This document shows positions 1 to 64,000 of a DNA stretch of 64,000 nt, one piece after another. This DNA comes from Macrostomum lignano (Eukaryota). Location of the stretch: NCBI GenBank assembly GCA_002269645.1, contig NIVC01001809.1, positions 170,754 to 234,753 of the forward strand. The letters run 5' to 3'. A model generated the notes under the pieces. That model did no database searches. It was given only the letters and a program-made list of their open reading frames with translations, and was not told the origin of the DNA. The stretch's first letter is position 1; every line of letters begins with the position of its first letter. The position numbers were made by a program, and so were the translations under genes.

Positions 1-487
1 AGAGAAGGTGCTGTGCAGAGACTTGACTCAGAGCTAAGCGGACCGTCGCTGCATAATTGTCTTCCAAATTATTCAATTGTTCCCACGGTGATCTATGTAT
101 GTTTTAATCTAGAAGTTTATAAGCAGGCTGAAATGATATGCAGTCAAGTGTGTGTGGTTTCAGTGCAATACTTGTACCTGGTCGAAGTTACAAACCTATA
201 CAGAAGACTTCTGTGATGGCCCCCGGTCGTATTATATATACTCAGCAACATCTAAAAGTCGCCACCACAGAAGATTTCGTCTGAACTTAGCTTCCGTCTT
301 CCCTGAGTGACTCAACTTAGCTACCCATGGAAGACTTGAGTCAAGGAATGAAGTGGGGAGCGGTGTGCAAGGGTTGGGCGGATTAAAGCTACCCCGATCA
401 GTTTTATCGTATCTTTTATTTGAGAATAGACCAAGAGAAGTCGCCAACTGCATGGCGCATAGAGTGGCGACTTTTGAATAGTGGATA

Positions 488-566
488 TAGTCCACTATTA
501 TAGTCCACTATTATAGTCCACTATTATAGTCCACTATTATAGTCCACTATAGTCCACTATAGTCCA
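488..566. repeat. Short tandem repeat, 13-bp unit TAGTCCACTATTA decaying to a 10-bp unit
   Basis: About 4 copies of tagtccactatta followed by tagtccacta copies, read directly. Confidence 0.85.
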
Positions 567-814
567 GTATATGTTGCTGAAGATATATTCCGGCCATTTT
601 GAGACTTGAGAAGTTTTTAAGATTTGTCTATTTCATGGCGTATATTAAGTCAAGCTTTGCCAATCGAATCTTTAAAAAACAATCAAATCACTGCATGGGA
701 TCGAACTGACGTACTGACGTACTACTGACAGATAAGGACAACGTACTAAGAAAGAAGTACATGTAGAATCTGAAAAAAACAGAGTAACCTGCCCCGATGT
801 TTGAGTATCCCCTG

Positions 815-2015
815 TGTAGTGTGAGCATCTTTTGCGATAGCCTTGTATTCTATTAGTTAGGTTTTTCATTATTGTTATTGAATTATTATTTTGCTTTAGT
901 TTAGTCATACGTTTTTGGTGTACTTTTTCCTTGTTAGTTAGAATCAATTTTGCGTAAACAGGTTAGAAGTTAGACGCCATTTGTGACTCAGCGGAGGGTT
1001 GAGTTTTTGTCTGCGAACCCCAGCTTTGCGCGGCCAGCCAATCAGAACCGGCCTGGACCCTGGCACGCGGCAAGTTCCAATTCTACCCGGCGCCGCGGGC
1101 ACAGTACAATTCGGCTTAAGCAAGCGGCCGGCCAGACGACCACCACCCGGCTTGAGGGGGTTTTGAGGGGTTGTGACTTTGACTATATATGAAAGTGTGT
1201 TTGGCAATCGGATCTCGCCTTCTCTCCTCGCCTTCTCTTTCCCCGGTTTTGTCTTGTCCAGCTTCCCGGCCGGTGGCCCGATTTTTCTCCTCTCTTGTTG
1301 GTTCGCGCTTTGAGGCGCCTGAATTCATCACCCCCGGTCCGTGTTTTTGTCCCCCGCCCAACCGCTTCAGTCTTGTAGCGTAACGATTCGGCATCCTTGT
1401 CTGACGTCGTCGCTATCAAGCGCGGTTTAGATAGAGACTGTCGGATCTGACCAAGTACGCGGCCTCGATCCCGAGGGCCTCAGTGTCACACTGAAGGGCA
1501 GTGCCGATAGAATTTAGTCGGTACTCCGTTGAACGGTCGATTCGGCAGGGCTCTCGTTTGAGTGTAGGTTCTGGCTTAGGCCAGGGGTTGGGAGTCTTTC
1601 TCCGTGGTCCTGTGTTCGGTGCCTCCTTCTTCTTCTTCAAGCTGAGATCCGCTTGTCAGTGCGTAATATAATCATTATTATTAATCGTTATTATTCGTTA
1701 TCATCAGTCTAATTATCTGCGCCGCGAATTTGCTTGAATCCTGTAGCCTGAATAATCAAATTAAATCGTCTAGCCATTATCAGCTTTATTCATATAGGAT
1801 TATCACTCTCTAAATCTTTCGGTTCGTGTTCACCTGTGTTCCTTCTTTTCTTGTACCGTACTGTGACTATTGGAGAAAGATTGGTAGGACTCGCTGACCG
1901 GCGATAGGCGATTAGGATCAATAGCTTTAAAATCTCTGACGCTCCAAGTAGGTTTGTCTAGGGCCTAAATAATTGCTCACCGTGCATGCTATTATCTAAT
2001 TGCCTATTTATCACA
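815..2015 (+). mobile_element. Solo LTR (about 1.2 kb, Gypsy-like), copy 1
   Basis: Starts TGTAGTG, ends TATCACA; 4-bp TSD CCTG at 811-814 and 2016-2019. Internal CCAAT and TATATA. Homologous end to end with 35869-37065. No internal coding region. Confidence 0.88.
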
Positions 2016-2515
2016 CCTGTAAAAATGTATCTCTTGTTGTAGTCATTGCTGCGAGTAAAGCGTGAGCCAAGTCAGGACCTTGGTAAATTTTTGTGTTATT
2101 CAATTCATTGGTTGTCTACGGGCTTGGAGCAATTTTTATTTGAGAAGCAAATGCGCGAAGCGAAGGTATCTTAAAATAAAAGACACCGCGCGCCACTCAA
2201 TTACTGCATTTCACTTCAAAGGTTTTTTACAAAGCTTACCGCGCTCCCTTCTCCTCGAAGTCTAAACGATGATACTTCAAAAACAAAAGCTGAAAATATT
2301 GTTCGCAAAGCAGATAGTATAGGTTGTCAAGTGGCCCCAAAAGCATTCTTACAAGTACGACTCCAGCTTGTTCAGTGCACAATTCATGAGATTATTTCTT
2401 TGTTCTACATTAAAGGCGTTGGTTATATAAGTACTGCATACCAGGTAGAAGAAAAGCTTCGATGAAGACTCTATACAAGCGCAGCATCATTTTCAGTGAA
2501 GCCGGAGCTAGAGTA

Positions 2516-2902
2516 ATGCTCACCAAAGCTACAATTCTTCTGTATCTCACAACAACTGCCGTCTGCAGCTGTGCTCCGAAGTCTCGGACAAAGTTTAAAA
2601 CCATTTTCAGTTGTCCGTCGGAAGTTGATTTTATCCATCTGAACAGAATCGATGGAGCTCAGGCCAGTGCTGCGTCTTGTATCTGGGCCTGCGCGGCTCG
2701 ACAGAGCTGCTATGTGGCATTCGTATCGAAGGACCTTGTGTGCTATTTGGGAAACGAGAAGAATATGTCCGAGTACTTCAATTCGCTTGGAGATCCCACG
2801 GCTGTGTGCAAGAGCTACGTAAAGGGTTCGGAGCCAATGGAGGGCTCATCATCAACAGGATCACGTGGCATGTTAGCCGTTCCCGTTTCCCCAGGGCTAT
2901 AA
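2516..2902 (+). CDS. Small secreted PAN/apple-like domain protein, paralogue of 4961-6058
   Basis: Signal-peptide-like MLTKATILLYLTTTAVCSCA. Cys pattern CPSE...SCIWACAARQSC...VCYLG...DPTAVCKSYVK matches the neighbour (CPSE...DCTVACVGSNLC...KCYHG...DPTDGCVTYVK). Upstream ATG at 2462 is possible; the 3' end may be spliced or truncated. Confidence 0.65.
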   Translation: MLTKATILLYLTTTAVCSCAPKSRTKFKTIFSCPSEVDFIHLNRIDGAQASAASCIWACAARQSCYVAFVSKDLVCYLGNEKNMSEYFNSLGDPTAVCKSYVKGSEPMEGSSSTGSRGMLAVPVSPGL

Positions 2903-4960
2903 CAAATTAATGCATTTCTGGGAGTCTTCAGATGGACGCTAAAATGTCGTATACGTGAAAGGTTTGCCTGAACTAGACTTGAATTGCGAGAGATGCGAAA
3001 AGTCAGCATGTACTATTTCAATGACAGCAATACGCTGACAGGTAAAATTATACAGAATTGTAGACTTAGGGAAACGATCTAAATACCAGTTTATTTATAA
3101 GCAATTATTGGAATATATTTCTTCTTCAGATTATATTATATTCAAGTCCAGTTCCATCCCAAAAGACGCTCAATTGGTTCTGCCCAATTCCGGATTTAGA
3201 TTCTTTTTTATAAAGTGAAACATTCTGTTATTCTGTCGGAACCTACGCTCGTGCTAAAGTAGCTTCACTACGATTGAAAAATATATATGGGACCTGTGTG
3301 TGCGCATATTCGATATGTCTTCGAGTCTTAAAAATCACATTGATTTGTTATGATAAGAACACAAATTTTGTTGACTACCGAGTATAGAGCTACTGTACGT
3401 AGTCGTGAGAATATTATGGGCACTCTTTGAGATCTGCTCTGAAGGTAAATAGTGCAATTAATTAAGATGAGCACAAGACGCACAGAGCTGACGCACGTTG
3501 AGATGCTTCTTCAGAAAGATTTGTTATATCACTTATTTAATCTAGTTAATAATTAAGTTGAGTTAATCAAAAATAGGCATCACTTGCATTACCATTGCAA
3601 ATAAAAAAGAGAAATGTACGCTCCTATTTCTTCGCTTTTGACAACGATCGAAGTAGGTTGTGAGGGTGTCGAATTCTGTCTGTCCGATACTTTATGGATT
3701 ATTCGAGCGTAACATTGACATTTGCGATTTTTCAATGTAATCTTAATTAATTAATTTGATCTATTCATATCTAATCTGATCAATACTTAATTTTGTTTTA
3801 ATTGTATCTTAAAGGTGAATTATTTTGAAGCGTAATTATTGTGTCTTTTAAACCATCTGCTCTGCTCTTCACTCGGGCGCTAGCATTGTCTTGTGACCAA
3901 CCACTCGCTGCGGTCTCTATACTGCAAAAACTCAATCTTTTACATGCTAGACTAAAGGCCCTTAATCGTATTATGCGTTAAATACTACGGAAGCCTGCCC
4001 CTTTCGATTGTAAGACGGCTGTCGATTAAATAAAAATAAATTATACATATTCTCAGCAAAAGCATATACTTCACAACTACTGCTCGCTTCGTCACAAGGT
4101 CATCGATGTAACTAGCGCAACAGCTTTCAACCAAAGCGCCGGGTGCTATTCATTTAAAAGACTTAGTTGATAAGAAAAAAACATTTACCCTGTTAGCTAA
4201 AGAATAGACAACAAAAGGAATCCAGTTTAAACAAAGAGAAGAATTTTCAAAGCAACAATCTAGTAAATCTCTTTCTATACTGACTTGAAACTGCAGCCGT
4301 AACACGAACACCAAGACAAGCTATTAAATACTCGTAACTTTGGAATTTGTACAAGTAAGTCATGGCGCTTGAGCAACACTGGAGCACACGATGCGTTGCG
4401 TTCTGAGGCCTGCCTTCGCGCATGCACCATAAAACTTTTTTACAATTGAAGCATTCTTACATGTAGCTCGATTGTATCAGTAAAAGTCTATCCTTGGTGG
4501 TGTCTTGGCTGTCCATCAAGAAAGCTGTCAATCAAAATTTTAAATCGGTAGGGTGGAAAAGCACCTAACAATCAGGGTTTTATGCGGTTTCTCTGCTCAT
4601 ATAACGAGCTGTTTTCGTGAAAGAAAATATGCAATAAATCTAAAAAGCTTTCTTCCATTCAAATATTCCAGACAATGTCTGAGTTACTTAAGACGCTTTT
4701 ATCTGTGCATTAAGCAGAAAACTCAAAATGCAAACTGACTAAATGACAGACAAGATCGGTGCAATTCAATGCCAGTCAAAGACAAAGAAGTGCTTCCAGA
4801 TGCCTTTAAATGGACGTAAATGTAATAGGTAAGAACCGTATTTAAACTACAGATATCAGACTACAGTCGGGGCCTCAATTTTGAGCATCGTTCTAACATC
4901 TTGCAAATCAAACAGACAATAACCGAAACAACAAATCATTTGCTTTGTCTGAAGTGGAAA

Positions 4961-6058
4961 ATGTATAATAAAGCTCGTTGGGGCTCCCACGCCATTTTGC
5001 TGACGCTACTGCTGCTGGCAACTCTCTGCTCCGCCAACCAGAAGACCTCGCTGCTCCGGCCTGTGCTCAAGTGCCCATCGGAGGCGAGCCTGGCCGCGCT
5101 GAGTCCCGTCGACTTCGCCCACGACTTGTTTGACTGCACCGTGGCCTGCGTTGGCTCCAACCTCTGCTCTGGTGTTCACTTCTCCAAAGTCAATGGCAAG
5201 TGTTACCATGGTAACAGTCTGCAGCTGAGTAGTCTGTGGGACCGAATCAGCACCGATCCAACTGACGGCTGCGTGACCTACGTGAAAAGCGATGACGACT
5301 CTACTAACTCTGCTTCAACCAAGACTGGAGCTCTGACGAGTCCAACAAGTGCTACGAATCTCACACATGTATCCGTGATCTCAGGTCTGAGCTCTGCTCT
5401 GGCCAACAAGCTGGTCATTTTGTTTGACTTCAGACAGGGCTACTCGAACCTCGCTAATCCAGCCAAGTACCCGGCCACTCCCCACGGCTCGGTCACTCGA
5501 GACAGCCAGGGCGCTCACTTTCCAGGAAACAAGGCGGATTTTATCGAGGTCGACACTGATAGTAACACGCTGGCTTCTGGCTACCTGGACCACTCGCACA
5601 ACTTCACCTTCTATGCGAGAGCGGTGCGGCAAACCTGGGGCCAGCAACACTATCATTACTTTCACGACTGTAACGGCAGTCAGCGTGGCGAGTTCTCCGA
5701 CCGCAACGGTCAGCTGTACGTCAGCCATTCCTTCTCTGAACAGAGCGCGCCGGGGGACCAGACTGAGACAGTTCAGTCGTTATCGAATGTCCTTCGCACC
5801 GACAACCAACCACAGGACGTTTCAGTTGCCGCCGTTTTTATTGGAATTCGATTTGCTAGATTTTATTTCAACGGCACGGCTATGGCTGGTGGAGCCGACA
5901 ATTACCTGGCGTTCGCTGGAGTTCCTCTGTGCTTGCGTCTCGGCTACAATCCGACCAGCACTAACGCTCTCAAGGGTCGCTTCGTGTGCTACGCTATAGC
6001 CAAAGCGGCTCTCAGGACTGACGAAATTGACGAGCTGAATCGTTATTGCGGGTACTGA
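4961..6058 (+). CDS. Secreted protein: signal peptide + PAN/apple-like domain + Ser/Thr linker + C-terminal beta-rich (LamG/ConA-like?) domain
   Basis: Uninterrupted 365-aa ORF from MYNKARW with hydrophobic core AILLTLLLLATLCSA, a Cys-rich N-domain and an S/T linker. C-terminal motifs LVILFDF, FTFYARA, ARFYFNG, LRLG, FVCYAIAKAALRTDEI resemble LamG-like folds (fold is inference). Confidence 0.8.
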   Translation: MYNKARWGSHAILLTLLLLATLCSANQKTSLLRPVLKCPSEASLAALSPVDFAHDLFDCTVACVGSNLCSGVHFSKVNGKCYHGNSLQLSSLWDRISTDPTDGCVTYVKSDDDSTNSASTKTGALTSPTSATNLTHVSVISGLSSALANKLVILFDFRQGYSNLANPAKYPATPHGSVTRDSQGAHFPGNKADFIEVDTDSNTLASGYLDHSHNFTFYARAVRQTWGQQHYHYFHDCNGSQRGEFSDRNGQLYVSHSFSEQSAPGDQTETVQSLSNVLRTDNQPQDVSVAAVFIGIRFARFYFNGTAMAGGADNYLAFAGVPLCLRLGYNPTSTNALKGRFVCYAIAKAALRTDEIDELNRYCGY

Positions 6059-6177
6059 TAATGAATCGGTTGCTAATATAAGCCACTTGTCATATGGTTG
6101 AACTTGGGAACACAGTGGTTATTATAGGGACAATTTCACCTAAGATGAGGCCTAACCTAAAAGACAGCTAGGGACAC

Positions 6178-6515
6178 CACCTAAAAGACAGTGACCCACC
6201 TAAAAGACAGTGACCCACCTAAAAGACAGTGACCCACCTAAAAGACAGTGACCCACCTAAAAGACAGTGACCCACCTAAAAGACAGTGACCCACCTAAAA
6301 GACAGTGACCCACCTAAAAGACAGTGACCCACCTAAAAGACAGTGACCCACCTAAAAGACAGAGACCCACCTAAAAGACAGTGACCCACCTAAAAGACAG
6401 TGACCCACCTAAAAGACAGTGACCCACCTAGAAGACAGTGACCCCACCTAAAAGACAGTGACCCCACCTAAAAGACAGTGACCCATCTAAAAGACAGTGA
6501 CCCACCTAAAAGACA
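6178..6515. repeat. Minisatellite, 19-bp unit CTAAAAGACAGTGACCCAC
   Basis: About 17 near-perfect copies just 3' of the PAN gene. Confidence 0.95.
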
Positions 6516-7494
6516 GCTGGGGATCCCACTTAAAAGACAGGCGCTCACCAGTTTAAAAAATTGATACAGAGTTTTGTTCGATACTGCTTCGATAGTGCTT
6601 GTAAGTGATCGAGTACTTTGTAAAGATTCAATACGCTTCTCCATGGATCCACCCAAAGTTATATACTTTTTGAAAATGAATAGGTCTGTGTTGGGTAAAG
6701 TTGCTGCCTTTTTGTAGGAACGTCATCTCCAATGTACGAGTATTTCTCTGTGTTTCATGACTGCCGAATTTATGTTTCTGCGTAGAAAAAGTGAGACGTG
6801 AACTAGCCCAAAAGAATACAGTATATCAGACACAACTATATAATTATTAGGTAATCATTATTTCCAACGATTCAAAAAAATGAAAACAGTTACATTCAGT
6901 ACCTTTGATGTTTATTTAATTGTTTCTAATTCCACTTATGAGTTAGCATAAAAATAATTATAGGGAGTTGAAATTATGCACTCGAAAACATAAATTTCAT
7001 TGATTGCGGAACTGGATATCCTTGAGCATTAATAAAAACTCGAATCCTGGTTTGACATCAGTAAAAACTATACCGTGAAGTGAAACTCAGATTCGGTCAA
7101 AGATTGAATTAAGTTTAGATTTTGACCTTAAATTGTGTGATTATCTGAGCACTAGAAATGGGGGAGCAGACCAGCGCATCGCTGTGGAACGTGTCTGACT
7201 CTGGCACCAACAGCACGTGGTCTAATTCCGTGTGCGGTCACATTCATTTTGGGCTTGTGTGTGCACAAAAAATTCACGCCAATGATGAGGGCCCAACCTT
7301 GTACAACAAGTTGTCGAAACGACGATATGTCACGGTACATTTCGCCAAAAAGTCTCCAGAGTCAACCAAGTATCACTTTGAAGCGTTTTAATGTAGCTGC
7401 TACTCTAAAACGACAAAAAGTGACTCTGGCGTGACTATAGAGACTATAGGACGATGGTATAAGCAACTCTGGGGCCGTAGTGTCGTATTTGAGG

Positions 7495-7830
7495 CGTGCT
7501 AAAGAGAAACAAGTTAACGCGGCGCATGCTGGCCTGCTGCGCGCTGCCTTCAAGATCGGCTACGAGCGAGTGACCTACGCAGCTTTGTATCACCGCACCG
7601 GCCTGGCCCGTCCAAGCGACCTGTTGCGCCGTCGGCGACTCCAGCTGGCAGGCCACATCATCCGTGCCGAGTCCTACTGCCCAGAGCCGGTGCAGGTGCT
7701 GCTGCTAACGCTGCAGGCACCCTAACTGCAGGGACAGGCACGCAATCGGCGTTTCGTCGACTGCCAGCCAGCTAGACGCCGGCGCCCCAGATCGGTCAGC
7801 GGCGTGGCGTTCATTCATGACCTGGCCTTG
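7495..7830 (+). mobile_element. 5'-truncated RTE-like non-LTR retrotransposon 3' fragment
   Basis: Translation VNAAHAGLLRAAFKIGYERVTYAALYHRTGLARPSDLLRRRRLQLAGHIIRAESYCPEPVQ contains the RRxRLxxAGHxxR motif typical of the post-RT C-terminus of RTE-clade ORFs; disrupted downstream. Confidence 0.7.
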
Positions 7831-8507
7831 ATCTTGTAGTAAAAAGTTGAGCGCCAACATAACGATTCTTGGAAGACTCTTTTACGAGACTTTTAAAACT
7901 TAGGAGTACGTGATGCGTTTGTGTTGCAGCAGTCGACCTACGCCGCATCAGATGCGCTTAAGTCGTTCAAAAGTCATAAAAGGGTCGCCCCCCAAAGTCG
8001 CTAGAGTCACTGGAGTTGTTTGCAACGACTTTTTTGCGATTCTAATTGTCACGGTGTCGTTTCCATCCGTTATTAAGATGGCCCAACTATATCAATAAAC
8101 TTACCCAGATGCTCCTTGTTTTTCCTTGTTTGAAACTTTTCAACCCCAAATGTCGGAAACGCAGTTTCAAAGCCGGTAAATTCTATGAATTTGACTATCG
8201 TATAAAATAGCATAAACACCTCGAGTGCATGCAGTATGCATCTCTGGACGTACTGTAAGAACGTACATGTAGTTTTGCTTTTTTACTTACAGAAGTATCT
8301 CAACATAGGAAAATGCATTTAGATATGCGTTTCATCAATCGTGATTTCCTATTTTTAGTCTGTTATTTTTACTGTTTGGGTCAGATGACAAATCGATAAT
8401 AATTTTGTGCTTTTAATTTTCAATGATTACCACCCTTTGTTCACTAATAACACTTGGTTTTGGTAATTAGTTATACTTTGCGTTTGAAATTAATTTTTTA
8501 TATTTTA

Positions 8508-8945
8508 ATCGGTTGTTGGTTGTCGATTATCGGTTGTTGGTTGTCGATTATCGGTTGTTGGTTGTCGATTATCGGTTGTTGGTTGTCGATTATCGGTTGT
8601 TGGTTGTCGATTATCGGTTGTTGGTTGTCGATTATCGGTTGTTGGTTGTCGATTATCGGTTGTTGGTTGTCGATTATCGGTTGTTGGTTGTCGATTATCG
8701 GTTGTTGGTTGTCGATTATCGGCTGTTGGTTGTCGATTATCGGTTGTTGGTTGTCGATTATCGGTTGTTGGTTGTCGATTATCGGTTGTTGGTTGTCGAT
8801 TATCGGTTGTTGGTTGTCGATTATCGGTTGTTGGTTGTCGATTATCGGCTGTTGGTTGTCGATTATCGGTTGTTGGTTGTCGATTATCGGTTGCTGGTTG
8901 TCGATTATCAGTTGTTGGTTGTCGATTATCGGTTGTTGGTTGTCG
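8508..8945. repeat. Minisatellite, 21-bp unit GGTTGTTGGTTGTCGATTATC
   Basis: About 21 copies; source of spurious ORFs 8454-9056, 8498-8989 and 8513-9022. Confidence 0.95.
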
Positions 8946-9723
8946 GCTATTGTTTGTCCGTTATCGGTTATATCGGTAAACAACTGCAAACATGCTTGCC
9001 TACCTTCTACCGAGTCAAATAAAAACAGAGAGCAAGTATCTGCATTTCAGTTTTAACGGCAGAGTTCCCGAATACGAGTAATTCTTTGAGAAGATCAGTG
9101 ACTAATCAAAGGCGCAATGCTTTGAAATTTATCTAGATAACTGTAACAATAAAACCGAAAAATAATTAGCCTTTATAACAATATATACAAACTCAATTTG
9201 AATTATACATGTGAAAGAGCGCGCAATTTTGGAAACAAATTTTAACTTGGACTGAATATTAATGCACGCCAAAAAGGTGCAGTTTGAATGTTGGAATCAT
9301 GAATGCAGGTCAACTTCATCAAATAAATAAATAAAGAAACAGTGTTTCAGAGCAGGGAAATACCTTAGCATCTACAGTGGTAAAAATAGACAACAAAGCA
9401 GATCAGGAAAAAAAGAAGTTAATTACGAAAAATGCTGCGAATAAAATCCGCGGAAAAAATATAAATAAATAATTATTAATATTTATAGCTCGTAACTTAA
9501 CTAACAAAAACAATTGGACAGATTATTAAATGTATTTTGATTAACAAATTTGCCACACAAATTTTACGATTATTATTACGTAGTTAAAACTTTGGTTCGC
9601 ACTGAACTACTCGAGCAGTAGAAATGTAAGCGAATCATATTAAAATTTAAGATATTCTATGAAATATGATGCAACCTTTTTAAAAATATATATTTTTGAT
9701 TTATTAAAATAACGACAGCGTTG

Positions 9724-9861
9724 TCAAACAAGTTCCCAGTCGGTGCACTCAGAGCCCGAAGATCTCATACGCGAGATGGTTCTCTGTGCTCCTGCTGTAC
9801 CTGGGAGCTGCGACGAAGATTGGGGAGACTGCGCGTGCGCCTCCTTGATGACGACTTGTTC
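9724..9861 (-). CDS. TECPR2: TECPR2-like, exon 8 (last): EQVVIKE...SECTDWELV*
   Basis: Phase-0 acceptor tctcag|GAA fits the exon 7 donor. Terminal WELV matches the acidic W-x-x-I/L/V LIR motif known at the TECPR2 C-terminus. Confidence 0.75.
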   Translation of the reverse strand, partial: EQVVIKEAHAQSPQSSSQLPGTAGAQRTISRMRSSGSECTDWELV

Positions 9862-9974
9862 CTGAGAGTGACATTCAGTTTGAAAGGGGGAAATGTTGGT
9901 AGCCATGTGGAAGTTGCAGACTGACCGTGTTTATTAACAGACACTAGATACCAAAATGTGGCCTGTGACCAACT

Positions 9975-10275
9975 GACAGAACAGTGACCCTGACCAACTG
10001 ACACTACAGGGAGTGACCAACTGACACTACAGGGAGTGACCAACTGACACTACAGGGATTGACCAACTGACACTACAGGGAGTGACCAACTGACACTACA
10101 GGGATTGACCAACTGACACTACAGGGAATGACCAAATGACACTACAAGGAGTGACCAACTGAGACTACAAGGAGTGACCAACTGACACTACAAGGAGTGA
10201 CCAACTGACACTACAAGGAGTGACCAACTGACACTACAGAGAGTGCCCAAACTGACACTACAAAGAGTGACCAAC
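9975..10275. repeat. Intron-7 minisatellite, 23-bp unit GTGACCAACTGACACTACAGGGA
   Basis: About 12-13 copies between TECPR2 exons 7 and 8. Confidence 0.95.
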
Positions 10276-10308
10276 AGAGCAACACCTGTACCAAGCCACA
10301 ATACGTAC

Positions 10309-10868
10309 CGTCATTCTCACTAATCGGCCCTCGCTATCAACGCAGATCACGTGACCACCGGAGGCGGCCGCCACTTCGACAATCCGCCGTCCATGGCACC
10401 CGATCGGTTTCCACTCGCCGCCAGCCGCCAGCGGGTCATCGCTGCGTGCGTACACCCGGCCAAGGCGACGGCACACGGCGAACACGCAGCCGTTGGACAC
10501 GGACAACTGGCGCATGTCCGGTCCAGGCACCGACACCCAGCGGTCCTTGACAGTGCGGGCCAGTACTCGACCGCGCGAGTCCCAAGCCCAGATGGCGCCG
10601 TCAGGTGTCCATGGACAGCCGGCAATTCCGGCTAAGCCGGTTGGCGCTGAAGCGACTTCGCTGCCAGCTTCGGCGCAGGAAGCGACGCTACTAACGACGC
10701 GAAACTCCGGACCCGCCAGCCAAAGGCCGCCGTCGCTGCCCAGGCCAAACAGTTTTCCAGCCGAACAGGCGATGCTGATGAAGCCGCTGCTGATTGATTT
10801 ATTACCTTTTTTATTGGGCCACTTGATTCGCTTCCAGCGGAGCCCGAACGGCTCGGAGTCGTTGATGC
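10309..10868 (-). CDS. TECPR2: TECPR2-like, exon 7 (TECPR/tectonin beta-propeller repeats)
   Basis: Acceptor ccgcag|GC (phase 1), donor ACG|gtacgt. Tectonin-like blades: GAIWAWDSRGRVLAR, RWVSVPGPDMRQLSVSNGCVFAV, GEWKPI, HVICVDSEG. Confidence 0.85.
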
Positions 10869-10885
10869 CTGCGGGTGGCAGCATT

Positions 10886-13620
10886 GTCTATTGTGATGTC
10901 TATTGTGGTGTCTATTGTGGTGTCTATTGTGGTGTCTATTGTGGTGTCTATTGTGACGTCTATTGTGATGTCTATTGTGGTGTCTATTGTGATGTCTATT
11001 GTGGTGTCTATTGTGGTGTCTATTGTGATGTCTATTGTGGTGTCTATTGTGGTGTCTATTGTGATGTCTATTGTGGTGTCTATTGTGATGTCTATTGTGA
11101 TGTCTATTGTGGTGTCTATTGTGGTGTCTATTGTGGTGTCTATTGTGGTGTCTATTGTGGTGTCTATTGTGGTGTCTATTGTGGTGTCTATTGTGATGTC
11201 TATTGTGGTGTCTATTGTGGTGTCTATTGTGATGTCTATTGTGGTGTCTATTGTGGTGTCTATTGTGATGTCTATTGTGGTGTCTATTGTGGTGTCTATT
11301 GTGATGTCTATTGTGGTGTCTATTGTGATGTCTATTGTGGTGTCTATTGTGATGTCTATTGTGGTGTCTATTGTGGTGTCTATTGTGGTGTCTATTGTGG
11401 TGTCTATTGTGGTGTCTATTGTGATGTCTATTGTGGTGTCTATTGTGGTGTCTATTGTGATGTCTATTGTGGTGTCTATTGTGATGTCTATTGTGGTGTC
11501 TATTGTGATGTCTATTGTGGTGTCTATTGTGGTGTCTATTGTGATGTCTATTGTGGTGTCTATTGTGATGTCTATTGTGATGTCTATTGTGGTGTCTATT
11601 GTGGTGTCTATTGTGGTGTCTATTGTGATGTCTATTGTGATGTCTATTGTGGTGTCTATTGTGGTGTCTATTGTGGTGTCTATTGTGATGTCTATTGTGG
11701 TGTCTATTGTGGTGTCTATTGTGATGTCTATTGTGATGTCTATTGTGGTGTCTATTGTGGTGTCTATTGTGATGTCTATTGTGGTGTCTATTGTGATGTC
11801 TATTGTGGTGTCTATTGTGGTGTCTATTGTGATGTCTATTGTGGTGTCTATTGTGGTGTCTATTGTGATGTCTATTGTGGTGTCTATTGTGATGTCTATT
11901 GTGATGTCTATTGTGGTGTCTATTGTGGTGTCTATTGTGGTGTCTATTGTGGTGTCTATTGTGATGTCTATTGTGGTGTCTATTGTGGTGTCTATTGTGG
12001 TGTCTATTGTGATGTCTATTGTGGTGTCTATTGTGGTGTCTATTGTGATGTCTATTGTGATGTCTATTGTGGTGTCTATTGTGATGTCTATTGTGGTGTC
12101 TATTGTGGTGTCTATTGTGATGTCTATTGTGGTGTCTATTGTGATGTCTATTGTGGTGTCTATTGTGATGTCTATTGTGGTGTCTATTGTGGTGTCTATT
12201 GTGATGTCTATTGTGGTGTCTATTGTGGTGTCTATTGTGATGTCTATTGTGGTGTCTATTGTGGTGTCTATTGTGATGTCTATTGTGGTGTCTATTGTGA
12301 TGTCTATTGTGGTGTCTATTGTGATGTCTATTGTGGTGTCTATTGTGGTGTCTATTGTGATGTCTATTGTGGTGTCTATTGTGATGTCTATTGTGGTGTC
12401 TATTGTGATGTCTATTGTGGTGTCTATTGTGGTGTCTATTGTGGTGTCTATTGTGGTGTCTATTGTGATGTCTATTGTGGTGTCTATTGTGGTGTCTATT
12501 GTGGTGTCTATTGTGATGTCTATTGTGGTGTCTATTGTGATGTCTATTGTGATGTCTATTGTGGTGTCTATTGTGGTGTCTATTGTGATGTCTATTGTGG
12601 TGTCTATTGTGGTGTCTATTGTGATGTCTATTGTGGTGTCTATTGTGTTGTCTATTGTGATGTCTATTGTGGTGTCTATTGTGATGTCTATTGTGGTGTC
12701 TATTGTGGTGTCTATTGTGGTGTCTATTGTGGTGTCTATTGTGATGTCTATTGTGGTGTCTATTGTGGTGTCTATTGTGATGTCTATTGTGGTGTCTATT
12801 GTGATGTCTATTGTGGTGTCTATTGTGGTGTCTATTGTGGTGTCTATTGTGATGTCTATTGTGGTGTCTATTGTGGTGTCTATTGTGATGTCTATTGTGG
12901 TGTCTATTGTGGTGTCTATTGTGGTGTCTATTGTGGTGTCTATTGTGATGTCTATTGTGGTGTCTATTGTGGTGTCTATTGTGATGTCTATTGTGGTGTC
13001 TATTGTGATGTCTATTGTGGTGTCTATTGTGATGTCTATTGTGGTGTCTATTGTGGTGTCTATTGTGGTGTCACCCCCAAGTCTATTGTGAAGTCTATTG
13101 TGATGTCTATTGGGGTGTCTATTGAGAACGTCTATTGAGAACGTCTATTGTGATGTCTATTGTGATGTCTATTGTGAATGTCTATTGTGATGTCTATTGT
13201 GGTGTCTATTGTGATGTCTATTGTGGTGTCTATTGTGATGTCTTATTGTGATGTCTATTGTGAATGTTTATTGTGATGTCTATTGTGAATGTTTATTGTG
13301 ATGTCTATTGTGGTGTCTATTGTGGTGTCTTATTGTGATGTCTTATTGTGATGTCTATTGTGAATGTTTATTGTGATGTCTATTGTGGTGTCTATTGTGG
13401 TGTCTTATTGTGATGTCTTATTGTGATGTCTATTGTGAATGTTTATTGTGATGTCTATTGTGAATGTTTATTGTGATGTCTATTCTGAATGTTTATTTTG
13501 ATGTCTGTTGTGATGTCCATTGTGGTGTCTATTGTGATATCTATTGTGATGTCTATTGTGATGCCTATTGTGAATGTTTATTTTGATGTCTATTGTGATG
13601 TCTATTGTGGTGTCTATTAT
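10886..13620. repeat. Intron-6 satellite, 12-bp unit GTCTATTGTG(G/A)T, about 2.7 kb
   Basis: Over 180 near-perfect two-variant units to about 13070, then a degenerate tail. Confidence 0.97.
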
Positions 13621-13649
13621 GACGCTTATTGTGGTCTCAGGTGCCTCAC

Positions 13650-14092
13650 CCTGACACAGGTACAGCTGGCCATCTGAGCACAGAGCCCACACGCTGCCCT
13701 GGCCGCAGCAGAGTTGCACCACCCGGGAGCCAAGGCTGCCAGCCACTGGCAGAGTCTCCGAGCGGAAGCCCTCAGGCCAGAGGCAGAACACCTCGCAGCT
13801 GGAGGGTCCCACGGCCCAAACGTAGGCTTGACCGCCAATGCAGGTAACGGCCGCGTGAGCCCAGTTGCTAAGCAACAGCTGCGACAAACCCTGCGGCTTC
13901 AGCTGCGCCCATGCTGTGCCCAGCAGGGGGCCGGAACAGGTGAGCAGTAGATCCCGGTCTGGCCAGTAAAGCCACAGGCCGAAGTTGGGCACCGAGACAA
14001 TGAAAGGCGCCGCCGCAGCGCCGGCAGAGGCGTCAGAAACGGCGCCAACTCCAGCCAGAGCGCTGGTCAGTACGCGCCACGGCAGGTCGGAG
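13650..14092 (-). CDS. TECPR2: TECPR2-like, exon 6
   Basis: Acceptor ccttcag|C (phase 2), donor CAG G|gtgagg (phase 1). Encodes propeller motifs such as QAYVWAVG and RVVQLCCGQGSVWALCSDGQLYL. Confidence 0.85.
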
Positions 14093-14109
14093 CTGAAGGA
14101 ATAAACAGT

Positions 14110-15870
14110 GGGGGCAAATCTTGGGGGTGAGTAGGGCGATTCTTGGGGGTGAGTAGGGGCGATTCTTGGGGGTGAGTAGGGCGATTCTTGGGGGTGAGTA
14201 GGGGCGATTCTTGGGTGTGAGTAGGGGCGATTCTTGGGGGTGAGTAGGGGCGATTCTTGGGGGTGAGTAGGGGCGATTCTTGGGGGTGAGTAGGGGCGAT
14301 TGTTGGGGGTAAGTAGGGGCGATTCTTGGGGGTGAGTAGGGGCGATTCTTGGGTGTGAGTAGGGGCGATTCTTGGGGGTGAGTAGGGGCGATTCTTGGGG
14401 GTGAGTAGGGGCGATTCTTGGGGGTGAGGTAGGGGCGATTCTTGGGTATGAGGTAGGGGCGATTCTTGGGAGTGAGTAGGGGCGATTCTTGGGGGTGAGT
14501 AGGGGCGATTCTTGGGTGTGAGTAGGGGCGATTCTTGGGTGTGAGTAGGGGCGATTTTTGGGTGTGAGTAGGGGCGATTGTTGGGTGTGAGTAGGGGCGA
14601 TTTTTGGGCGTGAGTAGGGGCGATTTTTGGGTGTGAGTAGGGGCGATTGTTGGGTGTGAGTTGGGGCAATTGTTGGGTGTGAGTAGGGGCGATTGTTGGG
14701 TGTGAGTAGGGGCGATTTTTGGGTTTGAATAGGGGCAACTCTTGGGAGTGAGTAGGTGAATAGGAGTGATTCTTGAGTGTGAGTAGGGGCGATTCTTGGG
14801 GTGAGTAGGGGCGATTCTTGGGTGTGAGTAGGAGCGATTCTTGGGGGTGAGTAGGGGTGATTCTTGGGTGTGAGTATGTGAGTAGGGGCGATTCTTGGGG
14901 GTGAGTAGGGGCGATTGTTGGGTGTGAGTAGGGGCGATTTTTGGGTGTTAGTAGGGGCGATTCTTGGGTGTGAGTAGGGGCGATTCTTGGGGGTGAGTAG
15001 GGGCGATTCTTGGGGGTGAGTAGGGGCGATTCTTGGGGATGAGTAGGGGCGATTGTTGGGGGTAAGTAGGGGCGATTCTTGGGGGTGAGTAGGGGCGATT
15101 CTTGGGTGTGAGTAGGGGCGATTCTTGGGGTGAGTAGGGGCGATTCTTGGGGGTGAGTAGGGGCGATTCTTGGGGGTGAGGTAGGGGCGATTCTTGGGTA
15201 TGAGGTAGGGGCGATTCTTGGGGTGAGTAGGGGCGATTCTTGGGGTGAGTAGGGGCGATTCTTGGGTGTGAGTAGGGGCGATTCTTGGGTGTGAGTAGGG
15301 GCGATTTTTGGGTGTGAGTAGGGGCGATTGTTGGGTGTGAGTAGGGGCGATTTTTGGGCGTGAGTAGGGGCGATTTTTGGGTGTGAGTAGGGGCGATTGT
15401 TGGGTGTGAGTTGGGGCAATTGTTGGGTGTGAGTAGGGGCGATTGTTGGGTGTGAGTAGGGGCGATTTTTGGGTTTGAATAGGGGCAACTCTTGGGAGTG
15501 AGTAGGTGAATAGGAGTGATTCTTGAGTGTGAGTAGGGGCGATTCTTGGGGTGAGTAGGGGCGATTCTTGGGTGTGAGTAGGAGCGATTCTTGGGGGTGA
15601 GTAGGGGTGATTCTTGGGTGTGAGTATGTGAGTAGGGGCGATTCTTGGGGGTGAGTAGGGGCGATTGTTGGGTGTGAGTAGGGGCGATTTTTGGGTGTTA
15701 GTAGGGGCGATTTTTGGGTTTGAGTAGGGGCGATTGTTGGGTGTGAGTAGGGGCGATTGTTGGGTGTGAGTAGGGGCGATTCTTGGGTGTGAGTATGTGA
15801 GTAGGGGCGATTCTTGGGTGTGAGTATGTGAGTAGGGGCGATTCTTGGGGGTGAGTAGGGGCGATTCTTG
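14110..15870. repeat. Intron-5 minisatellite, 22-23-bp G-rich unit GGGTGAGTAGGGGCGATTCTTG(G)
   Basis: About 78 copies with an internal higher-order duplication of about 750 bp. Confidence 0.95.
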
Positions 15871-15878
15871 ATTCTTAC

Positions 15879-16207
15879 CGCTTATTATGCGCAGGCTTAT
15901 CCAGCTCAGCAATCCAGAGCTCCAACGCCGGCAGGTCTTCCGACTCCAGCCAGCTTCCACCGCGCCAGCAGCGCAAGCAGCAGCCGTCGCCTTCGCCAGA
16001 AGCTGTCAGAGTCCACAGGTTGAACTCGGTGACCAGGGCAGCCAGGAGGCCGCCGCTGCACCGCCCGATGGGCCACCAGCGATCCGGCGCGGACAGGGGA
16101 GCCGCCCAGAGCTCAGTGGGAGCTGCTGACTGGTGGTGGCGATGATGATGCTGTTGCTGCTGACTGGCCATGCAGACCAGGTGACCCTGTCCTATGCTGA
16201 TGGATGC
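15879..16207 (-). CDS. TECPR2: TECPR2-like, exon 5
   Basis: Acceptor tttctcag|GCA (phase 0), donor CG|gtaaga (phase 2). Encodes ELWAAPL...FNLWTLTASG...WRGGSWLE. Confidence 0.8.
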
Positions 16208-16227
16208 CTGAGAAATAGACGGGTGAA

Positions 16228-21048
<4,821 letters not shown>

Positions 21049-21062
21049 ACACTAAGACACTA

Positions 21063-21094
<32 letters not shown>

Positions 21095-21110
21095 GGACAG
21101 AGAGACAGAC

Positions 21111-21154
<44 letters not shown>

Positions 21155-21162
21155 TGACAGAA

Positions 21163-21203
<41 letters not shown>

Positions 21204-21207
21204 CTCT

Positions 21208-21259
<52 letters not shown>

Positions 21260-21263
21260 CTCT

Positions 21264-21323
<60 letters not shown>

Positions 21324-21327
21324 CTCT

Positions 21328-21359
<32 letters not shown>

Positions 21360-21415
21360 CTCTGACAGACAGACAGACAGGCAGGCAGGCAGACAGACAG
21401 ACAGACAGACACTCT

Positions 21416-21511
<96 letters not shown>

Positions 21512-21514
21512 CTA

Positions 21515-21595
<81 letters not shown>

Positions 21596-21598
21596 CTA

Positions 21599-21695
<97 letters not shown>

Positions 21696-21700
21696 CAGAC
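21049..21700. repeat. (GACA)n microsatellite (intron 4, right part)
   Basis: Read directly. Confidence 0.95.
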
Positions 21701-21713
21701 AGCCACAACTCAC

Positions 21714-23522
21714 GGGTCTGAACGGGCACTCCACCGACGCGCCAGGCAGCTGCTGTCCCACATCGGCCATGGGCACCAGGAACACGCCGCCGCCGGCATC
21801 CAGGCCGCACAGGTACCTGGCGGACCCGGCACCGAGGCAGCGAACACCTTCGCGCACCGTCTTCCACTCCGACACGCGGTATCCAACGCCGGAAATCCGG
21901 CCAGCTGATAATTTCCTGCCGGAAGCGGTCAGACGGAGCACCAAGTCAGGAGGCGCAGCCTGCAGCTGCAGCAGTTGATCGCCGCTGACAACGCTAGCCA
22001 GAGAGCTCTCCACCTGCCAGCGGAGCCTGGCGTCGCCTTGGTTACTGAGCACTCGAGCTGAGTAGGCCGACCCGCTCTTGGTGGCGAACAGGGCTGTACC
22101 GGACTCCAGGCTGGGAGCAGCAGATGCGCACAGGCTGGTCAGCGGCTCCGGACAGCGGTGCGGCCACCACCGGTTGGTCTGCTGATCTTTTAGAAGCTCC
22201 AATTTGGCTGGGCCGCTTGGCAGCTGCTGGATTGGATTGATGGCAGCGGACTGATGCAGCAGTGATGAAGCTGCAGGCTGATCATCGACAGCCCACTGGA
22301 GACGGGCGAGGGCTACGCTGGGACTTGGCGGCTCTTGGGGATTTTCCTGACGATTCTTGGGATCTTCCTGACGATTCTGGGGATTTTCCTGACAATTCTG
22401 GGGAGCTTCCTGACGATTCTGGGGATTTTCCTGACAATTCTGGGGAGCTTCCTGACGATTCTGGGGATTTTCCTGACAATTCTGGGGATCTTCCTGACGA
22501 TTCTGGGGATCTTCCTGACGATTCTGGGGAGCTTCCTGACGAGTCTTGGTATCAGCGATGGGATCTTCCTGACGATTCTGGGGATCTTCTTGACGATTCT
22601 GGGGATTTTCCTGACGATTCTGGGGAGCTTCCTGACGAGTCTTGGTATCAGCGATGGGATCTTCCTGACGATTCTGGGGATCTTCTTGACGATTCTTGGG
22701 ATCTTCCTGACGATTCTTGGGATCTTCCTGACGATTCTTGGGATCTTCCTGACGATTCTGGGGATCAGCGACGGGATCTTCCTGGTGATTCTTGGGATCT
22801 TTGGTAGGATCTTCTTCCTTTTGATCATTTGGATCCGCAACGCCATCTCCCTTGGAATCCAAAGAGCCAAATCGCAGACAAGCATCGTTGAAGTCGCCGT
22901 GAACAACTTCGTCCACCAAGTCGTCATCGTAACCGCCGTCAGCTGCCTGCAGTCCAGCTAGCAGGCGACTCCGAGCAGCCTGCTGTTGCAGCTGGTGCTG
23001 CTGCTGCCTCTGACTGACCTGCTGATTCACCCGAGCCTGCAGACTCTCCAGACTGTCAGTCAGCGGTTCCAACAGCTGTCGAACTCGACGTTCGGCTGCT
23101 GAAGAGGCGGAGGATGTCGACGGCGCAAGAGGCTCAGGTGTAGGAGAAGCAACGGTAGCCGGTGGCGGCCCATGCCTGCTCAACTTCGGTACGATTCGTC
23201 GAACAACCAACTCGTCATTATCATCCGCAAGATCGTTGAAGTCATCAAAAGGTTCTTCTACATTATCTGGTTTCTCTTCTTCTTGAGCCTCTTCGCCGAA
23301 TTCGATGTTGGCAGCGGCGGCAACCGAGGCGGAGTCGGCGCTGGACTGCAGCAGCTGGGAGACGGCGCGCTCTCCTAGCGGTAGCCGGTCTAACAGGGAC
23401 TGCAGGTTGAACCGCTCGTCCAGACGGGGCAACTCGGCGAGAGATTCGTCTTCAATCATTGAGGTCGGGCGCTGCTGAGTCCGCCCAGCAGGTGACCACT
23501 GGTCCGTGCTGAGACGGACCAC
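21714..23522 (-). CDS. TECPR2: TECPR2-like, exon 4 (acidic low-complexity middle region with coding heptad repeat, then first TECPR blades)
   Basis: Acceptor tttcag|GTG (phase 0; VVRLS resembles TECPR2 IIRIS), donor CCC|gtgagt. 603 codons open. Confidence 0.85.
22330..22800 (-). repeat. Coding minisatellite, 21-bp unit encoding (RQEDPQN)-like heptads
   Basis: About 20 in-frame units inside exon 4, including a duplicated [18 protein letters not shown] block. Confidence 0.9.
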
Positions 23523-23614
23523 CTGAAATCGGGAGGGAAGGGGAGCCGCTGCAGGATGACTGCGGGCACCCGGGCGAAACGCCTTCAGCGACCTCCGCCC
23601 AGCAACCAGCGCTT

Positions 23615-24400
23615 TTTTTCTAATGGCGAGAGGGCGATTCTCTTAATGGCGAGAGGGCGATTTTTCTAATGGCGAGAGGGCAAATTTTTTAATGAAGAGA
23701 GGGCGATTTTTCTAATGGCGAGAGGGCAAATTTTTTAATGGAGAGAGGGCGATTTTTCTAATGGCGAGAGGGCAAATTTTCCTAATGGCGAGAGGGCAAA
23801 TTTTCCTAATGGCGAGAGGGCAAATTTTCCTAATGGCGAGAGGGCGAGTTTCCTAATGGAGAGAGGGCGATTTTTCTAATGGAGAGAGGGCGATTTTCCT
23901 AATGGCGAGAGGGCGAGTTTTTGCTAATGGCGAGAGGGTGATTTTCCTAATGGCGAGAGGGCGAGTTCCCAAATGACGATAGGGCGATTTCCCTAATGGC
24001 GAGAGGGCGATTTTTCTATTGGAGAGAGGGCAATTTTCTTAATGGCGAGAAGGCAATTTTTCTAATGGAGAGAGGGCAATTTTCTTAATGGCGAGAAGGC
24101 AATTTTTCTAATGGCGAGAGGGCGATTTCCCTAATGGCGAGAGGGCGAGTTTCCTAATGGCGAGAGGGGGATTTTCCTAATGGCGAGAGGGCGAGTTTCC
24201 TAATGGAGAGAGGGCGATTTTCCGATTGGAGACAGGGTGATTTTCCCAAATGACGATAGGGCGATTTCCTTAATGGTAAGACGGCGATTTTTCTAATGGA
24301 GAGGGCGATTTTCTTAATGGCGAGAAGGCGATTTTTTCTAATGGCGAGGGGGCGATTTTTCCAATGGCGACAGGGGCGAATTTCCCAAATGGTAAGACAG
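23615..24400. repeat. Intron-3 minisatellite, 22-23-bp unit TTTTCCTAATGGCGAGAGGGCGA
   Basis: About 34 variable copies. Confidence 0.93.
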
Positions 24401-24431
24401 CGATTTTCGACAGCCAGCCCAGCGCACTAAC

Positions 24432-24848
24432 CTGCGGATAGAGACTGCCAGCCCTCAGAACCATCAGTTCCCCATCTTCGGTAGCAACCACATCCAATAG
24501 CGGAGCCAGCAAATCTGTGGAACCAACAAGCTCGCCGCTATCCAAATCCAACAGATGCAGAGCTGCCCGATTCCACATGGCAACAGTTCGAGTTGACGGG
24601 ATTCGAACTACTCGAATGCTGCTGTTGGTTTTCGAGTCTGGCTCGGTCAGAGGACGGCTCGGGGTGAGCAGTGGGATGGGCCTGGCGCGTAGGGCCGCGG
24701 CGGACGGCTGCGGCAAGGCGAGCGAGGCGGACACCTGGCCTTGCAGGTCTGCCAGCCACAGGTGCCAGTGGGGCTGGGCGCAGAGCAGGGAGGTCCGGCT
24801 GGGCAGGCTGGGGTCGGGCAGGAAGCAGGCGCCGAGGGGGCTGGGGGT
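24432..24848 (-). CDS. TECPR2: TECPR2-like, exon 3 (WD40/HPS5-like domain)
   Basis: Acceptor ccccgcag|ACC, donor CAG|gttagt. PLGACFLP...HLWLADLQGQV...MWNRAALHLLD...LLDVVATEDGELMVL matches TECPR2 FGACFIP...RLWKADVHGTV...SWNEYSIYLLD...IVSVSCTENEIFFL as recalled. Confidence 0.88.
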
Positions 24849-24884
24849 CTGCGGGGAGGGGGCGCTTGTTAATGATGCAATAGC

Positions 24885-25510
24885 CTACCTGTCTTATCAT
24901 CTATAATACATTGCCACTCTACCTGTCTTTATTATCTAACTACCTACTCTACCTGTCTTATTATCTACCTACCTACTCTACCTGTCTTATTATCTACCTA
25001 CCTACTCTACCTGTCTTATTATCTACCTACCTACTCTACCTGTCTTATCATCTACCTACCTACTCTACCTGTCTATATTATCTACCTACCTACTCTACCT
25101 GTCTTATTATCTACCTACCTACTCTACCTGTCTTATCATCTACCTACCTACTCTACCTGTCTATATTATCTACCTACCTACTCTACCTGTCTTATTATCT
25201 ACCTACCTACTCTACCTGTCTTATCATCTACCTACCTACTCTACCTGTCTATATTATCTACCTACCTACTCTACCTGTCTTATTATCTACCTACCTACTC
25301 CACCTGTCTTTATTATCTACCTACCTACTCTCCCTCTCCTTATTATCTACCTACCTACTCTACCTGTCTTATCATCTACCTACCTACTCTTCCTGTCTTT
25401 ATTATCTACCTACCTACTCTCCCTGTCTTTATTATCTACCTACCTCATCTAACTGCCTTAATAATCTACCTACCGACTCTATCTACTGTAACTGTCTTAT
25501 TGTCTACCTA
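24885..25510. repeat. Intron-2 minisatellite, about 28-bp unit CTACCTACCTACTCTACCTGTCTTATTAT
   Basis: About 20 copies, degenerating toward 25600. Confidence 0.93.
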
Positions 25511-25667
25511 CCCACTCTGCCTGTCATATTATCTTTCTACCTACTTAGCTGTCTTTATGAGTACTATCTACCTAGCAGCTACTTTACCCTGTCTTACCGT
25601 CTACTAACCTACTCTACCAAACAATATATTCAACAATATCTCTCCCCCCATAAAAAATGGTTCTCAC

Positions 25668-25979
25668 CTCCCAGCGCTTGCCGCCAACAATCCACACGCA
25701 CGAGCCGTCATCCGAGTACACAGCCGCCTGAGCTTCTGTGGCCACCAGCAACCGTCGTTGGCAATACTCCAGCTTCACCACTGGCGACATCTCTTCTAAG
25801 AAGACGGAAGATTCGCACGAACCATCCGGAACGTTCACTAAAGTACGCGACACTGTGCCGCCCCGATCACCAACGAACACTTTCTGACAGTTTAAGCTGA
25901 CAGCAATTGACGTGATGCGGCTGCGATGACCGCAGGCCAGTTGGAATGCTTGACGGCGAAACGAGGGCGACAGAGGCAC
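25668..25979 (-). CDS. TECPR2: TECPR2-like, exon 2 (WD40)
   Basis: Acceptor tagcagcag|GTG, donor GAG|gtgaga. GHRSRITSIAVSLNCQKVFVGDRGG...FLEEMSPVVKLEYCQRRLLVAT matches TECPR2 IHKNSITALAWSPNGMKLFSGDDKG...LEEPSSIVQLDYSQKVLLVST as recalled. Confidence 0.9.
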
Positions 25980-26004
25980 CTGCTGCTAGGGGGGAGGACA
26001 AAGT

Positions 26005-26905
26005 TAGTGAATGAGCACTCTCTGACTGGATGAGGCGTGAATGAGCACTCTGTGACTGGATGAGGCGTGAATGAGCACTCTGTGACTGGATGAGGTGTGA
26101 ATGAGCATTCTGTGATTTTCTAAAGTGTGAATGAGCACTTTGTGACTGGATGAGGTGTGAATGAGCACTCTGTGACTGGATGAGGTGAATGAGCACTCTG
26201 TGACTGGATGAGGTGAATGAGCACTCTGTGACTGGATTAGGTGTGGATGAGCACTCTGTGACTGGATGAGGTGAATGAGCACTCTGTGACTGGATGAGGT
26301 GTGAATGAGCACTCTGTGACTGGATGAGGTGAATGAGCACTCTGTGACTGGATGAGGTGAATGAGCACTCTGTGACTGGATTAGGTGTGGATGAGCACTC
26401 TGTGACTGGATGAGGTGAATGAGCACTCTGTGACTGGATGAGGTGTGAATGAGCACTCTGTGACTGGATGAGGTGTGAATGAGCATTCTGTGATTTTCTA
26501 AAGTGTGAATGAGCACTTTGTGACTGGATGAGGTGTGAATGAGCACTCTGTGACTGGATGAGGTGAATGAGCACTCTGTGACTGGATGAGGTGTGAATGA
26601 GCACTCTGTGACTGGATGAGGTGAATGAGCACTCTGTGACTGGATGAGGTGAATGAGCACTCTGTGACTGGATGAGGAGTGAATGAGCACTCTGTGACTG
26701 GATTAGGTGTGAATGAGCACCCTGTTACTGGACGAGGTGTGAATGAGCACTCTGTGACTGGATGAGGCGTGAATGAGCACTCTGTGACTGGACGAGGTGA
26801 ATGAGCACTCTGTGACTGGATGAGGTGAATGAGCACTCTGTGACTGGATGAGGTGTGAATGAGCACTCTGTGACTGGATGAGGTGTGAATGAGCACTCTG
26901 ATTGA
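26005..26905. repeat. Intron-1 minisatellite, 28/30-bp unit GAATGAGCACTCTGTGACTGGATGAGGT(GT)
   Basis: About 30 copies; a rare variant (ttttctaaa) recurs about 378 bp apart. Confidence 0.95.
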
Positions 26906-27079
26906 GTGTGAATAGAGCTGGACGATAAAGCGCGAATGAGGAATGAGGCTCGATTCCAAGTACATTAATTTTTGGCTAAATTAGATTTTCAGCTTGATCT
27001 ATTAACGCCCTTGATCGGTCCAATATGCTGAACTCTAATCTAATCTTACACACTAAAAAATCCCACACAGCGCACCTAC

Positions 27080-27505
27080 CTGAACCGAACCTCGCTGAGC
27101 AGCAGTCGCCGAACTGGCAGTAAAACTCGAACCGGCTGGCGGAGGCGGCGGCTCAACGTAGATGACAACGCGAGCATCTTGAAAGCCGAGCACGGCCAGA
27201 GTTTCCAGACTGTGCCCGAGGCTGGCGGCTGTGCACGGAGCGATCCCAGCTGATGAGCCTACGATGGACGCGACAGCGGGCGGCGCCGCGAGCTGCCGGT
27301 GGCAGGCCCGGCTGGAACGATCCAACAGGTGCACGGAGCCGACACTGGTGCCAACTAGGAGGCAGTATGTGCTAGCCGCCAAGGCGGTGGCTTCCACTGG
27401 CGGCAGCGACGAACGGAACAGGCCAGAGAGGCCCGGCCGCTTTGGTAGGCAGCGGAGAAGCGGCTCCAGGGACTGCGTCTCCTGGTAGACTGACCGGCTA
27501 CTCAT
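27080..27505 (-). CDS. TECPR2: TECPR2-like, exon 1
   Basis: ATG at 27505, donor CAG|gtaggt. RSSLPPVEATALAASTYCLLVGTSVGSVHLLDR matches the TECPR2/HPS5 N-terminus (LTALD...IAVGSSIGMLYLYCR). Joined CDS is 4434 nt (1477 aa). Confidence 0.88.
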
Positions 27506-27679
27506 GCCTTCAGCTGGGCTCTGGGACGGAAACGAGACTTAGGCAGGCGCTCTATGGCAACTGGCCATTTCGAAACCTGAAAGTGACGATTTGAATTGAG
27601 GTAATGAGGTAAATATCCTCAAACAAGCCTTAAGTTCTAGGATACTAGCTACATTGCCATTATGATCTAAGCTTCTGGT

Positions 27680-28830
27680 GACCGGATGTTCTCAAGAATA
27701 CAACTCCAATAAACTTCAATACAGCTCCAAAAAACTACCTGATGATGACCGGGTGTGATCAAGAATACAGCTTTAATAAACTACCTGATGATGACCGGGT
27801 GTGATCAAGAATACAGCTTTAATAAACTACCTGATGATGACCGGGTGTGCTCAAGAATACAGCTCCAATAAACTAGCTGATGATGACCGGAAGTGCTCAA
27901 GAATACAGCTCCAATAAACTGTTTCATGGTGACCGGAAGTGATCAAGAATACAGCTCCAATAAACTAGCTGATGATGACCGGAAGTGCTCAAGAATACAG
28001 CTCCAATAAACTACCTTATGATGACCGGATGTACTCAAGAATACAGCTCCAATAAACTGTATCATGGTGACCGGAAGTGATCAAGAATACAGCTCCAATA
28101 AACTACCTTATGATGACCGGAAGTGCTCAAGAATACAGCTCCAATAAACTGTTTCATGGTGACCGGAAGTGATCAAGAATACAGCTTCAATAAACTGTTT
28201 CATGGTGACCGGAAGTGCTCAAGAATACAGCTTCAATAAACTATTTCATGGTGACCGGAAGTGCTCAAGAATACAGCTCCAATAAACTGTTTCATGGTGA
28301 CCGGAAGTGATCAAGAATACAGCTCCAATAAACTAGCTGATGATGACCGGAAGTGCTCAAGAATACAGCTTTAATAAACTGTTTAGTGATGAGCGGAAGT
28401 ACTCAAGAATACAGCTCCAATAAACTATCTGATGATGACCGGAAGTGCTCAAGAATACAGCTTTAATAAACTGTTTAGTGATGACCGGAAGTACTCAAGA
28501 ATACAGCTCCAATAAACTACCTGGTGATGACCGGAAGTACTCAAGAATACAGCTCCAATAAACTATCTGATGATGACCGGAAGTGCTCAAGAATAGAGCT
28601 TTAATAAACTGTTTAGTGATGACCGGAAGTGCTCAAGAATACAGCTCCAATAAACTACCTTATGATGACCGGAAGTGCTCAAGAATACAGCTCCAATAAA
28701 CTACCTTATGATGACCGGAAGTGCTCAAGAATACAGCTCCAATAAACTACCTTATGATGACCGGATGTACTCAAGAATACAGCTCCAATAAACTATCTGA
28801 TGATGATGACCGAAAGTGCTCAAGAATGCA
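27680..28830. repeat. Minisatellite, about 46-bp unit CAAGAATACAGCTCCAATAAACTAGCTGATGATGACCGGAAGTGCT
   Basis: About 24 copies between the calcineurin B 3' end and the TECPR2 5' acceptor. Confidence 0.95.
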
Positions 28831-29498
28831 CACAAATTTATAGCCAAACACTCTTAAAACACAGTGTATTTAAATTTGTATTGGATCAAGAAGACAATAT
28901 TACTCATACTCATACAATAAAATGAGAAAAGTAGCATTATATTGGCTTTGGTGGTTAAATATACCTACTAGTACAACAAAGGACAAAACAATTACTGTAT
29001 AATGCTATAGAATAATCTGCATTAAGGTAGAAAATATATAAATGGAAAACCGCGCAATGCAATCTATCCGTTATTAATACTAATAACTATAGACAAAATT
29101 GCGAATCCGATATTGATATATAAAGGTTAATATAATAAGCAACAATACGCAACGATCACCTGTAGGCGGATAAGGATTGAGGCGAATATTTTGGGGCTCT
29201 AATTGAATGCAACAGGACAGTTATATAATCGAGGTCAGAACTATACTTAACATCATCAGTAGGAAAAACGATTAAAATAAAAGGGCACCAATGTCTTAGC
29301 ATACTTAGTAATAACTTATACTTATATAGTAGGATAATATAAATGGTGGTAAAAAAGAAACTTTGGCAATAGCATAAACCCTGTATAAATAATAACACAT
29401 CAATTATAGTAGATGGCAAAACACAGGCATCAGGAAGACTTTAACTGTGTTAGTAGGCATTGTTAAGCGAAGTTACAGCTAGCAACATCAAACTGAGC

Positions 29499-29669
29499 TT
29501 AGATGTCAACCACCAGCTTCTTGTGAATGTCCAGGCCGCTGACCATATCGCAGAACTCTTCGTAAGAGATTTTACCGTCTCCATCTTTGTCGGCGAATAT
29601 GATGGTTTTGTCAACAATCTGTTGCAGCTGCTCGTCTTTCAGGTTGTTGCCAACCATCATTTTTAGCAC
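29499..29669 (-). CDS. PPP3R1: Calcineurin subunit B, coding exon 2
   Basis: Acceptor ccttcag|GTG; [40 protein letters not shown]...*, includes EF-hand 4. Confidence 0.96.
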
Positions 29670-29785
29670 CTGAAGGACCATGCGAGTTTTGGTATCTAGA
29701 TTTGTGAAATTAGATCTCTAAGATATAATAATAAAAAAGCATAATGAGATTAATGAGGATGAGATCTTTATGAGAATCTAAAATT

Positions 29786-30757
29786 TCAATTTGAGAACCT
29801 GAGATCTTTCAATTTGAGAACCTGAGATTTTCAATTTGAGAACCTGAGATTTTCAATTTGAGAACCTGAGATCTTCAATTTGAGAACCTGAGATCTTCAA
29901 TTTGAGAACCTGAGATTTTCAATTTGAGAACCTGAGATTTTCAATTTGAGAACCTGAGATCTTTCAATTTGAGAACCTGAGATCTTTCAATTTGAGAACC
30001 TGAGATTTTCAATTGAGAACCTGAGATTTTCAATTTGAGAACCTGAGATTTTCAATTTGAGAACCTGAGATTTTCAATTTGAGAACCTGAGATTTTCAAT
30101 TTGAGAACCTGAGATTTTCAATTTGAGAACCTGAGATCTCAATTTGAGAACCTGAGATCTTCAATTAGAGAACCTGAGATTTTCAATTTGAGAACCTGAG
30201 ATTTTCAATTTGAGAACCTGAGATCTTCAATTTGAGAACCTGAGATTTTCAATTTGAGAACCTGAGATTTTCAATTTGAGAACCTGAGATCTCAATTTGA
30301 GAACCTGAGATTTTCAATTTGAGAACCTGAGATTTTCAATTTGAGAACCTGAGATCTCAATTTGAGAACCTGAGATCTTCAATTAGAGAACCTGAGATTT
30401 TCAATTTGAGAACCTGAGGTATTCAATTTGAGAACCTGAGATCTTCAATTTGAGAACCTGAGATCTCAATTTGAGAACCTGAGATTTTCAATTTGAGAAC
30501 CTGAGATTTTCAATTTGAGAACCTGAGGTATTCAATTTGAGAACCTGAGATCTTCAATTTGAGAACCTGAGGTATTCAATTTGAGAACCTGAGATCTTCA
30601 ATTTGAGAACCTGAGGTATTCAATTTGAGAACCTGAGATTTTCAATTTGAGAACCTGAGGTATTCAATTTGAGAACCTGAGGTATTCAATTTGAGAACCT
30701 GAGGTATTCAATTTGAGAACCTGAGGTATTCAATTTGAGAACCTGAGATCTCAATTT
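29786..30757. repeat. Calcineurin B intron minisatellite, 21-23-bp unit CAATTTGAGAACCTGAGATTTT
   Basis: About 44 copies filling nearly the whole 1.1-kb intron. Confidence 0.95.
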
Positions 30758-30784
30758 TAGACCCTAGTCTTCAATTCGACTCAC

Positions 30785-31120
30785 CTTGAACAGTTCCGCA
30801 TTGCTAATATAGCCATCTTTATCAATATCGTAGATCTTAAAGGCGAAGCGTAATTTAGCATCTTTGTCTCCTTTGACAGAAAACTGTGCAACGCCTTGGA
30901 TAAATTCTTTAAAATCCACTTCGCCATTTTGATCCACATCAAATATATCGATAACACGCTGAACCAGGGGATTCTGCTGCAGCTCTGGCAGAGTCATGAA
31001 CTCCTCAACTGACAGACTGCCAGATCCGTCAATGTCCAGCTTTTTAAATCGCTTTCCAAGCCGACGCAGTTCGTCCATATCGAAATTGGTGCACATCTCT
31101 ACTGGTATTGTGTTGCCCAT
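30785..31120 (-). CDS. PPP3R1: Calcineurin subunit B, coding exon 1
   Basis: MGN myristoylation start; [51 protein letters not shown]; donor AAG|gtgagt. 168 aa in total. Confidence 0.97.
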
Positions 31121-31645
31121 GATGAATCAATTTAACAGTGTGATCGTTCTAAGGTGGCAGCAGGGCAAGATTAAATATGATAGTGTCTTATTTTGACTAT
31201 TTAATGAATTTTTTTGCAATATTACTACTATAAGTAAGATAGATAGAAGTTTAATTATTATAGTTTTAGTTTTAACTTTGAAATTACACTGGCCATGCAA
31301 CTTTATTTTGTAACTTACCAAATAAAAATATATCTTTGACTTTAATTATGAAAACACTTGTCTATTTTATGACTTACCTTTGATCTCAATAATTTATTTT
31401 TCAACCTTGGATAGAGAAATACACTAAAGATAAGAAAACTTAATGTCACAACCAATTTAGCTAAATGCAAAATTGCTGATCAAAAAATTAATTACTGCAC
31501 TTGGAATCAAACCAAAGCTATTGGCATTTAAGAGCACCACACTTGATTACTAGGCTGTAGTCCCTTAATTTTAACAAGAGCTAGCTAATGAAATTAGTAA
31601 TTGGAATTGATTGATAACTAGAAAATGTGCAGATGCCCTATCAAG

Positions 31646-32049
31646 TAGAGGTGTTGCGAGATCTCAACGAGACAAGATTTGAGATGAGATCTTGACATTT
31701 TTTCTTGTCTTGAGAAATCTTGACTTTTGTAGAGAATCTCAAGATGAGATTCAAGAAATTAAGAAACTTTTTGGATTGCTAAAATGAAATTTTTGATTAA
31801 GCAAGTATTTTCTTTAAAACACCTAAATACTATTGTTGAACCTGTGCTTTTTTTAATATTTCAGCAAGATGATTTTGAAATGGATAAATTCTGTGATAGG
31901 TTAGGTTAGTTGAGCAGTTTTATAAATGAATAAATACTTTTAATTTTAATTTTTTAATCTTATCTTGTCTCATCTTGAAATTTCTAGACTTTAGACTTTT
32001 CTTGTCTTGAATCTTATCTCGATCCAAATCCTAATTTCCAACAGCTCTA
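31646..32049. mobile_element. hAT-type MITE (about 404 bp)
   Basis: TIRs TAGAGGTGTTG / CAACAGCTCTA (10 of 11 match); 8-bp TSD CTATCAAG / TTATCAAG (7 of 8 match). Confidence 0.7.
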
Positions 32050-35000
32050 TTATCAAGCATGCAAACTTTGATCCTAGTGCATAGCTATATGGAATCATAA
32101 GAACACTTTAATTCAAATATCTTTAGTGTTAAAAAAAACAGATTTTAATAAAATTTGAATTTGATATTTCATGATTTTAATCTTTTCCGAATACTAATGG
32201 GGTCAATTTCCTATCTAAGTTGCAAAAATGATACAAATCTATATTTATAAACAAAACTAAATTGATTTCTTTAATAAAAGTATGAAAATCAATCTTGCAT
32301 GACATTTAAATATAGCCAAACAATATATTCAAGCCAAGGTACAAATTTAAAGTTATAACCTTTGGAATACTAAAGCTAAAGATTAATTTATTTAGGCTAT
32401 ATCATAAAGCATGATCTAGATTATAAAATTCTTCTTTTCTCTTACTTTTTTCTCTCCATTGCTTTTTTATGTGTCTTTTCCTTTCTAGTTTCCTCTGCTT
32501 TCATACCTTTCTTTATTCTCTATATTATCTTCTGTTTCCTCTTTACACTGTGACGTTTTCAATTTAAGTAGCCCTGTCAAGGGCCATTTTAGCATTTGTT
32601 ACCAATCTATAATATTGTTAATTTAATGGTACTCTTACCTCATGTCTACTTAAAGTAGTGCCCAAAGAATTTTAAACTACTTGCATATGTTTGTAAAGCC
32701 TAAGTACAGTAGGCAATTGATAGGCAATTATAATTTCTGTTCTTTTCATTGGCCAATAAAAAAGCTGCACATAAATTATATTAGCCTAAAATTAAGTCCT
32801 CTGCATATACCCACCCCCAGCCTGCTCCTTGTCAGTCCTATCTGGTTGGGGCACTTGGGGTTAGCCCGCCTTAGACCCTTGCCACCCCACTTCTTGCCTG
32901 CCTTTACAGCGGCACTCCTTGTTTGCTTGCCTTCTCTTTCTGCCTCACTCTACCATTGTTCTAAACCACACCTCTGCCAAGTCTCAGACATGCCATCTCT
33001 ACTGTCTGTATGAGCTCTCACTACAAGCACCGCCACCACACGTTCACCGCCATCATATTATCACCATTGCCTTAGGCTCATTGACTTTTTCTATCATTTA
33101 CCATTTATCTTATTGTTGCATAGCCGCCTAGTGCATTTCTTATGGATTCAGCAAGTACTCTGACCTATCTCTGTTGACCACCCAGACAGAATTGATAATA
33201 GCAAGCCTAAATATCCTCTCATATGGTTACAATAAATAAAGACTATGGCCATCACTCATATCAATTGTTATTATCAAGTGCTACCACTACAAAATTTGCC
33301 TCTGCCATATTGGTCTTTGATAATCATTTTTGAGTCTGCCAGATAATTGTTACAATACTCTCTTATTTTCTTTCTTTTCTCTTTTCTTTCTCCTCATTCC
33401 TTTCTGCTTTTATATTTTCTTTATTGTTTTACACACTTTTCCTAGTTATTTTTTTGTTTTGTACACTTAATATATTAAATATATCCTAGCTGCTCTATTT
33501 TCTCTTGTGAGTAGCTTATAATTATATTATATTATACATTTACATATACTTTAAATCATTAAATATATAAATAATAATATTTGATTTCTATTTATATAAT
33601 CATTAGTCTAAAAAATGAAAAAATAATTAATATCATTATAGAATAAGTATTAAAATCCCAACAAATATAATTAAGTGCCTATTTTTATAGCCTTTTAGCA
33701 ATTAAAAAAATAATATTTAAAACTAAAACTTTTAAAATAGGCCTAGCTATAGCTATAAATAATTAGTTCTTACCCAAATAAATAAAAATGACAAAGTATT
33801 GATTAGAAATTTAAAATAGGCCTATAAAATTGTTTTTGAAAACTTATTGTTAAATTGCCTTGCCTAGGCCCCTACCCTGGCCCTAGCCCTAGCTAGTTAG
33901 GCTGGGTGCTAGGCCCCTAACCAATTTGGTGACAAACAAATTTGGCAAAAATATACAAAATTGTATAAAATATTTGATGTCAATGATTTTGATCTCAAAT
34001 AGTCATAAATTATTCAATATATGCACTAAATTAAATACATCTAATCTAACCCTACCTACTTACTTACTAGTACAAAATTCACTAGGGGGCCTACTGTACT
34101 GATAAGTCAAGGATTTAATTAGTAATAGTTGTCAATTGTAAAGGATGGATGACAAGCAAGCCTTTCTCTAGTCTAGTCTAGTGCTAGGCTAGACCCCCAG
34201 TCTAGTCTACATACACATAATTTTTTAATAGGGATACAATACAGAACCATGAGTCAATGATAAACATTTTTCATCTCAAGCCACCATTCTGGGGGCCTAG
34301 CGACTAGCGAGCAAATATTTTTTCTTTGTTGAATAATTGAATTCTGGGTCAGCAAAATCTGACACTGGGGCAATTCAAATCGGGGATAGTATACTGTTAC
34401 CCCCACTATGCGCTACTTGTGGAGCACTCTCAGTCTGCATTCTGTGTTTTCGCGTTGAAACTGAATAGGGACGAGACCGGAGGCTTGAAATGCTCAGATT
34501 TCTTCTTAACTGGCTTCTTTCTTGGAATTTCTTTGCTGCATTCAAATCGGTGTGGGATTTCACGGTTCTAACAATTTAAACAAACTAGGGATACTAGGGG
34601 AGCTCCGGCTGCTGAGTTCCTCTGGATCAGGCGAGAAAGGTTGTGGTCGTGGCTGAGCGATGAAGATAATTTGAGGGAAAGTTTGCACCGAGGGGAAGTG
34701 GGAGGCCTCGCCCGCCTATCACAAAAATAAAACGAGGTTTCCTAGAATCTCCGTTGCTATTGATAGGTTTGTCGTTTAGGGGGTGTTCAAAATTAGTTAA
34801 CAGAAACTTTGTGATGATAACAGTAGAAACTCGCAGCAAGCGACCTGCTTAATATAAAGAATTACTTTAGGCTAGGATTACATGTAGGTACTGTAGATAC
34901 AGTTTAAATCAAAGATCATACATGCAAGAATATAACCCTTGTATGATCTATGGTTTAAATAATCCTACTGAGCTCACGCATACTACTAGTAGGCATGCAA

Positions 35001-35868
35001 AACTGTAGTTCTGTACATGATCTAGTCAAAACGTAATCCCAAAATAGGCCTTAACCCGGACAGAAACCTAGTCCAGCAAAATGGCTAAGGCTCTAGAATC
35101 TGAGGCTTTTGAATGACCCCAGCTTGTTGTTAGAGTAAGCTGGCTTCTGCAGCGGCTAAGTGGTTTACATAGCGGTTTTTTATCTTTCAAAGACGGCTCC
35201 AATTATCATTGTGCATCATGTTCATTTGCTCACCGTTATATTGTCTGGGTTATATCTGGGTTAAAGCTAATTTTCTGGGCAGGGTTTAGCTTTATCTTGA
35301 AAATGTTAAATCGGGTACAACAATAACTTAGATTGTCTTTTGAGCTAAGTAATTCTGTTTAATATGTAACAAGTCATTTTAGATGTTTTCATCGTTGCGC
35401 TTCTATGGACGCTGCTGCGGTGGGTGGGTCGTCGCCAGCGGAGTGGGGGGGACCTGCAGATGTGTTGTTCCACCCCCCCCCCCCAGTAAAAGCCAAGCTA
35501 TCCCTCCCCCCCCTCGCCAGACTTTTGTAGGCAGTTACGAAAATTAACAATTTTGCTCCAAAATCCAAAATCCCAATCTTTAAATGTAAATATGAACTTA
35601 AATTCGCGTCCTCATGTGTACACACACAATGTATCAACGTACAAAAATTATTACATGTACATGTACTTTTACATTATGCTTATGTAATTAAACCAACGCG
35701 GTTAAAACGGATCGTCATCTGTCGGCATAGCGTAGAAATACATTTTGCCAGCGACGTCTATTAATGTCTGGGGTAAGTTGAAACGCTGCGCGCTGTACAT
35801 TTACAATGTACATCGGGTACATACATGTAAGGAGGACAGTCGGCATGTTGCACGGGGGTTGTATATAT

Positions 35869-37065
35869 TGTAGTGTGAGCATCTTTGCGTATATTTTGTT
35901 GTAAATTGACTGCATTAGTTTCTATATTGTTATTGAATTGTTATTTTGCTTTAGTTTAGTCATGCGTTTTTTTTGTGTACTTTTTCTAGTTGGTTGAAAT
36001 CTAAAATTGTAAACAGGTTAGAGTTAGACGCCAATTTTGTGACTCAGCGGAGGGTTGAGTTTGTCTGCGAACCCCAGCTTTGCGCGGTCAGCCAATCAGA
36101 ACCGGCCTGGACCCTGGCACGCGGCAAGTTCCAATTCTACCCGGCGCCGCGGGCACAGTGCAATTCGGCTTAAGCAAGCGGCCGGCCAGACGACCACCAC
36201 CCGGCTTGAGGGGGTTTTGAGGGGTTGCGACTCTGACTATAAATGAAAGTGTATTTGGCAATCGGATCTCACCCTTCTCTCCTTCTCTCTCCCTTTCCCT
36301 TTCCCCGGTTTTGTCTTGTCCAGCTTCCCGGCCGGTGGCCCGATTTTCTCCTCTCGTTGGTTCGCGCTTTGAGGCGCCTGAATTCATCACCCCGGTCCGT
36401 ATTTTTGTTCCCGCCCAACCGCAGTAGTCTTGTGGCGTAACGTCTACGGCAAATTTCTGTCTGAAGTCGTCGCTATCAAGCGCGGTTAGATAGAGACTGT
36501 CGGATCTGATCAAGTACGCGGCCTCGACCCCGAGGGCCTCAGTGTTACACTGAAGGGCAGTGCCGATAGAATTTAGTCGGTACTCCGTTGAACGGTCGGT
36601 TCGGCAGGGCTCTCGTTTGAGTGTAGGTTCTGGTTTAGGCCAGGGGTTAGGAGTCTTCTCCGTGGTCGTGTTCGGTTTTTCTTCTTCAAGCTGAGATCCG
36701 CTTGTCAGTGCGTAATATAATCATTATTATTAATCGTTACTATTCGTTATCATCAGTCTAATTATCTGCGCCGCGAATTTGCTTGAATCCTGTAACTTGA
36801 GTAATCAAATTAAACCGTCTAGCCAATTATCAGTTGTATCACGTAGGATTATCACTCTCTAAATCTTTCGGTTTGTGTTCCCTCGTGTTCTTTCTTTTCT
36901 TGTACTGTACCTGCGGCTATTGGAGAAAGACTGGTAGGACTCGCCGACCGGCGATAGGCGATTAGGATTAATAGCTTTAAAATCTTCGAACGCTCCAAGT
37001 AGGTTTGTCTAGGGCCTAATAATTGCTCACCGTGCATGCTATTATCTAATTGCCTATTTATCACA
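35869..37065 (+). mobile_element. Solo LTR, copy 2 (same family as 815-2015)
   Basis: TGTAGTG...TATCACA; own 4-bp TSD ATAT at 35865-35868 and 37066-37069. Confidence 0.88.
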
Positions 37066-38444
37066 ATATGTAACACGTGTAGCCTCATTTGAAAAGTTAG
37101 GCTCGAAAAACTCGAAGATGAATTCTCGTCTACTTCTTTTCTACCTTAATGTTTGTTTGAAAGAGGGCAAAATTTTATTTTATATATCTAGATTAGCTTT
37201 AGCTATGCATGTATAGCTTTTCATTAAAAGTTTCAATTAAAGTAATGTAGCGATCGAAGCTGTGCATTTCAGAAACCTGACTATAATTTAATAAGCTGTT
37301 GGCTACCAAAATACATGAATAACTACATGTATATCTGTCTCAATGTGAATTTCGCTTTAAAATTGTAAACGCTGCCTTTCAAGTGAATTAGATAACCCCC
37401 TGCTTAAATATGCAGCAAGGGCCAAGCGGTTCAAAAATAGAATTCAACTGTGGGCAGTCAATCTAAAATCCCCTCATCATCATCTCGAGAGTCACGCAAT
37501 CGCTGAACCAAAAATGAACGCCGTAAATCATGGCTTTGATGTCATCCCTGATTGCCACTTAATCTGCTGATTGACGTGGACGATATTTCTACCCCCACAT
37601 GCAGCAGCCAGTGCAGCGCCAACAAAATGTCTGATCGAAGTTTCGCTGACCATTTTCGGCACGTAAATATTAAATTGAATTTTTCTCTGTCTTTTTGAGG
37701 GAGTTCTATCCCAAATGTGTATTTAATTCGAAATTATCACCAGGTGTTATACGTGCAGCAAAACTCAGAAAGGTTATTTTTCGTCTGCATGGTTCGATGC
37801 TTTCAAAACATGCACTTGAAAATTTAAGGGCTGCTTGAATCTGGCGTCATTATGCGAGCAATATGCGAGTAAACATACATGTATCGGCGATCAAACACAC
37901 TTCAGGTGTTAGGCAAGAACTGTCTACGCTCAATGTGTTCAGAGGACCTATAGCATTTTGTGTTGCAAAAATGCATGACATCTGTACTTGCTGTACGTCC
38001 ATAGAATACCAGAATTACCCAAATGTAAATGAAGGCAACAAGAGGTGCTTGGACATTTTTACTCTCGGTCTCTCACTCGATAACCAAAAACAAATCTTTT
38101 TGCTCACGCAATAGATCGAGGTTATAATTAGTTGCAGTGGACACTGAAGAAAACCTGGATGATAGCTTAGTAAATGGGATAGTTTTACACTACGCGACTA
38201 TAATGTACGCTATCAAAGACCGAAGCCAACGCCCTTGAAAGCTGGTGCACGTTCACTATGAATTATGGATCATAACGCATCATTCTTCTGCTCATGCTTT
38301 TAATCTTTTTTGATCAAATGTGCACCCTCTTTTAACCGACAAATAGAGTTTGTCGGTATTTTAGAGTTGGAGACAAAGGTTTGGAGTCAGTTATAACCAT
38401 TTCTACAGGAACTTATAAGGTTTTAAAGTTAGGAGACTTGCTTA

Positions 38445-39055
38445 CTTTGACTTAGCTACAGGGGGCTCCGTGCGTCCGGAAACAGCGCGAGGAGGCGTTG
38501 CCGCCCATTCCGCTAACCACGGGCAGCTGGTGCTGCGGTGTCACGCTGGGAGATCCGGTGGTGCCGATGTCCGCAGCGCGGTCCCCCTCGCGAGAGTCCA
38601 GGAGGTGGATTGTCGCTCGCCCGGTAGCCCTTAGGTAGCGGTCCGGGTTTGGGCCGAGGTAGGTGAGCCTGTCCTGAGTGAAGAAGGGGCATTCACAGAT
38701 GAAGTGTTCCGCATTCTCTACACCGGAGAGGCAGAATGGGAATTCCACACTGCGGATTTGTCCCTGGAGGTGGCGATGTCTGGAAAAACAGGCATGACCC
38801 GAGAGGGCCATGGTCACCGCCCTGATGTCTCTGCGGTTGAGTCCAAGCAGGGCCTTGAACAAGGCGGAGGAAGATCAGGGACAGCCGCGCTGGATTGCTG
38901 GCAGTCAGGTGCGTTAGCCCACCTCTCCCTGTGCTTTGAAGCCACCCACTGGTTAATCTGAGTGAGTGGTGACAACGGCAGTGGGGGGTGGGGGCCACGG
39001 GCAGGGGACCAGTAAAAGAACCGGTCGAACCAGCCTTAGCCTTAGCCAGGCGATC
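38445..39055 (-). mobile_element. Degenerate 3' fragment of a second LOA-like retrotransposon (end of RNase H + Cys/His region)
   Basis: LAKA..GS, then [19 protein letters not shown]...FPFCLSGVENAEHFICECPFF, homologous to [19 protein letters not shown]...[21 protein letters not shown] of the 17-21 kb element; frameshifted. Confidence 0.8.
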
Positions 39056-40354
39056 GGCTAACTCGTTGCCGGGGTTACGATCATTACATTAAAGACACCT
39101 TGCTGGAGAAAGTTAAGAGACTGTGTCAAGCCGTTCTCTCTTGCAATATCAACAGATAAAAAATGATTACACCGGAAGGTCAAAAAAGCAGCGTCACAGG
39201 CCAGCCTTAGTTCGTTCCTGGGCACGAACGTAGTCCGCACTACAGACAACGTCCACGGTGCCAGCGTCGTCAGCCAGCAGGCAATTGATGAATGTCGCAC
39301 GTCTGTCCTCGTCAGTAAACTGTCTGTAGCGTTAATTAGCAATGGCACCTCCTGGACTGGCTGCTGTGGGCAGTACAACTGAAGCAACACAAATATTATC
39401 GAGCGCTAATTTTTCTAGCAACCAAAGCTTCCTTAAGAATTTGGCTGCTCTGCGTTCCGACAGATGCCCTCCTGGATTCTTCCTGGAATCTATTAGAAGT
39501 CATTGCTCAGGAAAGAGAACAAAATAGAATAGAATAGAAAACAGCAAGCAAGTACATGACGATCTTTTGGGAAAGGTTAAAAAATCGATACTGCTGATTG
39601 AGTCTAAGTATGTCAGCAATTCCCCCCGCCTCTAAGCTTTGGCATCTCAGCAAATCCTCCCTTGAGTAAAGTTGGAAGTGTGCTTTATTGCCTATATGAA
39701 CTATAAAATTCATACTGTACGGCTGAATGCATTGACATAATGCTTGTGATGATCTTTATTGTAGCGGTTTCTTCTCCTAGTAAATAAACGCTTCACTTGA
39801 TACAAGCGACCGTCAGTTGCACCATAAAACCAAACCAGAGAAATTAAAAATCCAAAGAAGGCATTCACATTCACATCATCGCCAGACGTTGATTTATAAA
39901 AAGTGATTTCATCAATCTCATTGGCATTGAGAATTGCGGTCACTTTTGATAGCACTAGCATCCAGTTTTGTGTTAAGTGGAATTTAGCTATGCTTCGCGG
40001 TTATACTTCGTATCCCAATATTTTTAACTAACTAATAGCCAGAGCACAAATACCGGTAAAGTTAATTTCCACAATGCTTCGATTTTCCCAAAAAATGTTA
40101 AATTAGCCTAAGAACTAAAGTGAGAAATGAAATAAAAAATAATCCATAGGAAGGCCGAGCATGTAAATGTGAGCTAATTTTATTCTCAGACACAAGCAAG
40201 AGCCAACAACAGATGGTGAAATATTACTGTCAGCGCACTTCGATAGTAGGCTAAAAGTCCGCCTACGCAAGTCAGTCATATTCCGAGTGGGTTTGCGAGA
40301 AAATTAAGTCGATTGCCAGCGGCAGCTCAGGCCACTTCAGCCGCAGATAATCCG

Positions 40355-40630
40355 CTACCACGCCTGAGCAACAAACGGGTGCTTCGACCGCTTGCCGAAT
40401 CGATAGCGGCTGCTCCCTTGCTGCAGCAGCTTTGTCAGCACCGAGTTGGCGACCTCAGCCTCGGGATGCGACTTTGGCAATCGCGACTCACCCAGCAGGT
40501 CAACATCGTCGGGCAGTTCAAACGACGCATCGTTAGCGACGGACATTCCAGCGGCAATAGCCAGACTCATTGCTACTAGGAGAGGTGGAAGCAGTTTACG
40601 CGCCGATTGAGAAGTTGCTCGGCAAATCAT
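40355..40630 (-). CDS. Probable RFamide neuropeptide precursor (91 aa)
   Basis: Hydrophobic leader LLPPLLVAMSLAIAAGMSVA, acidic spacer, then ...LLQQGSSRYRF-G-KR (amidation Gly + dibasic site) and a short C-terminal tail. GC-rich coding-like codon usage in an AT-rich background. Confidence 0.72.
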   Translation of the reverse strand: MICRATSQSARKLLPPLLVAMSLAIAAGMSVANDASFELPDDVDLLGESRLPKSHPEAEVANSVLTKLLQQGSSRYRFGKRSKHPFVAQAW

Positions 40631-43546
40631 TGCGAGACTCGAGAATTCTACGTAGAGGCGTGGGTTTCGATTTTGTTCGTAAGTCGGTTGTCTTCAGGTC
40701 AAGTTTATTTGATTAAATTTACAACTTCACTCTTACAAAAGCTAAAAAGTTCAAATATCATTAAAAAACAAATCAGGAGCTACGTTTGGTTTGACGGAAC
40801 TCTGCGCTACACAAAACCCCTGCCGTGACCCTCTGCTGGGGGCCGTCTGACTTTTTTAAGTTTGGGAAAATTCAAAAAAAATAACGAATACAAAAGTAAA
40901 GTTAGAAATGTTCCATGAAATGCGACTCAAAACCTGTGTATCCCCCGCCCCCTCCTTCCCATGGCTTGTAGGAAGCGTTGGGCTTCCTAACATTTTGGGG
41001 GGGGGGGTGAGGCATGAACTTCACGGTTAGCGAAATATTTCAGAAGCAGCAACCCGAACCAGCACCAGCAGTCAATTTTCATTGATGCAGAATTTCAGGG
41101 TGAAAGAGACCAGCTTTTTTCTCTCCAAACTTTTTGTTTTTAAAGCGATCTCTGCTACTCTCTGTTTGCTAGGTACAGGAAGATACAGGAAAAATCTTGT
41201 ATGCTTTCACACCAGAAGTTGCCTACTGGATCTCACGGACAGACAAATGATTGCCTTGAAAATGCTCTTAAAATGTCAGATATTTAAGCATTCAAAAACC
41301 GATAGAGCAGTAAGAGCACACTTCAGCTTGAACAAACTCACTCTTTGTGCTTGAGTTTGCAGACCTGCTCACACTCGGACTTTTGTTGTCTGTCGGTATG
41401 ATTTGCGCACAGGTGTCCGTTCAGAAAAAAAGTGCTGAACTCGGCGGAAGCTGTGGCTCTTATAGGATTTTTTGAGCAGTCCAGCTTGGCGTCCTGTAAG
41501 AGCCAATAGAGCTGCGTGCTGAGTTCTAATTGGACCACGAGCTCCTGAGATATTTATGGATGTTCATTTTTGTAGCAAATTCAAAGTCAAGATTTTCTGC
41601 TACAGCTGCATGGAGAACTATAGTAAGTGAATTCTTTACTTATCAATTAGAAAGGAACTGGATATATGTCGTATCGCTCGCTAGTGCATTTAGCGTCCTC
41701 GTCCTCTCCAGAGAAGTCGGATTTTTATAGCGCAGATTTTTCCAGACTAATTTTGTCTATGGCAAAAGCTTGTTTATCGGTCTTTCGAGGTCTTCAACGC
41801 TCGGCATGCAGTCGAACATGCTATCAAGGTCAATATTGTCGGACAGCACAAAATCCTCATCTCCATTTGACGGTTGCTCGAATTGCTTCTCTAGAAGGCG
41901 CTAATTTTCGGTTTTCTGTGAAAGGAGAACATCCATCTGTGAGGATGACACTCCAGATATGGCTTCTCCAGGAAGTTATTTGTAGTCGACATATAGTAAA
42001 CAAGTTTAACTGGTGGCTCTATGGTCTACATGTAGCTTTGATCGTGTGATTTCCCTGTTCCTCCCCAGTACTTCAAACCCTTCATATACATGTAGATATA
42101 TGTATATGTCCATGGCCGAGAAGGAGACTTCAAACCATATATACGAGCGTATGTTTAAAAAGCGTGCAGATAGCTTGCAGATGTCTATGGCCACGAGGGA
42201 GACACGTTTCTATAATGCGTCTAACCAAGGAGTTCTACAATTAGCAATCTGGAGCGGAAACGAGTTTTACCTCATGAGGCCACGCTAATTGTAAAGAATA
42301 AGGAGCCAGCACTGAATGTCTATGGCTCTGTCTGACTCTGTCTATGCAAGTCTGGCCTCATGAGGTAAAACTGAAAAACTCGTTTCCACTCCAGGTGGCT
42401 TATAATAGAACTCCTTGGTCTGGCACTAAATTTTTCGAGCTGTTAATTAAACGTCTACTTCTATGGAAGTTAGTGTCAATCATGGATTATACTAAAGCAC
42501 ACTACATGAACGAAGATCGAGATTACTCCGCAAACTATACGCCATACATATAAATATTTGTTATAACATTTTATTAGCTTATGTACTTTCTGATGACGAT
42601 TAAGCTAATCCATGATGGAATTTAACCCAGCCTCCCACGCTTGTCAGTTATGCAGGCATCACTTAATCGAAAGCTGAGTAAGTTTTTTTAAACGATGATC
42701 CGAGCTCTAACCTGATCCTCCCAGTTTCACTGAATAATTTGAGCTCTTCAAAAATCCTTTTAAAACAAAACGAAATTGTTGAGGCACTTTGTTAAACTTT
42801 TTATAATAAAAGAGTGTAAGCATAAAATGAGTGATTTAATGAAGTTTCACTGTAGCAAAACAAACTGACAAAGACAATTAATTAAAATAAAATTTCAAGA
42901 GAATGATAGGATTTGAAAAATTGTTTCATATATATATGCTTAACGGAATATTATGTTGTTACCATTCGGAATTTGTCGACAACGAGCGACTGAAGCTTTT
43001 AAAGGAACGGGCGATTATAACATTTGTTTGTTTAAATTGACTTTATCAGCGTTTCAAAAATGATCTCACCTAAGCTAAATACTTCTAACTCTATCCTCAC
43101 TTTTTCATAGTCATAAGGTGTTTTCTATGCAGGCGAGGTAATTCAAGATAAACAACTTCTTTTCTTAATAATATGGTCATCTACATTCAAGGATATTTCT
43201 TAAGCCTTTCCGCTCGGCACTGAACAACATAATCAAATCTGCGCCGATAGCAACCCAGTCCAATGAGTTCTCTGGACAAAAAACCATTGACGACAAGATG
43301 CGCAAGGATGCACTGATAGGTCTTATCCATGCAACTATTAATTTAAAGCACAAAGCATTATAGTTATCAGAAGACAGAAATAGAATTTACGAAATGTGTG
43401 ACATCTTCAAAGCGATCTATCGGAACACGCCACAAAAGCGACAAAGGTTGACAAAGGATTCCTTTGAATTCTACAGTTACAAAACTTTTTAGACAGACAG
43501 GCAGATCAACATTCGCAGCTGTGAAACAAAGGCGTCAAACTGTTAA

Positions 43547-43693
43547 TCAGATGAGTTCGTACTTTCTCAGATGCATCCGCTGGATGATGTCGCGGCAGTC
43601 TTTGAATACCCGACGAATGTTCTCAGTGTCCACCGCGCAGGTGAAGTGCGGATAACAGTTGTGCTGGCTGGGCTGGTCCACTGAGCTGATTTT
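43547..43693 (-). CDS. GNAS: G protein alpha-s, last exon
   Basis: Acceptor ttgcag|AAA; [38 protein letters not shown]. Confidence 0.95.
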
Positions 43694-43864
43694 CTGCAAG
43701 TTCAGGAAGTTCAGGGTGCATGTAGCAAGGGGGGGGCAACTTCAAACAACCCCCCTTTGTGCTGACGCCATTTGCTTGTCCAAGTGACGGGGGGGGGGCG
43801 AAGCAGACGCATGCAAGCAGATGCTGCGTACTAACCAATGATCAACTCTGCTTAACCTGTAGGC

Positions 43865-44040
43865 CTAGCGGGCCTAAATGTACTTTTAAACTAACATGTA
43901 CTTTGAACCGTACAAATTAAAGGACAAATGTACTTTGAAATGTACAAATTTAAGGACAAATGTACCTTAAAATGTACAAATTAAAGGACAAATGTACTTT
44001 GAAATGTACAAATTAAAGGACAAATTTACTCTAAAATGAG
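43865..44040. repeat. 32-bp tandem repeat in the last G-alpha-s intron
   Basis: AAATGTACTTTGAAATGTACAAATTAAAGGAC, about 4-5 copies (period 43921/43953/43985). Confidence 0.8.
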
Positions 44041-44211
44041 CCTTACTTCTTAATTTCTAAAATGTAATTAAAATACTTTAGCACACTCAGTTTAGAAGCC
44101 AGTAGTAGCATTAAGCCAGAGTTGAAAGATTCTGCTAACTAATAAATGTATATTTTTATACTCCTACTTATAGTAGGATAAAAGCCCCAAAATTGCATGA
44201 CATCTACTCAC

Positions 44212-44282
44212 CAAAAATTGATCCCTAATAAAGCACTTGGCCCTGACAACCGTCGGCTCCTCTCTATGAAGCGAGCCATTTG
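44212..44282 (-). CDS. GNAS: G protein alpha-s, exon 6
   Basis: ttttcag|CA...EEPTVVRAKCFIRDQFL|gtgagt; phases 1 to 0 fit the neighbouring exons. Confidence 0.9.
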
Positions 44283-44409
44283 CTGAAAATTGTTATGATG
44301 AGTAGGAACGCTCGATTTGTTTCTTTGTTTTATCGTTTTAATTAAATATATCAAAGTGCAATCAATACACACTACTAAGCAAAATCAATGAGTAGCAATT
44401 ACTGCTCAC

Positions 44410-44543
44410 CATCGCTCGGTTGCAGCTGGTAATCAGCGTAGGCTGGGAAATAGTCCTCCAGGTGGGACTTGCCGGCAAGAATCTTCTCGGTCAGTAGGTC
44501 CTGCTTATTTAGAAATAGAATCACGGATATGCTGCGGAGGTAC
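44410..44543 (-). CDS. GNAS: G protein alpha-s, exon 5
   Basis: [17 protein letters not shown] (G4 NKxD motif); ttccag| ... G|gtgagc. Confidence 0.95.
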
Positions 44544-44797
44544 CTGGAAAATAGCAATTTTTTTGTGGATTAATTATTTGCATGGGCTCAATCCCAGCTG
44601 AGACCATTTCTATTTGGAGATTTTGTTCGCTTAGTTTAAAAGTGCAGGAATTATTGGCGTATAAATGAGATGGAATGGTTGGGGTTAGGGTTTGGGGACA
44701 GGTAAGGTCAGGGCCAAAAGTCCGAAAAGGTGCCTTCTCTGGGTTGCCACCGTGAAGGGCGCGCTCTGCATCTCTCCGACTTGCTCTTGACCTTCAC

Positions 44798-45106
44798 CTG
44801 TTAGTCCAAATTGACTGGAACAGTTCCAGACTCTCTTTCAGCCGATTCTGAGACGGGTCCTCACGCAGTACCATGTTGTACGAGGAGCAGGCAGCGACAA
44901 ATATAATGGCTGTGACATCGTTGAAGCACTGGATCCATTTGCGACGCTCGTCTCGTTGACCGCCCACGTCAAACATGTGAAAATTGACCTTGTCAACGGT
45001 GAACTTTGTCTCGAAGATGCCCGAGGTGAGCACGCGACAACGGAGAATGTCCTGCTCGCTGGGCTCGTAGTCATCGCGACCGACTTCTGTCACCTTGTCT
45101 AGGAAG
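44798..45106 (-). CDS. GNAS: G protein alpha-s, exon 4
   Basis: [17 protein letters not shown] (switch I Arg), [18 protein letters not shown] (G3), NRLKESL. Confidence 0.97.
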
Positions 45107-45129
45107 CTGGCGGCGGTGAGGCAGGTGTG

Positions 45130-45340
45130 TCAGCTGTTTGGATGCGTAATTATCTGAGAGACAGGTGTGTCATTATCTGTTTGAATGTGTAATTATCTGG
45201 GAGACAGGTGTGTCATTATCTGTTTGGATGGGTAATTATCTGGGAGACAGGTGTGTCATTATCTGTTTGGATGGGTAATTATCTGAGAGACAGGTTGCGT
45301 CAATACCTGTTTGGATGGATAATTATCTGGGAGGCAGATG
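45130..45340. repeat. About 43-bp tandem repeat (GAGACAGGTGTGTCATTATCTGTTTGGATGGGTAATTATCTGG)
   Basis: 4-5 copies immediately upstream of the exon-4 acceptor. Confidence 0.8.
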
Positions 45341-45662
45341 TCATTGACTGGTTTGTTGCTTATGGCAGACAAAAGTGCAAATATTCAGTACATGGTTACA
45401 AGTCACTTTCTGTGTACGGATAAGATACCTGATTAATAAAAGTACATAGTGACAGTTGGTACGAGTATACTATTCAGGGCTTAGCCATGATTTTTAGTGT
45501 GAGGCGCACTTGACAGACTCATAAAAATTTACGGAATCCCAGCTCCATGTGATTAATCAGTCAGTCAGTCAAAACTCGTCTTGTTACATGTAAGAGCGTG
45601 AGCAAGTCATCCCTAACCATGTGAGCCCAGATCTCACATCTTGCCTGCCGTTATCAGTTCCA

Positions 45663-46009
<347 letters not shown>

Positions 46010-46242
46010 GCTGCTGCTCCAAGCTCTGCAGCCCTCCGCGCACCAGCCTGTAATCTGCAAACAAATCCATAATCCTATTTTTGGAACCAATTCTGTCATA
46101 TATTCTGAAAAATTAATAATACACATAGGTGCAGAAATATCTTTAAAATCTATTCATCATAAACTAGGAAATATTTCAGGAAAAAAAGTTTGATAAGTAC
46201 ATTAATAACTTTCTGAAAAATTGATGGACCTAAAAAAATAGC

Positions 46243-48665
46243 TATGGCGCCTACAATCAAATGAAATGGCGCGCACAATCAAATGAAATGGCGCCCACAA
46301 TCAAATGAAATGGCGCCCACAATCAAATAAAATGGCGCCCACAATCAAATGATATGGCGCCCACAATCAAATGAAATGGCGCCCACAATCAAATGATATA
46401 GCGCCCACAATCAAATGGAATGGTGTTGTAACCCGGGTCGGCTTGGGTGCCCAGTCCCGAGTACAATATATATTATATGTGATATAACAGGCGTCGTGAC
46501 GCTCTGTCTGTACTTTTATGAATACAACGAGCAGGCGTGGCGACGCTCTGCGATAATAATTCGATCCCTCTGGTGTTGTGACACTCAGAGTTCACGCTGC
46601 GGCTCGAGGTGTGGTGACACTCTCGAGTGCTTCTATTCTCTATACCGTAGGGCGTACGCAATATATATGGTAAACGGTACCGTACTACAGAAGCTATATG
46701 GTCTCCCGGCGTTATGACGCTCTGGCAAGAATTCGGCCTAGCAAGCTTCCCGGAAAGAAAGGACTCAAACAGCAGGCGGCTTACCAGTGGCCAGATGACT
46801 GTTCACCGTTTATTATTCGCAGGTCTCAAGCGCAGTTTCCGACTTCTTCTTAATTCTCCAAGACTCTTCTCAATTAGGCTATTGTGTTTCTTTTATCCAA
46901 GTAGCTAATGTTGCTGTTTCTTTTATCAGGTCTCGCGCTTGCACTCTCGGAGCACACCAAAACACAAAAAGTACGCCGGTGGTGGGCAAGAGCCAGAGTC
47001 GCACCATAAATAGCACCCAAACCCTGGGGCAGACGGCCCCACCGGCTAAGCTCACCAAAACAAACCACGCCGGCCCAGCCAATCAAAACCCCGCCTAAGG
47101 GGGGAGGGGCTGCACCCGCGCCAAAGCTGGCCCGGCCGCAGCCAACCAGCCCTGAGCACGGGGCAGGGGAACGGCTGGGGAGGGGCACGCGCAAAGCCCG
47201 GCCGGGGCCAGACCCTGCCACGCCCGCCAACCCCCCCACCCAGCCCCAAAGTGCAACGCGCCCTGCCAACTGACAAGGGCGCATGCACTACAATGGCGCC
47301 CCTAATCAAATGAAATGGCGCCTTTAATCGAATGAAACGGCGCCCCAACAATCAAATGAAATGGCGCCCTACAATCAAATGAAATGGCGCCCTACAATCA
47401 AATAAAATGGCGCCCACAATCAACTGAAATGGTGCCCTACAATCAAATGAAATGGCGCCCCTAATCAAATGAAATGGCGCCCCTAATCAAATGAAATGGC
47501 GCCCCTACAATCAAATAAAATGGCGCCCACAATCAACTGAAATGGTGCCCTATAATCAAATGAAATGGCGCCCACAATCAAATGGAATGGCGCCCCTAAT
47601 CAAATAAAATGGCGCCTTTAATCGAATGAAACGGCTCCCCTACAATCAAATGAAATGGCGCCCCACAATCAAATGGAATGGCGCCCCTAATCAAATGAAA
47701 TGGCGCCTTCAATCGAATGAAACGGCTCCCCTACAATCAAATGAAATGGTGCCCTACAATCAAATGAAATGGCGCCCCTACAATCAAATAAAATGGCGCC
47801 CACAATCAACTGAAATGGTGCCCTACAATCAAATGAAATGGCGCCCCTAATCAAATGAAATGGCGCCCCTAATCAAATGAAATGGCGCCCCTACAATCAA
47901 ATAAAATGGCGCCCACAATCAACTGAAATGGTGCCCTATAATCAAATGAAATGGTGCCCTATAATCAAATGAAATGGCGCCCACAATCAAATGGAATGGC
48001 GCCCCTAATCAAATAAAATGGCGCCTTTAATCGAATGAAACGGCTCCCCTACAATCAAATGAAATGGCGCCCCACAATCAAATGGAATGGCGCCCCTAAT
48101 CAAATGAAATGGCGCCTTTAATCGAATGAAACGGCGCCCCTACAATCAAATGAAATGGCGCCCACAATCGAATAAAATGGCGCCCACAATCGAATGAAAT
48201 GGCGCCCACAATCGAATGAAATGGCTCCCCTACAATCAAATGAAATGGTGCCCTATAATCGAATGAAATGGCGCCCACAATCGAATGAAATGGCGCCCAC
48301 AATCGAATGATATAGCGCCCACAATCGAATGAAATGGCTCCCCTACAATCAAATGAAATGGTGCCCTATAATCGAATGAAATGGCGCCCACAATCGAATG
48401 AAATGGCGCCCACAATCGAATGAAACGGCTTCCCTACAATCAAATGAAATGGCGCCCCTAATCAAATGAAATGGCGCAAACAATCAAATGAAACGGCGCC
48501 CACAATCAAATGAATTGGCGCCCCTAATCAAATGAAATGGCGCCCCTACAATCAAATGAAATGGCGCCCACAATCAAATGAAATGGCGCCTTTAATCAAA
48601 TAAAATGGCGCCTTTAATCAAATGAAATGGCGCCCCTACAATCAAATGAAATCGCGCCCCTAATC
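46243..48665. repeat. Minisatellite, 22-24-bp unit AATCAAATGAAATGGCGCCC(C)(T)AC, interrupted by a solo LTR
   Basis: Arrays at about 46243-46423 and 47293-48665. Confidence 0.93.
46424..47292 (-). mobile_element. Solo LTR (869 bp), second family, inserted in the minisatellite
   Basis: TGT...ACA termini (minus strand starts TGTAGTG, like the other LTRs); 4-bp TSD ATGG at 46420-46423 and 47293-47296; ATTGG and TATTTAT boxes on the minus strand. Confidence 0.8.
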
Positions 48666-49429
48666 AAAAAGCGCCCTCTTCGAATAAAAAATCCATTCTG
48701 CACTCCCTAATGCGCTAAGCAAGTGCCGTACTACCCGCTAAAAACTCACTAAATCCAGCCAAGCCAAACCAGCAATACGACTCGTAAAGTCGGTCGGTCA
48801 GTCGGGAAAAGTAAACAAAACTGGCTGGTGGTGGGCCTCTTGTTCTCTGCTCTGCGCCAGCGAGTGGCTTAGATTGGGCCAAGGAGAGCTTCAACCGAAT
48901 CTGGATTGCAAACTCTTTTCCTGAGCTCGCGGGTCTTACTTGGTCTTGACCAATTACGAGTAAAACAAATTGCCTTCATTCTTTAAAGAGGCAGAGCAGT
49001 TCAGCGTTTACCGCGTCTTGATTTCGATGTGTGTTCTATAATCCTTGATCAGTCTGAAGGCGTCTTGAAACAACGGATCTGGGTAAACAGTCTCGACCTC
49101 CTTGGCTCGACCCCAACCCGCGCTGAGTCTTGAGTTGAGAAAAAATGCTTGGAGCAAAAGCAAAGGTTAGTTTATCTGTGGAACCAGGAAAACTTGCAGT
49201 ATGGCCGCCACGGCTGAAGCAGCTGATAAGCTTTTGCTACGGCCAGGGTAGTGGATAAGACAACAAGTGTTTTGTAAGGCGCAGCCCCATGCATAAGCGT
49301 AATTAAATAGACAGGAAGTTATGAAAAAGTAATAAGACAAGCCTGGAAATTATTTTGTGACTCTAGAAAACATATTTAGACCCTAGCAACCGCTTGTGAG
49401 ATCTTAACAACAATTTGGAGAACATAGCA

Positions 49430-50720
49430 GCCATTCTGATACCCTAGCAACCATTCAGATACCCTAGCAACCATTCAGATACCCTAGCAACCATTCAGAT
49501 ACCCTAGCAACCATTCAGAGACCCTAGCAACCAAGCAGATACCCTAACAACCATTCAGATACCCTAGCAACCATTCAGATACCCTAGCAACCATTCAGAT
49601 ACCCTAGCAACCATTCAGATACCCTAGCAACCATTCAGATACCCTAACAACCATTCAGATACCCTAGCAACCATTCAGATACCCTAGCAACCAAGCAGAT
49701 ACCCTAGCAACCATTCAGGTACCCTAGCAACCATTCAGATACCCTAGCAACCAAGCAGATACCCTAACAACCATTCAGATACCCTAGCAACCATTCAGAT
49801 ACCCTAGCAACCATTCAGATACCCTAGCAACCATTCAGATACCCTAGCAACCATTCAGATACCCTAACAACCATTCAGATACCCTAGCAACCATTCAGAT
49901 ACCCTAGCAACCAAGCAGATACCCTAACAACCATTCAGATACCCTAGCAACCATTCAGATACCCTAGCAACCATTCAGATACCCTAACAACCATTCAGAT
50001 ACCCTAGCAACCATTCAGATACCCTAGCAACCATTCAGATACCCTAGCAACCATTCAGATACCCTAGCAACCATTCAGATACCCTAACAACCATTCAGAT
50101 ACCCTAGCAACCATTCAGATACCCTAGCAACCATTCAGATACCCTAGCAACCAAGCAGATACCCTAGCAACCATTCAGATACCCTAGCAACCATTCAGAT
50201 ACCCTAACAACCATTCAGATACCCTAGCAACCATTCAGATACCCTAGCAACCATTCAGATACCCTAGCAACCATTCAGATACCCTAACAACCATTCAGAT
50301 ACCCTAGCAACCATTCAGATACCCTAGCAACCATTCAGATACCCTAGCAACCATTCAGATACCCTAACAACCATTCAGATACCCTAGCAACCATTCAGAT
50401 ACCCTAGCAACCATTCAGATACCCTAGCAACCAAGCAGATACCCTAGCAACCATTCAGATACCCTAGCAACCATTCAGATACCCTAACAACCATTCAGAT
50501 ACCCTAGCAACCATTCAGATACCCTAGCAACCATTCAGATACCCTAGCAACCATTCAGATACCCTAGCAACCATTCAGATACCCTAACAACCATTCAGAT
50601 ACCCTAGCAACCATTCAGATACCCTAGCAACCATTCAGATACCCTAGCAACCATTCAGATACCCTAGCAACCATTCAGATACCCTAACAACCATTCAGAT
50701 ACTCTAGCAACCATTTGTGG
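49430..50720. repeat. Minisatellite, 20-bp unit GATACCCTAGCAACCATTCA
   Basis: About 63 highly homogeneous copies; degenerate related units on both flanks (about 49380 and 50720-50880). Confidence 0.97.
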
Positions 50721-50904
50721 GACCTTAGAAACTATTTTGAGACAACTAACAATGATTTTTGAGACCTTAGCAACCATTTCGAGACCCTTAAAACCATGCA
50801 CACAGACCCTAGCAACCATATGAAGACCTTGGCAACCATTTGACAAAAACCCTAACAACGATAGAGTCCCCAGCAACAAGGAACCCTCAACCAATCAAAC
50901 TCAC

Positions 50905-51177
50905 TACTTGGCGCAGTCGATCAGCTGGTACTCGTTGGCCCTCTCATACGCCGCCTGCACGCCAGAATCCGACCACAGAGCCTGGGTGTGCCTGAAGAAC
51001 TCGGGCGGATAGTCAAAGTCTGGCCGGCTGGCCGAGCTGTGCATGAACTCCAAGCTGTCCGAGTTGCCGGGGTCGCCCAGCTCAATTGGCGGATTGAGGC
51101 CCGACATCGCGCCGGTGATGGACAGAATCGCGTCGCGGACATTTCTACGAATGTCCTGCACCTTCTGTCGCTTCTCT
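50905..51177 (-). CDS. GNAS: G protein alpha-s, exon 3 (helical domain)
   Basis: [25 protein letters not shown]...[37 protein letters not shown]; ccgcag| ... TA|gtgagt. Confidence 0.96.
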
Positions 51178-51284
51178 CTGCGGGAATTTGTTCAATTTGA
51201 ATTCCCGCACGATCGTTGAATTCTTTAAGCCAACCAGTTCTTCTACTCACACCTGTCATTCTGTGCTTAATCCCATGACACATG

Positions 51285-52045
51285 TGCTCAATACCCTGAC
51301 ACCTGTGCTCAATACCCTGACACCTGTGCTCAATACCCTGACACCTGTGCTCAATACCCTGACACCTGTGCTCAATACCCTGACACCTGTGCTCAATACC
51401 CTGACACCTGTGCTCAATACCCTGACACCTGTGCTCAATACCCTGACACCTGTGCTCAATCCCATGACACCTGTGCTCAATACCCTGACACCTGTGCTCA
51501 ATACCCTGACACCTGTGCTCAATACCCTGACACCTGTGCTCAATACCCTGACACCTGTGCTCAATACCCTGACACCTGTGCTCAATACCCTGACACCTGT
51601 GCTCAATACCCTGACACCTGTGCTCAATACCCTGACAAATGTACTCAATACCCTGACAAATGAACTCAATACCCCTGACACCTGTGCTCAATACCCTGAC
51701 ACATGTGCTCAATAACCTGATACCTGTGCTCAATACTCTGACACCTGTGCTCAATACCCCTGACAAATGTGACCGATACCCTGACACCTGTGCCCAATAC
51801 CCTTGTCATGTCACGTAACCGATTCCCTGACACATGTTCTCAATACCCCTGACACCTGTGTTCAATACCCTGATACTAGTACCTGTGCTCAATACCCTGA
51901 CACATGTGCTCAATAACCTGATACCTGTGCTCAATACCCTGACACGTGCTCAATACCCCTGACACATGTGGTCAATAACCTGACACCTGTGCTCAATACC
52001 CTGCCACCTGTGCTCAATACCCTGACACGTGACCAATACTCTGAT
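51285..52045. repeat. Intron-2 minisatellite, 21-bp unit CACCTGTGCTCAATACCCTGA
   Basis: About 18 near-perfect plus about 15 degenerate copies. Confidence 0.95.
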
Positions 52046-52244
52046 CACACTAGCGCTGGATATCCTGATACCTTCTTCTAATCTACTGTACCAGAATTTA
52101 TTAGAGGCAGGGGGTGCACTTTAAGACTACTTGGCTGCGGCCCCCTCGCAATATACCTGCTTACCTGTGGACTTAATCCTTTGACACCGACTCTAAAACC
52201 ATTAAAAATTCAAAGATTCAAAGTAATTGTCAAATCAAACTTAC

Positions 52245-52317
52245 TCAGCGCTGAATCCGTCAATATGCAAAATGCGCATCTGCTTGACTATAGTGCTCTT
52301 GCCTGACTCGCCTGCGC
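52245..52317 (-). CDS. GNAS: G protein alpha-s, exon 2 (P-loop)
   Basis: taacag|GC...(G)[23 protein letters not shown](E)|gtaagt. Confidence 0.96.
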
Positions 52318-52364
52318 CTGTTAATTGAATTGTTAATTGGAGACTTGGAAACGGTTGTAGCCTT

Positions 52365-52760
52365 GTGCCGGGGGTGTAGTCTAGTGGGGGTGTAGTCTAG
52401 TGAGGGGTTGTAGCCTAGTGAGGGGTTTTAGCCTAGTGAGGGGTTGTAGCCTAGTGAGGGGTTGTAGCCTAGTGAGGGGTTGTAGCCTAGTGGGGGAGGT
52501 TGTAGCTTAGAGCGTCGGACCTTCAACTGAAAGGTCGGGGGTTCGATTCTCGTCTCACTCGGAACAATTTGTGACCTTGAGAAAGACACTGAACTCTGCA
52601 TTGCTTTAGTTCATCCAGCTGTAAAATGGGTGCCAGCATTAGCTGGGATAATTGAGGATGTGTGGCGACCCCCTAGTCCTTGGATTGAACAGCCGTAAGC
52701 AGCTAGCTGCGGCTGAGCTGTCGGTTGCACATCTGCCCATTAGAGCAGGTGTAATAAAAA
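52365..52760 (+). mobile_element. tRNA-derived SINE whose 5' end is amplified as an 18-bp tandem repeat (TTGTAGCCTAGTGAGGGG)
   Basis: A-box-like GTAGCCTAGTGG...TTAGAGCGTCGGAC; B-box GGTTCGATTCT (52540-52550); CORE-like GTGACCTTGAGAAAGACACTGAACT...CATCCAGCTGTAAAATGGGT. The 3' boundary is approximate. Confidence 0.7.
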
Positions 52761-52843
52761 TATAGACAATATACAGATTTAGTGCATTCGAAATTGGGAT
52801 TTAAAAATGGGGAAGGACAGGTGAACGAACGCTGGCCACCCAC

Positions 52844-52961
52844 CCAGCAGAAGCAGTCTGTGAGTACCGCTGTACTCCTCGCGCTCCTTCCGCAGCTTCC
52901 TCTCGATGCTGCGACTTCGAAGTTCGCCCTCGTCTGGTTTACCGAGTCTAAAGCAGCCCAT
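52844..52961 (-). CDS. GNAS: G protein alpha-s, proximal first exon (1b): MGCF...THRLLLL
   Basis: Canonical Gs start MGC and HRLLLLG; phase-1 donor G|gtgggt. Gives a 374-aa protein. Confidence 0.92.
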
Positions 52962-53277
52962 TGTCGGCAGCTGCTCGAAGTTTTTCTAATTTCTGGATGC
53001 TTTTAAAGACAGCAGACTATGGTCTACATTTTTTACTTAGCTGAGATTCACTCAGCTTTGCGATGTCTGTAGAGAGATTTCTTCTTACGAAAGTACTGAA
53101 TTTAAATGCGCGCCCATTCGTCGTTAAATTTATCGCGTTATTTGGAATTCCGTAAAAAAGCGCTATGCATAGCTAAGAGAAGTCTTAAGTTCTTAACGTT
53201 TGTTGAAATATTATAGCGTTTTTTTGTGCTAATAATTACAAACATTTTTTTCAACAACAGCTAGATTCTGTGTTAGA

Positions 53278-53805
53278 TCTTGTCCATCCGCCACTAACTG
53301 GACTTGTCCATCAGACACTAACTGGACTTGTCCATCGATCAGACACTAATTGGACTTGTCCATTAAACACTAATTGGACTTGTCCATCGATCAGACACTA
53401 ATTGGACTTGTCCATCGATCAGACACTAACTAGACTTGTCCATCAGACACTAACTGGACTTGTCCATCAGACACTAACTAGACTTGTCCATTAGACACTA
53501 ACTGGACTTGTCCATCCGCCACTAACTGGACTTGTCCATCAGACACTAACTGGACTTGTCCATCGATCAGACACTAATTGGACTTGTCCATCGATCAGAC
53601 ACTAATTGGACTTGTCCATTAGACACTAATTGGACTTGTCCATCGATCAGACACTAATTGGACTTGTCCATCGATCAGACACTAACTGGACTTGTCCATC
53701 AGACACTAACTAGACTTGTCCATCAGACACTAACTGGACTTGTCCATCAGACACTAACTGGACTTGTCCATCCGACACTAACTGGACTTGTCCATCAGAC
53801 GCTAA
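53278..53805. repeat. Minisatellite, 24/28-bp unit GACTTGTCCATC(GATC)AGACACTAA(C/T)TG
   Basis: About 20 copies between the two alternative first exons. Confidence 0.93.
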
Positions 53806-53917
53806 ATAAGCTTATCTATCAGACATCATAAAGGTTTTTCTATCATACACCGGCTGAACTTGACTTCTAAAAGCATGAAAAGAAATGAAAAGAAACTCCA
53901 TCTATAGAAATCCTCAC

Positions 53918-54113
53918 CTAGCAACAAGAGGCGATAAGTAGACGCGTAGTTCTTTTCCTCTTGTTTAATTCGTTTTTCGATCTGTTTGGCCTTAGACTTG
54001 GATTTTGTAGAATTTCCAAGAGAACCCCGTCGAGTGCCGTCGAAATCCGACAGGTCTAAATTGTCGCCGTTGGCTCGATTCTTGCCCAGACAGCTGACCA
54101 TGCTGGTGACCAT
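53918..54113 (-). CDS. GNAS: G protein alpha-s, distal alternative first exon (1a): MVTSMVSCLG...TYRLLLL
   Basis: KQIEKRIKQEEKNYASTYRLLLLG is homologous to the Gs alphaN/beta1 region; phase-1 donor G|gtgagg fits exon 2. Gives a 400-aa protein. Confidence 0.82.
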
Positions 54114-55099
54114 AAGACTATGGCACTGGGAAATTCACTCTCTCTCTGCTTCTTACTTCTAGCACAAGCCGCTGAAGATTGCATGCATCGTTTTCAGTTC
54201 TCGCTATAAGATTTAGTAATATATACACTGAAAACCACGTCTGTAAAATATGAACTGGTCAAATACAAGCGCCAAACACGCTGACCCATGAATATTGTCC
54301 AATTTGACTAGAGATCTTCACTTGGGCCGACCCGTGTTTGTGCAATTTAGTGAAATTTGTGCAAACAAAACCACCGTGCGCGAAAGACGTTGTATGTATA
54401 AGTTTAAATGAACCAGAGCTAACTGCATAGGGCAACCCACTGTAAACATACTGAACAGCTATAGGGTGAAAAGCAAGATAAGTACGTAGAGAACATCTAA
54501 AGCATGCATATCGAATATTTTGTAAAAGAAGATTTAATTGAAATTGAAATTAGAATGCACAGAGACAAAAAGTTGAGTTTCAACAGTTTGAGTACAAACA
54601 AAAAATATGAGTCAGCGTAAATGCAAATCTTTAAGAGCGGTAAAGAAGCCAAAGTTTTTATTAATCTGTCGATGCTCAACCCCTTTTGTCGACCAGATAT
54701 TCTCTTGGTTTCGTATGGTATTTTAATCCCAATCTGATTCACATTGAAGATTCCAATAACGCTATGCATGATGGAACTGATCTGCAAAACCCGCCGTACC
54801 CGTACAACGTCAAAAAGAAATGTCTATCTATTGGGAGTTACTTTGAATTTCGATAACTCTTGAACAAGATGACAGACCAGCTGGAAGCGTGGCCTTGTAG
54901 AAGAGGACGCAAAAATGAGTAAATTTTCAATATGGACTTCCACCGGTCAAACGTTGAAGTCAATGAATGAACACTCATGCACTGAACTTGATTCTAAAAC
55001 TTGGCGATTGAACTAAATGAGCCGTTTTCTTTGATATTTGATTCTTACTACTTGGTTTGACAAAGTCAATAGTCAGTATGTACTGGAAAAACCCATTGG

Positions 55100-55255
55100 T
55101 TAGTCAGAGCAGCTCATCGGTAAACCCGACTGACTCTGGCGACATGACCCCTGGTTCGATTACCGTGCACGGTCCCCACATTAAGGTTCAGCAACCTTTA
55201 AGAGGCAGCACTCTAACCAGAAGAAAATCTATACTTGCTCAGAAGACTAAAAACA
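55100..55255 (+). mobile_element. Possible degenerate tRNA-derived SINE remnant
   Basis: B-box-like GGTTCGATTACC at 55153 with a weak A-box upstream. Confidence 0.3.
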
Positions 55256-55297
55256 CATAGTCTATGGTTAGGTTAATCTCCTCTTGCAAGTAACAAG

Positions 55298-55514
55298 CAT
55301 GGATGAATAATAACTGGATCGCCAGAAGCTCGATTTTTTGGTCCTAGCCATGGACAAGCACCAGCATCACAAGAAACTCTTAATAATATAATATATTATT
55401 CATTCACGGTGAAAGTACGGCATTCTGAGCTTCTTGTGATGATGCTGGTGCTTGTCTAGGGCTAGGACCAAAAAAATCGAGCTTCTGGCCATCCAGTTAT
55501 ATTATTCATCCATG
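55298..55514. mobile_element. hAT-type MITE/foldback element (217 bp)
   Basis: About 80-bp inverted arms starting CATGGATGAATAA; perfect 8-bp TSD GTAACAAG at 55290-55297 and 55515-55522. Confidence 0.88.
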
Positions 55515-56901
55515 GTAACAAGTTACTGTGTAATGTCTATGAAGCATTGGCTATTCAGATAGAGTGCCCCAGGAGAGACAATGGTTCAACAGATGACAGA
55601 CGCGCAAAGTCGGAATGTTGGGAGCATGTACTACGGCGCTAGCAGATCGACGCCTGATGAACCTACTGAAACGCTATTGCTTTCGCGTGGGACAAAATTG
55701 GATTTTTCGGTGATCTGTTCTCGAAATGCCACGTCGATCCAACAACGCCCTGTTACTTGCGACAGGAGGCTACACGGATTTCTGAAGCTCTATCACGAGT
55801 CACAAAAACGTCAGCACAAAGTTCTGTGGTTAATCGAACTAAAAAAGACGCAATGGAAAGAGAGATTAAAGTAAAAATGCACCCGATCAGTGTCAATAGT
55901 AAGGCGTATTAATCGTTTTAAACGCGTATTTCTATTTATATACGCGCTTAAAATGGCGATTTAAAAGTACGTGAATAAACTGAATAAAACTGGCGCGTAG
56001 TAAAACTTCAAAAATGTTTAAACATCCCTTTGTTTAACTCAGCTCCGGTCACGACCTAAATGTGCGTCCATTTAAAGAACATTGTGACTGGTTTTAAGGT
56101 GAATTGGCCCAATTGTAGTGATGACAAGCAAAGTTCCCTCGAAATTTGAGCGTTTCCTTTCTATTTGGTGTATTTTTTCCAGTCCAGAGATTGATTGCTC
56201 TCAACCAAAACAAAATAATGACACAATTCACAGTCAAAATTTCAATAAATTCTCTTAGCGTTAATTAAATAAAATATATTTATACTTAGAAATCTTTTGT
56301 TAGTTAGTATACGCATGTTTGCCAGAGGGTTAATGCATCTGCATGTACCTCAAACCGAAACCCATTATATAAATATCAATCATTCGCTATCACAAAAAGT
56401 ACATAAGCAGCTGAGTTGTGAATGATAAAAAAATGATTTGCATGCTAATTGGGCGGATAAGTGGAGCATATTTTACGTTGAAAAAATGTTACGCTCCCTT
56501 TCTGTCCTTCCAAGTGTTACAAATTATTAAGCCTATAACAGCGCAGAAAGCACTCACCACTCCCAAACTTTTAAAGGTTATCAAGAGAGAAATATTAAAA
56601 ACAGATGCAAGAAAATTTTGTTTGTGCTGCACTGGACAACAGTTCACGGAGTAAGTTTGTGTGCATGTTGAGCCTTGTTGCATCGCGGTTATGTTTAAAA
56701 CAAAAATAAAAACATTCTGAGATTAGTACATGTATAGCAGTAGCATATGCGGGATTATTCAGCTAAATATTCCAGAGTTTGGAGATTTCGCATCAGTGAT
56801 TTTATACCTGAAAACCAACGGACACCAGGGCTAAGGGATGAGTGCTTAAAGAGATTTCATGACAGACGCGGGAACTGCATCTGACGCTTGAAAAATTAGT
56901 C

Positions 56902-58707
56902 TCAACCTGGATGCAGATGCGGTGTCGTGCCAGCCAGCGAGGCGATGCGACTGCTTCGATGAGCGCCACGTGGACTGCCAGGCGGCGTCAGCGAGTCGTC
57001 ATCGGCAAAGGCCGACGTCTCGTCGTCCTCCTCCTCCGTGTAGATGATCTTGCCGCAGACGTAGGCAAGCACCAGAGCTGAGGCTTCGAGCAGTTCGAAA
57101 CCGGTGAGCACAGAGAAGCCGAGGAATAGTCCGAGGGTGCCTCCAATGTCGGACAAGTAGTTGTCGACTGCGTAGGAGTTTTTCTCAATCACGTGCTCCG
57201 TCATGAGGCCGTCCATGTACACCAGTAGGTTGAGCAGGTTTCTCCTAGCCAGGATTTTTGTCTCGTTCTTCAAACTGCTAATCTTCGGCTTTACGTCCAT
57301 CAGGTCGCCGAATAGTCGAGCCTCGTAGGAGTCGGTGGGCCACTCGCTCAGGGACTGTCCGTACTTGTAGGAGGACTCCTGGCACGGCAGAAGACAGCCG
57401 CAGTTAAGGTTTCCCTCCTCTCCTGAGTACTCAACGTCAATCATGCAGCTGAGCTCTTTCTCGCTTTGGCAGGGCTGCATGTGACGGACGTGATTGGCGT
57501 AGAACAGCTTGTTGGCTAGGTCGTAGCAGCCGCATTTCTGACGCACGCGATCGTGCTTGCAGCGTGCCATGCAGGCGCTGTAGGTGTACTTAATACCGTA
57601 GGTGGCATAAAACTTCTCACCGTCCTCGCAGTGATCATTCTGGTGGTCAAGTCTGGTGATCTTTTTCAGCGATACGCCGATGGAAGACTGGAATCCCGGG
57701 GGCACTGAGAACCCCGAGTACTCGGGGAAGCCCATTGACCCTGGCTCGTGCAGCTGGACCTTCACGCCCGCACTGGGGATGAAGTTCGGTAGATATTCAT
57801 CCAGCTCAAGAAACAGCGTCATGATGAGGCCGTGCTCGCGCCCGTTCTTAGCCACGGGTCGTTCGAATCCTCTGACCGACTGCCAGCCATTGAAGGTGAA
57901 GCAGTTTCCGTAGGTTTTGGTCAAACTCACGCTGAACATGTCCGGGTCGCATTTTTTACCAGCAAAGTTGCACTGCAGAATGAAGTCGCCGTGCTGGTAG
58001 CCCATGCTCAGCCGGTCTAACACGCTGATATTGCTGATAAGCTTTTCAAATTTCAGCCAGTCACTCTGCTGAGTCATCAGCTGCGTGCCGTTGTCAGCGA
58101 CAGAGTAGTTCCTCGACAGTAGGTCGCTAAAGAAACTCTGCAGGTCGCTTGGACCGTTCAATTCAACGCGCGAACGACGCAGCGGATTGTGGTTGCAGAA
58201 GGTCACGGAAGGGAAATCGAAGGGCTTGTAGGATAATTCAATTGTTGTAGACTTCGGATGGCCCAGGTAGGTTCTGGTGAGACTGTACAGCTGCCGGATC
58301 GACAGGATGAGGCAAAGGCACAGCGCTATCGCCCATAATGTTTTCAGCACCGGATGATTTCGTTTCACAATGTTACTGATCGCTAAAAGGCTGCTGTTGG
58401 ACAGCAGCGCGTCCATGAAGCCCTTGATGCTGTCCTCATAGATCTGCTTCTCCTCCTTCGTTCGACGCCGCTTTGGCAACGCGGAGGAACGCAGAGCTCC
58501 CGCGATGCCCTCAGATCTGCTCGATTTACTCGGAAGTGGTGGCGGCTTCGGCGGCTGCGGAGGAGGCAGAGGCTGCGGCAGCGGCTCCTCCTTGGTGCTG
58601 ATCGCGCCGTATCGCGTCATCCGCTGAGGCGTCTGCTCCGCAGTCGGTTCCGCTGCCGCGTCTTCCGGCTTCGGCTTTGGCTCGGCCTCAGTAGTCGAGC
58701 CGGACAT
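56902..58707 (-). CDS. DEG/ENaC (amiloride-sensitive, ASIC/FaNaC family) channel subunit, intronless, 601 aa
   Basis: TM1 LWAIALCLCLILS; FPSVTFCNHNP; YGNCFTFN; GVKVQLHEP; Cys-rich thumb YSACMARC..KCGC, CGCLLPC; WP; TM2 LSDIGGTLGLFLGFSVLTGFE (GxS filter). Confidence 0.95.
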   Translation of the reverse strand: MSGSTTEAEPKPKPEDAAAEPTAEQTPQRMTRYGAISTKEEPLPQPLPPPQPPKPPPLPSKSSRSEGIAGALRSSALPKRRRTKEEKQIYEDSIKGFMDALLSNSSLLAISNIVKRNHPVLKTLWAIALCLCLILSIRQLYSLTRTYLGHPKSTTIELSYKPFDFPSVTFCNHNPLRRSRVELNGPSDLQSFFSDLLSRNYSVADNGTQLMTQQSDWLKFEKLISNISVLDRLSMGYQHGDFILQCNFAGKKCDPDMFSVSLTKTYGNCFTFNGWQSVRGFERPVAKNGREHGLIMTLFLELDEYLPNFIPSAGVKVQLHEPGSMGFPEYSGFSVPPGFQSSIGVSLKKITRLDHQNDHCEDGEKFYATYGIKYTYSACMARCKHDRVRQKCGCYDLANKLFYANHVRHMQPCQSEKELSCMIDVEYSGEEGNLNCGCLLPCQESSYKYGQSLSEWPTDSYEARLFGDLMDVKPKISSLKNETKILARRNLLNLLVYMDGLMTEHVIEKNSYAVDNYLSDIGGTLGLFLGFSVLTGFELLEASALVLAYVCGKIIYTEEEDDETSAFADDDSLTPPGSPRGAHRSSRIASLAGTTPHLHPG

Positions 58708-59193
58708 TCTGATTAGGCCTCAGCCCTGAGCAGCCGCTGTTTGAGTTGCACGTATTGGTTTTTATAATTTGCCGTTGAAGGAACGAAGTAATTGACTGCA
58801 CACGCGGGTATACCTTGCTGACACAGTGGCTTGGATACAGAGCTAAGACGCTTTTTTATGTGTCCTTCAAAACTGGCCAATACTGCAACAATGCAGAGTG
58901 ATCAAGTGGAGAAAAGTTAGAGAGGCTTTTCCAGCTCGCGCCGGTCAGTTCAAGTGGAACCTCCTATTTCACAGCCAATAGATCCTTCGACAGAGCACTG
59001 GGGGTTGCAGAGTCACCGACCCAAGCACAAGCGCTCCGCCCACATGTACACAGCTACTCCCATTGTGTAGCTTTTGTTGGCTTAGGGAGGATTGGCCGGA
59101 GAGTGAAGGCAATGGACACACAGAGCGAAATGCCAACTAAACTAATAAGTAATTTTTGTCAGAGAGCAGGCAAAGATCGGGTGTTTGCCTGCG

Positions 59194-59199
59194 TCTGCG

Positions 59200-59230
<31 letters not shown>
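59194..59230. repeat. (CT)n microsatellite
   Basis: Read directly. Confidence 0.9.
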
Positions 59231-59254
<24 letters not shown>

Positions 59255-61961
59255 CCCCTCTCTTTCTCCACATTTTACTTGAGCACGAGTTTGGGGGGAG
59301 GGTTGCTGCACGCATGCTCTGGGGTTGAGCTCGGGTTCGATAATACGCGATTAAGACGCCAGGTGCTGGCTTTGTGTGATCCTCTGTCCCCATTCCTCCC
59401 CTGGTCTCTCCTTGCCCCGCTCACACCATTGTGTAACTGTGAGACTTCTAAGATCAGTGGATTATAGCGAAGCTTTACCCTCTATAGAGCGAAAGTCTGC
59501 TGCCCATTCTTTATAATTTCTACAAGTGCGTACACCCTAGGCAGACTGCATGCCGACCCACTTCTACAATTACAATTCTAATTGCAAAATGGAACATTTA
59601 GGGAATTTTCCCACACACTATAGAGAGCTGCAGGGAGCTCACGTGCTATGTCCAACTTGTCCATTACTTAAAATAAAAGAAAACATTGAATTTCTCAAGA
59701 AGTCAATGCCCACACAAAAACTTGACACAGAATCGCTCAGTAATCTGGGCGAAGAATCCCTCAGCTCTTCCTTCAGGTGAACCAGCGCTGCTACCCCTCC
59801 CTGACCCTTCAGGTGGGACTGCTCCTTAGGCAATGTACCAAAACGTTCAAACACTACGTGTGCAGAAACCGTTTAACGAAACCTGAAAACACGAACAGGA
59901 GCACTTTGGTAGATCGGTTTCAGGTGTACCTTCATAATTCAAAGCTGTCTCTAAAAATACGAAAAATAATTAACTTTGCTAATTTCTATCTTCTGCAATG
60001 TTTAGAAAGAGAAAATTATTAGTATTTTTTGTCCGTTTGAGTCTTACATTCGAGTATTTAAATTTATAGTTTTTTTGTTTTCATTGTTATGACATTTTAT
60101 GACATTTCATTACATTTTATTTAGTTAGCAGATTCGTAGACATTTACAATTTTCGTTATTTGTGCAATTTAAATAACTCGATTTTTGGAAGATGTTGATC
60201 ATTTGACTAGCTTGCAGTTTGAAAAGATTATTCTGTGTTCGTGAAAAGCTACGCGTAGGTGTCAGTTACAGCAACGCTCGTAGTTCTTAGATTAAGCAAT
60301 AGAGGCCGGCCCTATTTCAATTTGCCACCATAAACCCGTGCCGAGCAACTTCAGTCTACCAATGCCTAGCCCGAATTGGATTTGGTGGATAAAAAATTAC
60401 GAGTAGTTTGAGTCAGTAGCGGGGACATAATTGTGTGATAGATAAGAATTTAACAATCACCCTTCCCTTCATTCCAGATACCTGCACACTGCAGGCCAAG
60501 CGAGTTGACGTCAATCCCCAAGCGACCGAAATTATGATAATTGGGGCTTGATTGCAAGGGGTGTGCAGATCTTGCGTACGTATTGACAATTGCTTTCAAG
60601 TGCATAATTGTAATCATTGCAATTGGCTTACAATTGAATTGAAATTATCACAAAATTGTTTTGAAAAGTTAATTCAATAAGGTATTGGAATGATTTTAAC
60701 ATAGTCATGATTTTTTACAATATAACGTGCATCTAAACAACACACTTATTTATAAATAAGGCAGAATAGTGAGTTAAAATTTTCCCAAGTAAATTTACAT
60801 TTTATTCTACTATTAGTAACGATAGTAGAGTACATTTATAATTATAAAACTTGCAATTAGCTTGAGTTAATTAAGTTATTCATTTGAGTTAATTGCAAGC
60901 AGATTGCAATCAGTCACAATTCCTGCGCAATCCGGGCCTCTGGGGTTAACGCTTGGGTCAGTGTCTTAACGCTTGGGCACTATACCACCACGTTTTGCGA
61001 TGGAGACAATTTTGAGAAATGAGAAATGTATGAAATTGGGATTGAGAATTAGATTAAGTTTACTTCTTGAGCTTGTTTTAGTCTTCTGCTTAGTTTTAAT
61101 AATCTGCAAAACTACTTGTAGACAAGCGCTACAATGCTAAGGAGCCACCCGAAGGGGGGGCAAAATGGGTAGTCCATATACTAAAATCTTGTCTATAATT
61201 CCTTTTTCCTTTATTCCTTTTTTAAAGAATTTTCTTTGTTACTCAGTCGTAGACAGAAATTGCTTTCGCTTCTTTATCATTTTACCTAACGTCTCATTTT
61301 TTCATCTCCATCTTCACTAACGAGTAAAAGTTTTACACGAATAAGTACGTCAAGTTTTTGGTTCCCTCTATCCTAACTATTAGCAATTTTTTTCGTTTTA
61401 GAAAGACTGCAAAAATAGTACCGTGGATTGGAATTCAGCGGGGTTTAAATAACGCGGGTTTCAACGGAGACTTCAGTAAAGACTTAACACGATAGAAATT
61501 CTGTATTTGCGTCTTTTCAAAAACTGGATAACTAGATACTAGGCTAAACGTCAGCAGATAAAAGAAAGATTTACGATCTTTACGAAAATAAATCATAAGT
61601 ATTTAGCGGTGAACATTTCGAGACTTAAATAAAATTTTTATATTATTATGAGATTACGATCGTACTATATCGCTAGCTATTATCACGAAAAAAAGACATG
61701 CATTCTGCTTTTAAGTTAGCTATCTCTAGAAACTGATTTTTTCCTAAGACATAAGAAGTGAACTCTAAAAGAAGAACGTAACAGGTTCAAAGGTTTTAAT
61801 AGCGTTTATGGTTAATTACTATGATTGACTGAATAAAAATTTGAATTTAAACTAGAAACTTGTATTGGTTAGTCTGTTAATAAGTTCTTTGCAGATTCAG
61901 ACGTCATGTAGCTGGTAGGGCCACAAAACCTGACATTATCACTTTCAACAACCTGGCTTTT

Positions 61962-63740
61962 TCAGACCAGCTGCACCATCAGTCGGATGCTCTTCAGCGC
62001 CTCCTCAGAGTCAGCTGTGGCACCAGCCCAGTGCATGGCTGTGCGATCAACCACAGGAGAATTGCGGTAGAGAGCATTCGGATTCGATCTCGTACAGCCT
62101 CTGAACCACCAGCCAGCGCTCCCAAAGATGCTGGAACAGCTTGCGATGAAATGATCGTTGTCGCGATCCATTGTCGAAAAGGGATGTCCGTTGTTGTTGG
62201 CGAGAGAGTCGATCGATGTGTTGGAGCTACCGCTGAGGTAGGAGGCGTAGGTCATGGTGTAGTTCGTGCTGGCATTGGCCACCGTGAAGCCAGAGTACTA
62301 GCAGATGTTCAGCTCATCCGACCAGGTGACGGCTTCGACTCGCAGAAGCTTCGGCGAGCGTCAGGTTAGCTCGTGGATTTTCTGTAGACCTGAAAATATA
62401 TTTTATATTGTAGTAAGACATAGTTTTGCGCGCAATAAAATTTGCTTTTACACTACTGACAGTAGTTTCAAGCCGCAGAAATATCCAGAAAAAAGCTGCC
62501 CAAACTCTTTATAATCTTGAAAGCCTTTTCCGTAGACTCGGGGCCCTGGGTGCCTTGTTACAGGTCAAAGCGATGCCCGGGGGTATAGCTGAGGTCCCTC
62601 TCTCGGACCTGCTTTTCAAAAACTTTCTGAAAAACTCTGAAATTTTTCTTTTCAATTTTCTTTTGTGCGCATTCTCGGTTAGTACTGTTGGGGGGGGGGC
62701 GGCCCCGGGACAGTCTTAGAACTCGTCTACCTGATTCCATTTGTTGGGTCCTCGGTGTCTTCCTCAATTTGTTGAGCCCTGCAGTTGCTAGGTCCAGACA
62801 CCTAGCTCCATGCAATCCTGGTGACCCGGGCTATATGCCCCTGGTGGAATCACTGATTTAAGACGAGCTTCGCTCTCCACCCCGTTTAACAACAACAACA
62901 ACACTAATTGATCAAATAAATTCAATCAGCTTAAAAGCCCGGCTGGGGCTGATGCGCTCGAACGTATCACGATGATGATGATGATGATGAAGGCATATAA
63001 TTAGTCTTCCTCCATTTCTTGCTCTTAGAAAATTCTTAGAGTCATGTCTCAATCATCGGAGGCCCTGCATATAGCAGAGAATTACTAGGGAAAGTTCAAG
63101 TCAAAATCCTTTTGTACTGACAGTTTCTCATAATTTTGTTTGAACAATATAATTATCTTGGATTCCAGTCTCTTTTCTTTAACCGGTTATGCTAGGATTA
63201 GAGCTAGTCTAAGTAGCCTGGTTTAAGTAGCCTAAAACCGCGAGATCACGACTCCAATATGATATTTTGTCCGACCCTGAATTCTCTTCCAATGAATATT
63301 ATCATTCCCTGCTCACCGATCCAGAAGTCCGTATCGTCTCCAAAGCCAATCTCATACTCAGTCCAGCCGCGAGCAAAGCTGAGCTCGCCCTTCGATCTGT
63401 GCTGGATCACTTGGAATAATCTAGCGTTGATCTGGATTAGCTTCTCTGGAAAAAAAAACAAAGAACGGAAGCTTTCATAGTATTAGATGCCATGTCAAAT
63501 ATCATACAGACCAAAATGCTCACTGTCGGTCTTCTTTCGATAAGCAAGGCCGCTGGGAGCGACCGACGCAAAGTCCGCATTCGGTAGTTCCGAGAGCAAA
63601 CATATCTTCTTTTCAGGAACAAAAGCGAAAGCGTAACAGTATGTCATAACTAGGGGCTCGCATTTAAGCGCGATGAAGCAAGCGGGCATGTTGCAGCCAC
63701 AAGGAGTCGGTAAGTAACGGCAGGAAAAGTTTTCAACTTA
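61962..63740 (-). pseudogene. PAN-like + fibrinogen C-terminal (FReD) domain gene with two premature stops
   Basis: Exons about 63740-63524 (Cys-rich, YCYAFAF...ICLL), 63445-63317 (FQVIQHRSKGELSFARGWTEYEIGFGDDTDFWIG) and 62389-61962 (LQKIHELT*RSPKLLRVE...NIC*YSGFTV...FSTMDRDND...GWWFRGCTRSNPN...IRLMV). In-frame TGA at 62361-62363 and TAG at 62298-62300. The 5' end is unresolved. Confidence 0.8.
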
Positions 63741-64000
63741 GCCGCTTTTGTAAAGGCGTTTTTAGTTTAAAAGGTCTGCCAAGCCAGTACTAAATATAGT
63801 TTTTGCGTGAGTGAATGCGTGGAGAATCGAGGAGAGTTCCCCACTAATTAGGAGCCGACATTTCTTCTCATTAGTTAGGCACTGACAGTTTCCGTCACGG
63901 AAAGCCAATTTAAGAGACTACTAGCATGGATACAGTAGCCAAGCGTTATGTTGTTAAAGCAAACTTCTTTTAGCCCGTGGGCGTCTTTGGCTGAATACGG

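What the first reader, a model, noticed from the sequence alone, without database searches (positions are those of the whole stretch)
40355..40630. Candidate novel long RFamide neuropeptide precursor (...LLQQGSSRYRF-amide)
Seen: a 91-aa single-exon ORF with a signal-peptide-like leader, an acidic spacer and one RYRF-G-KR cassette. Known: G-KR is the standard amidation plus prohormone-convertase site. Inference: cleavage at the monobasic R in ESR would release a 28-mer, LPKSHPEAEVANSVLTKLLQQGSSRYRFa. It is neither a canonical NPF (GRPRFa, usually intron-split) nor a multi-copy YIRFa/FMRFa precursor, and it lacks the luqin C-terminal Cys pair, so it may be an unassigned family.
Basis: partly seen in the sequence, partly recalled or inferred. 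Interest (0 to 1): 0.7.

Follow-up and report, generated by a model that had tools for sequence, protein, structure and literature searches.

The report
Orphan RFamide neuropeptide precursor candidate
A small, transcribed gene of the flatworm Macrostomum lignano has the typical build of a precursor for one amidated "RFamide" signalling peptide; it fits no known peptide family and has no detectable relative in another species, so it is a plausible but unproven new neuropeptide.

Summary
Window 40355..40630 (minus strand) is an ATG-started 91-codon ORF. It has a signal-peptide-like leader, an acidic stretch, a predicted helix and one RYRF-G-KR cassette 10 residues from the stop. The window comes from Macrostomum lignano (Mlig_3_7). 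The ORF is already a GenBank CDS, named only "hypothetical protein", in an annotation built wholly from RNA-seq transcripts, so a transcript exists. A second copy, 98% identical including its flanks, lies on another contig.

The most likely reading is a secreted prohormone giving one long (25-50 aa) C-terminally amidated ...GSSRYRF-NH2 peptide.

It is not a canonical NPF/NPY. Similarity to NPY/NPF profiles is no better than for shuffled sequences that keep only RYRFGKR, and the family's intron is absent. Luqin and short multi-copy FLP features are also missing.

Exhaustive protein searches found only the gene itself. Conservation, neuronal expression and processing could not be tested here. 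Verdict: a credible new member of a known kind, of moderate interest.

The parts
40355..40630 (-). Complete single-exon CDS (91 codons plus TAG stop) of the candidate prohormone; GenBank 'hypothetical protein' of Macrostomum lignano
40535..40630 (-). Signal-peptide-like leader, residues 1-32. Basic n-region R4/R11/K12, hydrophobic core 13-32, candidate cleavage after G28 or A32
   Evidence: Hydropathy profile; crude signal-peptide rule; AlphaFold helix 14-33. SignalP was not available.
40481..40534 (-). Acidic spacer or N-terminal part of the peptide, residues 33-50 (NDASFELPDDVDLLGESR; 6 D/E, 1 R)
40397..40480 (-). Residues 51-78, LPKSHPEAEVANSVLTKLLQQGSSRYRF. It contains the motif-conforming monobasic site R-L-P-K53 and the C-terminal RYRF that would be amidated
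40418..40465 (-). Predicted alpha-helix, residues 56-71 (PEAEVANSVLTKLLQQ). Highest local pLDDT (about 78); only weakly amphipathic
   Evidence: Hydrophobic moment 0.33 against 0.20 for shuffles, 11% of shuffles reach it.
40388..40396 (-). G79-K80-R81: amidation donor glycine plus dibasic convertase site. The only dibasic site outside the leader
40358..40387 (-). C-terminal flanking peptide SKHPFVAQAW (no cysteine)
40179..40184 (-). AATAAA polyadenylation-signal consensus 170 nt downstream of the stop, at the low-coordinate edge of the GC island
   Evidence: Read directly from the sequence; GC profile. Its use as a poly(A) signal is inferred.

Best explanation
This is a real, transcribed, single-exon gene of Macrostomum lignano, present in two near-identical copies. 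It encodes a small secreted prohormone.

Inferred mechanism:
1. The leader is removed on entry to the ER, after G28 or A32.
2. A prohormone convertase cuts after K80-R81.
3. A carboxypeptidase trims the basic residues.
4. PHM/PAL convert G79 into a C-terminal amide.

The product is one long peptide ending ...LLQQGSSRYRF-NH2. It would be 46-50 residues if nothing else is cut, 25 residues if the motif-conforming RLPK53 site is used, and 28 residues only if the unsupported R50 site is used. It has a helical middle (residues 56-71) and a flexible RxRF-amide tail. That tail is the kind of C-terminus read by RFamide/NPY-type GPCRs, and in some animals by peptide-gated DEG/ENaC channels.

By sequence it is an orphan. 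It shares only the RxRF-G-KR processing cassette with NPF/NPY and belongs to no described family.

Shown: the ORF, its composition, its annotation from transcripts, its duplicate copy, and the lack of homologues. Inferred: secretion, every processing step, amidation, neuronal expression and the receptor class.
For: - ORF and features.
- It is the only ORF in the window that combines a signal-peptide-like leader with RF-G-KR.
- GC island of about 500 nt coincides with the ORF plus short UTRs, and AATAAA lies 170 nt after the stop.
- The codon model favours the sense frame.
- It is a called NCBI gene. The GenBank annotation of Mlig_3_7 comes only from RNA-seq-derived transcripts run through TransDecoder, with repeat-overlapping and non-coding transcripts removed (PMC5730564).
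- A second intact copy exists, with one synonymous and one conservative change, V64M.
- It is not in a tandem or dispersed repeat and has no Rfam match.
- The architecture (small, no Pfam domain, no cysteine outside the leader, single dibasic site next to a Gly) matches the planarian prohormones validated by mass spectrometry (PMC2953531 Table S5).
- A helix is predicted in the peptide body.
Against: - No homologue in any other species, by word-indexed search of 5.8 billion proteins or by exhaustive phmmer of 1.84 billion representatives. Selection on the RYRFGKR cassette is therefore undemonstrated.
- The two genomic copies are as similar in their flanks (1.2-1.6% divergence) as in the ORF (0.7%, 2 differences), so they say nothing about constraint.
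- No expression level, tissue or peptidomic data could be retrieved. Mlig006804 was not found in any searched text or supplement.
- The signal peptide rests on heuristics, and the 12-residue n-region is long.
- The AlphaFold model has low confidence (pLDDT 60, single sequence).
- An RF-G-KR motif is expected about 0.4 times per window by chance.
Confidence: 0.62

Rival explanations
1. It is a highly divergent member of the NPY/NPF superfamily: the macrostomid version of a 'long' RxRF-amide peptide. It would have lost the GRPRF tail, the tyrosines and the family's intron.
For: - The C-terminus R-x-R-F-G-K-R fits the family's RxR[F/Y]-amide rule.
- It is a single-copy long peptide, with a helix before a flexible tail.
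- If there is no internal cut, the peptide follows the signal peptide directly, as in NPF.
- hhalign places ANSVLTKLLQQ--GSSRYRFGKR on L..YL..LNEY.AIVGRPRFGKR.
- One planarian family member (npy-7) is not listed among those with the conserved intron.
- No M. lignano protein appeared among 49 NPY/NPF hits of the planarian profile, so a canonical NPF was not seen in its annotated proteome.
Against: - hhalign probabilities are only 36% and 22%.
- The HMM score of 5.8 bits equals that of shuffles keeping only RYRFGKR (6.0 +/- 1.5; 217 of 500 reach it).
- No hit to Pfam PF00159 even at E<=10.
- The family-invariant R-P-R and preceding G, the PPxRPxxF start and the LxxYLxxLNEY helix are all absent.
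- Positions -10 and -17 are Leu and Asn, not Tyr.
- No intron interrupts the Arg codon.
Confidence: 0.12
2. It is a real secreted small protein that is not a neuropeptide, for example a gland or reproductive secretion. The RFGKR near its end is either not processed or is incidental.
For: - M. lignano expresses many small, fast-evolving, lineage-restricted secreted proteins, for example reproduction-related genes (abstracts of PMC7336406 and PMC5977470).
- Orphan status is typical of such genes.
Against: - Mlig006804 is absent from the supplementary tables of the reproduction-related gene study, as far as they are held as text.
- A Gly-Lys-Arg directly after an aromatic residue, 10 residues from the C-terminus of a cysteine-free precursor under 100 aa, is the textbook prohormone layout (compare).
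Confidence: 0.13
3. It is a chance ORF on a weakly expressed or non-coding transcript that TransDecoder picked up. No stable protein is made.
For: - The ORF is short (91 aa).
- It has no homologue anywhere.
- There is no measurable constraint between the two copies.
- The motif alone is expected 0.41 times per window.
- An 88-codon open frame also runs antisense.
Against: - Leader and cassette co-occur in only 1 of 117 ORFs.
- A GC island matches the ORF.
- The codon model prefers the sense frame.
- The antisense frame has no ATG; it was listed only with a TTG start.
- The ORF is intact in both copies.
Confidence: 0.13

Closest known systems
Flatworm/lophotrochozoan neuropeptide F (NPY superfamily; e.g. 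Schmidtea npy-1 to npy-11, Arthurdendyus and Moniezia NPF)
   Same: Small precursor giving a single long peptide. Helical body and C-terminal R-x-R-F followed by G-K-R and a short C-terminal flanking peptide.
   Different: It lacks the invariant G-R-P-R-F/Y, the PPxRPxxF N-terminus and the LxxYLxxLNEY helix with its tyrosines. It also lacks the intron in the penultimate Arg codon. Profile scores are no better than for motif-only shuffles, and there is no PF00159 hit.
Luqin-type precursors of parasitic flatworms (Koziol et al. 2016, as reviewed in PMC7041311)
   Same: A single RFamide peptide placed near the C-terminus of the precursor, with no C-terminal cysteine pair.
   Different: Luqins keep a WRPQ/WRPH-GRF-amide core. 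This peptide ends QQGSSRYRF, with no Trp and no Arg-Pro.
Flatworm FMRFamide-like peptides (YIRFamide spp-11/npp-23, FRFamide npp-4) and short NPF-type RLRF-amide peptides
   Same: C-terminal aromatic-Arg-Phe-amide, made from x-R-F-G-K-R.
   Different: Those are short peptides (about 4-10 aa) bounded by basic sites on both sides and are often repeated. Here there is one copy and no basic cleavage motif within 20 residues upstream of RYRF. The RLRF-amide consensus of sNPF is from my own knowledge and was not tested.

Membership tests
NPY/NPF superfamily | C-terminal R-x-R-[F/Y] followed by Gly and a basic cleavage site | tested here: met
   R75-Y76-R77-F78-G79-K80-R81
NPY/NPF superfamily | Invariant G-R-P-R-[F/Y] tail of flatworm and lophotrochozoan members | tested here: not met
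   R-P-R is invariant in the 8-sequence planarian alignment and in the 32-sequence broad alignment. G before it is at least 90% conserved in the broad one. The ORF has S-R-Y-R-F.
NPY/NPF superfamily | Conserved body: PPxRPxxF start and LxxYLxxLNEY helix, with Tyr at -10 and -17 from the C-terminus (the Tyr positions are from my own knowledge of flatworm NPF) | tested here: not met
   Position -10 is L69 and -17 is N62. The only Tyr is Y76, and there is no PPxRP.
NPY/NPF superfamily | Intron inside the codon of the Arg that precedes the terminal aromatic residue | tested here: not met
   The CDS is uninterrupted through cgc tat cga ttc ggc aag cgg. The intron is present in 10 of 11 planarian npy genes (PMC2953531).
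NPY/NPF superfamily | Profile-level sequence similarity beyond the processing cassette | tested here: not met
   hhalign probability 36% (14 columns) and 22% (25 columns). HMM score 5.8 bits, against 6.0 +/- 1.5 for shuffles keeping only RYRFGKR. No Pfam hit at E<=10. Not recovered by the planarian NPY profile search.
NPY/NPF superfamily | Activates an NPY/NPF-type GPCR | not testable with these tools
   Needs receptor expression assays.
Luqin / RYamide | WRPQ- or WRPH-GRF-amide core (flatworms and other spiralians) | tested here: not met
   The peptide ends QQGSSRYRF, and the only Trp is the last residue of the precursor.
Luqin / RYamide | Two cysteines about 10 residues apart in the C-terminal part of the precursor | tested here: not met
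   The only Cys is C3. This feature is also missing in parasitic-flatworm luqins, so on its own it does not exclude membership.
FMRFamide-like peptides (flatworm YIRF/FRF-amides) | Short peptide(s) bounded on both sides by basic cleavage sites, usually several copies per precursor | tested here: not met
   One RF-G-KR cassette. The nearest upstream motif-conforming basic site is K53, 25 residues before F78. Compare npp-4 and npp-23.
Generic amidated neuropeptide/peptide-hormone precursor | N-terminal signal peptide | tested here: met
   Heuristic only: basic n-region, uncharged hydrophobic core 13-32, small -3/-1 residues. SignalP was not available.
Generic amidated neuropeptide/peptide-hormone precursor | Gly plus dibasic site after the bioactive C-terminus; small precursor without domains | tested here: met
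   G79-K80-R81; 91 aa; no Pfam family.
Generic amidated neuropeptide/peptide-hormone precursor | Transcribed | tested here: met
   Indirect: it is a GenBank CDS, and the annotation was built only from RNA-seq transcripts. Read coverage itself was not seen.
Generic amidated neuropeptide/peptide-hormone precursor | Expressed in neurons or endocrine cells, PC2-dependent processing, amidated product detectable | not testable with these tools
   No expression atlas or peptidome for M. lignano was reachable.
Generic amidated neuropeptide/peptide-hormone precursor | Conservation of the peptide and cleavage sites in related species | tested here: inconclusive
   Only self and a 99%-identical paralogue were found. 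The paralogue's flanks are equally similar. Other Macrostomum genomes and transcriptomes were not searchable.

The most novel reading that the evidence does not exclude
The gene founds a previously undescribed, possibly Macrostomorpha-restricted family of long RxRF-amide neuropeptides with its own receptor. That receptor could be a GPCR or a peptide-gated DEG/ENaC channel, such as the FaNaC/ASIC-like gene 16 kb away on the same strand. No known flatworm family accounts for it.
Probability: 0.35. Interest if true: 0.5.

Novelty: new member of a known kind. Interest (0 to 1): 0.35.

Why it matters
Macrostomum lignano is a transgenic, regenerating flatworm model from an early-branching flatworm lineage. 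I found no catalogue of its neuropeptides in the literature I could reach.

A validated extra RFamide peptide would add a ligand for deorphanising flatworm RFamide/NPY-type GPCRs or FaNaC-like channels. Those receptor classes are of interest as anthelmintic targets. It would also show how far the RxRF-amide C-terminus can be carried on an unrelated peptide body.

If the gene proves to be restricted to one genus, it is one more example of fast turnover of neuropeptide genes in flatworms. That would be useful but not surprising.

Tried and rejected
- Homology: a word-indexed search of 5.8 billion proteins at E<=10 and an exhaustive phmmer of 1.84 billion representatives returned only the gene itself. 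Pfam and PDB sequence searches returned nothing.
- Paralogue as a constraint test: rejected. The two loci are about 98% identical over more than 4.6 kb, flanks included, and the ORF has 2 differences.
- Independent transcript evidence from Logan or other assemblies: the exact-protein look-up finds only the NCBI contigs. The same is true for the neighbouring channel gene, so the absence says nothing.
- Literature: 'RYRFamide', 'YRFamide', 'RYRFG', 'SRYRF' and similar terms gave no neuropeptide with this ending. 'Mlig006804' is absent from the searched texts and from two sets of supplements. McVeigh et al. 2009, McVeigh et al. 2012 and the NeuroPred paper are not held, and no PMC id was found for Koziol et al. 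2016. A prior mention in their M. lignano tables therefore cannot be excluded.
- NPF membership: tested with two profiles and a shuffle control, and rejected on sequence grounds.
- Structure: the single-sequence AlphaFold model has pLDDT 60. I used it only for secondary structure and did not run a fold search, because a low-confidence model gives meaningless matches.
- The bacterial promoter/terminator scan is irrelevant to a eukaryotic gene and was ignored.
- The antisense 88-codon frame (40313..40579, plus strand) has no ATG and a lower codon score, so it was rejected as a gene.

Full report
**What is there**

Window 40355..40630 on the minus strand is an ATG-initiated ORF of 91 codons ending in TAG. 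The stop-to-stop frame is 112 codons and contains no earlier Met.

The N-terminus has three basic residues (R4, R11, K12). These are followed by an uncharged hydrophobic stretch, L13-A32, with 9-residue Kyte-Doolittle means up to 2.76. Small residues at -3/-1 allow signal-peptidase cleavage after G28 or after A32.

N33-R50 is acidic, with 6 D/E in 18 residues. L51-F78 is net basic and ends in RYRF. G79-K80-R81 follows, and then a 10-residue tail, SKHPFVAQAW. The only cysteine is C3 and the only tyrosine is Y76.

**Is it more than chance?**

The motif R[FY]G[KR][KR] occurs once in the six-frame translation of the window. First-order Markov random windows give 0.41 on average, so the motif alone proves nothing. 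However, among the 117 ATG-ORFs of at least 50 aa in the window, 3 pass a crude signal-peptide rule and 1 has the RF-G-KR motif. Only this ORF has both.

The ORF lies on a GC island, 0.57 against 0.39-0.43 in 500-nt flanks. At 100-nt resolution the island spans about 40200-40700. That is the size of a compact mRNA, and an AATAAA sits 170 nt after the stop at 40184..40179.

A codon model trained on the neighbouring channel gene scores the sense frame at +11.7 bits. The other two sense frames score -24 and -38, and the best antisense frame scores +3.6. The 88-codon antisense frame has no ATG. The locus is not in a tandem or dispersed repeat and has no Rfam match.

**Source and annotation**

The exact protein is a called gene on NCBI assembly GCA_002269645.1, contig NIVC01001809.1. 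Its 90% cluster holds one other member, PAA87795.1, 'hypothetical protein BOX15_Mlig006804g2 [Macrostomum lignano]', on contig NIVC01000217.1. The window is therefore M. lignano, assembly Mlig_3_7.

The paper describing that assembly states that the GenBank annotation is the 'coregenes' subset of a genome-guided RNA-seq transcriptome. That transcriptome was built with StringTie and TACO, with TBONE setting gene boundaries from spliced-leader and poly(A) reads and TransDecoder calling ORFs. Non-coding and repeat-overlapping transcripts were removed (PMC5730564). I could not see the read coverage itself.

**The second copy**

The two loci align at about 98% identity over more than 4.6 kb around the gene. 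A base-by-base count gives 2 differences in the 276-nt ORF: one synonymous change at 40586 and V64M at 40441. That is 0.7%, against 1.2-1.6% in the neighbouring 500-1000-nt blocks. The difference is far too small to show purifying selection. This duplicate reflects the known redundancy of the assembly and is not evidence of conservation.

**Relatives elsewhere**

No relative was found in any other species.
- The word-indexed search of 5.8 billion proteins at E<=10 returned only the gene itself.
- An exhaustive phmmer against 1.84 billion cluster representatives returned only the gene itself at E<=0.001.
- Pfam at E<=10 and the PDB sequence set returned nothing.

Short, fast-evolving prohormones are routinely invisible to such searches. 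I also could not search other Macrostomum genomes or transcriptomes. The key criterion, conservation of RYRFGKR in related species, therefore stays open.

**Test against NPF/NPY**

I took eight Schmidtea NPY-superfamily prohormones from Table S5 of PMC2953531 and aligned them as A1. I used that profile to collect 49 NPY/NPF proteins from flatworms, molluscs, annelids, a nemertean and a priapulid. No M. lignano protein, and not this ORF, was among them.

The collected sequences are strikingly uniform...PPxRPxxFxSPxELRxYLxxLNEY[YF]AIVGRPRFGKR. In the 32-sequence alignment A2, R-P-R is invariant.

Against the ORF, hhalign aligns only the cassette and a few residues before it, with probability 36% for A1 and 22% for A2. 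An HMM of A2 scores the ORF at 5.8 bits. Five hundred versions with residues 33-74 shuffled and only RYRFGKR kept in place score 6.0 +/- 1.5, and 217 of them reach the real score. All similarity therefore lies in the processing cassette.

The family's hallmark intron sits in the codon of the Arg before the terminal aromatic residue. It is present in 10 of 11 planarian genes and is absent here, because the CDS runs uninterrupted. Positions -10 and -17 from the C-terminus are Leu and Asn, not Tyr. I therefore do not file it as an NPF. It may still work like one: a long peptide with a helix and an RxRF-amide tail.

**Other families**

In parasitic flatworms, however, luqin precursors also lack that pair and carry their single peptide near the C-terminus (PMC7041311). 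The argument is not valid as stated. The exclusion still holds, because flatworm luqins keep a WRPQ/WRPH core that is absent here.

*Flatworm FLPs.* YIRFamide and FRFamide precursors (npp-4, npp-23) are short peptides bounded by basic sites on both sides and are often repeated. This gene has one cassette and no conforming upstream site closer than K53.

*Literature.* Text searches for RYRFamide, YRFamide, RYRFG, SRYRF and variants found no neuropeptide with this ending.

**Processing**

I applied the usual known-motif rule, in which a basic residue lies 0, 2, 4 or 6 positions upstream of the cleaved K/R. The rule is from my own knowledge of the Devi and NeuroPred models; the NeuroPred paper was not retrievable.
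- The sites that conform are K80-R81, K83 and K53 (R-L-P-K).
- R50, K67, R75 and R77 do not conform.
- A planarian precedent for an RxxK site is the predicted cut after REIK in NPY-7, whose N-terminal fragment is flagged in Table S5 as detected in sexual animals.

A 25-mer (S54-F78) or the uncut 46-50-mer is more likely. All share the amidated ...GSSRYRF-NH2 end. Predicted masses are given.

A single-sequence AlphaFold model (mean pLDDT 60, used for secondary structure only) puts helices at 14-33 (the leader) and at 56-71 (PEAEVANSVLTKLLQQ, local pLDDT about 78). It leaves the GSSRYRF tail unstructured. The helix is only weakly amphipathic: its hydrophobic moment is 0.33, against 0.20 for shuffles, and 11% of shuffles reach that value.

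**Verdict**

The best explanation is a lineage-restricted prohormone for one long RYRF-amide peptide (confidence about 0.6). The rivals are a very divergent NPF, a non-neuropeptide secreted protein, and a chance ORF on a transcript, at about 0.12-0.13 each.

It is a new, unassigned member of a well-known kind of gene. That makes it of moderate interest: useful for receptor deorphanisation in a tractable flatworm, but not surprising, given how many lineage-specific neuropeptides flatworms already have.

Noticed in passing
window 56902-58707 (-): Single-exon 601-aa DEG/ENaC channel gene (Pfam ASC, E=2.6e-84), an annotated NCBI gene. Its best solved-structure match is the Aplysia FMRFamide-gated Na+ channel 7yvb (E=3.8e-42), marginally ahead of ASIC1 (4e-39). 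It lies 16 kb from the RFamide precursor on the same strand. The proximity is probably coincidental, but the channel is a cheap candidate receptor to test.
   Followed up: partly
window about 43547 to beyond 46600 (-); L002 1-7084: A multi-exon G-protein alpha subunit gene (400 aa; Pfam G-alpha) ends about 2.9 kb upstream of the precursor gene on the same strand. Its introns hold several minisatellite arrays. The same order (G-alpha, precursor, EF-hand protein) is kept on the paralogous contig.
   Followed up: partly
window 17944-20955 (+): 1003-aa ORF with reverse transcriptase and RNase H domains (Pfam RVT_1, RNase_H): a non-LTR retrotransposon copy with an apparently intact pol-like frame.
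   Followed up: no
window 6177-17177, 21063-30776, 45134-53805: Extremely dense micro- and minisatellite arrays: for example a 12-mer repeated 227 times at 10885-13618, AGAC repeated 240 times at 16237-17177, and a 20-mer repeated 65 times at 49425-50715. They have strong strand skews (GC skew up to 0.63) and create many long spurious ORFs in several frames.
   Followed up: no
window 4961-6058 (+): 365-aa ORF from its first ATG with a clear signal-peptide-like leader (MYNKARWGSHAILLTLLLLATLCSA...) and no Pfam family. It is one of only three ORFs in the window to pass the crude signal-peptide rule. Possibly another lineage-specific secreted protein.
   Followed up: no
window 35873-37065: About 1.2 kb present in the window but absent from the otherwise collinear paralogous contig (L002 junction near 13524-13530). 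No terminal direct repeats or long inverted repeats were found, so its nature (insertion or deletion) is unknown.
   Followed up: partly
window 21060-23522 (-) and 13480-15960 (-): Long ORFs (820 and 826 aa) that mix unique, protein-like sequence with repeat-encoded low-complexity runs (QEDPKNR, SPLLTPKNRPY). There is no Pfam hit for the first. It is unclear whether these are exons of a real gene interrupted by expanded repeats.
   Followed up: no
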